Of a stretch of 51,295 nt of DNA, positions 1 to 51,295 are shown in pieces. The DNA is taken from NCBI GenBank assembly GCA_013360565.1, contig JABWBI010000002.1, positions 1-51,295 of the forward strand, read 5' to 3'. Made by a program: the position numbers and the translations under genes. Below the pieces are notes generated by a model that saw only the letters and a program-made list of their open reading frames with translations, was not told the origin of the DNA and made no database searches. This DNA is from Candidatus Sumerlaeia bacterium (GTDB lineage: Bacteria > Sumerlaeota > Sumerlaeia > JABWBI01). Each line of letters begins with the position of its first letter. Position 1 is the stretch's first letter.

Positions 1-3000
1 CTCGCTGCGCGATGGCCCGCGCGAGCATCGGCGACGCGGGTACTCCGCCGGGGGCGCGGGGAACCGCAGCCCTCACCGGTGCTTGCCCTGCCGGCGGTGG
101 AGGGGGGCCGACGGCGATCTGCATGCGGAACCAGCGCTCGAAGATCTCCCGGTTGATGTTCGTGAGCAGCTCCTCGAACGCGTTGAAGGCTTCCTTCTGG
201 TACTCGTGCAGCGGATTGACCTGGGCGTAGCCGCGGAGACCGATGCCCTGCCGCAGCTCGTCCATTGCGAGGAGATGGTCGCGCCAGTCCGTGTCGATCG
301 TCTGGAGGACGACGAACTGTGTGAACCGCAGTGCCATCCCCGGACCGAAGGACTCGAGCAGCTGCACCTTCTTGTCGTAGGCCTCGCCGATGCGCCGCAT
401 CACTTCGACAAGGAGCTCATCCCCGGCGGTCTTCTTCTCGTGGTCGTACCAGACCTGCTGCGCGCTCTCCCGCAGCAGACCCGAGAAGTCCGCCGAGGCG
501 ACCGTGCGCTGAATCCACTCGATGAAACCCGCGACGTCAGCCCTCTCCGAGTCGCCGTTGCCGCCGTACTCGGAGAGAAAGGCCGACTCGACCACCTCGG
601 CACAGGTGTCGAGCACGATGGAGCGGCACTCCTCTGTCGACGCGAAGAGCGCCTGCGCCCGGCGCGAGTAGATCACTTCGCGCTGCCGGTTCATCACATC
701 GTCATACTCAAGCGTCTTCTTGCGCCGGTCGAAGTTGACGGCCTCCACCTTCGACTGCGCCTTGCCGATCTGACGGGTGATCAGACCTGACCGGATCTCC
801 TCCCCCTCTTCGATCTTGCCGAGCCGGAGCACCATGTTGACCGCCCGCTCGCTCATGAAGAGGCGAAGCAGCTCGTCCTCGAAGGAGAGGAAGAACTGCG
901 AGGCCCCGGGGTCGCCCTGCCGGCCCGAGCGGCCGCGGAGCTGCCGGTCGATCCGGCGGGACTCGTGGCGCGCCGAGCCGATCACATGCAGACCGCAGGG
1001 AGGCAGATCGTCGTCCACTGTGTCACCCGCCTGACGCCATGGACACGTGGGGCAGCGGGGCCCCGCGTAATCCGTCCGCTTCTCGCAGCGGATCACGTCC
1101 GGCCCCAGCTTGATGTCCGTGCCGCGACCCGCCATGTTCGTCGCGATGGTGATGGCGCCCCGCTGTCCGGCCCCGCGGATGATCTCGGCCTCACGCTGAT
1201 GCTGCTTCGCGTTGAGCACGTTGCACGAGACCTTTCCGCGCCGCAGCATGCGCGCCAGCGTCTCGCTGTCCTCGACGCTGGTGGTGCCCACGAGGACCGG
1301 CATCCCGTGGCTGTGGATCCACTCGATCTCCTCGATGATCGCGTTGTACTTCTCGCGCTTCGTCTTGTAGATCACGTCGTCGAGGTCCTGCCGCTGCACC
1401 GGCCGGTTCGTGGGGACGCGCTGGACCCGCATCTTGTAGATGTGGTCGAACTCGCCCGCCTCGGTCTCCGCCGTGCCTGTCATGCCGGCGAGCTTCCCGT
1501 ACATGCGGAAGTAGTTCTGGATCGTGATCGTCGCGAGCGTCTGCGTCTCGCGCTCGATCTTCACGCCCTCCTTTGCCTCCACCGCCTGGTGCAGCCCATC
1601 GCTCCACCGCCGCCCGTGCATGAGGCGCCCCGTGTACTCGTCGACGATGATGACCTTGTTGTCCTGGACGACGTACTCGACGTCCTTCTCGTAGAGCATG
1701 TAGGCCCGCAGGAGCTGCGAGATGTTGTGCAGCTCCTCGCTCCGCTCCTCGTGCCGTCGCCGCGCCTCCTCCTTGAGGGCCGCCTTCCTCGCCGGATCCG
1801 GCTCCGCCGCGTCGATGCGCGCGATCTCATCGACGAGGTCGATCAGGACGAACATCTCCGGATTGTTCGGCGAGATCGCCACCCGCCCCCTCTCCGTCAG
1901 ATCGATCGTGTGCCCCTTCTCGTCGATGATGAAGTGCAGGATGTCGTCGAGCTCCGGGAACCGCTTGTCGATCGTCCAGCGGTTGAGCGCGTCGGTCATG
2001 AGCTTCTTGTTGCGCGGCTCCTGAAAGAGCTTCACGGCGCGCGGGTGCTTGGGGGCTCCCTTCATCAGGAACATGAGCTTCTCGCCGGCCTCGGCGTCCC
2101 TGCCCTCGTCGAGGAGGCGCTGCGCCTCCGTGGCGATCTCCGAGATGAGCGCGTTCTGCTTGCGGACCAGCTCGGAGACCAGCGGCTTGAGCCGGTCATA
2201 CTGGTGGGTCGAGCGATCCACCGGGCCCGAGATGATGAGCGGTGTGCGGGCCTCGTCGATCAGAATCGAGTCCACCTCGTCGATGATCGCGAAGTGGTGT
2301 CCGCGCTGGACCGAGGCGTCCCGGTGATGGGCCATGTTGTCGCGGAGATAGTCGAAGCCGAACTCGTTGTTGGTCCCATAGGTGACATCGCACTGGTAGG
2401 CGGCACGCCGCTCGGGGGTGCCCGGATTCGACAGGTCGATGCATCCCACTGTCAGTCCCAGGTACTCGAGGATACGTCCCATCCACTGAGAGTCCCGGCG
2501 AGACAGATAGTCATTCACTGTCACGAGATGCACACCCCACCCGAGCAGGGCATTCAGATAGAGAGGAAACAGGGCGACGAGTGTCTTGCCCTCGCCAGTG
2601 GCCATCTCCACAACGGCCCCGTGGTGGAGCTCCGCGGCCCCGGCCAGCTGGACATCAAAGGGAACCATGTCCCAGCGGACCTCGGACCCCGCACTCTCCC
2701 ACGACTGGCCCACATGGCGGCGACAGGCCTCCTTGACCGTGGCAAAGGCCTCCACCAGGAGTTCGTCGAGCAGCTCCTGCTCGATGGCCTTGACACGGTT
2801 GAGGAAGGCCTTGCCGTCCTCGAGTTCCTTCAGCGTCCGCCTGACGAGATGATCGACCTCACCGCGCGAGACCTTGGCGACCAGCTCGACCGCGTCGGAA
2901 TCCGGCTTGCCCACAAGCCTGAGGCGCTCGCGCAGCTCATCCAGATGAGGCGCGATGCGACTGGAGAATCCCTCCCGCAGGCGACGGCGAAACTCCACTG

Positions 3001-3211
3001 TCCTGTCTCGGAGCTGCTCATCGGAGAGCGACCGGAGTTTCTCGGCCTCCCCATTGATGGCCGCCAGGAGGCCCTGGATCTTGCCGAGATAGACGGCGTC
3101 TTCCACCCGGCGGCGGCGCCACTCGGGAAAGAAGCTGACGATGAACCGCCCCAGAAAGGGCAGGCGGTTGAGCACCGCGACGAACTTGTCTGCTCCGGTG
3201 AGCTTGACCAT
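1..3211 (-). CDS. secA: Preprotein translocase ATPase SecA (3' end truncated by the window edge; more than 1070 codons present)
   Basis: The minus-strand frame starts with ATG at 3211..3209 (MVKLTGADKFVAVLNRLPFLG...). It is absent from the ORF track because there is no stop before position 1. It contains EMATGEGKTLVALFPLYLNAL and VTVNDYLSRRDSQWMG (motor domain). Near the edge it reads DTDWRDHLLAMDELRQGIGLRGYAQVNPLHEYQKEAF. The + ORF 965..3220 is its antisense shadow. Confidence 0.95.
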   Translation of the reverse strand, partial: MVKLTGADKFVAVLNRLPFLGRFIVSFFPEWRRRRVEDAVYLGKIQGLLAAINGEAEKLRSLSDEQLRDRTVEFRRRLREGFSSRIAPHLDELRERLRLVGKPDSDAVELVAKVSRGEVDHLVRRTLKELEDGKAFLNRVKAIEQELLDELLVEAFATVKEACRRHVGQSWESAGSEVRWDMVPFDVQLAGAAELHHGAVVEMATGEGKTLVALFPLYLNALLGWGVHLVTVNDYLSRRDSQWMGRILEYLGLTVGCIDLSNPGTPERRAAYQCDVTYGTNNEFGFDYLRDNMAHHRDASVQRGHHFAIIDEVDSILIDEARTPLIISGPVDRSTHQYDRLKPLVSELVRKQNALISEIATEAQRLLDEGRDAEAGEKLMFLMKGAPKHPRAVKLFQEPRNKKLMTDALNRWTIDKRFPELDDILHFIIDEKGHTIDLTERGRVAISPNNPEMFVLIDLVDEIARIDAAEPDPARKAALKEEARRRHEERSEELHNISQLLRAYMLYEKDVEYVVQDNKVIIVDEYTGRLMHGRRWSDGLHQAVEAKEGVKIERETQTLATITIQNYFRMYGKLAGMTGTAETEAGEFDHIYKMRVQRVPTNRPVQRQDLDDVIYKTKREKYNAIIEEIEWIHSHGMPVLVGTTSVEDSETLARMLRRGKVSCNVLNAKQHQREAEIIRGAGQRGAITIATNMAGRGTDIKLGPDVIRCEKRTDYAGPRCPTCPWRQAGDTVDDDLPPCGLHVIGSARHESRRIDRQLRGRSGRQGDPGASQFFLSFEDELLRLFMSERAVNMVLRLGKIEEGEEIRSGLITRQIGKAQSKVEAVNFDRRKKTLEYDDVMNRQREVIYSRRAQALFASTEECRSIVLDTCAEVVESAFLSEYGGNGDSERADVAGFIEWIQRTVASADFSGLLRESAQQVWYDHEKKTAGDELLVEVMRRIGEAYDKKVQLLESFGPGMALRFTQFVVLQTIDTDWRDHLLAMDELRQGIGLRGYAQVNPLHEYQKEAFNAFEELLTNINREIFERWFRMQIAVGPPPPPAGQAPVRAAVPRAPGGVPASPMLARAIAQR

Positions 3212-3259
3212 GGTGATTGAGGCCGTTTCCGTTCTCGCGCAGCTCGCCGGGTAGGCCAG

Positions 3260-3823
3260 TCAGCGCATCAGCGAATCGACAAGATCCTCTTCTCTCTCAG
3301 CCACGGGGGGCCAAGCGCCCTCGATCTCCAGGAGCCTCCGCTTCAACGGGAGCCCCCCGCCGAATCCGCCGAGTCTACCGTCTTGCCTGAGCACCCGGTG
3401 GCAGGGCACCACGAGGGGAAACGGGTTGGCACTCATCGCGCCGCCCACCGCTCGCGCCGCATACGGGTCACCAGCCCGGACCGCAACCCACCAGTAGGAC
3501 CGCGTCTGGCCCCACGGAATCTGGCGGGTGGTGTCCCACACACGCCGCTGGAAGGGTGTCGCCTCGCTCATGTCGAGTGGCCAGCGCGAATAGTCCTGAG
3601 GTCTGCCCCGAAGAGCGGCATCCAAGACGTCGAGCCACGGGTCCACGGCGGTCTGGTCACGCCGGGCCGAACGGCGATTGTTTCGGGCCAGATGGGCAGC
3701 TGTCAACGCTTCTGTCGGATGCGGGAGAACAATCTGCGAAACCCCATCCGGACCGGCGGCCAAGCCGATCCAACCCAATGGCGTCTCCAGGGTGCCCCAG
3801 GAGTGGACGGAAGGAAGTCTCAC
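3260..3823 (-). CDS. ogt: Methylated-DNA--protein-cysteine methyltransferase (Ogt/MGMT family)
   Basis: The active-site motif PCHRV sits in NPFPLVVPCHRVLRQDGRLGGFGGG, and the N-terminal TPLGWIGL-type domain is present. I chose the in-frame GTG at 3823 rather than the track start at 4027. That start would overlap the response regulator by about 200 nt. GTG 3823..3821 overlaps the upstream stop TGA 3822..3820 (GTGA). Confidence 0.85.
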   Translation of the reverse strand: MRLPSVHSWGTLETPLGWIGLAAGPDGVSQIVLPHPTEALTAAHLARNNRRSARRDQTAVDPWLDVLDAALRGRPQDYSRWPLDMSEATPFQRRVWDTTRQIPWGQTRSYWWVAVRAGDPYAARAVGGAMSANPFPLVVPCHRVLRQDGRLGGFGGGLPLKRRLLEIEGAWPPVAEREEDLVDSLMR

Positions 3824-4230
3824 GCTGCGGGCATCTCCTGGTGTCCTTGCGCCTTGGCCAGGAGTTGGGAGATCTTCTCGACCGTCGAAACCGGATCGAA
3901 GGGCTTCGAGATGAAATCGTCGAGCCCTGCAGTCAGCGCCTTCTCTTGATCGCCGATCAGCGCATGGGCCGACATGGCCACGATGGCCAGATTCCGGGTC
4001 TTGGGCATCGCCCGGAGGCGGCGGCACGCCTCCCAGCCATCGACCACCGGCATGTCCAGGTCGAGCAGGACCAGGTCCGGCGGCTCGCAGGTGGCCATCG
4101 CGATCGCTTCCGCTCCATCGCGGGCGATGAGCACGGTGTGTCCGAGATGCGTCAGGAGGCTCTCGAGCACGAAGACGATGTCGCGGTTGTCGTCGACGAC
4201 CAGGATGCGCGCCGGCCGGGCGGGGGTCAT
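3820..4230 (-). CDS. Single-domain response regulator (CheY-like receiver, no output domain)
   Basis: ILVVDDNRDIVFVLESLL...PDLVLLDLDMPVVDGWEACRRLR...AIVAMSAH...KPF carries the acidic pocket, the phospho-acceptor Asp context (LLDLDMP) and the conserved Lys (SKPF). Its ATG overlaps the kinase stop (ATGA at 4227..4230). Confidence 0.9.
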   Translation of the reverse strand: MTPARPARILVVDDNRDIVFVLESLLTHLGHTVLIARDGAEAIAMATCEPPDLVLLDLDMPVVDGWEACRRLRAMPKTRNLAIVAMSAHALIGDQEKALTAGLDDFISKPFDPVSTVEKISQLLAKAQGHQEMPAA

Positions 4231-6206
4231 GGGGCCGGATGATGCGGGAGAGTGAGGCAGAATGTCGAGCCAGAAGCGTCGGTCTCCTCCAGCGTCAGCT
4301 CGCCTCCCACGAGGCGCGCCAGCGACCGCGCGATGCTCAGCCGCAACCCCGTGTCATGCTCCGGGTTGGAGCCGAGAAACGGCTCGAACACACTGTCGAC
4401 CATGGCGGGATCGAAACCCCGGCCGTTGTCCCGGATCGTGATCCTGAGCGACGCTGTCGTCCCCTCCTGCCGGCGGTCGCCCCTGATGCGAACCTCCCGA
4501 GCCTCCGCCCAGAGCGCGAGGTGCTCGAGGAGATGCTGCAGGATGAACCTGACCTTGACCGGGTCGGATGACCAGCGCACGGCCTCCGGGTCCAGATCGA
4601 CTTGAACATCGAATCGCTGATCCTGGAGGCACGCCGCGACGCGGCCCGCTGCATCCCGGATGGTCCCGGCGACGTCAAACTCACCCCAGAGCATGTCCAC
4701 CTCACCGCCCTCGAGGCGCGAGTAATTGAGAATCCGGTCGAAGGCGAGGTGCAGTGTGTGTCCACAGCGCAGGATGGTCTGGAGCGCCTCACGCTGGCGT
4801 TCGTTCACCTCGCCGAGGACACCACCTCCCAGGAGGTCGGCGCAGCCGATGACGGCACTGAGCGGCGTGCGCAGCTGATGTCCCAGCGAGGCGAGGAACC
4901 GGCTCTTGAATCGCTGGCTCTGTTCGAGCTCCCCGTGGGCCTTCTCGAGCTCCAGGGCCCGGTCCGCCGCCAGCTCGCGCTCCCGGCTCACCTGGGCAAA
5001 GAGCTGAGCGTTGCGCAGCGTCGTCGACACACTCACCAGCAGAGAGCTGATCACGTTCGCCTGCCGGCGGATCGCTGCGCTCGGCTCATGACCGCGCATC
5101 TCCAGCGTGCCGATCACCCGCTGCTGGGCGATGATCGGAATCGAGATCAGCGACATGCCAGCGCGCTCAGGATCGGCCACCGCGCCGGTCGCGAAGGTGG
5201 CCATCTCATCCCGCTGGATGGGCCCCGACTCGGGGAGAGTGTACCGGGTCCAGCCGTCCCCGCTGACATTTTCCATCACCAGCACGAGGACCCGGGCGCG
5301 GGTGAACTGCCGGGCGACTTCGAGAAGCCGCTCGGCGATCTCATCCATGTCCAGTGTCGCTCCGACCATCAGAGCCAGTTCCCCGGCCTGCTTGCTCTCG
5401 GCCAGCGTCCGGCTGATCTCCTCGCCCATCTCGTCGAAGCAGGCGGCCAGGCTTCCGAACTCATCCGGGCGGTCGAGGCCAATGGGCCCGAAGTTCCCGC
5501 GCGAGAACTCCTCGACGCCCGCCGTCAGCGCGTCGATGGGGACCGTGATCGACCGGCCCAGCCGCACGGCCAGGAGGATCGCCAGAGCGATCACGGAGAA
5601 GTGAACCACCCGGTTGACCGTGTAGAGTGTCTGGAGGTCCTCCGTCGCATCCACGATGTCGAGCCTCAACTCGCTGAGGCCCCGCGCGGCCAGCTCGTTC
5701 AGGGTTCGACTGAAGGAGGCACTCTCCTCCCAGAGATCCACCACGGCGATGTCAGCCTCGGCGGAGGTGAGGTGGACGCCCCCGTCGTCATTCTCGATCA
5801 GCGAGAGCATCCGGTCCGTCGCCGCCGTCACCTCGTCGTAGGACTGCTCGGCCGAGAGGAGCACCGAGCGCATCGCGGCGGTCTCGACCTGCGAGCGGAG
5901 GTCGGCCAGACTCTCGCGGACTTCGCGGCGAAGCGGCTCGAGGGCCGCGTGGACATCTCCCATCCGCTCCCCGTGGAGCCGGCGTCCGATGATGACCGCC
6001 GCCTCGGTCATGTGCTGATAGGCGTTCAGGAACTCTTCGATCAGCAGCGTGTACTCCAGCTGAAGCGCCTCGATGCGCTCGCGCTCCTCGTCGTCGATCC
6101 AGTCCGAGAGTGCCCGGCTCGCGAAGAAGAGAATCAGGATCACGGCGAAGTGGAGAATGATCCGGGCGCGGACCGAACGGCGGGCGGCTTGCAGCAGTCT
6201 GACCAT
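4227..6206 (-). CDS. Membrane sensor histidine kinase (2 TM helices, helical extracytoplasmic region, HAMP, GAF-like, HisKA, HATPase_c)
   Basis: The H-box is FLASLGHQLRTPLSAVIG. G1 is DNGRGF and the F-box is FEPF. The start was moved to the in-frame ATG at 6206 (MVRLLQAARRSVRARIILHFAVILILFF), 2 nt after the patatin stop (TGA 6211..6209). The track start at 6347 would overlap the upstream gene. Confidence 0.9.
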   Translation of the reverse strand: MVRLLQAARRSVRARIILHFAVILILFFASRALSDWIDDEERERIEALQLEYTLLIEEFLNAYQHMTEAAVIIGRRLHGERMGDVHAALEPLRREVRESLADLRSQVETAAMRSVLLSAEQSYDEVTAATDRMLSLIENDDGGVHLTSAEADIAVVDLWEESASFSRTLNELAARGLSELRLDIVDATEDLQTLYTVNRVVHFSVIALAILLAVRLGRSITVPIDALTAGVEEFSRGNFGPIGLDRPDEFGSLAACFDEMGEEISRTLAESKQAGELALMVGATLDMDEIAERLLEVARQFTRARVLVLVMENVSGDGWTRYTLPESGPIQRDEMATFATGAVADPERAGMSLISIPIIAQQRVIGTLEMRGHEPSAAIRRQANVISSLLVSVSTTLRNAQLFAQVSRERELAADRALELEKAHGELEQSQRFKSRFLASLGHQLRTPLSAVIGCADLLGGGVLGEVNERQREALQTILRCGHTLHLAFDRILNYSRLEGGEVDMLWGEFDVAGTIRDAAGRVAACLQDQRFDVQVDLDPEAVRWSSDPVKVRFILQHLLEHLALWAEAREVRIRGDRRQEGTTASLRITIRDNGRGFDPAMVDSVFEPFLGSNPEHDTGLRLSIARSLARLVGGELTLEETDASGSTFCLTLPHHPAP

Positions 6207-6208
6207 GT

Positions 6209-7312
6209 TCAGAGCACCTTGATGACGTCGGCTGGGCAGTTGTTCTCGCAGGCGTGGTCCTGCTGGCAGCGGTCCGTGTTCGTGACCACGAGCTCCGCGC
6301 GCGGGCCGTTCATGCGGAAGATGTCGTAGGGGCAGGCGAGCACACACAGGCCGCAGCCGATGCAGCGGTCGAGATCGAGGACGAACTTCGCCTTGCTGAA
6401 GTGCAGCGGTGCGGGGTGGCGGCCCGGCGCCCGCTCGTGGAGCACCCGCATGATGGCGGGATGCGTGCGGAGCATCTCGATCGCCAGCCGGTGCCCACGC
6501 TCGATGAGACGGTCGATGCCCGAGAAGTCCAGCAGATCATGGTCGCTGACATCGATCTCCAGCAGCACCAGCGGCGTCCGGCAGAAGTGGAGGGAGCTCT
6601 CGATCTTGTCGCGAATCGCGATCGCGCTCTGCCGCATGACGGAGGAGATGATCTGCCGGAATCCCCCTCCCAGCCCACGTGCCGCCGCCGAGTGCGCCCC
6701 CGCCGCGGCCCCCCGGAAACCCAGGGTGATGGCGATGATGAGCGAGGCCCCGCGCAGCTGGGCGAGCGAGATGGGAAGATTGTCGCCCACGCCACCGTCC
6801 ACGTAGGTCTCGCCCTTGATCTGGCGGGGCGGGAAGATGCCCGGCATCGAGCAGGAGGAGACCACGGCCTCGTGCACGGGGATGTCGTCCAAGCCGGGCA
6901 GGCCCCAGAAGACGTTTGCCGAAGACCGGAGATTCACGGCGTTGACAAAGAGCGGTTTGGGCAGCTTGCCGAAGTCGTCGACGGGCAGGATCCGCTCGAC
7001 GAAGTCGTGGTAGTTGCGGATCGAGAACAGTCCCCCGCAGTCCTCCCCCCCGAGTCCGAGTGCGTTTTGAACTGTCTGGCGCACGAACCCCCACTTGGAC
7101 GGGATGAAGTCCCGGCGCCGGATCGAGCAGGCCACCTCGGCCATCTCCTCCACGCTGAGTCCCGAAGCCGCCGCGGCGGCGATCAGCGAACCCATGGACG
7201 TGCCGATGTACTCGTCGATCTCGATATCCAGGTCGCGGAGCGCGCGCAGCACTCCGATGTGGGCCATGCCCTTCAGCCCGCCTCCGGAGAGGACAGCAAT
7301 CGTCTTGGACAC
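6209..7312 (-). CDS. Patatin-like phospholipase fused to a C-terminal 4Fe-4S ferredoxin-type domain
   Basis: Patatin hallmarks are present: oxyanion GGGLKG, nucleophile elbow GTSMG and catalytic Asp in DGGVGDNLP. The last ~55 aa read CIGCGLCVLACPYDIF...CQQDHACENNCPADV, a CxxCxxCxxxCP motif plus a distal CP, as in single-cluster ferredoxins. Confidence 0.85.
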   Translation of the reverse strand: MSKTIAVLSGGGLKGMAHIGVLRALRDLDIEIDEYIGTSMGSLIAAAAASGLSVEEMAEVACSIRRRDFIPSKWGFVRQTVQNALGLGGEDCGGLFSIRNYHDFVERILPVDDFGKLPKPLFVNAVNLRSSANVFWGLPGLDDIPVHEAVVSSCSMPGIFPPRQIKGETYVDGGVGDNLPISLAQLRGASLIIAITLGFRGAAAGAHSAAARGLGGGFRQIISSVMRQSAIAIRDKIESSLHFCRTPLVLLEIDVSDHDLLDFSGIDRLIERGHRLAIEMLRTHPAIMRVLHERAPGRHPAPLHFSKAKFVLDLDRCIGCGLCVLACPYDIFRMNGPRAELVVTNTDRCQQDHACENNCPADVIKVL

Positions 7313-7468
7313 ACAGAACCTCGGATGGGCGCCTGGGGCGCCGCGGTCTCAGGTCAGGGTGGAGCAAGTCCTCGCCACCCGCAAGCCATCCCATCGACAT
7401 CCGGCCCGCCATTGTTGAGGAGTCGCAAGGGAGTTGACAGCTCGGCGGCGGACGGCGAATCTCCGGCC

Positions 7469-8020
7469 ATGAGGCTGACACCCGTGTGCCCCCTGCCGCT
7501 TCTGCTCTCCTTTGCGATGTTGGTCTCCGCCGTGGGATGCTCTGTGACTCCCCGTCACGAACGGCGCCACGACATCCCGACGCGTCTCCTCGACGGCTAT
7601 GACGCCTTGGTCATCCTCCCGCCCCAGGCCAGCGAGGGACTCCGTGTCTCCGTGCCTGAGGGTTCACTCGCCATGCTCGAGACAGAGATCCGGCGAGAGA
7701 TCAGTGGCTTCGCCCTCAACCGGCTCGCTCCGCCCCCCCTTCAGTCCAACGCCTCTTTCCGCGGCCGCTCGGCGGAGCTCCACGTGAACGTTGTCCGCTG
7801 CGACGAGGTCTCCGTCGAGAGCCGATTCTCCCGCACCGCCACTCGGATCGAGATCGACGTCGCGGTCCAGTTCGTCGACTCCGAGACCTACGAGCCGCTC
7901 GCGGACTGGGTGAATCTCGGCGAGGCGGCCGGACCGGCGACCGGGCGGAGCGTCGCCGATGCCCTCCGGGCGGCCGCCCACCAAGTGGCGCTGCACATCG
8001 TGCGCGACAGACGCGGCTGA
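7469..8020 (+). CDS. Hypothetical lipoprotein
   Basis: This is an in-frame ATG at 7469 inside track ORF 6254..8020, whose 5' part is antisense to the patatin gene. The N-terminus MRLTPVCPLPLLLSFAMLVSAVGC is a signal peptide plus a lipobox-like motif. G/C third-position bias is strong. I recognise no family. Confidence 0.6.
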   Translation: MRLTPVCPLPLLLSFAMLVSAVGCSVTPRHERRHDIPTRLLDGYDALVILPPQASEGLRVSVPEGSLAMLETEIRREISGFALNRLAPPPLQSNASFRGRSAELHVNVVRCDEVSVESRFSRTATRIEIDVAVQFVDSETYEPLADWVNLGEAAGPATGRSVADALRAAAHQVALHIVRDRRG

Positions 8021-8037
8021 GACGATCGCGAGGATCC

Positions 8038-9312
8038 ATGCCACACCGCAAGAGCACTGACGCCCCCGCGGCGAATCCCCGCTTTGAGGACCTTGGGCTG
8101 TCGCCCGAGCTGCTCAGAGCCATCCACGAGGCGGGCTGGAAGCAGCCGACCCCCATTCAGTCCGCCTCGATTCCGATCATCCTGAAGGGCGATGACCTCA
8201 TGGGTGTCGCCCAGACCGGCACGGGCAAGACCGGGGCCTTCGTGCTCCCCATCGTTCAGCGCCTCGGAGCACCGCAGGGTCGCGTCCGCGCCCTGGCCCT
8301 CGTGCCGACACGTGAGCTGGCGCTGCAGGTCGCCGGTCAGCTCGAGACCTTCGCGACCCCGCTCGGCCTGCCTCACGCCGCGATCTACGGCGGCGCCCCC
8401 ATCGGGCCTCAGCGCATGGCCCTGAAGAACGGCGTGGACCTCCTCGTCGCGACGCCCGGCCGCCTGCTCGACCTCATGGAGCGCATGCTGATCGTCTGGC
8501 GCGATCTCCGGTTCCTCGTGCTGGACGAGGCCGACCGTATGCTCGACATGGGCTTTCTGCCCGACATTGAGCGCATTCTGCGCAAGCTGCCCATGGCCCG
8601 TCAGACCCTGCTCTTCACGGCCACCCTGCCCCCGGACATTCGCCGCTTGGCGCGTGACCACATGCTCGAGCCGCAGGAGATCGACGTCGGCGTCAACCGC
8701 TCTCTGGCCGAGGGAATCACCGAATGGCTCTACCCCGTGCGAGAGGACCAGAAGACCGCACTTCTGCTCGCTCTCATCGAAGAGCTCGACATCGGCTCCG
8801 GTCTCATCTTCTGCCGCACGAAGATCGGAGCCGACAGTCTCGCCCGCGCCCTCCGGAACCGCGGACGCCAGATCGGCCTCCTCCACGCCGACAGGCCTCA
8901 GGCCGAGCGGGAGACGACGCTGCAGCAGTTCCGGGCCGGCTTTCTGCCGCTGCTCGTGGCCACCGACGTGGCCTCGCGTGGCCTCGACATCAGCGGTGTG
9001 ACCCATGTCATCAACTACGATGTGCCCCAGTCGCCCGACGACTACATCCACCGCGCGGGACGCACCGCACGCGGCGAAGCCAAGGGCGATGCGATCACCC
9101 TCGTGACTCCCCGTGAGGAGCGGCTCCTCGCCGCGATCGAGAATCTCACTCGCCGCAAGTTCGAGCGCTCGATCCTCGCCGGCTTTCCCTACCGAGGCGA
9201 TCCCCTCGGCCGCCAGAGCGAGCCCCGCCGCGAATCGCGCCGCCCCTTCGCCTCCCCTGGCCGGCGCCGGGGAAGCCGGCACCATGGGCCGGGGCACTCG
9301 CGCAATCGCTGA
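8038..9312 (+). CDS. DEAD-box ATP-dependent RNA helicase (RhlE-like) with an Arg/Gly-rich C-terminal tail
   Basis: Q-motif context (GWKQPTPIQ), motif I AQTGTGKT, Ia PTRELA, II DEAD (VLDEADRMLDMGF), III TAT, VI HRAGRTAR. Confidence 0.92.
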   Translation: MPHRKSTDAPAANPRFEDLGLSPELLRAIHEAGWKQPTPIQSASIPIILKGDDLMGVAQTGTGKTGAFVLPIVQRLGAPQGRVRALALVPTRELALQVAGQLETFATPLGLPHAAIYGGAPIGPQRMALKNGVDLLVATPGRLLDLMERMLIVWRDLRFLVLDEADRMLDMGFLPDIERILRKLPMARQTLLFTATLPPDIRRLARDHMLEPQEIDVGVNRSLAEGITEWLYPVREDQKTALLLALIEELDIGSGLIFCRTKIGADSLARALRNRGRQIGLLHADRPQAERETTLQQFRAGFLPLLVATDVASRGLDISGVTHVINYDVPQSPDDYIHRAGRTARGEAKGDAITLVTPREERLLAAIENLTRRKFERSILAGFPYRGDPLGRQSEPRRESRRPFASPGRRRGSRHHGPGHSRNR

Positions 9313-9317
9313 CCGGA

Positions 9318-11339
9318 TCACTCGACGCCGAAGAGCGCCAGCCCGGCAGGCACGGACGCGGGCACGAACCGGACGGCATCCGCAATGGCCGCCTGACTCG
9401 CCTGCGTGCTCTCATTGGAGAGCTGAACATACCCCGCCGTCCCCGTGTTGAACGTGTAGATCCCCAGGCTGTTCCACTGCCCGCCGTTGATCTCCTGGTT
9501 GACCGGCACCGTCGCCGATCCCCCGGCGTGGACCACGGTGAAGCGCGCATCCGTCGGGCGATTGGCACCTTGGGAGTGCCACACCTGCACCTCGTACTGC
9601 CCCCCGATCAGTGCCGGCGTCCAGCGCGCCGTGGCGGTGGGCGTCGCGCTCGTCGTCGCGAAGACATAGTCGGTGCCGAACTTGTCTGCCGCGCTCGTTC
9701 CCCGCGTCCAGCCGCCGGCCGGCGTCGTGAAGTTGAAGTCGGGGTTGTCCAGCGTCTCGGTCCCCGGGGTGAGGTTCGCGTAGATCTCGAACTCCGCCAC
9801 CCGCGCATTGTCGGTGGTCGTGCCGACGTCGGTGATGTACATCCGCAGGTGTCGCAGCCAGCGCGACGAGGGGAAACTGAACGTCGCCGTGGACGCCGAT
9901 GCGCGGTTGTTGTCCACGGTCTCCACGCTCCAGGGACCGCCCGCCGCCGGCGCCGACTCGATGCGAGTGCACCGCGCGTTGTGTGCCGCGCTCCCCGATG
10001 AAACCTGCCCGTGCAGCAGCCGCACGCCGGTGACAGCCCGGCTCTGCCCCAGATCGATGGCGAGCCAGTGCTCCTCGACATTGCCCGCGTTTCCCGCTGA
10101 CGCCCAGCGCGTGGAGCCGAGACCGTCATTCGCGGCTGAGGGAGGGCGTCCGGTGAACTGCGAGCTGGCCGTCGCCGTGGCCCCAGCGCTTGCGAGCCCC
10201 ACGTTGCTCCCGCCCGGCATGGCCGTGCTCATCGGAAGCGAGGGAAGCGGGGCCGTGTGTCCCGCAGTGAGACTGGCGTCGAGGTCCACATAGATCTGGC
10301 CCAGCTGCGGAGCGCCACTGATTGTCCACCCGTCGTTCGCCCAGCGGTAGAGATTCGCGCAGTGGTAGATGGGCATCCCGCTCCGGCGGGTGCTCACATT
10401 CCAGTCGTTCAGACTCGCGTACATCGCCTGAAGCCACCCGGCGGCGTAGGCCGGGTCACCGGGCCCCACCGGCCCGCCCCCCTGCCAGAAGTAGAGCCCA
10501 TTGTCCTCCGTGCCATAGAGCGGCAGGTGCCACAGACTCCGCGGCACGCCCCAGAAGATCCACTCCCGGTGCACCTGCCATCCGAAGGCGAGGCTCAGCC
10601 CTCCTGCATCGACCCGTGACGTGTCGCTCGTGATGGTCGAGAGGGCCCACCCGCGCGAGTTGACGTGCATGGCGATGCCGTCGGGAGTGATGCCATGTCC
10701 CTGGATGGCCACAAGCGTCTCATAGAGGTAGTCACACCAGTTGAGCGGGTTACCGTCATGCGGCTTGCCGTCGTTGGGATTCGTCCCCGGGCCGTAGGGA
10801 CCGCCCCACGGTGCCATCGCCTGCACCACCACCTGATCGTTGGGCCGGACGGCCTTGATCGCAGCGTAGCACTGGCGGAAGCAGTCGGCGTACATCGCCG
10901 GAGAGACATAGTCGTGCCGGTCCGTCGCCGCGTTGTAAGGCCACTCGATGGCGAGGTTCGTCTCGTTGCCGATCACCCAGATGTTGCAGCCCGACGAGGC
11001 GTTGACGAAGTTGGCGCAGCGTGTCGCGAACTCGTCGTACCGGGAGGGGACAGGGACCGTGCCCTGCGGAGAGTAACCGTAGTTCAGGCGAGTGATCACG
11101 GTGTGACTCCCGGCCCAGCCGTGCGAGCCGAAGTTCTTTCCGCTGAAGTCACCCGGATTGTCCCCGATCGCCTCGGTGGCTGTCACCCAGCCCCGCTGAC
11201 CCGCCGCGGAGATGTGGCCGAGGAAGGCGGCTGGATCGGGATCGTAGTCATGTATCCCTGTGATTCCCTGCACGGCCGCGTGGCTCGTCAGGGCGGCGCC
11301 GCTGGCCAGCGCGGCGAAGATCAGCCGGAGTGCTCTCAT
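9318..11339 (-). CDS. Secreted three-module protein: clan GH-A-like glycosidase domain, F5/8 type C (discoidin/CBM32-like) domain, and golvesin/Xly-type C-terminal carbohydrate-binding domain (paralog 1)
   Basis: The start was moved to ATG 11339 (MRALRLIFAALASGAALTSHA, a signal peptide), preceded by GAGGAGG. VIGNETN and YGTEDNG resemble the clan GH-A acid/base and nucleophile strands. ANDGLGSTRWAS...HWLAIDLG is discoidin-like. The C-terminal YEVQVWH...GGQWNSLG...ADAVRFVP is golvesin-CBD-like. Confidence 0.75.
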   Translation of the reverse strand: MRALRLIFAALASGAALTSHAAVQGITGIHDYDPDPAAFLGHISAAGQRGWVTATEAIGDNPGDFSGKNFGSHGWAGSHTVITRLNYGYSPQGTVPVPSRYDEFATRCANFVNASSGCNIWVIGNETNLAIEWPYNAATDRHDYVSPAMYADCFRQCYAAIKAVRPNDQVVVQAMAPWGGPYGPGTNPNDGKPHDGNPLNWCDYLYETLVAIQGHGITPDGIAMHVNSRGWALSTITSDTSRVDAGGLSLAFGWQVHREWIFWGVPRSLWHLPLYGTEDNGLYFWQGGGPVGPGDPAYAAGWLQAMYASLNDWNVSTRRSGMPIYHCANLYRWANDGWTISGAPQLGQIYVDLDASLTAGHTAPLPSLPMSTAMPGGSNVGLASAGATATASSQFTGRPPSAANDGLGSTRWASAGNAGNVEEHWLAIDLGQSRAVTGVRLLHGQVSSGSAAHNARCTRIESAPAAGGPWSVETVDNNRASASTATFSFPSSRWLRHLRMYITDVGTTTDNARVAEFEIYANLTPGTETLDNPDFNFTTPAGGWTRGTSAADKFGTDYVFATTSATPTATARWTPALIGGQYEVQVWHSQGANRPTDARFTVVHAGGSATVPVNQEINGGQWNSLGIYTFNTGTAGYVQLSNESTQASQAAIADAVRFVPASVPAGLALFGVE

Positions 11340-11364
11340 GGCCGTGCCTCCTCGTATCCCGTGG

Positions 11365-13464
11365 TCAGTGGTAAGATTCCCAGGCCTGCGCCGGCGCGAC
11401 CGAGACAGGGACGAAGCGGACGGCGTCCGCCACGACGAAGTTGCCGGCATCGCCGCTCTCGTCGGTCAGCTCCACATGTCCATGGCGCCCCGCTTCGAAC
11501 ACGAATGTCCCCAGGCTCACCCAGGTGCCGCCGTTCGACTGTTGGTCGACCGCGATGGTCTCCGAGCCGTGGGCATGGTGGACAGTGAACTCCGCGTCAC
11601 TCACGTGGCTGGGTGAGGCCGGATGGCGCACCGACACCTCATACACGTGGTTGAAGAGCACTGGGCGCCACTCGATCGAGTTTGCGCCCGTGCCGGCGGT
11701 GATGGCGTAGTGATCGTCACCGCTCTGACCCGCTCCGTCCGTTCGCCGGCTCCAGGCCCCGGACATGATGGCGGCGTTGAAGTCGGCGTTCTCGATGATC
11801 TGCGTCGACGGATCAGAGTCGGCGACCACCTGAAACTCCGGGATGCGGGCGATGCTGTCGCTGTCCCCGCCATCCGTGATCCAGAGGCGGATGTGGCGCA
11901 GCTGCCGGGAGGACGGGAACGCGAAGTTGGTCACACTGCTCGTCGCTCCCGATGGATACGCGTAGTTGAATGAAGCACACTCCACCGACCAGGGCCCCGA
12001 CGCCGAAGGCGCCGACTCCACACGGAACATGCGGGTGTTGAACGAAGCGGACTCCCCCCCGGCCTGGGCATGGTGAACGCGAAATCCGGTCACGGGTCTC
12101 TCAGCGCCGAGGTCGACGCGGAGCCAATGCTCAAGGCCCGCGTTCGCGCTCGCCCACTTCTGTGAGCCGGTGATCACCCCGTCGACCGCTCGCGCCGGCG
12201 CGCTGTTCGCATCGAACTGCGAGCTCGCCTGAACAGCGGCCCCCTGCGAGATCACACTCCCGGGGGGCACGGCGCTCGACGCCGCGATGCCCGGAAACGG
12301 CGCCACATGCCCCGGCGCCAGTGACGCGGCGAGGTCCGTCCCCATGATCTGACTGTAGACGGACTGCTGCGCGGGAGTTCCCGCCGCGTAACCCTCGAGC
12401 CCCCATCCGTCGAACGGCGCCCAGCGATAGAGGTTGAAGCAGTGATACGCCGGCATCCCCGAGCGGGCCACGTTGAGATTCCACGCATTCACGCGCGTGA
12501 AGAGAGCCTGGAGGTAGCCCGCCTGATAAACTGGCACCGTCGTGAAGCTCGGTTCCGCCCCTGGTCCTGTGCCGTCCCAGAAGGTCAGCCCGTTCGTCTC
12601 GGTCGTGTAGGCCGGAAGGCCCCAGAGCGATGGCGGCGTCGCATACATGAGCCACTCCTCGATGTTCGCCGATCCAAAGGGGAGATTCAACCCGGCCGCT
12701 CCACCGGCCTGGATTCGATTCGCATCGCTGGCACTGCCGAACGCATAGCCTCTCGAACCGGCGTGGATCGAGATGCCGTCGACCGGTCCGCTGGCCGCAA
12801 TTGCGCTCATCATCCGGTACTGATATTCGAACCAATTGATCGGAAGCGCATCGACCGGGACGCCGGCGAAGTCGGTCGCCGGGAGGGGCCCCGCATAGGG
12901 AGAGAGCGCTTGGGGCAGGACCACGTCGTTGGGGCGAGCCGCCTTGATCGCGTTGTACACCTGGCGATAGCAGTCCGCGTAGTCCTCCGGCGTGACGTAG
13001 GTGTAGCGGTTCGTCGCCGAACTCCAGGGGAACTCACTCTGGACGTTGGTCTCGTTCCCAATCTGCCAATGCAGCGGCGTCGACACCGGGGCACCCATGT
13101 TCGCCGCCGTGGCCACGGCGAAGTTCGCACAGCGCGTGGCAAACTCGTCGTAGCGGGCCGGCAGCGGGATTGTGCCCGTTGCAGGGAGGTTGCCGGGGTC
13201 GAAGAAGCCGTAGTTCACCCGGCAGATCACCGTGTGGCCACGCGATGTGACATTGCTGAAGTTGTCCCCCGAGAAGTTCGACGGGTTGTCGCCGATGCCG
13301 ACCGCCGTTGTCACCCAGCCTCGCTGCCCCGCCGCCTCAATCTGATCGAGGAAGAGATCGGGATCGGTGAAGTGATCGTGGATGCCGACGATGCCCTGGA
13401 CCGGCGCGGCGACAGCGCCGCCCCCCAGCGCGACGCAGATGCAAGCGCTTGCACGCACCGACAT
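11365..13464 (-). CDS. Secreted three-module protein, tandem paralog of 9318..11339 (GH-A-like, discoidin, golvesin-type CBM)
   Basis: The start was moved to ATG 13464 (MSVRASACICVALGGGAVAAP), preceded by GGGAGG. The layout matches the paralog: QIGNETN, YTTETNG, AVDGVITGSQKWAS...HWLRVDLG, YEVSVRH...GGTWVSLG...ADAVRFVP. Confidence 0.75.
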   Translation of the reverse strand: MSVRASACICVALGGGAVAAPVQGIVGIHDHFTDPDLFLDQIEAAGQRGWVTTAVGIGDNPSNFSGDNFSNVTSRGHTVICRVNYGFFDPGNLPATGTIPLPARYDEFATRCANFAVATAANMGAPVSTPLHWQIGNETNVQSEFPWSSATNRYTYVTPEDYADCYRQVYNAIKAARPNDVVLPQALSPYAGPLPATDFAGVPVDALPINWFEYQYRMMSAIAASGPVDGISIHAGSRGYAFGSASDANRIQAGGAAGLNLPFGSANIEEWLMYATPPSLWGLPAYTTETNGLTFWDGTGPGAEPSFTTVPVYQAGYLQALFTRVNAWNLNVARSGMPAYHCFNLYRWAPFDGWGLEGYAAGTPAQQSVYSQIMGTDLAASLAPGHVAPFPGIAASSAVPPGSVISQGAAVQASSQFDANSAPARAVDGVITGSQKWASANAGLEHWLRVDLGAERPVTGFRVHHAQAGGESASFNTRMFRVESAPSASGPWSVECASFNYAYPSGATSSVTNFAFPSSRQLRHIRLWITDGGDSDSIARIPEFQVVADSDPSTQIIENADFNAAIMSGAWSRRTDGAGQSGDDHYAITAGTGANSIEWRPVLFNHVYEVSVRHPASPSHVSDAEFTVHHAHGSETIAVDQQSNGGTWVSLGTFVFEAGRHGHVELTDESGDAGNFVVADAVRFVPVSVAPAQAWESYH

Positions 13465-13547
13465 GAAAAAAAGCCTCCCATCGAGGACCGGATCATCGTC
13501 ACCACAGCATGGCACATCCCCCGCAGGACCGTCAACCCGCGCAGGCT

Positions 13548-14429
13548 TCAGCCCGGCCGACGCAGCAGATTGATCATCCCCTGCGTGCCCTGATCGGCCA
13601 AGCCGCTCTCCGCCGCTTCCCGGAAGAGACGCTCGGTCAGTGCGGTTCCCTCAAAGCGCCCCCCCAGCTTGCGGATCTCCTCTAGACAGAGGCGAAGGTC
13701 CTTCGCCTGCAAGTGCATCGGAAAACCGGGCGCATAGTCCCCCCTCACGATCCTCGGCGCATAGTTCGCCAAGGCCCACGAGCCAGCGGCCCCGGACGTC
13801 ACGACCTGCAGCACCTTGTCCAGGTCCATGCCGCAGCGCTCGGCGAAGGCGAGGCCCTCTGCCATGCCGAGCACGTTCAGGGCACAGATGATCTGATTGA
13901 CCATCTTCGTGCGCTGGCCCGCGCCGCTGGGCCCCATGTGGAGGATCCGTTTCCCGAAGCACTCGATCAGAGGGCGCACACGCTCGAAGGCCTCCGCGTC
14001 ACCCCCCACCATCACCGTCAGTGTGCCGTTCCGGGCTCCGATGTCGCCCCCCGTGAGTGGAGCATCGAGCAGGGCAACCCCTTGGCGGGCCAGCCGCGCC
14101 GCGAACTGCGCCGTGGCCTCGGCCGAGATCGTCGAGCAGTCGACGATCACCGAGCCCGCCGTGGCACCTTCGGCGAGACCTCCGGGGCCGAACAGGACTC
14201 CCTCGACGTCCGGAGTGTCGCTCACGCAGATGAAAACCACATCGCTGGCCGCCGCGACATCCCGGGGACTCGCTCCGACCCGCGCCCCGCGCTCGAGCAG
14301 CGGATCGCAGCGGGCGGGAGTGCGGTTGAAGACGGTCAGATCATGGCCCGCACTCAGCAGGTGGCCAGCCATCGGGCCGCCCATGATGCCGAGGCCGACG
14401 AAGCCGACGCGCTGCCGGTTCACCGCCAC
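13548..14429 (-). CDS. NAD(P)-dependent 3-hydroxyisobutyrate / 2-hydroxy-3-oxopropionate reductase-family dehydrogenase
   Basis: Rossmann motif VGFVGLGIMGGPMAGHLL, followed by the 6-phosphogluconate-dehydrogenase-like C-terminal fold (KMVNQ, GDYAPGF). The start is GTG at 14429, or GTG at 14423, which makes a GTGA overlap with the upstream stop. Confidence 0.85.
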   Translation of the reverse strand: MAVNRQRVGFVGLGIMGGPMAGHLLSAGHDLTVFNRTPARCDPLLERGARVGASPRDVAAASDVVFICVSDTPDVEGVLFGPGGLAEGATAGSVIVDCSTISAEATAQFAARLARQGVALLDAPLTGGDIGARNGTLTVMVGGDAEAFERVRPLIECFGKRILHMGPSGAGQRTKMVNQIICALNVLGMAEGLAFAERCGMDLDKVLQVVTSGAAGSWALANYAPRIVRGDYAPGFPMHLQAKDLRLCLEEIRKLGGRFEGTALTERLFREAAESGLADQGTQGMINLLRRPG

Positions 14430-15847
14430 TCGCGGTCGTTCTTCCTCCCCACGGCCGAGAGCATGTCATCGACGTGGGTGAACTTGATGCGAGGCGCGCC
14501 GCGGCGAGCACCGCGATTGACCTCGATCTGATCGAGGATCTTCCAGTCGTCGAACGTGACGTAGTCGATGCCGCGCTTCTCGAGGAGCGCCACCGTGGCC
14601 TCGCGTCCCTTGAGGGGCCGGACAGGCACCTTCCCCTTCGCCAGATCCTCGAACATGAGCTTGACCACGGCAGCGGAGGCCTGGCGGTGCATCCCGATGA
14701 GCCCCTTGGGCCCAGATTTCGCCCAGCCGACGACATACTGGCAGGGCACGATGTCGCCATCCCGCTTCGCCACGCGTCCCTCGCGATTCGAGATGATGCC
14801 CCGCTTCTCGTCGAAGGGCACCCCTGGCAGCGGCTTGCCCTGATACCCGATCGCCACGAGCGCCATCTGAGCCGGCAGCTCGAAGAAGTGCCCCGTGCCC
14901 TGGGCCGAGACGGTACCCTCATCGCCTTGGAAGAACTCGTTCTTCTCCATGCGGATGGCGCGCAGGCAGCCCTCGTCGTCGCCCAGGAACTCCACCGGGG
15001 AGGCGAAGAACTTGAAGCGGATCTTGCGCGGCTTGGTGCCCTCGCCGCGTGCATTGAACTCCTTGAGGAGCTCGAAGTTCTTCCACTTCGCCGAGCCTTC
15101 CCCCGCCCTCTCGAGCTCGTGGTCGGAGAAGTCGTCGAGCGTAATCTCCTCCTTCGGCACGACCGGGTCGGCCCCGTGGAGCTCGCCGAGCTCCTTGAGC
15201 TCGGCGGGCGTGAAGGCCGCCTGAACGGGCCCCCGGCGGCCCACCATCGTGATCTCGCGGACCCTGCTCTCCTTGAGCTGCCGCAGCGCGTGCTCGGCGA
15301 TGTCCGTCTTCATCAGATCGTCGATGTCCCGTGCGAGGATCCGCACGACGTCCACAGCGACGTTCCCATTGCCGATCACGACGACCGACTCCGCCGAGAA
15401 GTCGAACTTGGCATCCCGATAATCAGGGTGACCATTGTACCACCCGACGAAGACGGTGGCGGGCGTCACCCCGAGAAGGTACTCGCCCGGGATGCCGAGG
15501 CGACGGTCGGCCTCGTTCCCCACCGCGTAGACGATCTGATCGTAGAGGCTCGTGAGATTGCCCACCTGGAGATCGCGCCCGAGCATCACATTGCCGAAGA
15601 AGCGGAAGTTGGCGTGCTGCGCGCTCCGCTCGTACACGTTGATGACCGACTTGATCTTCTGGTGGTCGGGAGCCACGCCGCCGCGGACAAGCCCGTAGGG
15701 GGTCGGCAGACGATCATACATGTCGACTTCGACACTGATCTGCTTCTGCGAGAGCAGCGCGTCGGCGGCGTAGAAGCCGGCCGGGCCCGATCCGACAATG
15801 GCGACGCGGAGCGGCCGCTCGCCCGTGCCAATTCTCTGCTCACTCAT
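14420..15847 (-). CDS. fprA: FprA/adrenodoxin-reductase-type NADPH:ferredoxin oxidoreductase (paralog 1)
   Basis: RVAIVGSGPAGFYAADALL (FAD GxGxxG), YDRLPTPYGLVRGGVAPDHQKIKSV, and a second dinucleotide motif VVVIGNGNVAVDVVRIL. Confidence 0.85.
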   Translation of the reverse strand: MSEQRIGTGERPLRVAIVGSGPAGFYAADALLSQKQISVEVDMYDRLPTPYGLVRGGVAPDHQKIKSVINVYERSAQHANFRFFGNVMLGRDLQVGNLTSLYDQIVYAVGNEADRRLGIPGEYLLGVTPATVFVGWYNGHPDYRDAKFDFSAESVVVIGNGNVAVDVVRILARDIDDLMKTDIAEHALRQLKESRVREITMVGRRGPVQAAFTPAELKELGELHGADPVVPKEEITLDDFSDHELERAGEGSAKWKNFELLKEFNARGEGTKPRKIRFKFFASPVEFLGDDEGCLRAIRMEKNEFFQGDEGTVSAQGTGHFFELPAQMALVAIGYQGKPLPGVPFDEKRGIISNREGRVAKRDGDIVPCQYVVGWAKSGPKGLIGMHRQASAAVVKLMFEDLAKGKVPVRPLKGREATVALLEKRGIDYVTFDDWKILDQIEVNRGARRGAPRIKFTHVDDMLSAVGRKNDREWR

Positions 15848-15943
15848 GAGTGCTCACAGCCTCCCGTCCGTCGCCTTTCTCCGCTGGGGTCCCTCCAGGC
15901 TCTGCCACGCGCCCCGCCCATTTTCAAGTCCTCTGGCTCGCCG

Positions 15944-17365
15944 TCACCGCCAGTCGGGGTGGTCGCGCTTGCCCATGATGACCAGCATGTCCTCGATCGC
16001 GCTGAACTTCACGCGGGGCGCCCCGCGCCGCTGGCCGCGGTTGACCTCGACCCGGTCGAGGATCTTCCAGTCGTGGAAGGTGACGAAGTCGATCTGACGC
16101 TCGTCGAGCAGCCGATAGATCGCCTCGCGGTCCGGCAAGTCACGCTCGGGCACGCGGCCATCGCGGAGGTCTTCGAGCACAAGCTTCGCCACGGCTCCCG
16201 AGGCCTGCTTGTGGCTGCCGATGAGTCCCTGGGGGCCGCTCTTGGCCCAGCCAGCGACATACTGGTTCGGCACCACCTCCCCCGTCGCCGGGTCCGTCAC
16301 GCACCCGTCCGTGTTGGGGATGATTCCTTTCCTCTCATCGAAGGGGACCCCGGGGATGGGGCGGCCGCGATATCCAATCGACACGAGAACCATCTGGACC
16401 GGGATCTCGAAGAACTCGCCGGTCCCCTTGGCCTGCAGGCCGCCGCTCGATCCGGGAACGAGGATGTTCTTTTCCAAGCGAACAGCCCGGACACGGCCGT
16501 CGTCGTCACCGATGAACTCCACCGGCGACACGAGGAAATGGAAATGCAGCTTCCGCGGCTTGTCGCCCTTTCCACGGGTGGCGTACTCCCGCAGGAGGGC
16601 CACATTCTTCTGAGCGGCGGAGTTCTTCCCGGAAGCATCGAGCTCCGCGAGGCTCCCCTCATCCAGGTCGATCTCTCGCGGATCCACGACGGCATCAGCC
16701 TCTTCCAGATGACCCAGCTCGCGCAGCTCGGCCGGCGTGAACGCCGCCTGGACGGGGCCTCGGCGGCCCAGCAGGTGGATCTGCCGGACCTGACTCCTCT
16801 CCAGCGCGCTCAGAGCATGGCTGGCGATGTCGGTCGCCGCCAGCTCCTCCGCGTCCTGGGCCAGGATTCGCGCCACGTCCACGGCGACGTTGCCGTTGCC
16901 GACAACGGCCACGCTCTTGGCGGAGAAGTCGAATGTGGCATCGCGATAATCGGGGTGGGCGTTGTACCAGCCGACAAAGACCGTGGCCGGCGTGACCCCG
17001 ATCAGGTACTCACCGGGAATGCCCAGGCGACGATCGGCCTCGTTGCCGACGGCGTAGACGATCTGGTCATAGTGCGCGACCAGGTCGGCCACCTGAACGT
17101 CACGCCCCAGCATCACGTTGCCCAGAAACCGGAAGTTCTCGTGCTGCGCGGCCCGCTCGTAGATCGCAATGACGGACTTGATCTTCTGGTGATCGGGCGC
17201 CACCCCGCCCCGGACGAGGCCGTAGGGGGTGGGCAGCCGATCGAACATGTCGACTTCGACCTCCGTCGCCGTCTGGCCGAGAAGCGCGTCAGCGCAGTAG
17301 AAGCCCGCCGGGCCCGAGCCGATGATCGCAACGCGCAGAGGGCGCTCCTTGGTGCCGATGGTCAT
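15944..17365 (-). CDS. fprA: FprA/adrenodoxin-reductase-type NADPH:ferredoxin oxidoreductase (paralog 2)
   Basis: It carries the same motifs as paralog 1 (RVAIIGSGPAGFYCADALL, FDRLPTPYGLVRGGVAPDHQKIKSV, VAVVGNGNVAVDVARIL). I prefer ATG 17365 (MTIGTKERPLRV) by N-terminal alignment with paralog 1. ATG 17395 is an alternative start. Confidence 0.85.
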   Translation of the reverse strand: MTIGTKERPLRVAIIGSGPAGFYCADALLGQTATEVEVDMFDRLPTPYGLVRGGVAPDHQKIKSVIAIYERAAQHENFRFLGNVMLGRDVQVADLVAHYDQIVYAVGNEADRRLGIPGEYLIGVTPATVFVGWYNAHPDYRDATFDFSAKSVAVVGNGNVAVDVARILAQDAEELAATDIASHALSALERSQVRQIHLLGRRGPVQAAFTPAELRELGHLEEADAVVDPREIDLDEGSLAELDASGKNSAAQKNVALLREYATRGKGDKPRKLHFHFLVSPVEFIGDDDGRVRAVRLEKNILVPGSSGGLQAKGTGEFFEIPVQMVLVSIGYRGRPIPGVPFDERKGIIPNTDGCVTDPATGEVVPNQYVAGWAKSGPQGLIGSHKQASGAVAKLVLEDLRDGRVPERDLPDREAIYRLLDERQIDFVTFHDWKILDRVEVNRGQRRGAPRVKFSAIEDMLVIMGKRDHPDWR

Positions 17366-17476
17366 GGATCTCACGTGCCTCGCTGTGGCTGACATGCGCG
17401 GCCCTGGCCGCAGAGCCCGGGAGCATCCGGAGCCCGGGCCCGGGAATCAAGCCCAATGAGCACGGGACCTCCACCG

Positions 17477-18661
17477 TCACCCCATCATGTGGAGCTCGAT
17501 CCGGCGCGGCACGTGACGCCAGATCACGGTCAGCGTCACTGCGCTCATCACCGCCGCGAACAGGGCCACCGCGAGATAGCTGTCGAAGACCTCGAAGAGC
17601 CACGCGCCCGCACCCGCGCCGAGTGCCGTGCCGGCGTAGGAGATCGTGTTGCGAATCCCCAGAACGGGCCCCCGGGCCCTCTCTGGGATCACGCGCAGCA
17701 TCAGCGCTTGGTAGGGAGGCACACGGGCCGCGGCCGTCGCGGACATCACGAAGAACACCGGATACACCGCCACCGGCGACGTGGCCAGAAGCGGCACGAC
17801 GGCGAAGATCGGGGTGACGACGATGCTCGTCCAGATCAGGATGATGCGCGGTCCGAATCGGTCGGTCGCCTTCCCGGAGATGAGTGCCCCCACGACCGCA
17901 CCGACCCCGAGTGTGACCACCTGCCAGATGCAGTCGGGCAGATCCTTGTCGAAGCGCCGGTCCATGAAGATGGGAAAGGTTGAACCCATCGCCACGATGC
18001 TCGTCAGGAGCAATCCGCCCAGCGCGAGCAGAGCGACCATCCGGCGAGAGCGCAGCAGGCGGGCCACGTGACTCTCCTCGCTCTCGTGTCCGGGCCTGAG
18101 AGGCATCCGGACCCCGTGGAGGCCCAGAACGCCAATGAGCGCCGCCACGCCGAAGACGGCGAAAGGCATCCGCCACATCGCCGACTCGGGCTCTTTCGTG
18201 GCAATGACCAGCAGGGGGATGGCCAGCGCGGCGAGCATGGCCCCGCTTGTGAGCACTCCCACCCCCACCCCCCGGCGCTCGGGCGGAACGAGGACGCCGA
18301 CCCCCAACAGGAAGAGCAGCGAGAGCCCCCCCTGAAAGAGGCCCGTGAAGAAGCGTGTCAGGCAGAAGATCGAGAAAGGCCCCTCGACCGCGTTGACGAA
18401 GGACAGCGCCACAAAAGCCCACAGATTGATGAAGATGAGCAGGCCGATGCCATGGCGCCGCGCCAGAAGCCCCGAGACGAGCGTGCCGATGATGGCACCC
18501 AGGCTGGCGAAGACGATCGGCAGCGAAGCCGCTCCCGTTCCGATCTCATAGTGTCCGCTCAGAAAGTTCGGGAGAAGAATCGGATACTGCGGGTCGGTGC
18601 TGGTCCCCCAGTAGGCGAGCGTGAACAGTCCGACGATGGTCCAGGCCTTGGCGGGCGTCAT
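17477..18661 (-). CDS. MFS-type transporter
   Basis: The protein is about 394 aa and made almost wholly of hydrophobic helices (about 12). A central charged loop (HGVRMPLRPGHESEESHVARLLRSRR) splits it into two six-helix halves. The start was moved to ATG 18661, because the track start at 18841 would run into the tRNA gene. Confidence 0.72.
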   Translation of the reverse strand: MTPAKAWTIVGLFTLAYWGTSTDPQYPILLPNFLSGHYEIGTGAASLPIVFASLGAIIGTLVSGLLARRHGIGLLIFINLWAFVALSFVNAVEGPFSIFCLTRFFTGLFQGGLSLLFLLGVGVLVPPERRGVGVGVLTSGAMLAALAIPLLVIATKEPESAMWRMPFAVFGVAALIGVLGLHGVRMPLRPGHESEESHVARLLRSRRMVALLALGGLLLTSIVAMGSTFPIFMDRRFDKDLPDCIWQVVTLGVGAVVGALISGKATDRFGPRIILIWTSIVVTPIFAVVPLLATSPVAVYPVFFVMSATAAARVPPYQALMLRVIPERARGPVLGIRNTISYAGTALGAGAGAWLFEVFDSYLAVALFAAVMSAVTLTVIWRHVPRRIELHMMG

Positions 18662-18772
18662 CAGGTGGCGGTTGTCCCTGCGAAGAGTCCGGGGACGCTG
18701 GCACAGCGTGACCGCGTTGGAAAGCTCCAGTTCAGACCCTGACGCGGGAATTGGCTGGGCGCAGACATCCGC

Positions 18773-18801
18773 TTGACACACTGTGACGCCATCTCTAGGG
18801 T
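18773..18801 (+). promoter_or_regulatory. Putative sigma-70-type promoter for tRNA-Gln
   Basis: TTGACA (18773..18778), a 17-nt spacer, then TAGGGT (18796..18801), ending 15 nt before the tRNA 5' end. The -10 matches only 3 of 6 consensus positions. Confidence 0.4.
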
Positions 18802-18816
18802 ACGCCCCCGTGCTGC

Positions 18817-18892
18817 TGGGGGATGGTGCAACTGGTAGCACACCTGACTCTGGATCAGGATGTTCTAGGTTCGAGTCCTAGTCCCCCAGCCA
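18817..18892 (+). tRNA. tRNA-Gln: tRNA-Gln, anticodon CUG, with genomically encoded CCA
   Basis: Folded by hand. Acceptor TGGGGGA/TCCCCCA (U1:A72, as in bacterial tRNA-Gln). D stem GTGC/GCAC. Anticodon stem CCTGA/TCAGG with loop CTCTGGA (anticodon CTG). T arm CTAGG-TTCGAGT-CCTAG. Discriminator G, then CCA. Total 76 nt. Confidence 0.93.
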
Positions 18893-18909
18893 CCATCGCT
18901 CGCTGGCGC

Positions 18910-19374
18910 TCAGGGAGTCTCTCTGCCTCCCCTCCATCCTCGCCCCTCGCCCCCGGGCGGGGCCTCCAGCAAGTCGTCTCCCCGGCGCGCGGCCTGAACT
19001 TTGCCCAGCCACGGTGCGGCGATGAGAGCGGCCAGAATCAACAGGGCCGCAGAGGCGATCAGCAGACGAAATCTCCTTCGTCCCGCCGGGACTGTCGGCC
19101 CGCCGGCGATCTGTGCCTTGATCCAGGCCCAGTGAAGGATCAGGTGGACGGCGAATCCTGCGAGCAGGCCCACGGCCACCCAGAAGTGGACGTTGCCCCA
19201 GGCGTGCCGGTCGAGTCCCCAAAGGAGGCGAACTGCTCCGCCGCTGCGCCCCCCCTCCATGCGCCCGCTCCCGGGTGGCAAGATGAATTCCAGGACGAAA
19301 CCTGTGGAGACCAGCCCGCCTGCCAAGATGAGCAGAAGCGAGTCGAGAATGAGATTGAGCCTTCCCCTTGGCAT
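18910..19374 (-). CDS. DUF4405-like small membrane protein (possible cytochrome-b-like haem-binding helices)
   Basis: Three or four TM helices carry the His pattern typical of DUF4405 (RHAWGNVHFWVAVGLLAGFAVHLILHWAW). I prefer ATG 19374 (MPRGRLNLILDSLLLIL). The 54 residues upstream of it in track ORF 18910..19536 look non-protein-like. Confidence 0.55.
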   Translation of the reverse strand: MPRGRLNLILDSLLLILAGGLVSTGFVLEFILPPGSGRMEGGRSGGAVRLLWGLDRHAWGNVHFWVAVGLLAGFAVHLILHWAWIKAQIAGGPTVPAGRRRFRLLIASAALLILAALIAAPWLGKVQAARRGDDLLEAPPGGEGRGWRGGRETP

Positions 19375-19640
19375 CGCCCTGTGACCGCCTTCTCGGGAAG
19401 CGGAGAGATGCTGCCCCAACTCTGCCCGGGAGTTCAAGCCATGATGATGGCCTGGGGGCTTGCCATGGCGGCACACCGTGCGAAAATCATTGACCCTGCC
19501 GACGACGGGAGGAAAGTTCAGGCGTCTTCGCGTCATGGCGTTGCAAACCCAAGAGTTTCAGCGCTCCTCCCAGCTCAGCGCACGCGGGGCCTGACGCCTG
19601 ACCCACTCGCAACACGCCCGCCGGGAAGCATCTGAGGCCC

Positions 19641-20261
19641 ATGGTGTCAGTCATTCGTCAGAGCGAGCGGTCCGTGTCACAGGTGACCGACCCCGCTGCC
19701 CTGAAACGGCTGGGCGAAGCAGTTCGCCGGGGGGACCCACAGGCCCTCTCGGCACTCATCGATCAGTTCGGGCCTGGGTTGCTGCACTACCTGGTCACCT
19801 GCACCGGCCACCAGGAGACCGCCGAGGATCTGCTGCAAGACACGCTGCTGGCGGCTGTCCGCCACTGCCACCGTCTTCGGCACCCCGAGCGTCTCCGGGC
19901 GTGGCTTTTCCGGATCGCCCGCCACACGGCGCTGAATTGGCAGCGACGCCGGCGCCGCCACCCGGACTTGGCGGCCAGCCCGCTCGACGATTTGATGCCG
20001 GGGCCTGTTGTGATAAACCGCGCCCGCGACAGGACCCAGCGCAGCGATCTCCGCCGCGTTCTGGAGGAGGCGCTGGCGACGCTGCCCAGCACCGAGCGTG
20101 ACGTGATCGTGCTTCGACACTTCGAGCACCTGAGCTCCGTCGAAGTCGCTCACGTGCTCCGCGTCCGGGTGGGAACGGTGCACTCACGCACTCACCGCGG
20201 CCTGAAGCGGCTCCTTGAGCACCTTCAGGAGCGCGGGCTGACACTGGAGGCTCTTCTGTGA
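19641..20261 (+). CDS. ECF-type RNA polymerase sigma factor (sigma-70 regions 2 and 4)
   Basis: Region 2: EDLLQDTLLAAVRH...AWLFRIARHTALNWQRR. Region 4 HTH: ERDVIVLRHFEHLSSVEVAHVLRVRVGTVHSRTHRGLKRL. Confidence 0.9.
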   Translation: MVSVIRQSERSVSQVTDPAALKRLGEAVRRGDPQALSALIDQFGPGLLHYLVTCTGHQETAEDLLQDTLLAAVRHCHRLRHPERLRAWLFRIARHTALNWQRRRRRHPDLAASPLDDLMPGPVVINRARDRTQRSDLRRVLEEALATLPSTERDVIVLRHFEHLSSVEVAHVLRVRVGTVHSRTHRGLKRLLEHLQERGLTLEALL

Positions 20262-21184
20262 ATTGCAGCCGGTGCCAAAGGCTGCTGGCTCCGCTCCGCG
20301 AGGGTACCCTTCGCCCCCGCGTGGCTCGAGCTGCCGCCAGCCACCTCGCCACGTGCGACGCCTGCCGAATGGTGGCTGACGCCCAGGGGCGGGTGGGAGA
20401 GGTCCTGGCGGGCTTCTCACCACCTCCCCTCCGGTCTTCGCTCCGTGAGACTCTGCTTCAGCGGGTGGCCCGCGAGGCCCCAGTACGGCCCATCCGCCCG
20501 CGAGCGGACTGGTTCCCCCGTTGGGCCCCTGCGGCCGCAGCCGCCGCGCTGTGCTTCGCGCTGACCGCCGCCGTGTGGCTGAATCTGCGAGGACACACGG
20601 ATCCCTCCGTCGCCATCGCCCGGGTGGTGGTCGGTGAGGTCGAACACCGGGTGGGCGCGGACGGTCAGTGGCATCCCCTCCGGGCGGGTGACCTCCTGCC
20701 AGAGCGTAGCCAGCTGATGAGCCGCGAGAACGGCATGGCCATCGTCGAGACCGACGGGGGAGTCAGCCTCTCCATGGCTCAGCAGACCGCGGTGAGCATT
20801 GTCGACGCCGAGTCGATCGCCTGGGATGGAGGCCGCATGGTGGCCTCAGCGAGCGAGGGCCTGCGCGTGCACACGCCGGTGGGTGCGATCGTGTTTCGCC
20901 GCGCGGGAGGCAGTCTCGCCATCAGCAGCGAGGCGGGAGACGATCCCGGAGTCGCCATGGGGCCCGTCGGCGCCGTCTGGGAGAACGAGACCTCCGGTTC
21001 CGTCATCTTGCCCGCCGGTTCGACATCCGACCTGATCGGCGCGAGCGGCACCACCCGCCCCACCCGGGTCCACTTTCCCGGGTGGACGTGGCTCCAGGAT
21101 CTCGAGCAGGCGCGTGCCCGCGAGCTCCTCCGCGAGACCCACCCCTCGCTCCTGCCTCCCCTCGCCCCCTCTCCCGGACGATGA
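20258..21184 (+). CDS. Anti-sigma factor (zf-HC2, one TM helix, FecR-like extracytoplasmic domain)
   Basis: The GTG start overlaps the sigma stop (GTGA). The N-terminus has CSRCQ...HLATCDACR (the Hx3Cx2C zinc motif), then a TM helix WAPAAAAAALCFALTAAVWL, then a beta-rich domain with GQWHPLRAGDLLPERSQL of the FecR type. Confidence 0.8.
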   Translation: MNCSRCQRLLAPLREGTLRPRVARAAASHLATCDACRMVADAQGRVGEVLAGFSPPPLRSSLRETLLQRVAREAPVRPIRPRADWFPRWAPAAAAAALCFALTAAVWLNLRGHTDPSVAIARVVVGEVEHRVGADGQWHPLRAGDLLPERSQLMSRENGMAIVETDGGVSLSMAQQTAVSIVDAESIAWDGGRMVASASEGLRVHTPVGAIVFRRAGGSLAISSEAGDDPGVAMGPVGAVWENETSGSVILPAGSTSDLIGASGTTRPTRVHFPGWTWLQDLEQARARELLRETHPSLLPPLAPSPGR

Positions 21185-21813
21185 CCCCGCACCGGGGCGC
21201 CTCGCTCATCGAGCTCCTGGTCGCCGTCGCGGTCCTGGCGATTCTCGCGACCATTGCGGTCGTCAACATGGCGGGCGCCCAGAGCCGCGCCAAGGTCAGC
21301 GTCGCCCTCAACGACCTGCGGTTGCTCGGAAACGGGCTGGCGGCCTACTACATCGACCACAACCAGTTTCCCCCCGGCGCACGCGAGGAGTCCCTGGACG
21401 GTTTCCGGAAACTCTTCGTCCCCGTCGCCCTCGTGCCCCTCACAACACCCGTCGCCTACATGACGACCCTCATGGCGTTCGACCCGTTCAGCGGCAGCCC
21501 ATCCCCCGGCGCGTTCGGCTCGGTCGACGAAGTGCTGCGGCACTCTTACGTCTACGTTCATTACCCCGACTTCGCCGTCTACAAGGGGAACCCCCGCCTG
21601 TCCCGGCGGGGATACGGCCTCACCAGTTTTGGTCCGGACAATGTCGACTCCTACGGCGTGTACCGGCCTTTTCCCGCCGAGCTCCCGGTGGAGGCGACCA
21701 TGATCGGCTACCACCATGTCGTCGACACCATCTTCGATCCGACCAACGGCACCATCTCCCCCGGCGACATCACCCGCTTCGGTGGCTCCCTCGACCAGAT
21801 GCCGCGGGGATGA
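21181..21813 (+). CDS. Prepilin-type N-terminal cleavage/methylation domain protein (GspG-like pseudopilin, paralog 1)
   Basis: The ATG overlaps the anti-sigma stop (ATGA at 21181..21184). The leader is MTPHRG|ASLIELLVAVAVLAILATIAV with Glu at +5, followed by QSRAKVSVALNDLRLLGNGLAAYYIDHNQFP (GspG-like helix). The C-terminal DPTNGTISPGDITRFGG is shared with 41164..41781. Confidence 0.78.
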   Translation: MTPHRGASLIELLVAVAVLAILATIAVVNMAGAQSRAKVSVALNDLRLLGNGLAAYYIDHNQFPPGAREESLDGFRKLFVPVALVPLTTPVAYMTTLMAFDPFSGSPSPGAFGSVDEVLRHSYVYVHYPDFAVYKGNPRLSRRGYGLTSFGPDNVDSYGVYRPFPAELPVEATMIGYHHVVDTIFDPTNGTISPGDITRFGGSLDQMPRG

Positions 21814-24618
21814 TCATGGCCGCCGCACCGGCGCGGCCTCGAGAGCCTGGATGGCTCCGGCAATCTCCTCATCGGCGAATCCATGCCCCGCGGCCTGCCT
21901 CCACATTGTCAGCGCCGCCCCGTGCTCCTGGAGAGCCGTGGCCCGGTGAGCCAGTGCCACCCACGCCAGCGGTTGTTCCGCTTCCTTGAAGATCTCCTCG
22001 AGCATGGACCCAGCTGCGACGACATCGTCGATGCTCATCTGCGCGGTGGTCACCCAGAGAGCCGAAAACCAGTTCGTCTCGCTGGGAAAGGCGTGTCTCG
22101 CCGCGGCGGCCGCTCGGATCGCGTCGATCCAGTGGCCGCCGAGTGCGAGCACCTCGATGCGGGCGAGCTGCGAATCGACCCGATCCGGATGAAGTGCAGC
22201 GTATCGCAGGATGGTGTCTGACAGGTTCCTCAGCTCGTCCCCCCTCGCAACCCTTGCCGCCTCCCACTGGCAGGCGAACAGCGAGTGGCGGAACCGCTCC
22301 CCCCACACAGCCCCTCCGACTGCCTCCACGCGTGCCGCCGTGGTTTCGGCGTGTGACACGGTGCGTCCCATGTCGAGAGTCTGCAGGTGGAGTAGCCCGT
22401 GGAACTGCACAGCCGCGAGAAGGTGGTCTGGACGCTCCCCGGGATGGCTCTCAAGCAGTCGCAGCAGGCACTCGAGCCTCACTCCGCTCAGACGGCTCAG
22501 CCTGTCGCGCACCGCCCGTGCCCTGTCGTGATCACCTGAGCGCTCCAAGAGGTCCATCAGCCGGAAGGCGTTGGACTGGTCGAACGGGTGCCGGCTCCAC
22601 AGGTGCCACCGAAGGTCTCGTTCGTGCTCTTCGAGCGACGCTCCCTGCGCAATCGCAGCCCGTCCGGCCAAAAAAGCATCGAGGCTGGCAGCGGGGCTCA
22701 GCGTGTATCCGGAGAGAGAGGGAGCGAGCCCCAGCGCAACGCTCGCCCCCGTGAGCATGCGTTCCACCTCGGGATCTTGCCAGCGGCTCAGGTCGAACAG
22801 GGCAAGGGCGGCTTGACGCCGCAACTCTGCACTGGCCGACAGCCGGAGAACTTGGAGTCGAGCCGTCCTCGGCTCGACAGATTCGAGGCGACGGAGGACA
22901 TCCGCCCCCCCCTGCTGCTCACCGTTCACGAGCCGAGAGGACCCCTCGAAGAGGAGGATAAGCGGGCTGCTGTGGCCAGATTCCAGATGACTCCGATCCA
23001 GGGGCGGCCAAGGAAACTCGCCGGGGGCCGCGCTCCTCAGTGCGCCGCGCAGTCGCAGATGCGATTCGACATGAGGCGCACGCAGCCCTGCCGAGATCAC
23101 AACAACCAGACAGGTGATGACATGGGCTGTCGCGAGAGCCGTGAGACGGCCCGCTCCCCTTCGCGGCCAGGGAGGGAGCCCACGCGCGGGCCCCAGCAAC
23201 CAGGGAGTCAACACCGTGACGAAAATGCCCGCGCCGAGGGCGAGACTGACGTGGGCATTCGATGGCCGGAGGAGCGAGAGAGTCCAGAGATCTCCCTCGG
23301 TCAAGGCCAAAGGACTTCCCGTGACAGCGGCGACCAAGTCCCTGAAGATGGGAAAGTGCCCCCACCAGTCCTCCGCAACGAGCTCGCGGCTCCAGAGAAT
23401 CGCCAGAGCCGCGTTCAAGCCCAGGAGTCCCGCAGTCACGCCGATCCCCACCGCACGCCGGATGGTCCCACCGGGAAGCAGTTCAAGCATGGAAGCGAAG
23501 CCGAAGGCAAGGAGGGGCATCGCCTCGCACCATCGCCGTCCGCCAAAGGCCACTCCACCCCACCAGTCGCGGACGGAGGCGTTGATCATCCACAGGCCCG
23601 ACAGGGATACGATCCCGCCAAGCCCCAGCGCGGGCGCACGCCGCACCCAGAGCGGCAACCCAATCAGCGCGAGAATCAGCCACGGATGACTGGTCAAGAG
23701 CCCGTACCAGCGGGAAAAGAGCACCTCCGTCAGGGCCCAGCTCCCCATGTCACGAAAGAAGGTGCTCCCATGGGGAGAGCTGAAGGGAGAACCCAGCGTG
23801 GCGTTCCATGCGGCCAACTGAATCGAGAAGACGAGTGTGGCAGCGCCAGCAGCCATCAGGCTTCGCGTCAGAGCCCGCCTCCGGCAAGGTCCGCGAATCA
23901 CACGGAGGAGATAGATCATCGCCGCCGGAGCGCCCCACACGAGGGCAGACCATCGAAGCAGTCCTCCCAGCCCGATGGCCAAACCGAGGGCCCAGTCCGA
24001 AGAGAGGCGCCGGGAAGACAGGGCACCGCACTCGCCCCGGCTTTCGTCCCAGAGCTTCACCGTGAGCCACCAGACGACTGCCGATGCCCACAGGCTGTGA
24101 GCATGTGCCATGGCCGAGTGGAGCGTCATGTAGGCGAGAGCAGGTGAACCGAAGACCGCCAAGGCCGCGGCCGCGGCGCTGGTACCGGCGCCGTGAAATC
24201 GGCGAAGCGTGGAGTGGACGAGGAGCAGGCCGTGAAACCCGAGTCCAAGCCCGATGAGCGATACGGCCGCCCGCAGCGGCCATGCGTGGCGATCCAGACT
24301 CGACTCGTGGCGCCACGACTCGATGAGCCCCGCGACGAGAACGGCAGGGAACTCGAGCACGGACGGTCCGATGCTGAAGTGAGGCCGCAGCACACCGGCA
24401 TCGCTGATGAACTCCGAGCCGAGGAACATCTCATCGGGGTTCATCGTGGAGCTCATCAGGTCGTTCGACAGGTCGAGGTCGCCGTCGAGCAGCACGGACG
24501 TCAGCCAGTTGTGGTATCCATTCTCATCGTATCCCGCGCCGTTCCACACTCGGAACAGCCCAAGCGCGAGGAGGAGCGTCACCACCGTCAAGACCAGGGT
24601 GGCTCCTCGATCGGACAT
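21814..24618 (-). CDS. Large polytopic membrane protein, GT-C-fold glycosyltransferase-like N-terminal half plus cytoplasmic or periplasmic TPR-like helical C-terminal half
   Basis: About 12-14 TM helices lie in the first ~520 aa. The first loop has an acidic motif (GYDENGYHNWLTSVLLDGDLDL), as in GT-C (PMT/ArnT-like) enzymes. The last ~400 aa are helical-repeat-like. The + ORF 22588..24147 is an antisense shadow. Confidence 0.6.
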   Translation of the reverse strand: MSDRGATLVLTVVTLLLALGLFRVWNGAGYDENGYHNWLTSVLLDGDLDLSNDLMSSTMNPDEMFLGSEFISDAGVLRPHFSIGPSVLEFPAVLVAGLIESWRHESSLDRHAWPLRAAVSLIGLGLGFHGLLLVHSTLRRFHGAGTSAAAAALAVFGSPALAYMTLHSAMAHAHSLWASAVVWWLTVKLWDESRGECGALSSRRLSSDWALGLAIGLGGLLRWSALVWGAPAAMIYLLRVIRGPCRRRALTRSLMAAGAATLVFSIQLAAWNATLGSPFSSPHGSTFFRDMGSWALTEVLFSRWYGLLTSHPWLILALIGLPLWVRRAPALGLGGIVSLSGLWMINASVRDWWGGVAFGGRRWCEAMPLLAFGFASMLELLPGGTIRRAVGIGVTAGLLGLNAALAILWSRELVAEDWWGHFPIFRDLVAAVTGSPLALTEGDLWTLSLLRPSNAHVSLALGAGIFVTVLTPWLLGPARGLPPWPRRGAGRLTALATAHVITCLVVVISAGLRAPHVESHLRLRGALRSAAPGEFPWPPLDRSHLESGHSSPLILLFEGSSRLVNGEQQGGADVLRRLESVEPRTARLQVLRLSASAELRRQAALALFDLSRWQDPEVERMLTGASVALGLAPSLSGYTLSPAASLDAFLAGRAAIAQGASLEEHERDLRWHLWSRHPFDQSNAFRLMDLLERSGDHDRARAVRDRLSRLSGVRLECLLRLLESHPGERPDHLLAAVQFHGLLHLQTLDMGRTVSHAETTAARVEAVGGAVWGERFRHSLFACQWEAARVARGDELRNLSDTILRYAALHPDRVDSQLARIEVLALGGHWIDAIRAAAAARHAFPSETNWFSALWVTTAQMSIDDVVAAGSMLEEIFKEAEQPLAWVALAHRATALQEHGAALTMWRQAAGHGFADEEIAGAIQALEAAPVRRP

Positions 24619-24624
24619 CGCGGC

Positions 24625-25239
24625 TCAGCCCGAGACGCTGCTGGACCGTTGAGAGACGAGAGAGAGGGCTGCGTCCGTCGACACCAGCCGCGAGCCCGCC
24701 TCCATCACCTCGCGCTCGGCCTGGGCGGCGGTCTCCGGGCTGTCGATGGTGACGGCGTCTCTCACGACGCGGCAGGGAAGACCGAAGCGACGGAGGGCTC
24801 GGAGCGCCGCGATGACACCGCGCTCGAACGAGAGGCCGAACAGCAGCGCCGTCCGGCCGTAGATCTGCTCGATCACGGCGAGGGCATTCGGATTGCTGAG
24901 CGGGTCGAAGGAGAGCTTCTCCAGGACTGTCTGCGCCGGGAGGGGCCGCGGCACGTCCATGCCTCGCTGGGTGCTGATGACAACGGCTCCGGGGAGCAGC
25001 GTTCCCTCAACCTTCTCGGCCCCGGGGGAGCCGGCGACGCAGATTCCTCCGGTCTCACCGTGGACTTTGTCGTCCGGCGCGAAAGCGCAGACCGTCGAGA
25101 TGAGAGGCAGGCGCGAGTCCGCAGCCAATGAGACGAGTCGCCGAATGAAGGGGAGTGCACTCTCGGAACCGGGACACATCTCGGCCATGCCCCGCTGCGT
25201 GTCGCAGTCGACGAAGACGAATGACTGGGCGGAGTTCAC
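24625..25239 (-). CDS. Isochorismatase/cysteine-hydrolase-fold protein, apparently lacking the catalytic Cys
   Basis: FVFVDCDTQ (N-terminal beta strand with Asp), ICVAGSPGAEKV (compare HCVxGTxGA of nicotinamidases), and LLFGLSFERGVIAALRALRRFG, where canonical members read GxxxxxCV. Confidence 0.45.
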   Translation of the reverse strand: MNSAQSFVFVDCDTQRGMAEMCPGSESALPFIRRLVSLAADSRLPLISTVCAFAPDDKVHGETGGICVAGSPGAEKVEGTLLPGAVVISTQRGMDVPRPLPAQTVLEKLSFDPLSNPNALAVIEQIYGRTALLFGLSFERGVIAALRALRRFGLPCRVVRDAVTIDSPETAAQAEREVMEAGSRLVSTDAALSLVSQRSSSVSG

Positions 25240-25253
25240 GTTGGGCGGCTACC

Positions 25254-27449
25254 TCAGTTCCGAGGCTCGGCAACGGCCATGACCTCGAATCCGACATCAT
25301 CAAAGAGGACGCGGCCACTCGTCTTGCTCGCCTCGCGGCTCTGGGCCAAGTAGATGCGGTCGAGCGTGAAGGGCGCTTCGGCCCGGGCCTCCGGATTGTC
25401 CCAGTGGGCACGCAGATTCGTCAGATCGGCCTCCACCCACCGCCACTCGCCGCTCCAGTGAATGCCGCGGGTGCCATTCGTGAAATCGACGACAAAGAGC
25501 TCGTGATCCCGGTCGGAGACGATGCCGCGGAGCCATGCGGCTCCACCGTCGCCGCGGACCTGCAGCCCCACACGCCGCGCCTCGGAAGACAGCGGAACGC
25601 CGAGCGTGATGTGAGCCGTGCTGGTCCCTCCGGGGGACATCGCGTAGTCAATGGCCAGCGCTCGCTCACCGGCGAACGCCTCATCGGTCCAAGAGAGCGC
25701 CGTCCGGCCCGTGTCGAAGTTGACCAGCTCGAGCGAGGGGAGTTCCGCGCGCGCCTCGAGCCCGTCGGCGACGCGTCGCTCGAGGTGCCCCACCACGAGG
25801 GGAAAGGAGGTCAGCGGGGCCAGACTCTCATCGCCCACCCGGAGTATCTCAAGCAGTCCGCGCCCCTCACGGAGCCCGGTGAGTGTCAGCCGGTCGCGCT
25901 CGTCTCGCCCGATGGCCGCGAGGTCCTCGGGCGAAGCCGCCAGCGCGACGTCGTGCCGGGGGATGGCGATGCGACGCCCATCGGAGGCGAAAGCTCGCGG
26001 GTGAAGTGTCACGCGCTCCCCAGCGGCCACTTCGAGCGGCGCGGGCAACAACGTCCAGCGCGCAATGGCGGCGCGCTCCGACCTGGTGTCCACGGCCGGA
26101 GCGTCGGCCATCGCTGGCAAGGGATTCCAGCCTTCATCAAAGAACCGAATGGGAAAGCGACCGTCCAGTTCTTCGGGGAGGAGCACCCCCTCGGGGCCTC
26201 CGAGAACATGGACGGCAGCGTCAGTTCGGACGCTGCTCAGGATGACCAGTCCATTGGTCACTGGCCGTTCGCCATTCGCGTCGCTGGGGGAGCTCTCCGT
26301 CGCTCCCCTCACCCAGAGGGACGACGAGCCCCCTCCGTCGAAGTTCATGGCGTCGACGGCCCCGTGTGCCAGCATCCACTCCGCACACTCGATCAAGTCC
26401 ATTCCGCGGCTCACATCCTGCTGCCGGCCATCGACCACCATGAGAATCAGGCTGTGCCGACCAGGGCCGAGCCCGATGACGGACCGCGGGTGACGATCGG
26501 TGATGAAGGCGGGGCGGAATCCCTGTTCGCCCTCAGCGCTCACCTGGACCTCGCCGCTGCTCAGCAGAATGGGCCCACCCCCCAGAGCCCACTCGACAGG
26601 ACCATCGAACCCGGTGCATTCGAGGACGATCTCGACCGAGCCTTCGCGGCCCATCGCTTCGACCTCGGCCCGCCGGTCCCCGTAGCCGACGAGCGCAAGG
26701 GTCCTCTCCGGCCATCCCTCCGTGAATTCCCCGGAGGCGATCTCCGTGAGCCAGCCGCTCATGGGCTCGTGGATGCGCACGGCGTCCACGCCGCGAATGG
26801 CGACGGCCGCGAAAGCGCTCGCGTCCGCCGACGCGAGCCGCGCCGGTGGGAACGGGGGGAAGTCCTCGTTCAGCGAGTGCGCCGTGTAGAGAACCACACC
26901 GCCGCCTCCGCTCATCGCCTGAGGAGCCCCGAGATTGACGTCGTCGATTTCCGCACTGGCGCCGGCCGCGTGGATTTCGAAGCGGAAGTTCATCCGGCCC
27001 ATCTGGAGCTGTCCATCGGTGGTCCGCACAATTGCCGGACGCCCGTTTCCCAAGGTCAGCACCTCGCCCCCGATGACGCAGAGACCCACGGGGCGGCCAT
27101 TCTCCCCCCAGAAGTCGGCGTTGATCGCCGCGATGGGGCGGTGCTCTCCGCTGACACAGGCCGGGGCCATGGTACTCAGCAGCTCATTGCCCTCGGCCCT
27201 CTCGCCGGCCTTGACGGCCGTCAGCGCCAGCCCCCTCGCCTCGAGATCGGCCGTCACCCAGTTGATGAAGAGCGGCTCATCCCAGGCATAGAGCTGGTGA
27301 TGCTCGATGCCCAACCCGACGGGCCGCGAGCGATCGAGGTTCTCCTCGAGACCGATGGGGAGCGACTCATCGAGGAAAAGCCCATCCGTCCAGGCGGCCG
27401 ACAGACTGGCTGCGGCACCGAGTGCCCCGGCGGCGATCCAATGTCTCAT
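25254..27449 (-). CDS. Secreted phosphodiester glycosidase (NAGPA/DUF2233) domain protein with a ~400-aa uncharacterised C-terminal region
   Basis: Signal peptide MRHWIAAGALGAAASLSAA. AINADFWGENGRPVGLCVIGGEV and AMNFDGGGSSSLWVRG are the family signatures. ATG 27449 overlaps the PBP4 stop by 1 nt (TGATG). GTG 27452 is an alternative start. The + ORF 25155..27536 is antisense. Confidence 0.8.
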   Translation of the reverse strand: MRHWIAAGALGAAASLSAAWTDGLFLDESLPIGLEENLDRSRPVGLGIEHHQLYAWDEPLFINWVTADLEARGLALTAVKAGERAEGNELLSTMAPACVSGEHRPIAAINADFWGENGRPVGLCVIGGEVLTLGNGRPAIVRTTDGQLQMGRMNFRFEIHAAGASAEIDDVNLGAPQAMSGGGGVVLYTAHSLNEDFPPFPPARLASADASAFAAVAIRGVDAVRIHEPMSGWLTEIASGEFTEGWPERTLALVGYGDRRAEVEAMGREGSVEIVLECTGFDGPVEWALGGGPILLSSGEVQVSAEGEQGFRPAFITDRHPRSVIGLGPGRHSLILMVVDGRQQDVSRGMDLIECAEWMLAHGAVDAMNFDGGGSSSLWVRGATESSPSDANGERPVTNGLVILSSVRTDAAVHVLGGPEGVLLPEELDGRFPIRFFDEGWNPLPAMADAPAVDTRSERAAIARWTLLPAPLEVAAGERVTLHPRAFASDGRRIAIPRHDVALAASPEDLAAIGRDERDRLTLTGLREGRGLLEILRVGDESLAPLTSFPLVVGHLERRVADGLEARAELPSLELVNFDTGRTALSWTDEAFAGERALAIDYAMSPGGTSTAHITLGVPLSSEARRVGLQVRGDGGAAWLRGIVSDRDHELFVVDFTNGTRGIHWSGEWRWVEADLTNLRAHWDNPEARAEAPFTLDRIYLAQSREASKTSGRVLFDDVGFEVMAVAEPRN

Positions 27450-29002
27450 CACTCCGCCTCGACCGAGACCGCTGCGCCGGAGACATTCGGCCCCCTCCGG
27501 TCGAAAGAGGCCAGCATCACAACGACGTCATCCTGAATACTCTCGGCCGAGCGGGTCGGCAGAATGTAGCCGTTGACGATGAAGGAGAACACCAGCTGCT
27601 CGCCGTCCGCCGTCGACACGTATCCCGACAGTGCCCGGACGTTCGAGATCGTCCCTGTCTTCGCGCGGCAATTGCCCTGGGCAGGGGTGCCGGTCATTCG
27701 GCGCGCGATCGTCCCGTCGACACCTGCGATGGGGAACGAGTTGATCCACGGCTCCCACACCGGGGTGCGGCGCATCCCCCGGAGGATGTCCACGATCTGA
27801 CGCGGGCTCAGGTAGTTGTAGCGCGAGAGGCCGGAGCCGTCCATGAAGGCATACGTGCCGGGCCCGACCCCCAGGTCGGCGAGCACCCGCTCGACCTCCG
27901 TCCGGCCGGCTTCGAACGAGCCGAGTCCCGTCGCCAGCCAGCCCATCGTGCGGACCATCGTCTCCGCGTACATGTTCTGGCTCCGCTTCATCAGCACCGC
28001 GATGATCTCGGCGAGCGGGGGGGACTCATGGTGACAGAGGACCGGAAAATCGCGCGCGGAGTGCTCCCACCCCGCGATGGCATCGCAGTCCCTCGCCTCG
28101 CCGTCGATGGCGATGCCCTCCTCGCGGAGAACTTCGGCCAGAACAGTCACGTAGAACAGGGTCGGATTGGTGATCGAGGCGGTGCGCACGAAGGGCCGGC
28201 TCCCCGCCACCGCCGTGCCGGTCACCGTGATCGTGTTCGAGCCCTGGGGGCGCCGGAATGAGGCGCTGTTGACTCCGGCCGGTACGACCTCGAGGTCGTT
28301 GACGATCTGGTAAAAGGCACTGGGGACGTTTCCCTCGATCACCGCCTCGCCGCCCATGCTCGCCGGGGGCGTGATCGTGAAGTCGACGTAGTTCTCGTTG
28401 AACTGAAGCGGCCCAACCTCCGCGGAATACCAGGAGGAGAGACCGTCATGTGCCCAGCCGTAGCCCAGGTGCTCGTCGTCGAAGGTGTTGTCGTCGCCGA
28501 TGACATCGCCCGCGATGCGCGTGATCCCCATCTCCTTGAGCTCTCCGGCCCACCGCCGGAAGACATCGCGGGGATCCTCCAGGAAGCGCGTGTACAGCGT
28601 CGGGTCGCCATTGCCGAAGACGACCAGATTCCCCTGCAGCGTCTCTCCGCGGATCTCCCCGTCCCGGCAGACATAGGTGTCGAACCGGAAGTCAGGCCCC
28701 AGGGAGAGCAGCGCCGCGGCCGTCGTCGGGATCTTCTCGTTCGAAGCCGGCATGAACAGCCGGTTGGCGTTCTGCTCGTACCACACGCGCCCAGTGTCGA
28801 GGGACTGGATCAGGACCCCCCAGTGTGCGTGGGCGAAGTCGGGGTCGGCGAACCGCGCGGCGACTTCCCGGGCCAGTGACGCGACGGGATCGCTGGGCGA
28901 CGCCGGCTCCGGCGCGGCGTAGTGCGTCTGGGAGGTGTTCAGCGAATGAACGCAGCCGAGGCTGGTGAGGACGAGGAGTGACAGCGCAGTGAGGCGGCGC
29001 AT
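27449..29002 (-). CDS. dacB: D-alanyl-D-alanine carboxypeptidase/endopeptidase, PBP4 family (peptidase S13), lipoprotein-type signal (paralog 1)
   Basis: SxxK in PASNEKIPTTAAAL, SxN in DGSGLSRYN, KTG in AKTGTISNVRALSGY. The N-terminus is MRRLTALSLLVLTSLGC. Confidence 0.87.
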   Translation of the reverse strand: MRRLTALSLLVLTSLGCVHSLNTSQTHYAAPEPASPSDPVASLAREVAARFADPDFAHAHWGVLIQSLDTGRVWYEQNANRLFMPASNEKIPTTAAALLSLGPDFRFDTYVCRDGEIRGETLQGNLVVFGNGDPTLYTRFLEDPRDVFRRWAGELKEMGITRIAGDVIGDDNTFDDEHLGYGWAHDGLSSWYSAEVGPLQFNENYVDFTITPPASMGGEAVIEGNVPSAFYQIVNDLEVVPAGVNSASFRRPQGSNTITVTGTAVAGSRPFVRTASITNPTLFYVTVLAEVLREEGIAIDGEARDCDAIAGWEHSARDFPVLCHHESPPLAEIIAVLMKRSQNMYAETMVRTMGWLATGLGSFEAGRTEVERVLADLGVGPGTYAFMDGSGLSRYNYLSPRQIVDILRGMRRTPVWEPWINSFPIAGVDGTIARRMTGTPAQGNCRAKTGTISNVRALSGYVSTADGEQLVFSFIVNGYILPTRSAESIQDDVVVMLASFDRRGPNVSGAAVSVEAE

Positions 29003-29155
29003 GGGTGCGAATCGACTCCAGGGGCGATCTTCGGCGCCCCTCCGGCGGGCGCGCGGGGACCAAGGAGATACGGGAAAGCAAGCTCACTTGCCAAGTCCCA
29101 TCTCATGCACGGCTTCGGGCTTCACTTTCGCACGGACACCCCCGATAATGGGGGG

Positions 29156-30646
29156 ATGAATCCGGGCGACATCCGCACCTCGGCGTACCAGGGGGTCAAG
29201 TGGGCGGCGGTCGCATCCTACTCCACGCGGCTGGTCCGGCTCGCCGTGCTCTTCGTGATGATGGGCCTCCTCGGCCCCGAGGAGTTCGGCCTCCTGGGCA
29301 TCGCCTCCATCGTGCTGGCCATCACCTCGAACTTCTCGGAACTCGGCGTCGGCCAAGCGCTGATCTGGCACCGCGGAAAGCACAGCGACCGCGACCCGGC
29401 GCTGGCCATGGACACCGGCCTGATACTCGTCATGGCACTCAATCTGACGGTCATCGCTCTCATGATGGCCGGCGCGCCGCTGATCTCCGCCTTCTTTCAG
29501 GAGCCCCGCGCAACTCCGGTCACGCGCGTGCTGCTGATCGGTCTTTTTCTCTCCACGCTGACCATCGTGCCGCGGTCGATGCTGGAGCGAAACCTGCAGT
29601 TCAAGGCCGCCGTCTGGCCCGAAGTCCTCCCGGGCATCGTCTCCGGCTTGGTCTCTATCCCCCTGGCCATCGTCTGGCGAAGCGTCTGGGCCCTCGTCGC
29701 GGGTCAGATGGTCTCCTATGCCCTGCGCCTCGCGCTGTATTGGTGGACCGCCCGCTGGCGTCCCCGGCTCAGATTCGACCGCGAGACCTGCCGCGAGATG
29801 CTCGGCTTCGGCCTGTCGGTTCTGGGGGCGTCGCTGATCGCCACCGTCGGTGGCATCTTCCCCCCGGCGGTGATCGGGCGCGAGGTCGGCACCGAGGCGC
29901 TGGGTGTCTTCAACAACGCCGAGAAGATATCGGCCTTCCCCTTCTTCGCGATCATCTATGTGGTTGGTCGCGTGATGTTCCCGGTCTACAGCCGGCTCCG
30001 CGAGGACAGCGGGAGCCTGCGAACGGCGGTCGCCGAGGCCATCAAGCTGATCGCCGTCGCCTCCGTCCCGCTGTGCATCGGTGGTGCCGTGATCTTCCCC
30101 GCCCTCGAACTCCAGCTCTTCGACGGTAAGTGGCACGAGATGTACGTTCCCCTGCTGATCTTGATGCTGTACGTGCTCCAGAGGTCCGTCGGTTCGGTGA
30201 CGGGAGACGTCCTCAAGGCCGTCGGACGTCCGAACCTCATTCAGCTGCTGACATTGCTCCGCGTAGGGGTGACCATCCCTGCCGTGCTGGCCGGTGTCTG
30301 GCTGGCGGGCCTCAACGGGGCTGCGCTCGGAATGCTTCTGGCCGGCACCGTGTCGCTCGTGGCGGAGCTCCGCATCCAACGCCGGTTCGTGAACCTCGGA
30401 GTGGCGGCGGTCGCTGACGCTGTCAAGGTGCCGGTCGCCGCGGGATGTCTCTCGGCAGCGGTGGCGGCGGCGTTCACCTCCCCCTGGCTCTTCGGGCCGA
30501 CGCCGGCCGGCCTGATCGGCGGGGTCGCCTCGGGCGCCTTGGTCTATCTGTGGGCCCTCGCGCACTTCGAGCGCTCCCTGCTGCGCGATGTCCATGCCTC
30601 GATCTTCGGAAAGCGGGCGACAGCGGCCGCCGTCCTCACACCCTGA
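29156..30646 (+). CDS. Polysaccharide/oligosaccharide flippase (MOP superfamily, Wzx-like)
   Basis: About 12-14 TM helices with the polysacc_synt-type N-terminus (YQGVKWAAVASYSTRLVRLAVLFVMMGLLGPEEFGLLGIA). The start was moved to ATG 29156. The minus ORF 29084..30703 is antisense. Confidence 0.8.
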   Translation: MNPGDIRTSAYQGVKWAAVASYSTRLVRLAVLFVMMGLLGPEEFGLLGIASIVLAITSNFSELGVGQALIWHRGKHSDRDPALAMDTGLILVMALNLTVIALMMAGAPLISAFFQEPRATPVTRVLLIGLFLSTLTIVPRSMLERNLQFKAAVWPEVLPGIVSGLVSIPLAIVWRSVWALVAGQMVSYALRLALYWWTARWRPRLRFDRETCREMLGFGLSVLGASLIATVGGIFPPAVIGREVGTEALGVFNNAEKISAFPFFAIIYVVGRVMFPVYSRLREDSGSLRTAVAEAIKLIAVASVPLCIGGAVIFPALELQLFDGKWHEMYVPLLILMLYVLQRSVGSVTGDVLKAVGRPNLIQLLTLLRVGVTIPAVLAGVWLAGLNGAALGMLLAGTVSLVAELRIQRRFVNLGVAAVADAVKVPVAAGCLSAAVAAAFTSPWLFGPTPAGLIGGVASGALVYLWALAHFERSLLRDVHASIFGKRATAAAVLTP

Positions 30647-30668
30647 CTCCCGGGAGGGAATCTCCACA

Positions 30669-32039
30669 ATGGCGCCTGGCGCGTGGTTTGTCCGCCACAT
30701 CACCTATCCCATCCTCTTCCCGCTTCTGCGCGGAGTGCGCGGCCGGGACGCTCTCGAGATGTACGCGCACTACCTGGAGAGCGAGCGCTGGCCCATCGAG
30801 CGCCACCGCGAAGTCCAGTGGAGCGCCATCCAGCGTCTCCTCGCGCACGCGCACGAGAACTGCCCCTTCCACCGCGCCCGGATGATCTCGATCGGCGCCG
30901 AGCCGGGCGACTTCAAGTCGCTCGAGGATTACGCCAGATTGCCTGTGCTGACCCGGGAGGACGTGCAGCGGAACCTGCCGGACCTCATCTCGAGGACCGC
31001 CAAGCGGGGGGCCTGGGAGCTGAACTCCACATCCGGATCGACAGGGACACCGCTGAGCTTCGGCGTCGATCATCAGCGGTACATGCGAGTGCGCGCCGTC
31101 CTGCACCGCAACCAAGGCTGGATGGGGCTCAGGCTCGGCGAGCGCCACGCCCTTCTCTGGGCCGCCTTTGCCGAAACGCGCACGGCCAAGTCGCGGCTCC
31201 ACCGCTTCGCTCACTGGGCGATGAATCAGCAGCTCCACTCGGCTTGGGAGCTCGGCGACGAGGATCTGCGCAGCGTCAACGACCAGATGCGCCGGTGGGG
31301 CGCAAAGGTGCTGACCTCGTTCAGCTCGACGCTCGTCACCTATGCCCGCGCCATCGAGCGGCTGCGGCTCCAGACCCCGCGGTTTCTCGGCATCATCTCC
31401 ACGGGAGAGACGCTGTTCCCCCAGCAGCGAGATCTCATCGAGGCCGCCTTCGGCTGCAGAGTGTTCAACCGCTACGGCGACATGGAACTCGGCGACATCG
31501 CCCATGAGTGCGAAGCTCACGACGGCATGCATCTCAACGAGGAACGGATCTACACCGAGATCGTGCCTGACCCCACTCTGCGAGACGGCACCGGGGACGT
31601 TGTGTGCACCGATCTGGACAACTGGTCGATGCCCTTCCTCCGCTATCGCACCGGCGACATGGCGCGCTGGCACGAGCGCCCCAGCGACTGCGCCTGCGGC
31701 CGGCCGCTGCGCCGGTTCGCCGAGGTCCAGGGCCGGCGCTACGACATCGTCGTCGACAGGGACGGCACACCGATCAACGGCCTTGTCCTCGAGGACATCG
31801 GCTCAGGCGCCGAGGGAGTCGCCTCCTTCCAGTGTGTCCAGCGTGCTCCTGATCGCCTCCTGTTCCGGGTCATCCCGCTGCCGGGATTCGACCGGGACAC
31901 GATCCACCACAATCTCCTCGAGCGCTCCAGGCGCTCCATCGGCCCCGAGCGCTTCCAGATCGACCTCGAACTCGTCGACGAGATCGCCCCGACGAAGAGC
32001 GGGAAGCTGAGACAGATCGTGGTGGAGATGGACGGGTGA
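30669..32039 (+). CDS. Phenylacetate-CoA ligase / coenzyme F390 synthetase-like adenylate-forming enzyme (CapK family)
   Basis: LPVLTREDV, the AMP-binding core STSGSTGTPLSF, YRTGDMA, and the C-terminal KSGKLRQI Lys. The start was moved to ATG 30669 (MAPGAWFVRH). Confidence 0.8.
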   Translation: MAPGAWFVRHITYPILFPLLRGVRGRDALEMYAHYLESERWPIERHREVQWSAIQRLLAHAHENCPFHRARMISIGAEPGDFKSLEDYARLPVLTREDVQRNLPDLISRTAKRGAWELNSTSGSTGTPLSFGVDHQRYMRVRAVLHRNQGWMGLRLGERHALLWAAFAETRTAKSRLHRFAHWAMNQQLHSAWELGDEDLRSVNDQMRRWGAKVLTSFSSTLVTYARAIERLRLQTPRFLGIISTGETLFPQQRDLIEAAFGCRVFNRYGDMELGDIAHECEAHDGMHLNEERIYTEIVPDPTLRDGTGDVVCTDLDNWSMPFLRYRTGDMARWHERPSDCACGRPLRRFAEVQGRRYDIVVDRDGTPINGLVLEDIGSGAEGVASFQCVQRAPDRLLFRVIPLPGFDRDTIHHNLLERSRRSIGPERFQIDLELVDEIAPTKSGKLRQIVVEMDG

Positions 32040-32096
32040 CGTGGCCTCTCCCTCCGGAGATGAGGACCGTATCCATCTCACCGTGGCGGACTCGTC

Positions 32097-32996
32097 TCAT
32101 TCGACGGGTGACCGGGCGAATGCCTCCGGATGGATCACTCTCGCCAGGAGTTCGATCTGCTCCGGCAGCCGGGGGCCAGGAATGGTGAGACGCGGGTCCG
32201 TCAGCAGGCGGACGCGCCCGTTGACGACGGCATCGACGCCGGGCAGCTCGCGGCGGTACAGCGCCAGCTCCGCCGCGATCTGCTCGGGCGTGGGACTCGC
32301 ATTCTCCAGGCAAGTGTCGATGATGACCTCGGGGTCGGACCCGAGAATGATCTCCCGGCTGATCTCCGGATAGGCTCCGAGTGCATTCTCCAACACATTG
32401 ACCGCCCCGGCGCGCTCTGCGAGCTCGCTGACGAACGACGTGGGCCCCGCCGCATAGAGACTCTGGAACGTCCCGGGCTCCCGCCCGATCAGCACAAGCG
32501 TCCGGCGCGGGGGGATCCCCTCCAGACTTGCGGCCAGGGAAGTCATTCTCGCGTCCATGGCGCCGACGAGAGCCTCGCCGCTCGCCAGAGCCCCTGACTG
32601 GCCCGCGATGGCGAGGATGCCATCGCGCACCTGGGCAATCGAGTCCGACTGGACTTGCAGCACGGGAATCCCAGCCGCCGTCAGAGGCGCGTAGAGATCA
32701 TGGGCGCTCGTGATGCAGATGGCGAGGTCCGGATCGAGGGCGAAGACCCGCTCCCAGTCGACGTTGAGCAACCCCCCGATCGACGGAAGGTTCCGCGCCT
32801 CAGCCGGCCAGGCGCAGAAGTCGGTGCGGCCGATCACGCGTTCCCCGAGTCCAAGAGCGAAGAGGGTCTCGGTGACATGTGGCGCCAGCGACAGAATGCG
32901 ATGTGGCGGCGGCCCGGAGGGCACCGGCGCCGCTGCGGCCGGGAGGACCGCTGTGGAGAGAAGGAGAGTGAGAAGCGATTTCATCGACCGTGTCAT
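32097..32996 (-). CDS. Periplasmic substrate-binding protein of the BtuF/FecB class (ABC-type cobalamin or iron-chelate binding)
   Basis: The start is ATG 32996 (MTRSMKSLLTLLLSTAVLPAAAA, a signal peptide). RILSLAPHVTETLFALGLGERVIGRTDFC and PDLAICI are typical of PF01497-type proteins. The remaining 2.2 kb of track ORF 32097..35189 is antisense to the Hsp70 gene. Confidence 0.8.
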   Translation of the reverse strand: MTRSMKSLLTLLLSTAVLPAAAAPVPSGPPPHRILSLAPHVTETLFALGLGERVIGRTDFCAWPAEARNLPSIGGLLNVDWERVFALDPDLAICITSAHDLYAPLTAAGIPVLQVQSDSIAQVRDGILAIAGQSGALASGEALVGAMDARMTSLAASLEGIPPRRTLVLIGREPGTFQSLYAAGPTSFVSELAERAGAVNVLENALGAYPEISREIILGSDPEVIIDTCLENASPTPEQIAAELALYRRELPGVDAVVNGRVRLLTDPRLTIPGPRLPEQIELLARVIHPEAFARSPVE

Positions 32997-33158
32997 GGTC
33001 TCACCCCTGTCCAGCGGGGGCAAGTGCGGGGTGCCCCGCCCGCGAATCGGGGGGTCAACTTCCCCCAGGCCGGGTCCGATAAGAGACCAGACGCTTCGCC
33101 CCGGCCAGGGGGCAAGCGGGCTCTTTTCAGCGACGCGAGGAGAAAACCAGGGGCTCCC

Positions 33159-36100
33159 ATGCCATCCGTTGACCACATCCTCGGGATTGACCTCGGCACA
33201 ACGAACTCGGTGATGGCCCTGATCGAAGGCGAAAACCCCCGTGTCATTCCCAATGCCGAGGGTCAGAACAAGACGCCGAGCGTCGTCTCCTTCTTGCCGA
33301 ACGGCGACGTGGTGGTTGGGGAGATCGCCCGGCGACAGGCGGCGACGAACGTTCAGCGGACGATCTTCTCGGTCAAGCGCCTGATGGGCCGACAGATTGA
33401 GGAGCTCGGCGACGATCTGGACTTCTTCACGTGCCCCATCGTCTCGAAGGACGGACTTGCCGCTCTCGACATCGGGGGCCGGGTCATGACTCCCTCCGAA
33501 GTGTCCGCCCTGATCCTGAAGAAACTCCGGGACGATGCGGAGGCGTATCTCGGACACGAGATCAGCAAGGCCATCATCACCGTCCCCGCCTACTTCGACG
33601 ACCGGCAGCGGCATGCCACGGTCGAGGCGGGCCGTCTCGCCGGCCTCGAGGTGCTGCGGATCATCAACGAGCCGACCGCGGCGGCGATGGCCTATGGCCT
33701 CAACAAGACGGCCGAGGAGCGCATCGCCGTCTTCGATTTCGGTGGCGGGACCTTCGATCTCTCGGTTCTCGACATCTCCGGAGGTGCCTTCGAGGTCGTG
33801 ACCAGCCTCGGCGATTCGCATCTGGGAGGCGACGACATCGACCATGCCATCGTCGACCACATGCTCGAGGAGTTCCACCGGCAGCACGGCATCGACCTCG
33901 GCGCCGACGACCTCGCGATCCGCCGCCTCAAGGAGGCCGCCGAGAAGGCCAAGTGCGAACTCTCGGGGACCAGCTCCACGCTGATCTCGCTCCCCTTCAT
34001 CGGCCAGACGCCCGACGGTCAGCCCGTGCACCTCGAGATGACGCTGAACCGGGACGTGCTCGAGGCCATGGCCGAGCCCTTCGTCCAGCGCTGCCTCGAC
34101 TGCTGTCGCCAGGCGCTCAGCGATGCCGGGCTCGCCGTCCGTGACATCGCACGGGTGATTCTTGTCGGCGGCTCCACGCGGATTCCCCTCGTCCAGGAGG
34201 CCGTCGAAGACTTCTTTGGCATCCCCCCCGACCGCGGCGTGAATCCCGACGAGATCGTCGCTCAGGGCGCTGCAACCCAGGGCGGTGTGATGTCCGGCGC
34301 GCTGGAGGAGGTCGTGCTCCTCGAAGTCACCCCCTTCGCGCTCGGAATCGAGACGAAGGGGGACCAGATCTCGAAGGTCATCGACAAGAATGCGACGATT
34401 CCCATCAAGGCCGCCAAGGTGTTCACGACCACGGAGGACGATCAGCCGCTCGTCAACATCCACGTCGTCCAGGGAGAGGGGATGAAGGCCTCGGAGGCCG
34501 TGAGCCTCGGCAAGTTCACCCTGACCGACATCGCCGCGGCGAAGGCGGGCGTCCCCCGTATCCGGGTCACTTTCACCGTCAACGCGGACGGCATCGTCGA
34601 GATCGAGGCCGAGGACCTCGCCTCGGGGCAGGCCAAGAGCCTGCGCATCCTGCACACTTTCGAGCGCCGGGGACCTGTCGCCATCGGCGGCGACGCCGAG
34701 GAGTCGCGTCAGCGCCGGCCCAATCGCTGGCGCGACCGCCGTCGCCGCCTGCGCACCGGCGAGGGGCTCGCCAAGGAATCCTTGACCGGCGTTCCGCTCA
34801 ACGCCCGCGTTCCCGCACCCGGCAGTGACGCGGTGAGCCCGATGCCGGCCCGGCGCGAGGAGTCGGGTCCTCAGGACGTCGACTTCGCCGCCGCAGCGAC
34901 CAACCCCTGCGGTCCTCCGCACCTCTCCAATTCGGGAGCCGGCGGACGGCCAGACATGAGCTCCACCGAGGCGAATCGCCTCCTCGCCGAGGTCCAGCGC
35001 CTGCTCGAGAGGCGCGCAACCGACACCATCGCGCACGAGGCCTACCGGGCCGCCGTCCGAGTCCTCGAAGAGCGGCTGCGTCAGACCTCCGACGACGCGG
35101 TGACACTGCGTCTTCTGGGTGAAGTGCAGCTGATGCTCGGCAACTTCACCGAGGCAAGGAACCTCTTCCAGCGCCACGTGCGCCGGCATCCGGACCTGAC
35201 CTCAGAGATTCGCTCCTGCTACGACCGGCTCCTCACGCTCTGCCCGCAGGCAATGGAGGCGCGGCTCGACCGGGCCCGGGTCATCGCCAAGATGGGCGAC
35301 CTCGATGCGGCGATCGCCGACCTCGAGAACCTCGGCGGCGCGGAGACCCGCAGCGCGGCGGCCATCGAGCTGATGATCGAACTGCTCAGGCAGCGTGTCG
35401 AGCAGACGGGCGACTCCGCCACCGAGTTCAAACTCGTCAAGCTTCATCTCCAGCAGAACGACCTCGATGAGGCGATCGCCATCCTCCAGCGGCTCGTGAA
35501 CCGCGACAGCTGCGCCGAGCGGGCCGGCAAAGTGCTCGGCCTCTGCTTCTGGCAGAAGCACATGCACTATCTGGCGTGGCAGCGCTTCCGCGCCCTCCCC
35601 TTCAACGACGAGATCAAGGATATCCTGTACCGCCTGAGCCAGGACATGGAGGCGGCCGAGGACTGGGAAGGGGCGCGCCAGGTCCTCGACCATCTGGCGC
35701 AGCGCGATCCGGGGCACCGCGACGTGGCGCAGCGCCTGGAGAGTGTCCGGACCCGCGTCCGCCAGTCGCGGGGCAAGCGCCCCACCTCGCAGAGCGACGT
35801 CTTCGGCACGCTCAACACGCCCGAGAGCCAGATCGACGACGTCCGCTTCTCCATCCTGGGCGAGATCAACCGCGGCAGCATGGGCGTCATCTACAAGGCC
35901 AAGGACAACGTCCTCGACGAGATCGTCGCGATCAAGGTCCTCAACGCCTTCCTCTGCTCCGATCCCCAGGCCGTCGACCGCTTCAAGCGCGAGGCCCGGG
36001 CGGCCAAGCGCCTCTCGCATCCGAACATCGTGCGCATCCACGACATGTTCGAGAAGGGGACGAAGAAGTTCCTCTCGATGGAGTTCATTGACGGCTCCGA

Positions 36101-36665
36101 CCTCAAGTCGATCCTGCGCACACAGGGCCGCATCGATCCCGCCGAGGTCATCCGCGTCGCGAGCGAGGTCTGCATCGCCCTGGCGTATGCGCACCGGCTC
36201 GAGATCATCCACCGGGACATCAAGCCGGCGAACATCATGATCACCCAGCGGACCCGCGCCGTGAAGATCACAGACTTCGGCATCGCCAAGTCGCTCTCAC
36301 CTGCCGACCGCTCCTCGACCGGGACGCTGGTGATGGGCACTCCCCTCTACATGGCCCCTGAGCAGGTCGAGGGCAAGCCCGTCGATGCGAGAACGGATCT
36401 CTACTCCCTCGGTGTGCTCATGTACGAGCTGGTCTCCGGCAAGCCCCCGTTCAACGAAGGCAACATTGAGTATCACCATCTCCACACCGAGCCCGAGCCC
36501 CCCGCCGACTGCCCCTCTCTCCTGCGCGATGTCATCATGCGCTGTCTCGCCAAGCCGCGGGAGGAGCGCTTCCAGTCGGCCGACGAGCTCCTCGCTCAGC
36601 TCAAGGGCCTCTCGCTTGCCGGCACAGATGCCGGTCTCGGCGTCCGCTCCGTCGCCGCCTCTTGA
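33159..36665 (+). CDS. Hsp70/DnaK-like ATPase + substrate-binding beta domain, Arg-rich linker, TPR-like helical region, C-terminal Hanks-type Ser/Thr protein kinase (single 1168-aa ORF)
   Basis: ATG 33159 gives MPSVDHILGIDLGTTNSV. Hsp70 signatures are intact: DLGTTNS, IINEPTAAAMAYG, DFGGGTFDLSV, LVGGSTRIPLVQ, NPDEIVAQGAA, and SBD-beta LLEVTPFALGIET...IRVTFTVNADGIVEIEAED. The kinase has GEINRGSMGVIYKA, VAIKVL, HRDIKPANIM, DFGIAKS and YMAPEQ. There is no stop anywhere between the two parts. The 168 codons upstream in the track ORF are non-coding read-through. Confidence 0.88.
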   Translation: MPSVDHILGIDLGTTNSVMALIEGENPRVIPNAEGQNKTPSVVSFLPNGDVVVGEIARRQAATNVQRTIFSVKRLMGRQIEELGDDLDFFTCPIVSKDGLAALDIGGRVMTPSEVSALILKKLRDDAEAYLGHEISKAIITVPAYFDDRQRHATVEAGRLAGLEVLRIINEPTAAAMAYGLNKTAEERIAVFDFGGGTFDLSVLDISGGAFEVVTSLGDSHLGGDDIDHAIVDHMLEEFHRQHGIDLGADDLAIRRLKEAAEKAKCELSGTSSTLISLPFIGQTPDGQPVHLEMTLNRDVLEAMAEPFVQRCLDCCRQALSDAGLAVRDIARVILVGGSTRIPLVQEAVEDFFGIPPDRGVNPDEIVAQGAATQGGVMSGALEEVVLLEVTPFALGIETKGDQISKVIDKNATIPIKAAKVFTTTEDDQPLVNIHVVQGEGMKASEAVSLGKFTLTDIAAAKAGVPRIRVTFTVNADGIVEIEAEDLASGQAKSLRILHTFERRGPVAIGGDAEESRQRRPNRWRDRRRRLRTGEGLAKESLTGVPLNARVPAPGSDAVSPMPARREESGPQDVDFAAAATNPCGPPHLSNSGAGGRPDMSSTEANRLLAEVQRLLERRATDTIAHEAYRAAVRVLEERLRQTSDDAVTLRLLGEVQLMLGNFTEARNLFQRHVRRHPDLTSEIRSCYDRLLTLCPQAMEARLDRARVIAKMGDLDAAIADLENLGGAETRSAAAIELMIELLRQRVEQTGDSATEFKLVKLHLQQNDLDEAIAILQRLVNRDSCAERAGKVLGLCFWQKHMHYLAWQRFRALPFNDEIKDILYRLSQDMEAAEDWEGARQVLDHLAQRDPGHRDVAQRLESVRTRVRQSRGKRPTSQSDVFGTLNTPESQIDDVRFSILGEINRGSMGVIYKAKDNVLDEIVAIKVLNAFLCSDPQAVDRFKREARAAKRLSHPNIVRIHDMFEKGTKKFLSMEFIDGSDLKSILRTQGRIDPAEVIRVASEVCIALAYAHRLEIIHRDIKPANIMITQRTRAVKITDFGIAKSLSPADRSSTGTLVMGTPLYMAPEQVEGKPVDARTDLYSLGVLMYELVSGKPPFNEGNIEYHHLHTEPEPPADCPSLLRDVIMRCLAKPREERFQSADELLAQLKGLSLAGTDAGLGVRSVAAS

Positions 36666-36702
36666 CTTGCCTCCCCCGGGGACTGTGACATGATCGGACC
36701 CC

Positions 36703-37218
36703 ATGAGCGAGAGCACTGAGCAGCACCGCCGCGACGCCCAGAGTCAGGGCTCCATCGCCTGCGCGGTCATCACTGTGTCGGACACGCGGACGCCCGAGAC
36801 GGACGGCGGCGGCGCGCTGATCGCCGATCTGCTGGTCTCAGCCTCGCACAGGGTCGTCTCACGCCTCATCGTGAAGGACGAGGCGAAGCAGATCGCCGGC
36901 GCCCTGCGCGAGATCAAGCTCGGCAAGACGGTCCAGGCCGTGATGATCACCGGCGGAACGGGAATCACGCGGCGCGATGTGACCCCCGACATCGTCGAGA
37001 GCTTCCTCGACAAGCGCCTCGACGGGTTCGGTGAGATCTTCCGCGTGCTCTCGTTCGAGGAGATCGGCCCCGCCGCGATGCTCTCGCGCGCCGTCGCCGG
37101 CGTCATGGGCGAGATCCTCGTCTTCGCCATGCCCGGCTCCACCGCCGCCGTCCGGCTCGCCATGGAGCGCCTGATCATCCCGGATCTCCGGCACCTCGTC
37201 CACGAGGCGCGGAAGTGA
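36703..37218 (+). CDS. moaB: Molybdenum cofactor biosynthesis protein B (MoaB/Mog family)
   Basis: AVITVSDTRTPETDGGG, ITGGTGITRRDVTPD, GFGEIFRVLSFEEIG, LSRAVAG, MPGSTAAV. Confidence 0.88.
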   Translation: MSESTEQHRRDAQSQGSIACAVITVSDTRTPETDGGGALIADLLVSASHRVVSRLIVKDEAKQIAGALREIKLGKTVQAVMITGGTGITRRDVTPDIVESFLDKRLDGFGEIFRVLSFEEIGPAAMLSRAVAGVMGEILVFAMPGSTAAVRLAMERLIIPDLRHLVHEARK

Positions 37219-37252
37219 CCGCGGGCTCCCCGAGAGCGGCTGGCGGGGCAAT

Positions 37253-38275
37253 GTGAACTCGATCCTCGTCAAGTCGACCAACTGGGTCGGCGACGCCGTA
37301 CTCCAGACGCCGGCCCTGCGGGCGCTCCGGCGCGGCTTTCCGCAGGCCCACCTGGTACTGATCGCGCGTCCCTGGGTCGCCCCGCTTTTCGAGCAGCACC
37401 CGGACCTCGATGAGCTGATCATCGAGCCCGCGGACAGGCGCGAACGGGGGGGGCTGGCCCGGCGACTGCGCGCTCGCTCCTGGGACCTGGGCCTCGCGTT
37501 CCCCAACAGTCTCTCGGCCGCCTGGCTGCTCTGGAGAGCGGGTGCCAAGCGCCGGCGTGGCTATTCGCGCGACATGAGGGGGCTACTTCTGACCGACCCC
37601 ATCCGGCTCGCCCCCTCCCTGCTCCATGGCCACGAGGTCGACTACTATCTCCACCTCCTCCGCGGACTGACGGACTTCCACGAGGCGGCACGGCGCCCCT
37701 TCGTGCCGCCTCAGCCGGGCGCCGCCGAGGCGGCGCTTGCCACCGTGACCGAACTGCTCCGATCCGACCAGATCGATGCGGCAGCCGCTCCTCTCCTGGG
37801 CATCGGCGCCGCCGCGGCATTCGGCACCGCGAAGCGTTGGCTTCCGGAGAGATTTGCCGCCTGCGCTCGGGCACTGCGTGAACGCCACGGGCTCATCCCC
37901 GTGCTGCTCGGCTCCCAGACGGAGGCGGACACGACGCGCGAGTTGGCGCGGCTCATCGGACCGCCGGTCGCCGACACCGCGGGCAGGATCGGACTCGCCG
38001 GCCTTGTCGGCCTCCTCGCCCGTGTCCGTCTCTTCTTGACCAACGACTCCGGGCCCATGCACATCGCCGCCGCCCAGAACACACCCGTTGTCGCCATCTT
38101 CGGCCCCACCAATTGGCGCACGACGGCTCCCCTGAGCCCGCGGGCCAGGGTCGTTCGCCACCCCGTCGACTGCGCCCCGTGCCTGCTGCGGCACTGCCCC
38201 ATCGATCACCGGTGCATGCAGGGAGTCGGCGTCTCGCGCGTCCTCGCCGCCGCGGAAGAACTGTTGACGGCCTGA
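37253..38275 (+). CDS. waaF: ADP-heptose:LPS heptosyltransferase (GT9; WaaF-like N-terminus)
   Basis: GTG start. ILVKSTNWVGDAVLQTPALRAL matches the heptosyltransferase II-type N-terminus. The C-terminal LFLTNDSGPMHIAAA and VAIFGPT are GT9 signatures. The assignment to WaaF rather than another GT9 member is tentative. Confidence 0.8.
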   Translation: MNSILVKSTNWVGDAVLQTPALRALRRGFPQAHLVLIARPWVAPLFEQHPDLDELIIEPADRRERGGLARRLRARSWDLGLAFPNSLSAAWLLWRAGAKRRRGYSRDMRGLLLTDPIRLAPSLLHGHEVDYYLHLLRGLTDFHEAARRPFVPPQPGAAEAALATVTELLRSDQIDAAAAPLLGIGAAAAFGTAKRWLPERFAACARALRERHGLIPVLLGSQTEADTTRELARLIGPPVADTAGRIGLAGLVGLLARVRLFLTNDSGPMHIAAAQNTPVVAIFGPTNWRTTAPLSPRARVVRHPVDCAPCLLRHCPIDHRCMQGVGVSRVLAAAEELLTA

Positions 38276-38336
38276 CGGCACGGCCCCTTGACTGAGCCCG
38301 GCCCATCCTCAGCACACGCGAACGAGTCCTCCCCCC

Positions 38337-39017
38337 ATGCCCCGCGAGAGATCCCCCTTCATCACCGTCGACGGCGTCACCTACGAGCGTCTGCCCATCC
38401 GGACCCACGTCATCACCGAGGCCGATGACATCGCCGAGGTCGCCGACCGCTATTCCCGCGACGTGAGGCGGCCGGGTGACATCCTCTTCGCCTCGGAGAA
38501 GGTCGTCGCCGTCACTCAGGGCCGCGCCCTGCGGGAGTCGGAGATGAAGATCGGTCTCACCGCGCGGATCCTCTGGCGCTTCGTGACGAAGAGTCCGCAC
38601 GGCGTCGGGCTTCGGCGCCCCTCGTCGATGCAGTGCGCCGTCAACGAGTGTGGCGCCGCCCGCATCTGGCTCGCGACGGCCGCGGGCGCACTCGGGAAGC
38701 TCCTGCGCCGCCGGGGCTGGTTCTACCGCGTCGCCGGAATGCAGGCCGCCACCATCGACGCCGCGGGGACCAGCCCCCTTCAGCCCGACCGCGTCATCAT
38801 GGGCCCCAAAGACCCTGAGCGGGTCGCCCAGCGGATCAGCGTGGCCACCGGACTCGAGGCCGCCATCGTGGATGTCAACGACATCGGCGGTTCGTGGGTG
38901 CTGGGCGCAACCCCCGGGGTCGACCGGCCCCTCGTCGAGCGCATTCTCAAAGACAACCCCCTCGGCCAGAAGGCCGAGCAGACTCCCATCGGCCTGATCC
39001 GCGTCAGTCCGCGCTGA
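38337..39017 (+). CDS. F420-0:gamma-glutamyl ligase (CofE)-like domain protein
   Basis: GDILFASEKVVAVTQGRA, AAIVDVNDIGGSWVLG and NPLGQKAEQTPIG resemble the CofE-fold family (PF01996). The assignment is from memory of family motifs only. Confidence 0.5.
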   Translation: MPRERSPFITVDGVTYERLPIRTHVITEADDIAEVADRYSRDVRRPGDILFASEKVVAVTQGRALRESEMKIGLTARILWRFVTKSPHGVGLRRPSSMQCAVNECGAARIWLATAAGALGKLLRRRGWFYRVAGMQAATIDAAGTSPLQPDRVIMGPKDPERVAQRISVATGLEAAIVDVNDIGGSWVLGATPGVDRPLVERILKDNPLGQKAEQTPIGLIRVSPR

Positions 39018-39840
39018 AGGCGCTCAGCTCCACGGGGATCGTGCCGAGACTGATCGCGTGAGATTGATTCAGCGTCCCGTCGTTCAGCTCCCGCAGGAAC
39101 GCGCCCTGAGACACTCCCGGCGTCCCGGCCATGCAGTCGAGGGCGTCACAGACCGGATAGTCCTGGGTCGTGTCGACGTCGTTGTTGAACCCGACGCCGC
39201 CGCCTCCGTTGCTGTCATTGTCGAAAGTGGCGAGCGTCACGCGGAAGTTCGGATTGGTGAGCAGGTTGATGTCCGCGAGGGGAATCCGCGCCTCGACCAA
39301 GTTGAAGCCGGCGCTCGGATTGATGTGCGCATCCCAGCCGCTCGGCGGCGCGTACCAGAAGCCACTCCCATTGTCGTGGAACAGCTCGACCACCGTGCTG
39401 CCCGGCGTCGCATTGTGGACCGCGATGTTGTACTCCACATAGGCCTGGGGATTCGGGTAGACGACTCCGCTCTCGTCTCCGAGGAAGTTCGACGCCGTGT
39501 CCGAGGGATTGTTGGTGAACTCGATCCCGACGGCCACATGGACTTCATCCGTCACCGTCACGTCATCGAGGCGGACGAGCACGTAGAGATTCGACGCATC
39601 CGCCGTGAACCGCACCTCAGTGATGTCCGCGTTCGTCTCGATCGTCCCCGAGGGGTCGCCCCGGACGTCCCCGGCCTCGCCGCGGTAGATCCACTCGCCA
39701 GCGCTGATCGCCGTGTCATGAACCTGGGCGGGCGGCGTGCCCACCCAGTCGCCGGCGTTGCCGTCGACGGTGATGCTGTGCGCTGGGCCGAACGCAGGAA
39801 GCGCCGCAGCCCCGATGAGGACTCCGAATGTGGCGCGCAT
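39004..39840 (-). CDS. Secreted protein with a glucodextranase-C/CBM9-like sugar-binding fold
   Basis: The start is ATG 39840 (MRATFGVLIGAAALPAFG, a signal peptide), preceded by GGGAGGG. ITVDGNAGDWVG and ADITEVRFTADASNLYVLVRL are typical of this beta-sandwich family. Its 3' end overlaps the convergent CofE-like gene by 14 nt. Confidence 0.6.
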   Translation of the reverse strand: MRATFGVLIGAAALPAFGPAHSITVDGNAGDWVGTPPAQVHDTAISAGEWIYRGEAGDVRGDPSGTIETNADITEVRFTADASNLYVLVRLDDVTVTDEVHVAVGIEFTNNPSDTASNFLGDESGVVYPNPQAYVEYNIAVHNATPGSTVVELFHDNGSGFWYAPPSGWDAHINPSAGFNLVEARIPLADINLLTNPNFRVTLATFDNDSNGGGGVGFNNDVDTTQDYPVCDALDCMAGTPGVSQGAFLRELNDGTLNQSHAISLGTIPVELSAFSAD

Positions 39841-39921
39841 GGGTGAACCCTCCCGATCCCCGATGTGCAAGGCCCTCCGTATAGGGCGGTCCGGCTCGCC
39901 GTGTCAACTCCAGGCGGGAGG

Positions 39922-41064
39922 TCAATCGTGGCCGAGGTTGGCCAGCATGACCAAGTCCAGCGCGTTCAAGACCCCGTCGTCGTTGATGTCGGCATCCTCC
40001 CGCTGGCTTGCCGAGAGCGTCAGCGCACCGACGATGTGCTGCGCGATCTGGTCGAGAGTGACGGAGGGCACGTCCCGGCCGAGCGACAGACAGCGCGGCT
40101 GGCTCCAGGCCGGACCGCTGCCGGCCATCGGGGTGGAGAGCCGGGTGCGGTCTCCGTCGCCCCGGTCCACGCGCATGATTCCCGGCAGGGTCTCGTCGAG
40201 GACGTACAGCCAATCTCCGTGCCCCGTGACGTCCTGTGGCCGCCGGAAGTCCGGCCCGTCGCCCCGGTCCGGTCCGTCGAAGTTATCGCCGGCGGAGATC
40301 ACGCGGAGCTCAGATGGCCGGTCCGGGTCCCACTCGAGGATCGCTGGGAAGTCGTAGAACGCCTGAATCACATCGCCGTCGCTCTCGCAGTGAATCCCCA
40401 CCGGGCCGCGCTCGGTGCCGATGTCTCCGTACAGCGGATAGGTGAGCACCGTCTGCACCCAGCCTCGCCAGAATCCGCTCTCGTAGACCACCTGAAGGCG
40501 GGCATAGAGTTTGTCGTCCTCGTCTCCCTCGAAATTCACCAGGACGTTGTCGTCCCAGTCGATGCCCAGGGTCCGCGGGCGGCGCAGCAGTTCGTTGTAG
40601 CGATCGAGAAAGGTCCGGTCCCCGTCGTCAAGGTCGACGGCGATGATGCCGTACCGGCCCTGGTCGGCCACGAAGGCGTATTCGCCATCGGATCGGATCT
40701 CGATCTGGCGCGGTGTGTCGAAGTCCGGTCCGTCTCCGTGCTCTTCGTCGCTCAGCACATGGCGATCGCCATCGCTCCAATCGACGCGCACCAAGGCCGG
40801 TTCACCGTCGAAGTTGCGGTCGGTCACATAGATCCGCCCGGGTCGATCCGGGTCGAAGCCGATTCCCTCGATCTCCCGAAATGGCGGCCCTGCCCCTCGT
40901 CCGGGACCCGACACCTCGAATCGCGTCCCATCCGTGGGGTTGACCGCGACAACCCGGTTGCTGCCCCGGTCCGTGACCAGGAGGAATCGATCCGCGGCCC
41001 CCGCGGGGGCCACGGCCAGAGCGCCCAGCACGACAACGGCCCACAGGCGGGCATGGCTCTCCAT
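39922..41064 (-). CDS. Secreted beta-propeller (NHL/SMP-30-like repeats) protein with a C-terminal dockerin-like module
   Basis: The start is ATG 41064 (MESHARLWAVVVLGALAVAPAGA). Blades repeat with an LVTDRGSNRVVAV / IYVTDRN / AFVADQGRYGIIAV / LYVLDETLPGIMRV pattern. The C-terminal EDADINDDGVLNALDLVMLANL is a dockerin-type Ca-binding repeat. The + ORF 39865..41109 is antisense. Confidence 0.65.
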   Translation of the reverse strand: MESHARLWAVVVLGALAVAPAGAADRFLLVTDRGSNRVVAVNPTDGTRFEVSGPGRGAGPPFREIEGIGFDPDRPGRIYVTDRNFDGEPALVRVDWSDGDRHVLSDEEHGDGPDFDTPRQIEIRSDGEYAFVADQGRYGIIAVDLDDGDRTFLDRYNELLRRPRTLGIDWDDNVLVNFEGDEDDKLYARLQVVYESGFWRGWVQTVLTYPLYGDIGTERGPVGIHCESDGDVIQAFYDFPAILEWDPDRPSELRVISAGDNFDGPDRGDGPDFRRPQDVTGHGDWLYVLDETLPGIMRVDRGDGDRTRLSTPMAGSGPAWSQPRCLSLGRDVPSVTLDQIAQHIVGALTLSASQREDADINDDGVLNALDLVMLANLGHD

Positions 41065-41111
41065 GCGCCCTTGGACAGCAGCCGCCCCGTCCCGGTTGCG
41101 CCAGAATGAGA

Positions 41112-41138
41112 GAGGCGGCCCTTTGGGGGGGCCGCCTC
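41112..41138 (-). terminator. Putative intrinsic terminator or attenuator hairpin downstream of pseudopilin paralog 2
   Basis: A perfect 10-bp G+C stem, GAGGCGGCCC (41112..41121) / GGGCCGCCTC (41129..41138), with a 7-nt loop. On the minus-strand transcript it is followed by UCUCAUUCU. It starts 26 nt after the pseudopilin stop. Confidence 0.45.
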
Positions 41139-41163
41139 CGTGCTTCACCACGGGAGCTCAGGC

Positions 41164-41781
41164 TCAGCGGCCGTCCACAAAGCCCAGGCCCGGCCCGAAG
41201 AGGTAGATGTCCCCGTTGGACACCGTTCCATTCGTCGGGTCGTACAGCTGCGTGGCCGTCACCGGATCGGCCAGCGTCAGGTCCTCATCGTGATCGGTGT
41301 CCGGACCATGGCTGAACGCGTACCAGGCCGCGGCATCGATCGGGCGGCCGGTCAGCGCCGTCGTCAGATCGGGGAAGAAGGCCGTCTCCCCCAGCGCCTC
41401 GGCATGGAGCCGCTCGCCATAGTGCACGGGCAGAAGCTGCTCCTCGGGCTCGACCATCGGGACGAACGTGTCGCGGAAGAGACTCGTGATGTAGGCGATG
41501 GGCGTCGTCAGGATGGTCGAGACGTGTCCCTCAAACGGGTCGGCGGTGACCGGCGCCATGAGGTCCGCATCCTCGGCCCCGAAGGGGTAGCGATTGGCGT
41601 CGATCCGGTAGGATTCGATGGCGGTGGCGAGCGACCGCATATCGCTCTTCATCCGCGAGACCTTGGCGCGGGTCTGCGCCTCGAGGAAGTTGGGAACGGC
41701 AATCGCCGCCAGGATGGCGATGATTGCAACCACGATGAGCAGCTCGATGAGCGTGAAGGCATGACGGTGCGTGCGAAACAT
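41164..41781 (-). CDS. Prepilin-type N-terminal cleavage/methylation domain protein (GspG-like pseudopilin, paralog 2)
   Basis: MFRTHRHA|FTLIELLIVVAIIAILAAIAVPNFLEAQTRAKVSRMKSDMRSLATAIESYRIDANRYP has the class III signal sequence with Glu+5 and a GspG-like helix. Position -1 is Ala rather than Gly. The C-terminus is DPTNGTVSNGDIYLFGPG. Confidence 0.87.
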   Translation of the reverse strand: MFRTHRHAFTLIELLIVVAIIAILAAIAVPNFLEAQTRAKVSRMKSDMRSLATAIESYRIDANRYPFGAEDADLMAPVTADPFEGHVSTILTTPIAYITSLFRDTFVPMVEPEEQLLPVHYGERLHAEALGETAFFPDLTTALTGRPIDAAAWYAFSHGPDTDHDEDLTLADPVTATQLYDPTNGTVSNGDIYLFGPGLGFVDGR

Positions 41782-41859
41782 GGGATCTGTTCTCCTCTGA
41801 AGAAAGGGCCATTGAGCGTGGCTCAGGCCACGCGGTGAACGGGGGAGATGCGGCAGGGG

Positions 41860-42162
41860 TCAGAGGAGAACGACAGGAGGGCCCCGGCTCACCGGGTGAA
41901 GCGAGGTGCCCCCCCGGGGAGACGCACAGGAAACCGGCGGCGGAACTAGGGCGCTGACCAGGATCAGGGAGAGCGAAGCCGGGACGACTTCGCCCTCAAT
42001 CGTGGCCTGGCGCAGAACGCAGAGGCCGCACTTTCCATCACCTTTGGAGGTACCATGCGAGTGCCCCGGCCCGTGCTCATGCGTGTGAGCGGCCAGGGCC
42101 ACAGGCCCCGCGAGGAGACCCAGCGCTACCAGGAGGGTGAGGAGGACGCGGAGGTTTCTCAA
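41860..42162 (-). CDS. Small secreted His-rich / CxxC protein (hypothetical)
   Basis: TTG start. The signal peptide MRNLRVLLTLLVALGLLAGPVALA is followed by AHTHEHGPGHSHGTSKGDGKCGLC and a hydrophobic stretch. G/C third-position bias is moderate, lower than in neighbouring genes, so coding status is uncertain. Confidence 0.4.
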   Translation of the reverse strand: MRNLRVLLTLLVALGLLAGPVALAAHTHEHGPGHSHGTSKGDGKCGLCVLRQATIEGEVVPASLSLILVSALVPPPVSCASPRGGTSLHPVSRGPPVVLL

Positions 42163-42287
42163 GTGGGGCTCATCTCCGTGTTCTCCTTATCGGACATCCC
42201 AGGCCAGCGCAACAGCGATCCGCCTTCATGGCCGTGGCCTCATTTCTCTCGACACCCCGCCAGGCCGCCTCGTATCAATTTGCCCCC

Positions 42288-43958
42288 ATGCCTCGGATCC
42301 GTCTCTGGACTCACGCCGACTTCACAACGCTCGACCTGGGCTGTCCACGGGCGCACGTGCTTCTCACCTGCGGTGGCACCATTCTCGCCGCCGGAGGGAC
42401 CGATCTCGCCGAGTCGTGGCGCTCCCGCGCCGACGAGACGATCGACCTCGGAGGCCGAAGCGTCATCCCCGGCCTGACCGACTCCCACATCCATCTCATC
42501 GACACGGGTCTGACGATGCGTCAGGCCGCTCTGGAGACCTGCTGCTCCCCGGCGGAGGTCATCGACCAAGTCCGGCGCACGCCGGCGTCCGATGGCGATT
42601 GGCTCGTCGGCGTGGGCTTTCAGGTCAATCGCTTCCCTCCGTCCGAGAGACCCCATCGCTCGCTGCTCGATGCCGCATTCCCGGATCGCCCTGTCCTCCT
42701 TCACTCCCGTTGTCTCCACCAGGTCTGGGTCAACACCGCTGCCCTGCGGCGAGCTGGCGTGACGGCCTCGACGCCCGACCCAGCGGGGGGCCACATCGTC
42801 CGTGACGAGAACGGCGAGCCCACGGGCGTCCTCCAGGAGGAAGCCGTGGGATTGGTGACGCGTGCCGTCCCCGAGCCGACCGGGACCGAGCTCCAGCGGG
42901 CCGCCCGGGAGGCCGCCGGGAACCTGTGGAGCCACGGTGTCGTCGCCGTCCACGCGCCCGAGCCCAGGCGATACCTCGAAGCCCTCATGGCGATGGATCG
43001 CGGAGGCGAGCTGGCGATGCGCGTGTTCTTCCTGCCGCCCTTCGGCGTCGCCGAGGAGCTGGTGGGCGCCGGGATCATCGGGGGATTCGGTCATGAGTGG
43101 CTGCGGCTCGGGGCGCTCAAGCTCTTCCTCGACGGTGCACTCGGTTCGGCGACCGCTCTCATGCACACGCCCTATGAGGACAATCCGGCGAACCGCGGGA
43201 TCGAGGTGATCCCCGCTGAGCGCTTCGCCGAGATGGTCGAGTTCGCGCACACCCACCGGTGGCGCCTGGCAGTCCACGCGATCGGAGACAAGGCGGTCGA
43301 CCGCGCGGTCGAGACCCTCGGCGCCTCGCAGCGGGCCCGGGGAGACCGCCGCGAGGACCCGGGCATCTGGGACCGCATCGAGCACTTTCAGGTGTGCTCG
43401 CCGGGCGCGGCCCAGCGTGCCGCCCAGACGCGCACGGCCGCGATGATGCAGCCGATCCATCTCTTCGACGACTGGCGCGCCGCCGGCCGGCTGTGGGGCA
43501 GCGAGCGCAGTGCGAGGGCGTACGCCTGCCGGTCGCTCCTGGACGCGGGTGTCCCTGTCTGCTTAGGCAGCGACGCCCCCGTCGCCTCGACGAATCCCTT
43601 CGAGTGCATCCACGCCGCCGTCGAGCGCACCGACCTCGCCGGCCAGCCCGCAGGAGGCTGGTATCCGTCCGAGCGCGTCTCCGTCGAGGCGGCTCTGAAC
43701 GCCTACTGCACGCAGCCCGCTGTGGTCGCCGGCGAAGGCGCGAGGCGTGGACGCCTCGCGCCGGGAATGGCCGCCGACTTCGCGGTGCTCAGTGATGACC
43801 CTTGGCGGCCCGGTCTCGACTGGCGCACTGTCCAGTGCGAGATGACCGTCGCCGGTGGCGCAGTCGTCTTCGATCGCTCGGGCCACAGGCGGGAGCACCC
43901 ACGGCTGGATTCGGCCTTCACCACTCACCCCACAGGAGTCTCTCCGTGCGCCTGCTGA
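42288..43958 (+). CDS. Metal-dependent amidohydrolase (Amidohydro_3 / TIM-barrel type)
   Basis: VIPGLTDSHIHLIDTG (HxH metal site), LAVHAIGDKAVD, IEHFQV, CLGSDAPV. The start was moved to ATG 42288. The minus ORF 42240..43460 is antisense. Confidence 0.85.
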   Translation: MPRIRLWTHADFTTLDLGCPRAHVLLTCGGTILAAGGTDLAESWRSRADETIDLGGRSVIPGLTDSHIHLIDTGLTMRQAALETCCSPAEVIDQVRRTPASDGDWLVGVGFQVNRFPPSERPHRSLLDAAFPDRPVLLHSRCLHQVWVNTAALRRAGVTASTPDPAGGHIVRDENGEPTGVLQEEAVGLVTRAVPEPTGTELQRAAREAAGNLWSHGVVAVHAPEPRRYLEALMAMDRGGELAMRVFFLPPFGVAEELVGAGIIGGFGHEWLRLGALKLFLDGALGSATALMHTPYEDNPANRGIEVIPAERFAEMVEFAHTHRWRLAVHAIGDKAVDRAVETLGASQRARGDRREDPGIWDRIEHFQVCSPGAAQRAAQTRTAAMMQPIHLFDDWRAAGRLWGSERSARAYACRSLLDAGVPVCLGSDAPVASTNPFECIHAAVERTDLAGQPAGGWYPSERVSVEAALNAYCTQPAVVAGEGARRGRLAPGMAADFAVLSDDPWRPGLDWRTVQCEMTVAGGAVVFDRSGHRREHPRLDSAFTTHPTGVSPCAC

Positions 43959-45472
43959 TTGCCCTCGCCCTCGCTCTGCCATCCCTCTCCCTGCTTCACG
44001 CCGCCCCCGTCGAGGGAGCCGGGACACCCGAGGCCCTCATCCAGGAAATCAATGACCTGCTGGAAGAGGCGGCGTTCTCCGGCGGTGTCTCAATTCTCAT
44101 CGAGCAGCGAGAGCCCGCCCGAGCGCTCTTCGAGCGGCAGGCCGACCAGCTCGTCATCCCCGCGTCGAACAACAAGCTCCACACGACCGCCGCCGCGCTC
44201 CACTTCCTGGGCCCGGACCTCACGCTGACCACCCGAGTGGTGACCAATGGCACGGTGAACGAGGCCGGAGTCCTGGAGGGGGATCTCATCGTCATCGGCT
44301 CGGGTGACCCCACGATCTCCGGCCGCTTCAACGGGGGGAACATCCTCGGCACATTTGAACAGTGGGCCACCGAACTCCAGGCCCGTGGCATCCGCGCCAT
44401 CGCGGGCCGGATCATCGGTGACGACGATCTGTTCGACGATGAGCTGATCGAGGAGACGTGGTCCCCGCGGGAACTCGGCGAGTGGTACTCCGCCGAGTCG
44501 AGCGCCCTCTCGCTCAACGACAACTGCGTGGACCTCGTCTGGACCGCGGGGCCGACCGTTGGCTCGCCCGCGAGCTGGACCGCCGACCCGGCGACTCCCT
44601 ACCTCACGATCCGCTCCGAGGTCCGGACCGTCGCCGAGGGCACCGAGACCGACCGCTACTATCGCCGCGCCGCCGACTCGAACTCGGTCCGCGTGACGGG
44701 AGGTATCCCGCTGGGGCAGACCAACACCGACTACGCCGCGGTGCACAACCCCACGCTCTTCGCCGTCACCGTGCTCCGCGATGTGCTCCAGCGGCAGGGC
44801 ATCCAGGTCAGTGGTGAGGCCGTGGACATCGATGACCTCGACAAGAGCGCCGTCCGGCAGAGCCTCACCGAGCTCACCTCCTTCACGTCGCCCCCGCTCT
44901 CGACGATTGTCGACATCGTCAATCAGCACAGCCAGAACTTCTACGCCGACATGGTGCTCAAGCTGATCGGACGCGAGGTCGAGGGCGAGGGCTCGTTTGA
45001 CGCGGGCGTGCGGGCCGTGCGCCGCCACCTGGACGAGATCGGCGCGCTGCCGCCCGGCTGGCAGATGCTCGACGGCTCGGGCCTCTCGGGCCAGAACCGG
45101 ACGACCCCCCGGTGCCTCGTCACGCTCATCCGCGCGATGATGTCGTCGCCACACAGCGAGACGTTTCTCGCTTCACTCCCCCGGGGCAGGGCGGAACGCG
45201 GCTCGCTCCGCCGCCGCTTCGGTCAAACCGCTCGCTCCCGGGCGGTCGCCGGGCAGATCCAGGGAAAGACCGGCTACATCGGCGGGGTCTACGCGCTCTC
45301 GGGGACACTCACCAACCAGGCGGGCGTCGAGATGATCTATTCGCTCGTGCTCAACCGGTACGAGTCCGAGTCGACGCCCCCTCTCCAGCTCCTCGATGCG
45401 ATCGCCGTGGCCGCCGCCGCCTCCACCTTCGAGGCAGACGCCCCTCTGCGCCCGGAGATGGCGGCTCAGTGA
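43946..45472 (+). CDS. dacB: D-alanyl-D-alanine carboxypeptidase/endopeptidase, PBP4 family (paralog 2)
   Basis: GTG 43946 follows AGGAG (43934..43938) and gives VRLLIALALALPSLSLLHA, a signal peptide. SxxK in PASNNKLHTTAAAL, SxN in DGSGLSGQN, KTG in GKTGYIGGVYALSG. It overlaps the amidohydrolase 3' end by 13 nt. Confidence 0.85.
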   Translation: MRLLIALALALPSLSLLHAAPVEGAGTPEALIQEINDLLEEAAFSGGVSILIEQREPARALFERQADQLVIPASNNKLHTTAAALHFLGPDLTLTTRVVTNGTVNEAGVLEGDLIVIGSGDPTISGRFNGGNILGTFEQWATELQARGIRAIAGRIIGDDDLFDDELIEETWSPRELGEWYSAESSALSLNDNCVDLVWTAGPTVGSPASWTADPATPYLTIRSEVRTVAEGTETDRYYRRAADSNSVRVTGGIPLGQTNTDYAAVHNPTLFAVTVLRDVLQRQGIQVSGEAVDIDDLDKSAVRQSLTELTSFTSPPLSTIVDIVNQHSQNFYADMVLKLIGREVEGEGSFDAGVRAVRRHLDEIGALPPGWQMLDGSGLSGQNRTTPRCLVTLIRAMMSSPHSETFLASLPRGRAERGSLRRRFGQTARSRAVAGQIQGKTGYIGGVYALSGTLTNQAGVEMIYSLVLNRYESESTPPLQLLDAIAVAAAASTFEADAPLRPEMAAQ

Positions 45473-47019
45473 GGCGAGTCACTGTGCTCGCGGGCGGACT
45501 GCTCGCGTTGGCCTGCGCTCATCAGCGCCCGGGGCCCATTGCAGACTCGCCGCCTCGCATCAGTGCCGCGGATGAGACCGGGCGCCACGCCGTGACACTG
45601 CGTCACCGCCCCACGCGCCCGGCGTCGCGCGTCTGTGTGGCCGGCGACTTCAACGGCTGGGATCCCGGCGAGTTGCCGATGACCGACGCAGACGCAGACG
45701 GCGTCCACGAGATCACGCTGATGCTCGAGCCTGGGCGCGTGTGCTACAAGTTCGTTCTCGACGGCGCTGAGTGGACCCACGACCCCCTGAACCCGGCGCG
45801 GGAGCCGGGAGGCTATGAGAACTCGATCCTCTACGTCGGTGTTGATCCGGCTGACTTCCCCGAGGACCGGGAGCCGCCCGCGCCGCCGCGCCCTGCCTAC
45901 TGGCTCCCAGAGCGCGAGCAGCGGGAGCCGACCCCGCGGAGCGAAGCAGGAGGCGGGTCACTCTTCCGCCTGGCCGACAACGGCTACGACTCGGTGTCCG
46001 TGTCGGGCGACTTCAACGGCTGGACGGGGCAACTCGATCAGCTCGTGTTCGACCCGGCCTCCCGGGAGTGGCGCCTCATGCTCGACCTGGAGGCGCACCC
46101 CTTCTTCCAGTACCGCTTCGTCGTCACGCGAGATGGTGGAGCGACCTCCCTCCGGGATCCTCTCAACCCCAACATCACATTCGACGGGCATCCCATCGAC
46201 TCGGTTGGGTTCCACCGGCGCGATCCCGAGTTCGCGGGTCCACGTGGTGTCGTCCAGATTGCGGCCGAGAACCTCACGGCCTCGACGAGCACCTGCGAGG
46301 CGCGGCCGATCTATGTTTGGCTGCCGCCCGGCTACGCGGATTCCCCTGGCCGGCGCTTCCCCGTCGTGTACATGCACGACGGGCAGAACGCCTTCGATGA
46401 TCCGGTCAACCCGTTTGGCCACGGCGGGTGGCACACCAATGTCACCGCGGCCGCGCTCATCGCCAGTAGCGAGATCGAGCCGTTTCTCATCGTCGCGATC
46501 CCCAACACCGGCGAGCGCATGGCGGAGTACGGCCTCGGGGAAAACGTCTTCGACGCCTCGGCGCACCCCTATGCGCGTTACCTCATCGACGACGTGATGC
46601 CGCTGATCAACCGCAGATACCGCACCTGGACAGGCCCGGAGCACACGTCTCTGATGGGCTCCTCGATGGGTGGGCTGATCTCCCTCTTCCTGGCCTATCA
46701 CCACCCCGGCCTCTTCGGCCAGGCCGCCTGTCTCAGCACGGCCTTCTCGATTCCGGACACGCGCGGGCGCCTGATCGCCGACCTCATCAGCGCCGAAGGG
46801 CATCGTCCGGTGCGCGTCTATCTCGACAGCGGAACGGGGGGACCCATGGAGGATGGCGCTCCGGGAACCCGCGCCGTGCGTGACCTGATGCTGGCCCGCG
46901 GCTGGACACTGGACCAGGACCTCGTCTGGCACGAGGAGCCCGGAGCCCCGCACAACGAGACGGCTTGGCGCGAGCGGGTCTGGCGGCCGCTGACCTTCTT
47001 GACCGGGAGACGCCCCTGA
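45469..47019 (+). CDS. Lipoprotein with two CBM48/AMPK-type glycogen-binding (E-set) modules and a C-terminal esterase D/enterochelin-esterase-type alpha/beta hydrolase
   Basis: The GTG start overlaps the PBP4 stop (GTGA). The N-terminus VRRVTVLAGGLLALAC has a lipobox. There are two CBM modules: VCVAGDFNGWDPGE...YKFVLDGAEWTHDPLNP, and VSVSGDFNGWTGQ...YRFVV...LRDPLNP. The esterase part has FPVVYMHDGQNAF and the nucleophile elbow GSSMGG. Confidence 0.8.
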   Translation: MRRVTVLAGGLLALACAHQRPGPIADSPPRISAADETGRHAVTLRHRPTRPASRVCVAGDFNGWDPGELPMTDADADGVHEITLMLEPGRVCYKFVLDGAEWTHDPLNPAREPGGYENSILYVGVDPADFPEDREPPAPPRPAYWLPEREQREPTPRSEAGGGSLFRLADNGYDSVSVSGDFNGWTGQLDQLVFDPASREWRLMLDLEAHPFFQYRFVVTRDGGATSLRDPLNPNITFDGHPIDSVGFHRRDPEFAGPRGVVQIAAENLTASTSTCEARPIYVWLPPGYADSPGRRFPVVYMHDGQNAFDDPVNPFGHGGWHTNVTAAALIASSEIEPFLIVAIPNTGERMAEYGLGENVFDASAHPYARYLIDDVMPLINRRYRTWTGPEHTSLMGSSMGGLISLFLAYHHPGLFGQAACLSTAFSIPDTRGRLIADLISAEGHRPVRVYLDSGTGGPMEDGAPGTRAVRDLMLARGWTLDQDLVWHEEPGAPHNETAWRERVWRPLTFLTGRRP

Positions 47020-48269
47020 TGTTCTGGACCCCGGAGCTCGAGCGCCCGCGCCTGCGCCCCGTCGAGGCGCGCCCCGTCCAGGTGCACGAGGAGACCATGG
47101 TCGCCCTCAGCGACCCGCTCGGACTCGCCGAGGACGGCATCGCCGTCACCCTGCCGGTCTTCTTCCTCCTCACCCAGATGAACGGCGTGAACAGCGTCGA
47201 GATCATCGCCGCAGAGTTCCAGCGCCAGTTCGGGGAGGCCATTCCCATCGAGAAGCTCCGGCAGATCATCCTCCAGCTGGATCAGGCGCGGCTCTTCGAG
47301 GGCGAGACACTGCGCCGGCACCGCGACGCGACACTCGCTGCGTACCGAGCCGCTCCCGCGCGGCCGATGGCCCACGCCGGCTCCGGCTACCCCCGGGAGG
47401 CCCAAGCATTCCTTGAGTCGATGCGGGCGCATTTCCTGTCCAAAGGTGGCCCTGGCCGGGCACCGTCGCCCGGATCGGGTCCAGCGGTGCGCGCTCTCAT
47501 TGCCCCTCACATCGACTTCGACCGCGGCGGACCGAACTACGGCTGGTCGTATCAGGCCCTGGGCGATGGCCCTCCGCCCGAGACGGTGGTCATCCTCGGG
47601 ACGGCCCACGCGCCCTGCGGCCAGCCCTTCACCCTGACGCGCGTCTCCTTCACGACGCCGCAGGGCGTCCTCCCCGTCGAGGCCGGATTCATCGACGCCG
47701 TCGCTGCGCGGGCTGGACTCGACCTGTTCGACGATGAACTGCTTCACCTGCGCGAGCACTCGGTCGAGTTCCAGGCCGCGGCGCTCCACGCCCTGTTTCC
47801 CGGTGCCGCGTCAATGCGGATCGTGCCGATTCTCTGCGGATCACTGCACGCGGAGATCGCCGCCGGAGGATTGCGGCCCGGCAGCGCGACGGACCGCGCC
47901 ATCCGCGCCCTGACGGACACCATCGCTTCCTGGCCGCGCCAGGTCACGGTCATCGCCGGTGCCGACCTCGCCCACATGGGTCCCCACTTCGGGGACGAGG
48001 CGCCGGTCGACGAGGCGGTGCTGGCCTCGCTTCACCGTCAGGACCACGAGGCCATGACCTTGGCCGCCGCGGGCAATGCGGACGGCTTCCTGAGAAGCTT
48101 CGTGCCGACACAGAACGCCCGCCGCGTCTGCTCGGTGGCGTGCATCTACACCGCGCTCCGGTGCCTTCCCGCGCTCGGCGTCTCCCGGGGACGGCTCCTC
48201 AACTACATGCAGAGCGTCCATCCGGGCGGTGAACTCGTGGTGACTCACGCGAGCGTCGTGTTCCCGTGA
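47019..48269 (+). CDS. MEMO1-family protein (AmmeMemoRadiSam system protein B homolog) with a ~110-aa N-terminal extension
   Basis: The ATG overlaps the esterase stop by 1 nt (TGATG). The MEMO core has LIAPHIDFDRGGPNYGWSY, VVILGTAH, HSVEFQ and ADLAHMGPHFGD. The extension is described in the findings. Confidence 0.8.
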   Translation: MFWTPELERPRLRPVEARPVQVHEETMVALSDPLGLAEDGIAVTLPVFFLLTQMNGVNSVEIIAAEFQRQFGEAIPIEKLRQIILQLDQARLFEGETLRRHRDATLAAYRAAPARPMAHAGSGYPREAQAFLESMRAHFLSKGGPGRAPSPGSGPAVRALIAPHIDFDRGGPNYGWSYQALGDGPPPETVVILGTAHAPCGQPFTLTRVSFTTPQGVLPVEAGFIDAVAARAGLDLFDDELLHLREHSVEFQAAALHALFPGAASMRIVPILCGSLHAEIAAGGLRPGSATDRAIRALTDTIASWPRQVTVIAGADLAHMGPHFGDEAPVDEAVLASLHRQDHEAMTLAAAGNADGFLRSFVPTQNARRVCSVACIYTALRCLPALGVSRGRLLNYMQSVHPGGELVVTHASVVFP

Positions 48270-48339
48270 CGGCCTCCCGCCGCCCCCCCCGCGCGCCGGC
48301 GGCGTCACAGCGGAGCCCCGAATCCGGTCCTGACCTCTC

Positions 48340-48666
48340 TCACTTCACCAGGCGCCAGCCCACGCCCTTCTCGTAGGTGTACTGCTTTTTCCCGCCTTCG
48401 CGGGCCTGCAGATAGGTGCGCACCTTGTGCTTCCACTCCGCCTGGACGGCCCACTTGCTCGACTGCCAGTAGTGCTTGCGCCAGGGAGTGCAGGCCGGGT
48501 CCTTCTCGATCTCGGTGTAGATCTCTTCAATGTCGATCGGCTGCTTCTCCGACACGATGCGGTGCAGCGACGCGCGCACGGCCTTGGTCCACAGGCGGAC
48601 CTGATGAGATTCCTGCTCGGCCACCGGTACGTCCTCCGGGACAATGTGGGGCGACAGCGTGCCCAA
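48340..48666 (-). CDS. Small Trp/Lys-rich hypothetical protein (possibly winged-helix-like)
   Basis: Third-position G/C bias is very strong, which supports translation. The start is TTG at 48666 or GTG at 48624, with no internal ATG. I have no confident family. The C-terminal W..KVRTYL...GVGWRL pattern is loosely reminiscent of Mrr-N/HARE-type winged helices. Confidence 0.55.
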   Translation of the reverse strand: MGTLSPHIVPEDVPVAEQESHQVRLWTKAVRASLHRIVSEKQPIDIEEIYTEIEKDPACTPWRKHYWQSSKWAVQAEWKHKVRTYLQAREGGKKQYTYEKGVGWRLVK

Positions 48667-48821
48667 AGCCGCCCTGCTCTGTCAAAGCTTCGTGGGACCA
48701 TTTTCTCCCCCCGGTCCGCAGCCCACGCCATTGGCGTTGACATTCGCGGCCCACTCGCGCAGGAGCTGGCCGGAGCCCTGTCAGCCATTGACTTGCGGGG
48801 CCGTGGATCACAGCGCACCTC

Positions 48822-49932
48822 ATGCCCCTGTCGCCTCCTCGCATCCTCCTCGCCAAGCTCGGCCTCGACGGCCATGACCGCGGCGTCAAGGTGATCGCCC
48901 GGGCTCTGCGCGATGCAGGGATGGAGGTCATCTACACCGGCCTCCGTCAGACGCCCGAGTCCGTTGCGCGCGCCGCGCTGGAGGAGGATGTGGCCGTCGT
49001 CGGAGCCAGCCTTCTCAGCGGCGCTCACATGACGCTCGTGCCTCGGCTACTCGAGGCGCTCCGGCGCCTGAACCGAAGCGATGTCGGCGTCCTTGTCGGC
49101 GGCATCATCCCGTCGCAGGATGCCCGGGCCCTCGCCGAGATTGGCGTGCGCCGCGTCCTCGGGCCGGGCACGGCACTGAGTGAGATCATCGCGGAGGTCC
49201 ACACCGCGGCCGGGGAGCGTGTCTCCTCCGTCACGGACCCCGATGCCAGCCCCGGGGCGCTGGCGCGGCGGATCACGCGCATCGATGACGGTCTCCCTCA
49301 TGGCTCCCCCACCCCCGATGCCCGCGGGGCGAGCATCGCCGTGACTGGCCCGCCCGGCGTCGGCAAGTCGACGCTGGTCGCGCATCTGGCCGTTGCGCTG
49401 CGCGCCCGCGGAGAGCGCGTGGCCATCGTCGCGGTTGACCCCGACTCGCCTGTCTCCGGAGGCGCCCTCCTCGGCGATCGGCTGAGAATGGCCCCCGCCA
49501 GCGATGATCCGGACATCTTCATCCGCAGTCTCTCGGCCCGCGGCGGTGCAGGCGGGATCTCGCGCTCGACGGGGGCGGTCGCCGCTCTCCTGCGCGCGTC
49601 GGGCTTCGACCGTGTGCTGATCGAGACCGTCGGTGCGGGCCAAGCCGACCACGCCGTCTCATCCATCGCGGATCTGACGATCCTGACGACTATGCCGGGC
49701 CTGGGCGACGGGGTCCAGTGGGAGAAGGCCGGCCTCGCCGAGGTCGCGGGCCTCTTCGTTATCAACAAGGCCGACCTCCCCGGCGTCGAGGCGACCGAGA
49801 GCGCAATCCGCGGTTCGGTCGGTCTCGGCGGTGGCGAACCGGTGATCGTCCGGACAGTCGCGGCGGAGGGCCAGGGCGTCGATGCGCTGGCGACCGAGGT
49901 GGAGCGCCTGCTCGCCGCCGGGAGACGCGGCC

Positions 49933-49940
<8 letters not shown>
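48822..49940 (+). CDS. Fusion of a methylmalonyl-CoA-mutase-type cobalamin-binding domain and a MeaB/ArgK G-protein chaperone
   Basis: N-terminal B12 domain: [19 protein letters not shown] (DxHxxG), [16 protein letters not shown]-terminal GTPase: [43 protein letters not shown]. Confidence 0.87.

Positions 49941-51295
<1,355 letters not shown>

Follow-up and report, generated by a model that had tools for sequence, protein, structure and literature searches.

The DNA examined in this study, referred to here as the window, is a stretch of 51,295 nucleotides from a Candidatus Sumerlaeia bacterium (GCA_013360565.1, JABWBI010000002.1:1-51295). Its minus strand carries an open reading frame (ORF) that encodes a patatin domain and a C-terminal ferredoxin domain in one protein (patatin-Fd), followed by genes for a histidine kinase, a CheY-like response regulator and an Ogt/MGMT-type methyltransferase. 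The patatin-Fd gene and its parts are as follows:

6209..7312, minus strand: whole patatin-ferredoxin gene, 367 amino acids plus stop, GTG start
6437..7303, minus strand: patatin-fold catalytic domain, residues 4-292 (Pfam PF01734, AF2 and Foldseek)
7268..7285, minus strand: GGGLKG, predicted oxyanion-hole loop, residues 10-15 (from the motif; G10-G12 at least 90% conserved in 116 relatives)
7190..7204, minus strand: GTSMG, predicted nucleophile elbow, residues 37-41, with Ser39 (G37, S39 and G41 invariant in 116 sequences)
6782..6799, minus strand: DGGVGD, residues 172-177, with Asp172, the predicted catalytic Asp of a Ser-Asp dyad (D172 and G173 invariant in 116 relatives)
6392..6436, minus strand: flexible linker, residues 293-307 (AF2 pLDDT below 50 at residues 295-306)
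6212..6391, minus strand: ferredoxin domain, residues 308-367 (Fer4, Fer4_7, Fer4_9 and Fer4_10 above cut-offs)
6329..6364, minus strand: motif 1, C317-IG-C320-GL-C323-VLA-C327-P328 (CxxCxxCxxxCP; C317, C320 and C323 invariant in 83 C-terminal segments)
6233..6268, minus strand: motif 2, C349-QQ-D352-HA-C355-ENN-C359-P360 (CxxDxxCxxxCP; C359-P360 invariant)

The GTG start codon has a GAGG sequence 8 nt upstream, and the frame stays open for only 12 further codons above it. The protein has no signal peptide and should therefore be cytoplasmic. The AF2 model is confident (mean pLDDT 83.6, pTM 0.82) apart from two clade-specific insertions and the linker at residues 295-306, and both the length and the sequence of the linker differ from clade to clade. 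Profile searches with PF01734 and the Fer4 families, which the first-pass annotation of this DNA had called for, placed both domains above their cut-offs in a single ORF (Patatin E=5.5e-34; Fer4 PF00037 E=2.3e-12, matching two stretches near the C-terminus), and the C-terminal peptide quoted in that annotation matches the translation letter for letter.

The same annotation had raised the possibility that the C-terminal part is a separate gene created by a sequencing error, and the integrity of the fusion was examined in independent assemblies. Logan contigs from four different sludge or activated-sludge metagenome studies read through positions 6100-7450 without a gap and with no more than one substitution, and the fused ORF is found on independent contigs of relatives at 99, 79, 69, 67 and 66% identity. 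Another genome of the same GTDB family carries it too (MBN1475795.1, named 'patatin-like phospholipase family protein [Candidatus Sumerlaeota bacterium]' at NCBI). An artefact in which two genes were merged by frameshift or misassembly is refuted both by the indel-free sequence from the four studies and by the presence of the same fusion in Sumerlaeota, Planctomycetota and Gemmatimonadota, at about 85 loci in all, and its probability is negligible. Patatin-Fd is confirmed as a genuine fusion of a patatin domain with a C-terminal ferredoxin domain. The organism that carries it inhabits activated sludge and bioreactors, where oxygen fluctuates, a point in favour of the regulatory explanation given below.

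Counting this architecture across genomes, another check proposed at the outset, yielded the approximately 85 loci in three phyla. In the protein databases, 1156 relatives at E<=0.001 were found among 5.8 billion proteins, and the best 120 of them are nearly all 340-420 aa long, with Patatin and Fer4-clan domains. Among GTDB species genomes, 549 of 600 pattern matches encode relatives; the ferredoxin motif is present in 79 of the best 80 of these, which fall into Planctomycetota (seven Cys plus Asp) and Gemmatimonadota (four Cys). Within the organism's own phylum, the gene occurs in 2 of 75 genomes and is confined to its own family. A profile search with the linker and ferredoxin region against 1.84 billion representatives gave 293 matches at E<=1e-10, a figure that includes gene fragments and polyferredoxins and indicates only the rough size of the family; about 50 of the best 150 matches span the patatin/ferredoxin junction. 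Relatives of 276 aa that lack the ferredoxin domain are encoded by Poribacteria and Abyssubacteria and are about 43% identical.

A tree of the patatin domain separates ferredoxin-less, query, Planctomycetota and Gemmatimonadota clades, each with at least 99% SH-aLRT support, and their branching order is a polytomy. It is possible that a single ancient fusion was followed by loss of the second cluster site (site II, below) and of the ferredoxin domain. The Planctomycetota and Gemmatimonadota proteins (NCBI 'patatin-like phospholipase family protein', JGI 'RssA/PreA') share architecture, length (340-400 aa), catalytic motifs and ferredoxin position with the query and are 30-36% identical to it. 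The Planctomycetota branch also has the seven Cys plus Asp of the query, but motif 1 ends in CP in the query and in CE or CA in Planctomycetota, while Gemmatimonadota members have four Cys. Unlike the query, neither branch has a histidine kinase-response regulator operon, and the query clade differs from the other branches in insertions of its own, one of which bears a conserved cysteine, Cys92. At one locus, L074, the ferredoxin motif is missing entirely and the reading frame continues into unrelated sequence, which may reflect a frameshift.

Annotation pipelines recognise both halves of the fusion, as the JGI string 'RssA / PreA subunit' indicates. The first-pass annotation knew of no described case, and the literature searches likewise found no paper on a patatin-ferredoxin fusion. 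Patatin-Fd is an uncharacterised variant of the patatin-like lipases within a sizeable family, and the query copy is set apart by a predicted 7Fe-type two-site module and by its kinase-regulator operon.

The N-terminal part is a complete patatin domain with the GGGLKG, GTSMG and DGGVGD motifs, as had been claimed. The PF01734 match covers residues 7-184 at 118.5 bits (gathering cut-off 27.7), and the motif set of patatin-like phospholipases is present: the GGGxxG oxyanion loop, the GxSxG nucleophile and the DG[GA] catalytic Asp. AF2 pLDDT is mostly above 90 across the patatin fold. The best solved relative by sequence is PlpD (5fya/5fqu, E=1.2e-19), and PlpD 5fya is also the best fold match in Foldseek (TM 0.83, normalised by target), followed among solved relatives by CBASS CapV/CapE, plant patatin, VipD and ExoU. 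Patatin-Fd is best explained as a predicted acyl hydrolase or phospholipase of the patatin type, with Ser39 and Asp172 as its dyad.

The PlpD passenger domain of Pseudomonas aeruginosa resembles the query in its Ser-Asp dyad architecture but is 24% identical to it and has no Fe-S domain; PlpD itself is secreted, as a type Vd autotransporter that also contains a POTRA domain and a beta-barrel. The query protein falls below the NCBIfam cut-offs of the RssA equivalog (NF007623, 76.4 bits against 272) and of the VpdC equivalog.

CapV and CapE offer a different comparison, being patatin-fold lipases that are held off by an appended regulatory input until a signal arrives. It is conceivable that patatin-Fd is likewise an anti-phage or toxin-type effector, with the ferredoxin domain as the sensor of the trigger, given that CapV and CapE rank directly after PlpD by fold and that PADLOC gives weak phospholipase-effector matches (45.6 bits). 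However, the PADLOC matches are to generic phospholipases only, the CBASS cGAMP-activated phospholipase model (NF041079) scores 44.1 bits against a cut-off of 200, and neither a cyclase nor any other defence gene is present in the vicinity, where the genes are of housekeeping or signalling types. CapV and CapE also differ in being cyclic-nucleotide-activated and filament-forming (according to PDB entry titles) and in having no Fe-S domain. Given the sub-threshold CBASS score and the absence of a defence-gene context, the defence reading was rejected and is considered very improbable.

A further feature of the catalytic domain is an insertion of about eight residues in the query clade (within residues 72-100) that bears a G-x-x-C-G-G sequence including Cys92 (7037-7039). 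This cysteine is kept in all six query-clade members and is missing from the other clades, and the insertion has reduced AF2 pLDDT (75-79). Cys92 might provide a further thiol close to the Fe-S module or the active site.

The ferredoxin domain contains seven Cys residues (317, 320, 323, 327, 349, 355 and 359) in two motifs separated by 20 residues, as in the aligned domains of MvhB and FwdF. The register is that of a clostridial-type 2x[4Fe-4S] domain in which Asp replaces the second Cys of motif 2. The two complete CxxCxxCxxxCP motifs of a canonical eight-Cys domain are therefore not present: motif 1 is complete and motif 2 reads CxxDxxCxxxCP, which together, at dicluster spacing, constitute the sequence pattern of a 7Fe/Asp-variant dicluster ferredoxin. 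The initial count of four ligands plus two extra Cys thus has to be corrected to seven Cys, three of them extra, plus Asp352. Dicluster models exceed their Pfam gathering cut-offs at residues 311-365 (Fer4_7, 34.6 bits against 27; Fer4_10, 29.3 against 25.5; Fer4_9, 27.8 against 27), while the single-cluster models do not (Fer4_13, 19.9 against 24.5; Fer4_15, 15 against 22.4). The domain aligns end to end with the solved 2x[4Fe-4S] domains of MvhB and FwdF, and HMMER aligns motif 2 to the natural C-D-L-D-G-A-C-x3-CP of the polyferredoxin 9sfi_O. In the AF2 model, the secondary structure follows the canonical beta-alpha-beta-beta-alpha-beta order, and by fold the closest small ferredoxin is the [Fe3S4] form of P. 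furiosus ferredoxin, 1siz. These results speak for two sites.

The first-pass annotation had read the domain as a single-cluster ferredoxin of the Thermotoga/Pyrococcus type, in which one [4Fe-4S] cluster is accompanied by extra Cys forming a disulfide. This reading draws some support from T. maritima ferredoxin (1rof/1vjw), which aligns to residues 310-366 at E=2.3e-4, from the P. furiosus ferredoxin 1siz as a fold match, and from the Gemmatimonadota, which make up most of the wider family and really are of the four-Cys, single-cluster type. However, C327, C349 and C355 are present jointly with D352 in all 32 Planctomycetota-type loci and in all six query-clade proteins, and identity between these two clades is only about 33%. 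All four residues are thus strictly co-conserved in 38 proteins at the exact CxxCxxCxxxCP register, and in Gemmatimonadota the three Cys positions are occupied by A/G/S, S/T and Y/F, with only the four Cys of the first site kept. That the three extra Cys are kept or lost together matches the expectation for a cluster site, whereas a disulfide would need only two of them, which favours two sites. For the query, the single-cluster candidate is not supported, given its sub-threshold Fer4_13 and Fer4_15 scores and the three further Cys in ligand register, and it is regarded as improbable; as a description of the Gemmatimonadota branch, the single-cluster reading holds. The ferredoxin domain of patatin-Fd probably has two cluster sites, and the predicted cluster types are, with similar confidence, a stable [4Fe-4S] cluster and either a [3Fe-4S] or an Asp-ligated [4Fe-4S] cluster. 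The pattern of conserved residues shows an intact predicted Fe-S binding domain under purifying selection.

Two published cases provide a frame for the second site: D. africanus Fd III combines a stable [4Fe-4S] with a reactive [3Fe-4S] cluster (PMC13111528), and the NO sensor NsrR holds a [4Fe-4S] cluster on three Cys and one Asp (PMC5411485). Fd III is one of the ferredoxins in which an Asp ligand position accompanies a labile 3Fe/4Fe site; to judge by titles in the reference list of PMC4070099, studies of its Asp14Cys variant and of PsaC C14D/C51D are further examples. D. africanus Fd III, P. furiosus Fd and the PsaC C51D mutant resemble the query in having CxxDxxC in place of CxxCxxC beside a normal [4Fe-4S] site, and their Asp site holds a [3Fe-4S] or a labile [4Fe-4S] cluster. 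By motif position, D352 would correspond to PsaC Cys51. These ferredoxins are free-standing electron carriers, whereas the ferredoxin domain of the query is fused to a hydrolase and has its Asp in the C-terminal motif; in Fd III and P. furiosus Fd, the Asp is in the N-terminal motif.

The D352 column was also inspected in the four-Cys branch. Most Gemmatimonadota proteins that lack all three site-II Cys keep the Asp within an S-x-x-D-x-x-Y/F sequence (for example, at loci L013 and L022), which suggests that the conserved Asp of that branch has a role beyond cluster ligation and may count against a ligand role for Asp352. One Gemmatimonadota locus (L064:123-1361) has an intermediate five-Cys pattern, in which the first motif reads C..C..C...AG and the second S..D..C...CP.

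Downstream of patatin-Fd, the following genes lie on the same strand:

4227..6206, minus strand: histidine kinase, 659 amino acids, with a transmembrane segment, a helical sensor region, a second transmembrane segment, HAMP, a weak GAF match, HisKA and HATPase (Pfam)
3820..4230, minus strand: REC-only CheY-like response regulator, 136 amino acids (Pfam Response_reg, E=3.7e-26)
3260..3823, minus strand: Ogt/MGMT-type methyltransferase (Pfam DNA_binding_1, E=3e-32)

The ATG of the kinase begins 2 nt past the patatin-Fd stop, the regulator start overlaps the kinase stop (ATGA), and the Ogt start overlaps the regulator stop (GTGA). Four distinct query-clade loci extend as far as the kinase, and all of them repeat the order patatin-Fd, kinase, regulator at 65-70% identity, with gaps of at most 4 nt; a fifth query-clade contig ends inside the kinase. 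The position of the regulator is conserved at loci L081-L083 and that of Ogt at L081 and L082. Outside the query clade, where they adjoin patatin-Fd, no full-length homologues of the kinase were found; the other database matches cover 34-47% of it, corresponding to the kinase core. In this lineage only, patatin-Fd heads a tightly coupled operon with the kinase, the regulator and Ogt. Metatranscriptome contigs of related strains, at low depth, cover the Ogt-regulator-kinase junctions and the patatin-Fd/kinase junction, which lends weak support to expression and co-transcription of the operon.

This context is not general to the family. Clustering of the ORFs flanking the 85 loci, together with tblastn searches using the kinase, the regulator, a neighbouring predicted lipoprotein and Ogt, revealed no neighbour common to the three clades and none common to the Planctomycetota and Gemmatimonadota genes, and none of the Planctomycetota or Gemmatimonadota loci examined has a kinase-regulator pair beside patatin-Fd.

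Two neighbouring genes are worth recording in their own right. A divergent gene at 7469-8020 on the plus strand encodes the predicted lipoprotein (183 aa), which has a signal peptide ending in a lipobox-like AVGC and no match in Pfam; homologues at 35-36% identity occupy the same divergent position at loci L083, L084 and L085, and are absent from it at L081 and L082. A class-V PLP enzyme (Aminotran_5) is encoded upstream of patatin-Fd, on the opposite strand and 0.1-2.2 kb away, at 41 of the 48 Gemmatimonadota loci (for example, L093:4696-5901, minus strand). The resemblance of this enzyme to SufS/cysteine desulfurases is weak (102 bits; cut-off 475), and its proximity could reflect either plain synteny or a link to Fe-S or sulfur supply.

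There are several potential explanations for the presence of an Fe-S module on a lipase. In the explanation preferred here, a cytoplasmic patatin lipase and a ferredoxin domain of the bacterial type would be joined by a flexible linker of about 15 residues, and the ferredoxin domain would offer two sites for clusters. The first of them, site I (Cys317, Cys320, Cys323 and Cys359), would bind a conventional [4Fe-4S] cluster, and site II (Cys327, Cys349 and Cys355, with Asp352 at the usual place of the fourth Cys) would bind a [3Fe-4S] cluster or an Asp-ligated, site-differentiated [4Fe-4S] cluster. The redox, oxygen, NO or iron state of the clusters may alter the packing of the Fe-S module on the lipase, and this altered packing may in turn set lipase activity or membrane engagement, with the lipase possibly wired into the kinase/CheY-like two-component pathway as an input or a target. 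As a whole, this explanation is the best available, and we give it nearly an even chance. That the Fe-S module is regulatory is put forward tentatively, and gating of the lipase by redox or iron status is a plausible hypothesis, as is the redox or O2 gating suggested in the first-pass annotation. It is also important to note that any function common to the whole family cannot depend on site II, because the Gemmatimonadota branch lacks it. In that branch, the largest, site II is dispensable and the Asp is kept all the same, and both points speak against a simple sensor.

Alternatively, the Fe-S domain may be purely structural, or a maturation checkpoint in which a cap or lid folds only with its clusters, leaving the lipase insensitive to redox state. 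Fe-S clusters with a structural role occur widely in non-redox enzymes, the neighbourhood of the gene holds no conserved redox partner, and the ferredoxin-less relatives of 276 aa indicate that the catalytic domain can stand alone. On the other hand, Asp-for-Cys sites, going by the examples named above, are typical of labile, reactive clusters rather than inert ones, and the AF2 model places a long, disordered linker between the two domains. A structural role is considered unlikely, although it accounts for a substantial minority of our expectation.

A further alternative is that the ferredoxin module serves as a wire carrying electrons from a donor to a partner enzyme, or takes part in redox-linked chemistry on the acyl substrate. 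Dicluster spacing is the classic arrangement of a conduit, the best sequence matches are electron-transfer polyferredoxins, HgcB and RnfB, and the tendency of two clusters in series to occur in electron conduits counts against a simple sensor. However, redox chemistry is not known for the patatin fold, none of the clades has a conserved oxidoreductase beside the gene, and one branch of the family has only a single cluster, so that an electron-transfer role is given little probability.

Within the preferred, regulatory explanation, the position of patatin-Fd as the first gene of an operon translationally coupled with a histidine kinase and a CheY-like regulator suggests that the lipase may be wired into their two-component pathway, as an input or a target. 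E. coli rssA-rssB is a loose precedent for a patatin gene paired with a REC protein: RssA (YchK), which is the best NCBIfam patatin match, is a cytoplasmic patatin-like protein encoded immediately upstream of the REC regulator gene rssB and shares 33% identity with the query across 191 aa. Unlike the query, RssA has no ferredoxin domain and the rssA-rssB operon has no kinase. The lack of a partner gene common to the three clades, together with the occurrence of the link in 2 of 75 genomes of the phylum, counts against the preferred explanation. Coupling of patatin-Fd to the adjacent kinase is a possibility that we rate as doubtful. The more specific proposal, that patatin-Fd is a redox- or iron-sensing input to the kinase and regulator, or their regulated output, so that the Fe-S state would give rise to a membrane change or to a lysophospholipid or free fatty acid signal that drives two-component signalling, is rather improbable on present evidence.

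Protein cofactors, cyclic nucleotides or secretion are known to activate patatin-type lipases; no iron-sulfur-controlled lipase was found in the literature searched. Members of the patatin-Fd family occur in at least three phyla, all of them common in soil and wastewater. Should the clusters gate activity, they would provide a direct link from cellular redox or iron status to membrane-lipid turnover. The family also offers a natural series in which the contribution of each cluster can be compared, from ferredoxin-less relatives through the four-Cys, single-site proteins of Gemmatimonadota to the two-site proteins with seven Cys plus Asp in Planctomycetota and Sumerlaeota, and the Sumerlaeota version adds a defined operon in which two-component coupling can be probed. 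If true, the passage of Fe-S state into a lipid signal and then into two-component output would represent a signalling logic that has not been described for bacteria.

What the first reader, a model, noticed from the sequence alone, without database searches (positions are those of the whole stretch)
33159..36665. One uninterrupted ORF joins a complete Hsp70 core to TPR-like repeats and a C-terminal Hanks-type Ser/Thr kinase
The first ~500 aa have every Hsp70 ATPase signature: DLGTTNS, DFGGGTFD, VGGSTRIP and NPDEIVAQGAA. A full SBD-beta follows (LLEVTPFALGIET...VTFTVNADGIVEIEAED). The usual alpha-helical lid is missing. In its place are an Arg-rich low-complexity linker (QRRPNRWRDRRRRLRTG), about 330 aa of TPR-like helices, and a kinase domain. 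The kinase looks catalytically complete: VAIK Lys, HRDIKPAN, DFG and APE. There is no TM segment, and the kinase is C-terminal, whereas in most bacterial multidomain Hanks kinases it is N-terminal. No dnaJ or grpE lies nearby. This layout suggests a kinase whose activity or substrate choice depends on a chaperone-type peptide clamp. Alternatively, it could be a chaperone regulated by autophosphorylation. I do not recall a characterised example.
Basis: partly seen in the sequence, partly recalled or inferred. Interest (0 to 1): 0.8.

Follow-up and report, generated by a model that had tools for sequence, protein, structure and literature searches.

The report
Hsp70-kinase fusion protein of Sumerlaeota
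One intact gene, conserved across the uncultured bacterial phylum Sumerlaeota, joins a lid-less Hsp70 chaperone to a helical-repeat domain and a PknB-like protein kinase; no study of it was found, and it may link protein-folding load or client binding directly to phosphorylation signalling.

Summary
Window 33159-36665 (+) is one uninterrupted 1168-aa ORF. It encodes a DnaK-type Hsp70 NBD+SBDβ (Pfam E 2e-188, lid missing), a ~100-aa disordered Arg-rich linker, a 15-helix TPR-like domain and a PknB-like Hanks kinase (E 3e-55).

It is not an artefact or a one-off. At least 120 protein clusters share the architecture. In 55 GTDB species loci, all Sumerlaeota/BRC1 or unclassified MAGs, 41 have one open frame and the rest are contig-truncated or frameshifted. 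It is one copy per genome, with no conserved neighbour.

Catalytic, allosteric and J-protein-contact residues of the Hsp70, its peptide pocket, and all kinase catalytic residues are invariant or nearly so. A separate lid-bearing Hsp70 exists in the same MAG as one copy, so the fusion is an extra paralog. The linker carries a lid-helix remnant, a polybasic run and a conserved short hydrophobic motif.

Unrelated Hsp70+kinase fusions, in both domain orders, occur in Planctomycetales, Chloroflexota, Nonomuraea and others. No publication describing any of them was found.

Best reading (inferred): a chaperone-gated signalling kinase. It is a new, uncharacterised variant built from known domains.

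The parts
33159..36665 (+). Complete gene for the 1168-aa Hsp70 / helical-repeat / Ser-Thr kinase fusion protein (stop codon 36663-36665)
   Evidence: Uninterrupted translation. Pfam HSP70 + TPR + Pkinase. At least 120 homologous clusters share the architecture. 41 of 55 GTDB loci have one open frame. GC3 stays in frame.
32997..33158 (.). 162-bp divergent intergenic region between the minus-strand Peripla_BP_2 gene (32097-32996) and the fusion gene. Presumed promoter region. Purine-rich GAGGAG at 33137-33142, 16 nt before the ATG.
   Evidence: Sequence read; Peripla_BP_2 hit. No sigma-70 consensus match in this interval (the scan of 32900-36800 found none there) and no CIRCE operator anywhere in the window. 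The promoter is inferred only.
33159..34298 (+). Hsp70 nucleotide-binding domain (aa 1-380)
   Evidence: Pfam and NCBIfam DnaK hits. 49-50% identity to solved DnaKs. Invariant across 120 members: K73 (= DnaK K70), P143, R151, E171, D193-GGGTF-D200, R167/N170/T173. pLDDT mostly above 90.
34299..34649 (+). Interdomain linker (VVLLEVTPF) and substrate-binding β-domain (aa 381-497)
   Evidence: Gap-free alignment to E. coli DnaK 385-501. Pocket residues I401, T403, F426, Q433, V436, I438 and I472 are conserved; the arch pair M404/A429 is K/T. K410/N411/D477 (= DnaK K414/N415/D481) are nearly invariant. The model superposes on docked ATP-type DnaK 7krt at 1.8 Å.
34650..34958 (+). Disordered, Arg/Pro/Gly/Ala-rich linker replacing the α-helical lid (aa 498-600)
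   Evidence: pLDDT below 50 for 498-522 and 534-598. The region from aa 485 to 625 spans 124-356 residues across the family. Composition.
34710..34751 (+). Polybasic run RRPNRWRDRRRR (aa 518-531). It overlaps the only predicted helix in the linker (523-533) and is probably a relic of lid helix A/B.
   Evidence: A basic cluster sits at the same place in essentially all members. It aligns with 'EEDRRRR' of a solved DnaK lid. Helix 523-533.
34875..34895 (+). DVDFAAA (aa 573-579): the query clade's divergent version of the family's linker motif [ST]-F-[AR]-[EVM]-[LVI]-x-D-[TS]
   Evidence: EM motif search on 120 linkers gives log-likelihood 512, against 172 for a model re-trained on shuffled linkers. 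The median best site score is 13.4 bits against 2.5 when the same model is scored on shuffled linkers. The motif lies 60-110 aa after SBDβ in most members. F576 is matched in about 70% of the aligned column. The query's own copy scores poorly against the motif model.
34959..35774 (+). TPR-like helical-repeat domain, 15 helices (aa 601-872)
   Evidence: Pfam TPR_19 (48 bits), TPR_14 and TPR_6 are above their cut-offs. AF2 helices 602-872 have pLDDT mostly above 90.
35421..35654 (+). Most conserved, family-specific part of the repeat domain (aa 755-832: FKLVK..LDEAI..LQ..; KILGLCFWQK..YLAWQKF..LP; KDILYRL..DME)
   Evidence: Invariant L776 and G794, with many positions at 90% or more. The peptide patterns [KR][IV]LGL[CT][FYH]WQ and E[IVL]NRGSMG[IV] retrieved only Sumerlaeota or unclassified MAGs from 185,579 species genomes.
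35775..35846 (+). Short flexible connector between repeat domain and kinase (aa 873-896)
   Evidence: pLDDT below 50 for 874-886 and for the equivalent stretch in the sub-model.
35847..36638 (+). PknB-like Hanks Ser/Thr kinase domain (aa 897-1160)
   Evidence: Pkinase E 3.4e-55. Best PDB structural matches are M. tuberculosis PknB/PknA, 36-38% identity, TM about 0.84. Invariant: K926, E945, H1018-R-D1020, K1022, N1025, D1039-x-G1041, T1061-PLYM-x-PE1068, D1080. An activation-loop Thr column at 1052 is at least 90% conserved, Ser in the query.

Best explanation
WHAT IT IS (shown). It is a real cytoplasmic protein, found as one copy per genome and restricted to the phylum Sumerlaeota among the GTDB species genomes scanned. 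It is an extra Hsp70 paralog, not the only Hsp70 of the cell. A DnaK-derived ATPase and peptide clamp has lost the helical lid beyond a short remnant. A 100-350-aa disordered linker tethers it to a family-specific TPR-like domain and a PknB-like Ser/Thr kinase.

HOW IT MOST LIKELY WORKS (inferred). It is a chaperone-gated signalling kinase. The Hsp70 module is the sensory input, and its clamp cycles with ATP and probably a J-domain partner. At rest the clamp, or the repeat domain, holds a segment of the protein's own linker. The candidate segment is the conserved F-x-x-[LVI]-x-D-[TS] motif next to the polybasic lid remnant. This keeps the repeat-kinase unit from pairing. When exposed hydrophobic segments of unfolded proteins, or a dedicated client, compete for the clamp, the tether is released. 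The kinase then dimerises, autophosphorylates the conserved activation-loop Thr/Ser as PknB does, and phosphorylates downstream targets.

The logic matches BiP titration from IRE1/PERK, or DnaK titration from sigma-32, but built into one polypeptide. My confidence in the identity and anatomy is about 0.95. My confidence in this particular mechanism is about 0.4, which is the figure given below.
For: - Intact fusion in the window and in 41 of 55 species genomes, one copy each.
- Co-occurrence with a lid-bearing 608-aa Hsp70 in the same MAG, GCA_026418615.1.
- Every residue needed for an allosterically coupled Hsp70 cycle is invariant or nearly so: K73, P143, R151, E171, the phosphate-2 motif, the hydrophobic interdomain linker, K410/N411/D477, and the J-domain contacts R167/N170/T173.
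- The hydrophobic peptide pocket is retained.
- AF2 places SBDβ docked on the NBD as in ATP-DnaK.
- All kinase catalytic residues and an activation-loop phospho-acceptor are conserved. The fold is closest to PknB/PknA.
- The disordered linker is not random. It has a lid remnant, a polybasic run and a short hydrophobic motif enriched well over shuffles.
- A divergent relative that keeps most of the lid (P0124) has no long linker.
- Hsp70 and Hanks kinases have been fused independently several times, in both orders and once with a GrpE-like segment. This argues that coupling the Hsp70 cycle to a kinase is useful.
- No conserved neighbour or operon partner, as expected of a self-contained sensor-effector.
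Against: - No experiment exists.
- AF2 gives no confident inter-module geometry (pTM 0.54 and 0.48). It leaves the linker, including the query's motif, unstructured.
- The query's own copy of the motif is degenerate (DVDFAAA) and scores poorly against the family model.
- About a quarter of members lack a clear motif.
- The motif is followed by acidic residues, which classical DnaK-binding peptides disfavour (my knowledge of the Rüdiger et al. 1997 rules).
- Direction of control (clamp to kinase, or kinase to clamp) cannot be read from sequence.
- No heat-shock operator (CIRCE) or recognisable promoter was found upstream.
Confidence: 0.4

Rival explanations
1. Client-recruiting kinase. The Hsp70 clamp, perhaps together with the repeat domain, is a substrate-capture module that brings unfolded or specific client proteins to the tethered kinase. 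The kinase marks them by phosphorylation, for example for triage, degradation or sequestration. The kinase is constitutively competent, and specificity comes from the clamp.
For: Same conservation of clamp and kinase. The long flexible tether (124-356 aa from aa 485 to 625) would let the kinase reach a clamp-bound client. Lid-less Hsp70s bind and release peptides quickly (established for DnaK lid truncations, my knowledge), which suits transient presentation. The repeat domain is conserved enough to be a second docking surface.
Against: It does not explain the conserved linker motif or the polybasic remnant. The conserved activation-loop phospho-acceptor suggests regulated rather than constitutive activity. 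No candidate client is encoded nearby.
Confidence: 0.25
2. Self-regulated chaperone. The kinase exists to phosphorylate the Hsp70 module or its linker in cis or trans, tuning ATPase rate, client affinity or oligomerisation. The protein is primarily a specialised chaperone.
For: T198 (= DnaK T199, the known DnaK autophosphorylation site; my knowledge) and many Ser/Thr in the linker are available. The family motif often ends in D-[TS]. DnaK is reported among Ser/Thr phosphoproteins in bacterial phosphoproteome literature (papers listed, not read in detail).
Against: A lid-less Hsp70 is a poor stand-alone foldase (my knowledge). A lid-bearing Hsp70 with its own J-protein is already present in the same genome. 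The strongly conserved repeat domain has no role in this model.
Confidence: 0.13
3. PknB-type regulator of cell-envelope growth, in which the Hsp70 and repeat domains replace the usual TM+PASTA sensor.
For: The kinase is closest to PknB/PknA. Envelope genes lie nearby in some lineages: PBP4/S13 peptidase, polysaccharide flippase and heptosyltransferase in the window and L001, and mreB-mreC-mreD-rodA plus a response regulator directly upstream in L002/L003.
Against: Neighbourhoods differ in L004-L007, and no neighbour family is shared by more than 9 of 42 loci. There is no TM segment or PASTA domain. NCBIfam PknB_PASTA scores 298 bits against a cut-off of 450.
Confidence: 0.08
4. Anti-phage or conflict-system component, for example a PD-T4-6-like or MADS-like kinase, or an HSP70-containing GTPase-centred system.
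For: PADLOC PD-T4-6 and mad6 models hit with E down to 1e-85. NCBIfam MADS6 hit. HSP70 with GrpE, and with DnaJ- or TPR-fused FNIII proteins, appears in GAP1-N2 GTPase conflict systems (PMC7159879).
Against: All hits cover only the generic kinase domain and are far below the family cut-off (165 against 460 bits). The gene is one copy per genome across a phylum and sits in ordinary chromosomal contexts. No adjacent gene in the sampled contexts has a GTPase, tubulin, methylase or effector Pfam hit.
Confidence: 0.03
5. Artefact: a frameshift, mis-assembly or gene-calling fusion of adjacent dnaK and kinase genes.
For: 4 of 55 GTDB loci carry a frameshift between or within the modules, which shows that assemblies of this gene can be error-prone.
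Against: 41 independent genomes and at least 120 protein clusters have one open frame. In the four exceptions the Hsp70 part is still immediately upstream in another frame. GC3 stays in frame through the window's linker.
Confidence: 0.01

Closest known systems
Bacterial DnaK (Hsp70), e.g. E. coli DnaK, and engineered or natural lid-less variants (e.g. Mycoplasma genitalium DnaK lacking SBDα, PDB 5obu)
   Same: 49-50% identity over NBD, interdomain linker and SBDβ. The catalytic residues, the proline-switch/R151 relay, the J-domain contact residues and the hydrophobic peptide pocket are all conserved. The predicted fold matches the docked ATP state.
   Different: The α-helical lid and C-terminal tail are replaced by a disordered linker, a repeat domain and a kinase. 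The arch residues are K/T instead of M/A. There is no grpE or dnaJ neighbour. The genome holds another lid-bearing Hsp70.
PknB/PknA-type Hanks Ser/Thr kinases (M. tuberculosis PknB, PDB 1o6y; S. aureus Stk1)
   Same: Kinase fold with TM about 0.84 and 36-38% identity. All Hanks catalytic motifs are present, and the activation loop has a conserved Thr/Ser.
   Different: The kinase is C-terminal, with no TM helix or PASTA domain. The first glycine of the G-loop is an invariant Asn (EINRGSMG). The N-terminal regulatory region is an Hsp70.
PknG (Mycobacterium/Corynebacterium): a soluble Hanks kinase with a TPR domain
   Same: A cytoplasmic kinase covalently joined to a TPR-type helical domain thought to mediate regulatory protein contacts (as summarised in PMC11032199).
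   Different: Domain order is reversed (TPR before the kinase here). The Pfam scan shows no rubredoxin domain. The repeat domain is a family-specific sequence. An Hsp70 is present. No PknG model appeared among the hits listed.
BiP-IRE1/PERK (eukaryotic unfolded-protein response) and DnaK-sigma32 titration (functional analogy only)
   Same: Proposed logic: occupancy of an Hsp70 peptide clamp by unfolded proteins is converted into activation of a signalling output, a kinase in IRE1/PERK (established knowledge of those pathways).
   Different: In those systems the Hsp70 and the effector are separate proteins, and there is no homology outside the Hsp70 and kinase folds. Here they are one chain. 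The analogy is an inference, not a tested property.
Other natural Hsp70+Pkinase fusions found here (P0139 from Nonomuraea coxensis DSM 45129, P0136 Planctomycetales, P0184 Chloroflexota, P0148 Hsp70-GrpE-like-kinase; all annotated only as DnaK or Hsp70 family protein)
   Same: They share the same two enzymatic modules in one ORF.
   Different: Kinase identity to the query is only 26-43%. They lack the family's repeat domain and signature motifs. In many, domain order is reversed, and several keep the full lid. They are most simply independent fusions. None was found to be characterised.

Membership tests
Hsp70 / DnaK (PF00012) | Actin-like nucleotide-binding domain with catalytic Lys, Glu and phosphate-binding motifs | tested here: met
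   HSP70 E 1.8e-188. K73, E171 and D193-GGGTF-D200 are invariant in 120 members. 49-50% identity to solved DnaKs.
Hsp70 / DnaK (PF00012) | Conserved hydrophobic interdomain linker and β-sandwich substrate-binding domain with hydrophobic pocket | tested here: met
   VVLLEVTPF. Gap-free alignment to DnaK 385-501 with I401, T403, F426, Q433, V436, I438 and I472 conserved.
Hsp70 / DnaK (PF00012) | α-helical lid (SBDα) and C-terminal tail | tested here: not met
   The Pfam match stops at profile position 496 of 599. NCBIfam DnaK models are matched only to about position 494 of 596-669. AF2 shows disorder in 498-598 except one short helix.
Canonical housekeeping DnaK (NCBIfam equivalogs) | Full-length score above curated cut-off | tested here: inconclusive
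   NF001413 scores 684.7 against a cut-off of 648 (passes). TIGR02350 scores 669 against 822.55, NF009947 599 against 1002 and NF009946 571 against 1019 (all fail). The public 'molecular chaperone DnaK' annotation therefore describes only the first 43% of the protein.
Canonical housekeeping DnaK | Linkage with grpE/dnaJ, or being the genome's principal Hsp70 | tested here: not met
   No J-domain or GrpE in the window. A separate 608-aa lid-bearing Hsp70 with an adjacent J-domain protein is in the same MAG as fusion locus L013.
Hanks-type Ser/Thr protein kinase (PF00069) | G-loop, VAIK Lys, αC Glu, HRD catalytic loop with Asn, DFG, APE, subdomain IX Asp, subdomain XI Arg | tested here: met
   Pkinase E 3.4e-55. 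K926, E945, H1018-R-D1020, K1022, N1025, D1039, G1041, P1067-E1068 and D1080 are invariant, and R1137 is at least 90% conserved. The G-loop is an atypical but invariant N-R-G-S-M-G.
PknB/Stk1 PASTA kinases (NF033483) | N-terminal kinase, TM helix, extracellular PASTA repeats | tested here: not met
   298 bits against a cut-off of 450, kinase region only. No TM segment. No PASTA hit.
TPR repeat proteins (Pfam TPR clan) | Tandem helix-turn-helix repeats recognised by TPR profiles | tested here: met
   TPR_19 48.3 bits (cut-off 25), TPR_6 41.8 (26.3), TPR_16 39.7 (32.7), TPR_14 35.3 (23.5). 15 helices at high pLDDT. No closer structural analogue could be named, because the fold searches were dominated by the Hsp70 and kinase parts.
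Defence kinases PD-T4-6 / MADS MAD6 / BREX PglW | Full-length match above cut-off and defence-island context | tested here: not met
   Only the kinase domain matches. MAD6 scores 165 against 460 bits and PglW 76 against 990. The chromosomal contexts are variable and ordinary.
Chaperone-titration stress sensors (BiP-IRE1/PERK type logic) | Kinase activity controlled by occupancy of the Hsp70 clamp | not testable with these tools
   This needs biochemistry. Only the prerequisites (intact clamp, intact allostery, intact kinase, conserved tether motif) were shown.

The most novel reading that the evidence does not exclude
Sumerlaeota carry a one-polypeptide 'unfolded-protein response'. A lid-less Hsp70 clamp is auto-inhibited by a tethered pseudo-substrate motif in its own disordered linker. 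Misfolded proteins titrate the clamp away, and this switches on a PknB-like kinase. Independent Hsp70-kinase fusions in Actinomycetota, Planctomycetota, Chloroflexota and others would then be convergent solutions to the same problem, defining a previously unrecognised class of bacterial chaperone-coupled kinases.
Probability: 0.25. Interest if true: 0.85.

Novelty: new variant of a known kind. Interest (0 to 1): 0.6.

Why it matters
How cells turn chaperone occupancy into a signal is usually studied in multi-protein systems such as DnaK-sigma32, BiP-IRE1/PERK and Hsp70/90-HSF1. In those systems stoichiometry and transient contacts are hard to control. A natural, conserved fusion of a complete Hsp70 engine to a complete Hanks kinase would be a compact and tractable model for that coupling.

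It would also add a new input domain to bacterial Ser/Thr kinase signalling. It shows what evolution does with an Hsp70 once the lid is removed. In practical terms, at least 120 database clusters are currently labelled 'molecular chaperone DnaK' (where they carry a name at all), which hides the kinase. The protein's repeat segment is also a clean sequence marker for the phylum.

Tried and rejected
- **Literature.** Eight full-text searches and three papers read for Hsp70, DnaK or kinase-fusion mentions. Nothing on this architecture. The only HSP70 plus signalling association found (GAP1-N2 GTPase systems, PMC7159879) is operonic and unrelated in context.
- **Conserved gene neighbours.** Six homolog contexts were inspected by hand. 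All-against-all BLAST of 965 flanking ORFs from 42 loci found a best recurrent family in only 9 of 42 loci, i.e. subclade synteny only.
- **Heat-shock regulation.** No CIRCE match with up to 3 mismatches, and no sigma-70-like site upstream.
- **Defence role.** PADLOC hits are generic kinase-domain matches.
- **Internal-start isoform.** Met600 is not conserved. Shorter 'repeat+kinase only' representatives (P0141, P0146, P0152, P0157, P0167, P0199, P0242) look like truncated gene calls, but this could not be confirmed. P0167 is not on record. The four GTDB loci that seemed to lack Hsp70 are frameshifted full-length genes.
- **Inter-domain geometry.** Two AF2 runs gave confident domains but pTM of 0.54 and 0.48, with no PAE or coordinates available. 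Docking of the linker motif or repeat domain onto the clamp or kinase could not be assessed.
- **Structural analogue of the repeat domain.** Both Foldseek searches were filled by kinase or Hsp70 chains.
- **Neighbouring TPR-kinase as source of the fused module.** The TPR-kinase next to the stand-alone Hsp70 in L065 shares only 32% identity and lacks the family motifs.
- **Failed call.** One search failed on mis-set coordinates for the upstream gene. This was corrected.

Full report
**Observation.**
- Pfam finds HSP70 at residues 7-497. It matches profile positions 1-496 of 599 (E 1.8e-188), so the α-helical lid is not matched.
- Pfam also finds several TPR families between 613 and 860, four of them above their curated cut-offs, and Pkinase at 900-1145 (E 3.4e-55).
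- NCBIfam places the N-terminal part with DnaK rather than HscA. It places the C-terminal part nearest PknB/Stk1-type kinases, without reaching that family's cut-off.
- The likely start is the ATG at 33159. The Hsp70 profile begins six residues later. The upstream extension of the frame overlaps a divergent minus-strand gene for a periplasmic binding protein (32097-32996, Peripla_BP_2).
- GC at third codon positions is 0.81-1.0 in every segment. It is highest in this frame through the low-complexity linker, tied in one 150-nt window.
- There is no TM segment.

**Is it real, and how common is it?** A search of 5.8 billion protein clusters returned at least 120 clusters at 90% identity with the same HSP70 + Pkinase architecture (most also with TPR hits), 1141-1366 aa long. 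Those that carry names are almost all from Candidatus Sumerlaeota/BRC1, and the names are 'molecular chaperone DnaK' or 'Hsp70 family protein'. The closest relatives are 69-70% identical.

A probe built from the most conserved part of the repeat domain retrieved 56 loci from one-genome-per-species GTDB. All are Sumerlaeota/BRC1 MAGs or unclassified 'bacterium' MAGs, with one locus per genome. One of the 56 (L063) matched only 19 residues at the kinase G-loop, and the other 55 were analysed. Of those 55:
- 41 carry Hsp70 and kinase in one open frame;
- 10 are cut by a contig end;
- 4 have a frameshift, with the Hsp70 part still immediately upstream.

The fusion is therefore a genuine gene found across the phylum, not an assembly artefact.

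**Context.** The window is an ordinary chromosomal segment. It includes a histidine kinase, a DEAD-box helicase, an ECF sigma factor, tRNA-Gln, a PBP4-type peptidase, a polysaccharide flippase, a heptosyltransferase and MeaB. It has no J-domain or GrpE-like sequence.

The closest relative (L001) shares the upstream synteny. More distant relatives sit in unrelated contexts, one of them directly after mreBCD-rodA and a response regulator. Clustering 965 flanking ORFs from 42 loci found no neighbour family in more than 9 loci. The gene stands alone, with a 162-bp divergent upstream region. Neither a CIRCE operator nor a sigma-70 consensus was found there.

**Anatomy and conservation.** An alignment of 120 members shows these positions invariant or at least 90% conserved:
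- the Hsp70 catalytic Lys (K73 = DnaK K70), E171 and the DxGGGTFD motif including T198;
- the allosteric relay P143/R151;
- the hydrophobic interdomain linker;
- the SBDβ residues that dock on the NBD (K410/N411/D477);
- R167/N170/T173, the residues DnaK uses to contact the J-domain (my knowledge of the DnaK-DnaJ complex, PDB 5nro, which appears among the hits).

The SBDβ aligns to E. coli DnaK 385-501 without gaps. It keeps the hydrophobic pocket (I401, T403, F426, Q433, V436, I438, I472). The arch pair M404/A429 is K/T.

The kinase keeps every Hanks catalytic residue and has a conserved Thr/Ser in the activation loop. Its G-loop has an invariant Asn in place of the first Gly.

AlphaFold2 with the family alignment gives confident domains (mean pLDDT 86.5):
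- NBD+SBDβ;
- a disordered stretch 498-598, except for one helix over the polybasic run;
- 15 helices from 602 to 872;
- a short flexible connector;
- the kinase.

The Hsp70 part superposes on domain-docked, ATP-type DnaK (7krt, 1.8 Å over 500 columns). The kinase superposes on M. tuberculosis PknB/PknA (TM about 0.84, 36-38% identity). Relative domain orientation is not predicted (pTM 0.54, and 0.48 for repeat+kinase alone).

**The linker is not featureless.** Across the family it varies greatly in length and sequence. The region from aa 485 to 625 spans 124-356 residues. It nevertheless carries three recurring features:
- A short remnant resembling the start of lid helix A.
- A polybasic run. 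In the query, RRPNRWRDRRRR aligns with the 'EEDRRRR' of a solved DnaK lid.
- A short hydrophobic motif, [ST]-F-[AR]-[EVM]-[LVI]-x-D-[TS], 60-110 residues after SBDβ. An EM search gives log-likelihood 512, against 172 for a model re-trained on shuffled linkers. The median best site score is 13.4 bits against 2.5 when the same model is scored on shuffled linkers.

The query's clade has a divergent form at the same offset (DVDFAAA, 573-579). A divergent relative (P0124) keeps most of the lid and has no long linker. This is consistent with the linker having arisen by decay of the lid.

**An extra paralog.** The closest non-fused relatives include a 608-aa Hsp70 with a helical lid from a Sumerlaeaceae MAG (P0301). 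It lies on another contig of GCA_026418615.1, the same MAG that holds fusion locus L013. That copy of the fusion is one of the four frameshifted loci. The 608-aa gene is preceded by a J-domain+TPR protein and has two HSP20 genes nearby. The fusion therefore does not replace the cell's other Hsp70.

**Other fusions.** An exhaustive HMMER search of 1.84 billion representatives listed its best 150 hits. About 22 of them are further Hsp70+kinase proteins outside the family.
- They occur in both orders: kinase then Hsp70, and Hsp70 then kinase without the family's repeat domain.
- One type has a GrpE-like segment between the two modules (P0148).
- Their kinase domains are only 26-43% identical to the query and lack the family motifs.
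- Named examples come from a Planctomycetales MAG, a Chloroflexota MAG and the cultured actinomycete Nonomuraea coxensis DSM 45129. A haloarchaeal record is modelled both as one gene and as two.
- These are most simply independent fusions. All are annotated only as DnaK or Hsp70.

**Mechanism.**

*Shown:*
- a complete, allosterically competent-looking Hsp70 ATPase and peptide clamp lacking its lid;
- a flexible tether with conserved short elements;
- a strongly conserved repeat domain;
- a complete PknB-like kinase, all in one cytoplasmic chain.

*Inferred:*
- The clamp's occupancy and nucleotide state are coupled to kinase output.
- I favour a chaperone-gated sensor (about 0.4). At rest the clamp or repeat domain holds the protein's own linker motif. 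Competing unfolded proteins or a client release the repeat-kinase unit. It then dimerises and autophosphorylates as PknB does.
- The rivals are a client-recruiting kinase (about 0.25), a chaperone tuned by its own kinase (about 0.13) and an envelope-growth regulator (about 0.08).
- A defence role and an artefact are effectively excluded.
- Weaknesses: there are no experimental data, no predicted inter-domain contacts, and the motif is degenerate in the query itself.

**Comparison with the known.** By membership tests the N-terminal part is an Hsp70 of DnaK descent that fails the lid criterion and most full-length DnaK equivalog cut-offs. The C-terminal part is a Hanks kinase that fails the PknB-PASTA criteria. 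The middle is a TPR-clan domain with a family-specific sequence.
- PknG shares the idea of a soluble kinase with a TPR domain, but not the domain order or the partner domains.
- The BiP-IRE1/PERK and DnaK-sigma32 systems are functional analogies only.
- Eight literature searches and three targeted readings, including the main Sumerlaeota genomics paper, found no description of the protein.

**Verdict.** It is a real, conserved and uncharacterised architecture, but it is not rare within its phylum, and Hsp70-kinase fusions occur in other phyla too. Novelty: a new variant built from known kinds. Interest: 0.6.

Noticed in passing
L064 774-3902 (protein P0148, 1042 aa; cluster of 10 members): An unrelated fusion type: Hsp70 (9-485), a GrpE-like segment (616-755, PF01025 at 30.8 bits, above the 25.8 cut-off), then Pkinase (780-1025). 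That puts an Hsp70, a piece of its nucleotide-exchange factor and a kinase in one chain. A dual-specificity phosphatase gene (DSPc) lies just downstream.
   Followed up: partly
Proteins P0128, P0135, P0137, P0139, P0140, P0147, P0181, P0196, P0212, P0234 (one search list): Reverse-order fusions: an N-terminal Hanks kinase followed by a DnaK-type Hsp70, several with the full lid. P0139 is from the cultured actinomycete Nonomuraea coxensis DSM 45129 (QYC45718.1, annotated 'Chaperone protein DnaK') and would be an accessible experimental entry point.
   Followed up: partly
L065 88-15588 (GCA_026418615.1, contig JAOAAY010000013): The stand-alone 608-aa Sumerlaeaceae Hsp70 (8001-9827) directly follows a 253-aa J-domain+TPR protein (7239-8000). 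Around it are two HSP20 genes, two further TPR proteins and an 855-aa membrane-anchored TPR+Pkinase protein (13021-15588). This is a chaperone/TPR/kinase-rich neighbourhood of unknown meaning.
   Followed up: partly
L066 503-3886 (protein P0124, 1127 aa, Logan SRR32456876): A divergent relative of the family: kinase 54% identical, the NRGSMG G-loop present, a weak 24% match to the repeat domain. It retains most of the Hsp70 lid (profile 1-572 of 599) and has no long disordered linker, so it may represent the ancestral state. A STAS-domain gene lies downstream. A STAS gene plus a SpoIIE phosphatase also follow the family member in L005.
   Followed up: partly
L010, L012, L013, L019: In four of the 55 GTDB species loci analysed, the fusion gene has a frameshift. 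In L010, L012 and L019 it falls in or near the low-complexity linker. In L013 it falls inside SBDβ. These are either assembly errors or pseudogenes.
   Followed up: yes
L002/L003 5137-13573: In candidate division BRC1 bacterium ADurb.Bin183 the fusion gene directly follows mreB-mreC-mreD-rodA and a response-regulator gene on the same strand. This resembles the pknB-rodA-pbpA linkage of actinobacteria, but it is not seen in the other lineages sampled.
   Followed up: partly
window 32097-35189 (minus strand): A 1030-codon open frame runs antisense through the first 2 kb of the fusion gene. Only its 3' end (32097-32996) is a real gene (Peripla_BP_2 with a signal-peptide-like start). The rest is the usual high-GC antisense ORF artefact.
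   Followed up: yes
window 9318-11450 and 11365-13515 (minus strand): Two tandem paralogous ~710-aa genes, each with an F5/8 type C (discoidin) domain and a Golvesin_C domain. The called ORFs overlap by about 85 nt, so one start is probably mis-set.
   Followed up: no
window 48822-49940 (+): A 372-aa ORF fuses a B12-binding domain (7-119) to a MeaB-type G-protein chaperone (168-363). This is a compact relative of the IcmF-type mutase-chaperone fusions.
   Followed up: no
window 18817-18892; 19641-21184: tRNA-Gln(CTG) overlaps the start of the mechanically called ORF 18823-19635, which has no Pfam hit and is doubtful at least at its 5' end. An ECF-type sigma factor (19641-20261) is followed, with a 4-nt overlap, by a 308-aa ORF with no Pfam hit, a plausible anti-sigma factor.
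   Followed up: no
window 14420-17395 (minus strand): Two adjacent genes each encode a Pyr_redox_2 flavoprotein (475 and 483 aa). A 972-codon plus-strand frame (14474-17392) overlaps both and is probably spurious.
   Followed up: no
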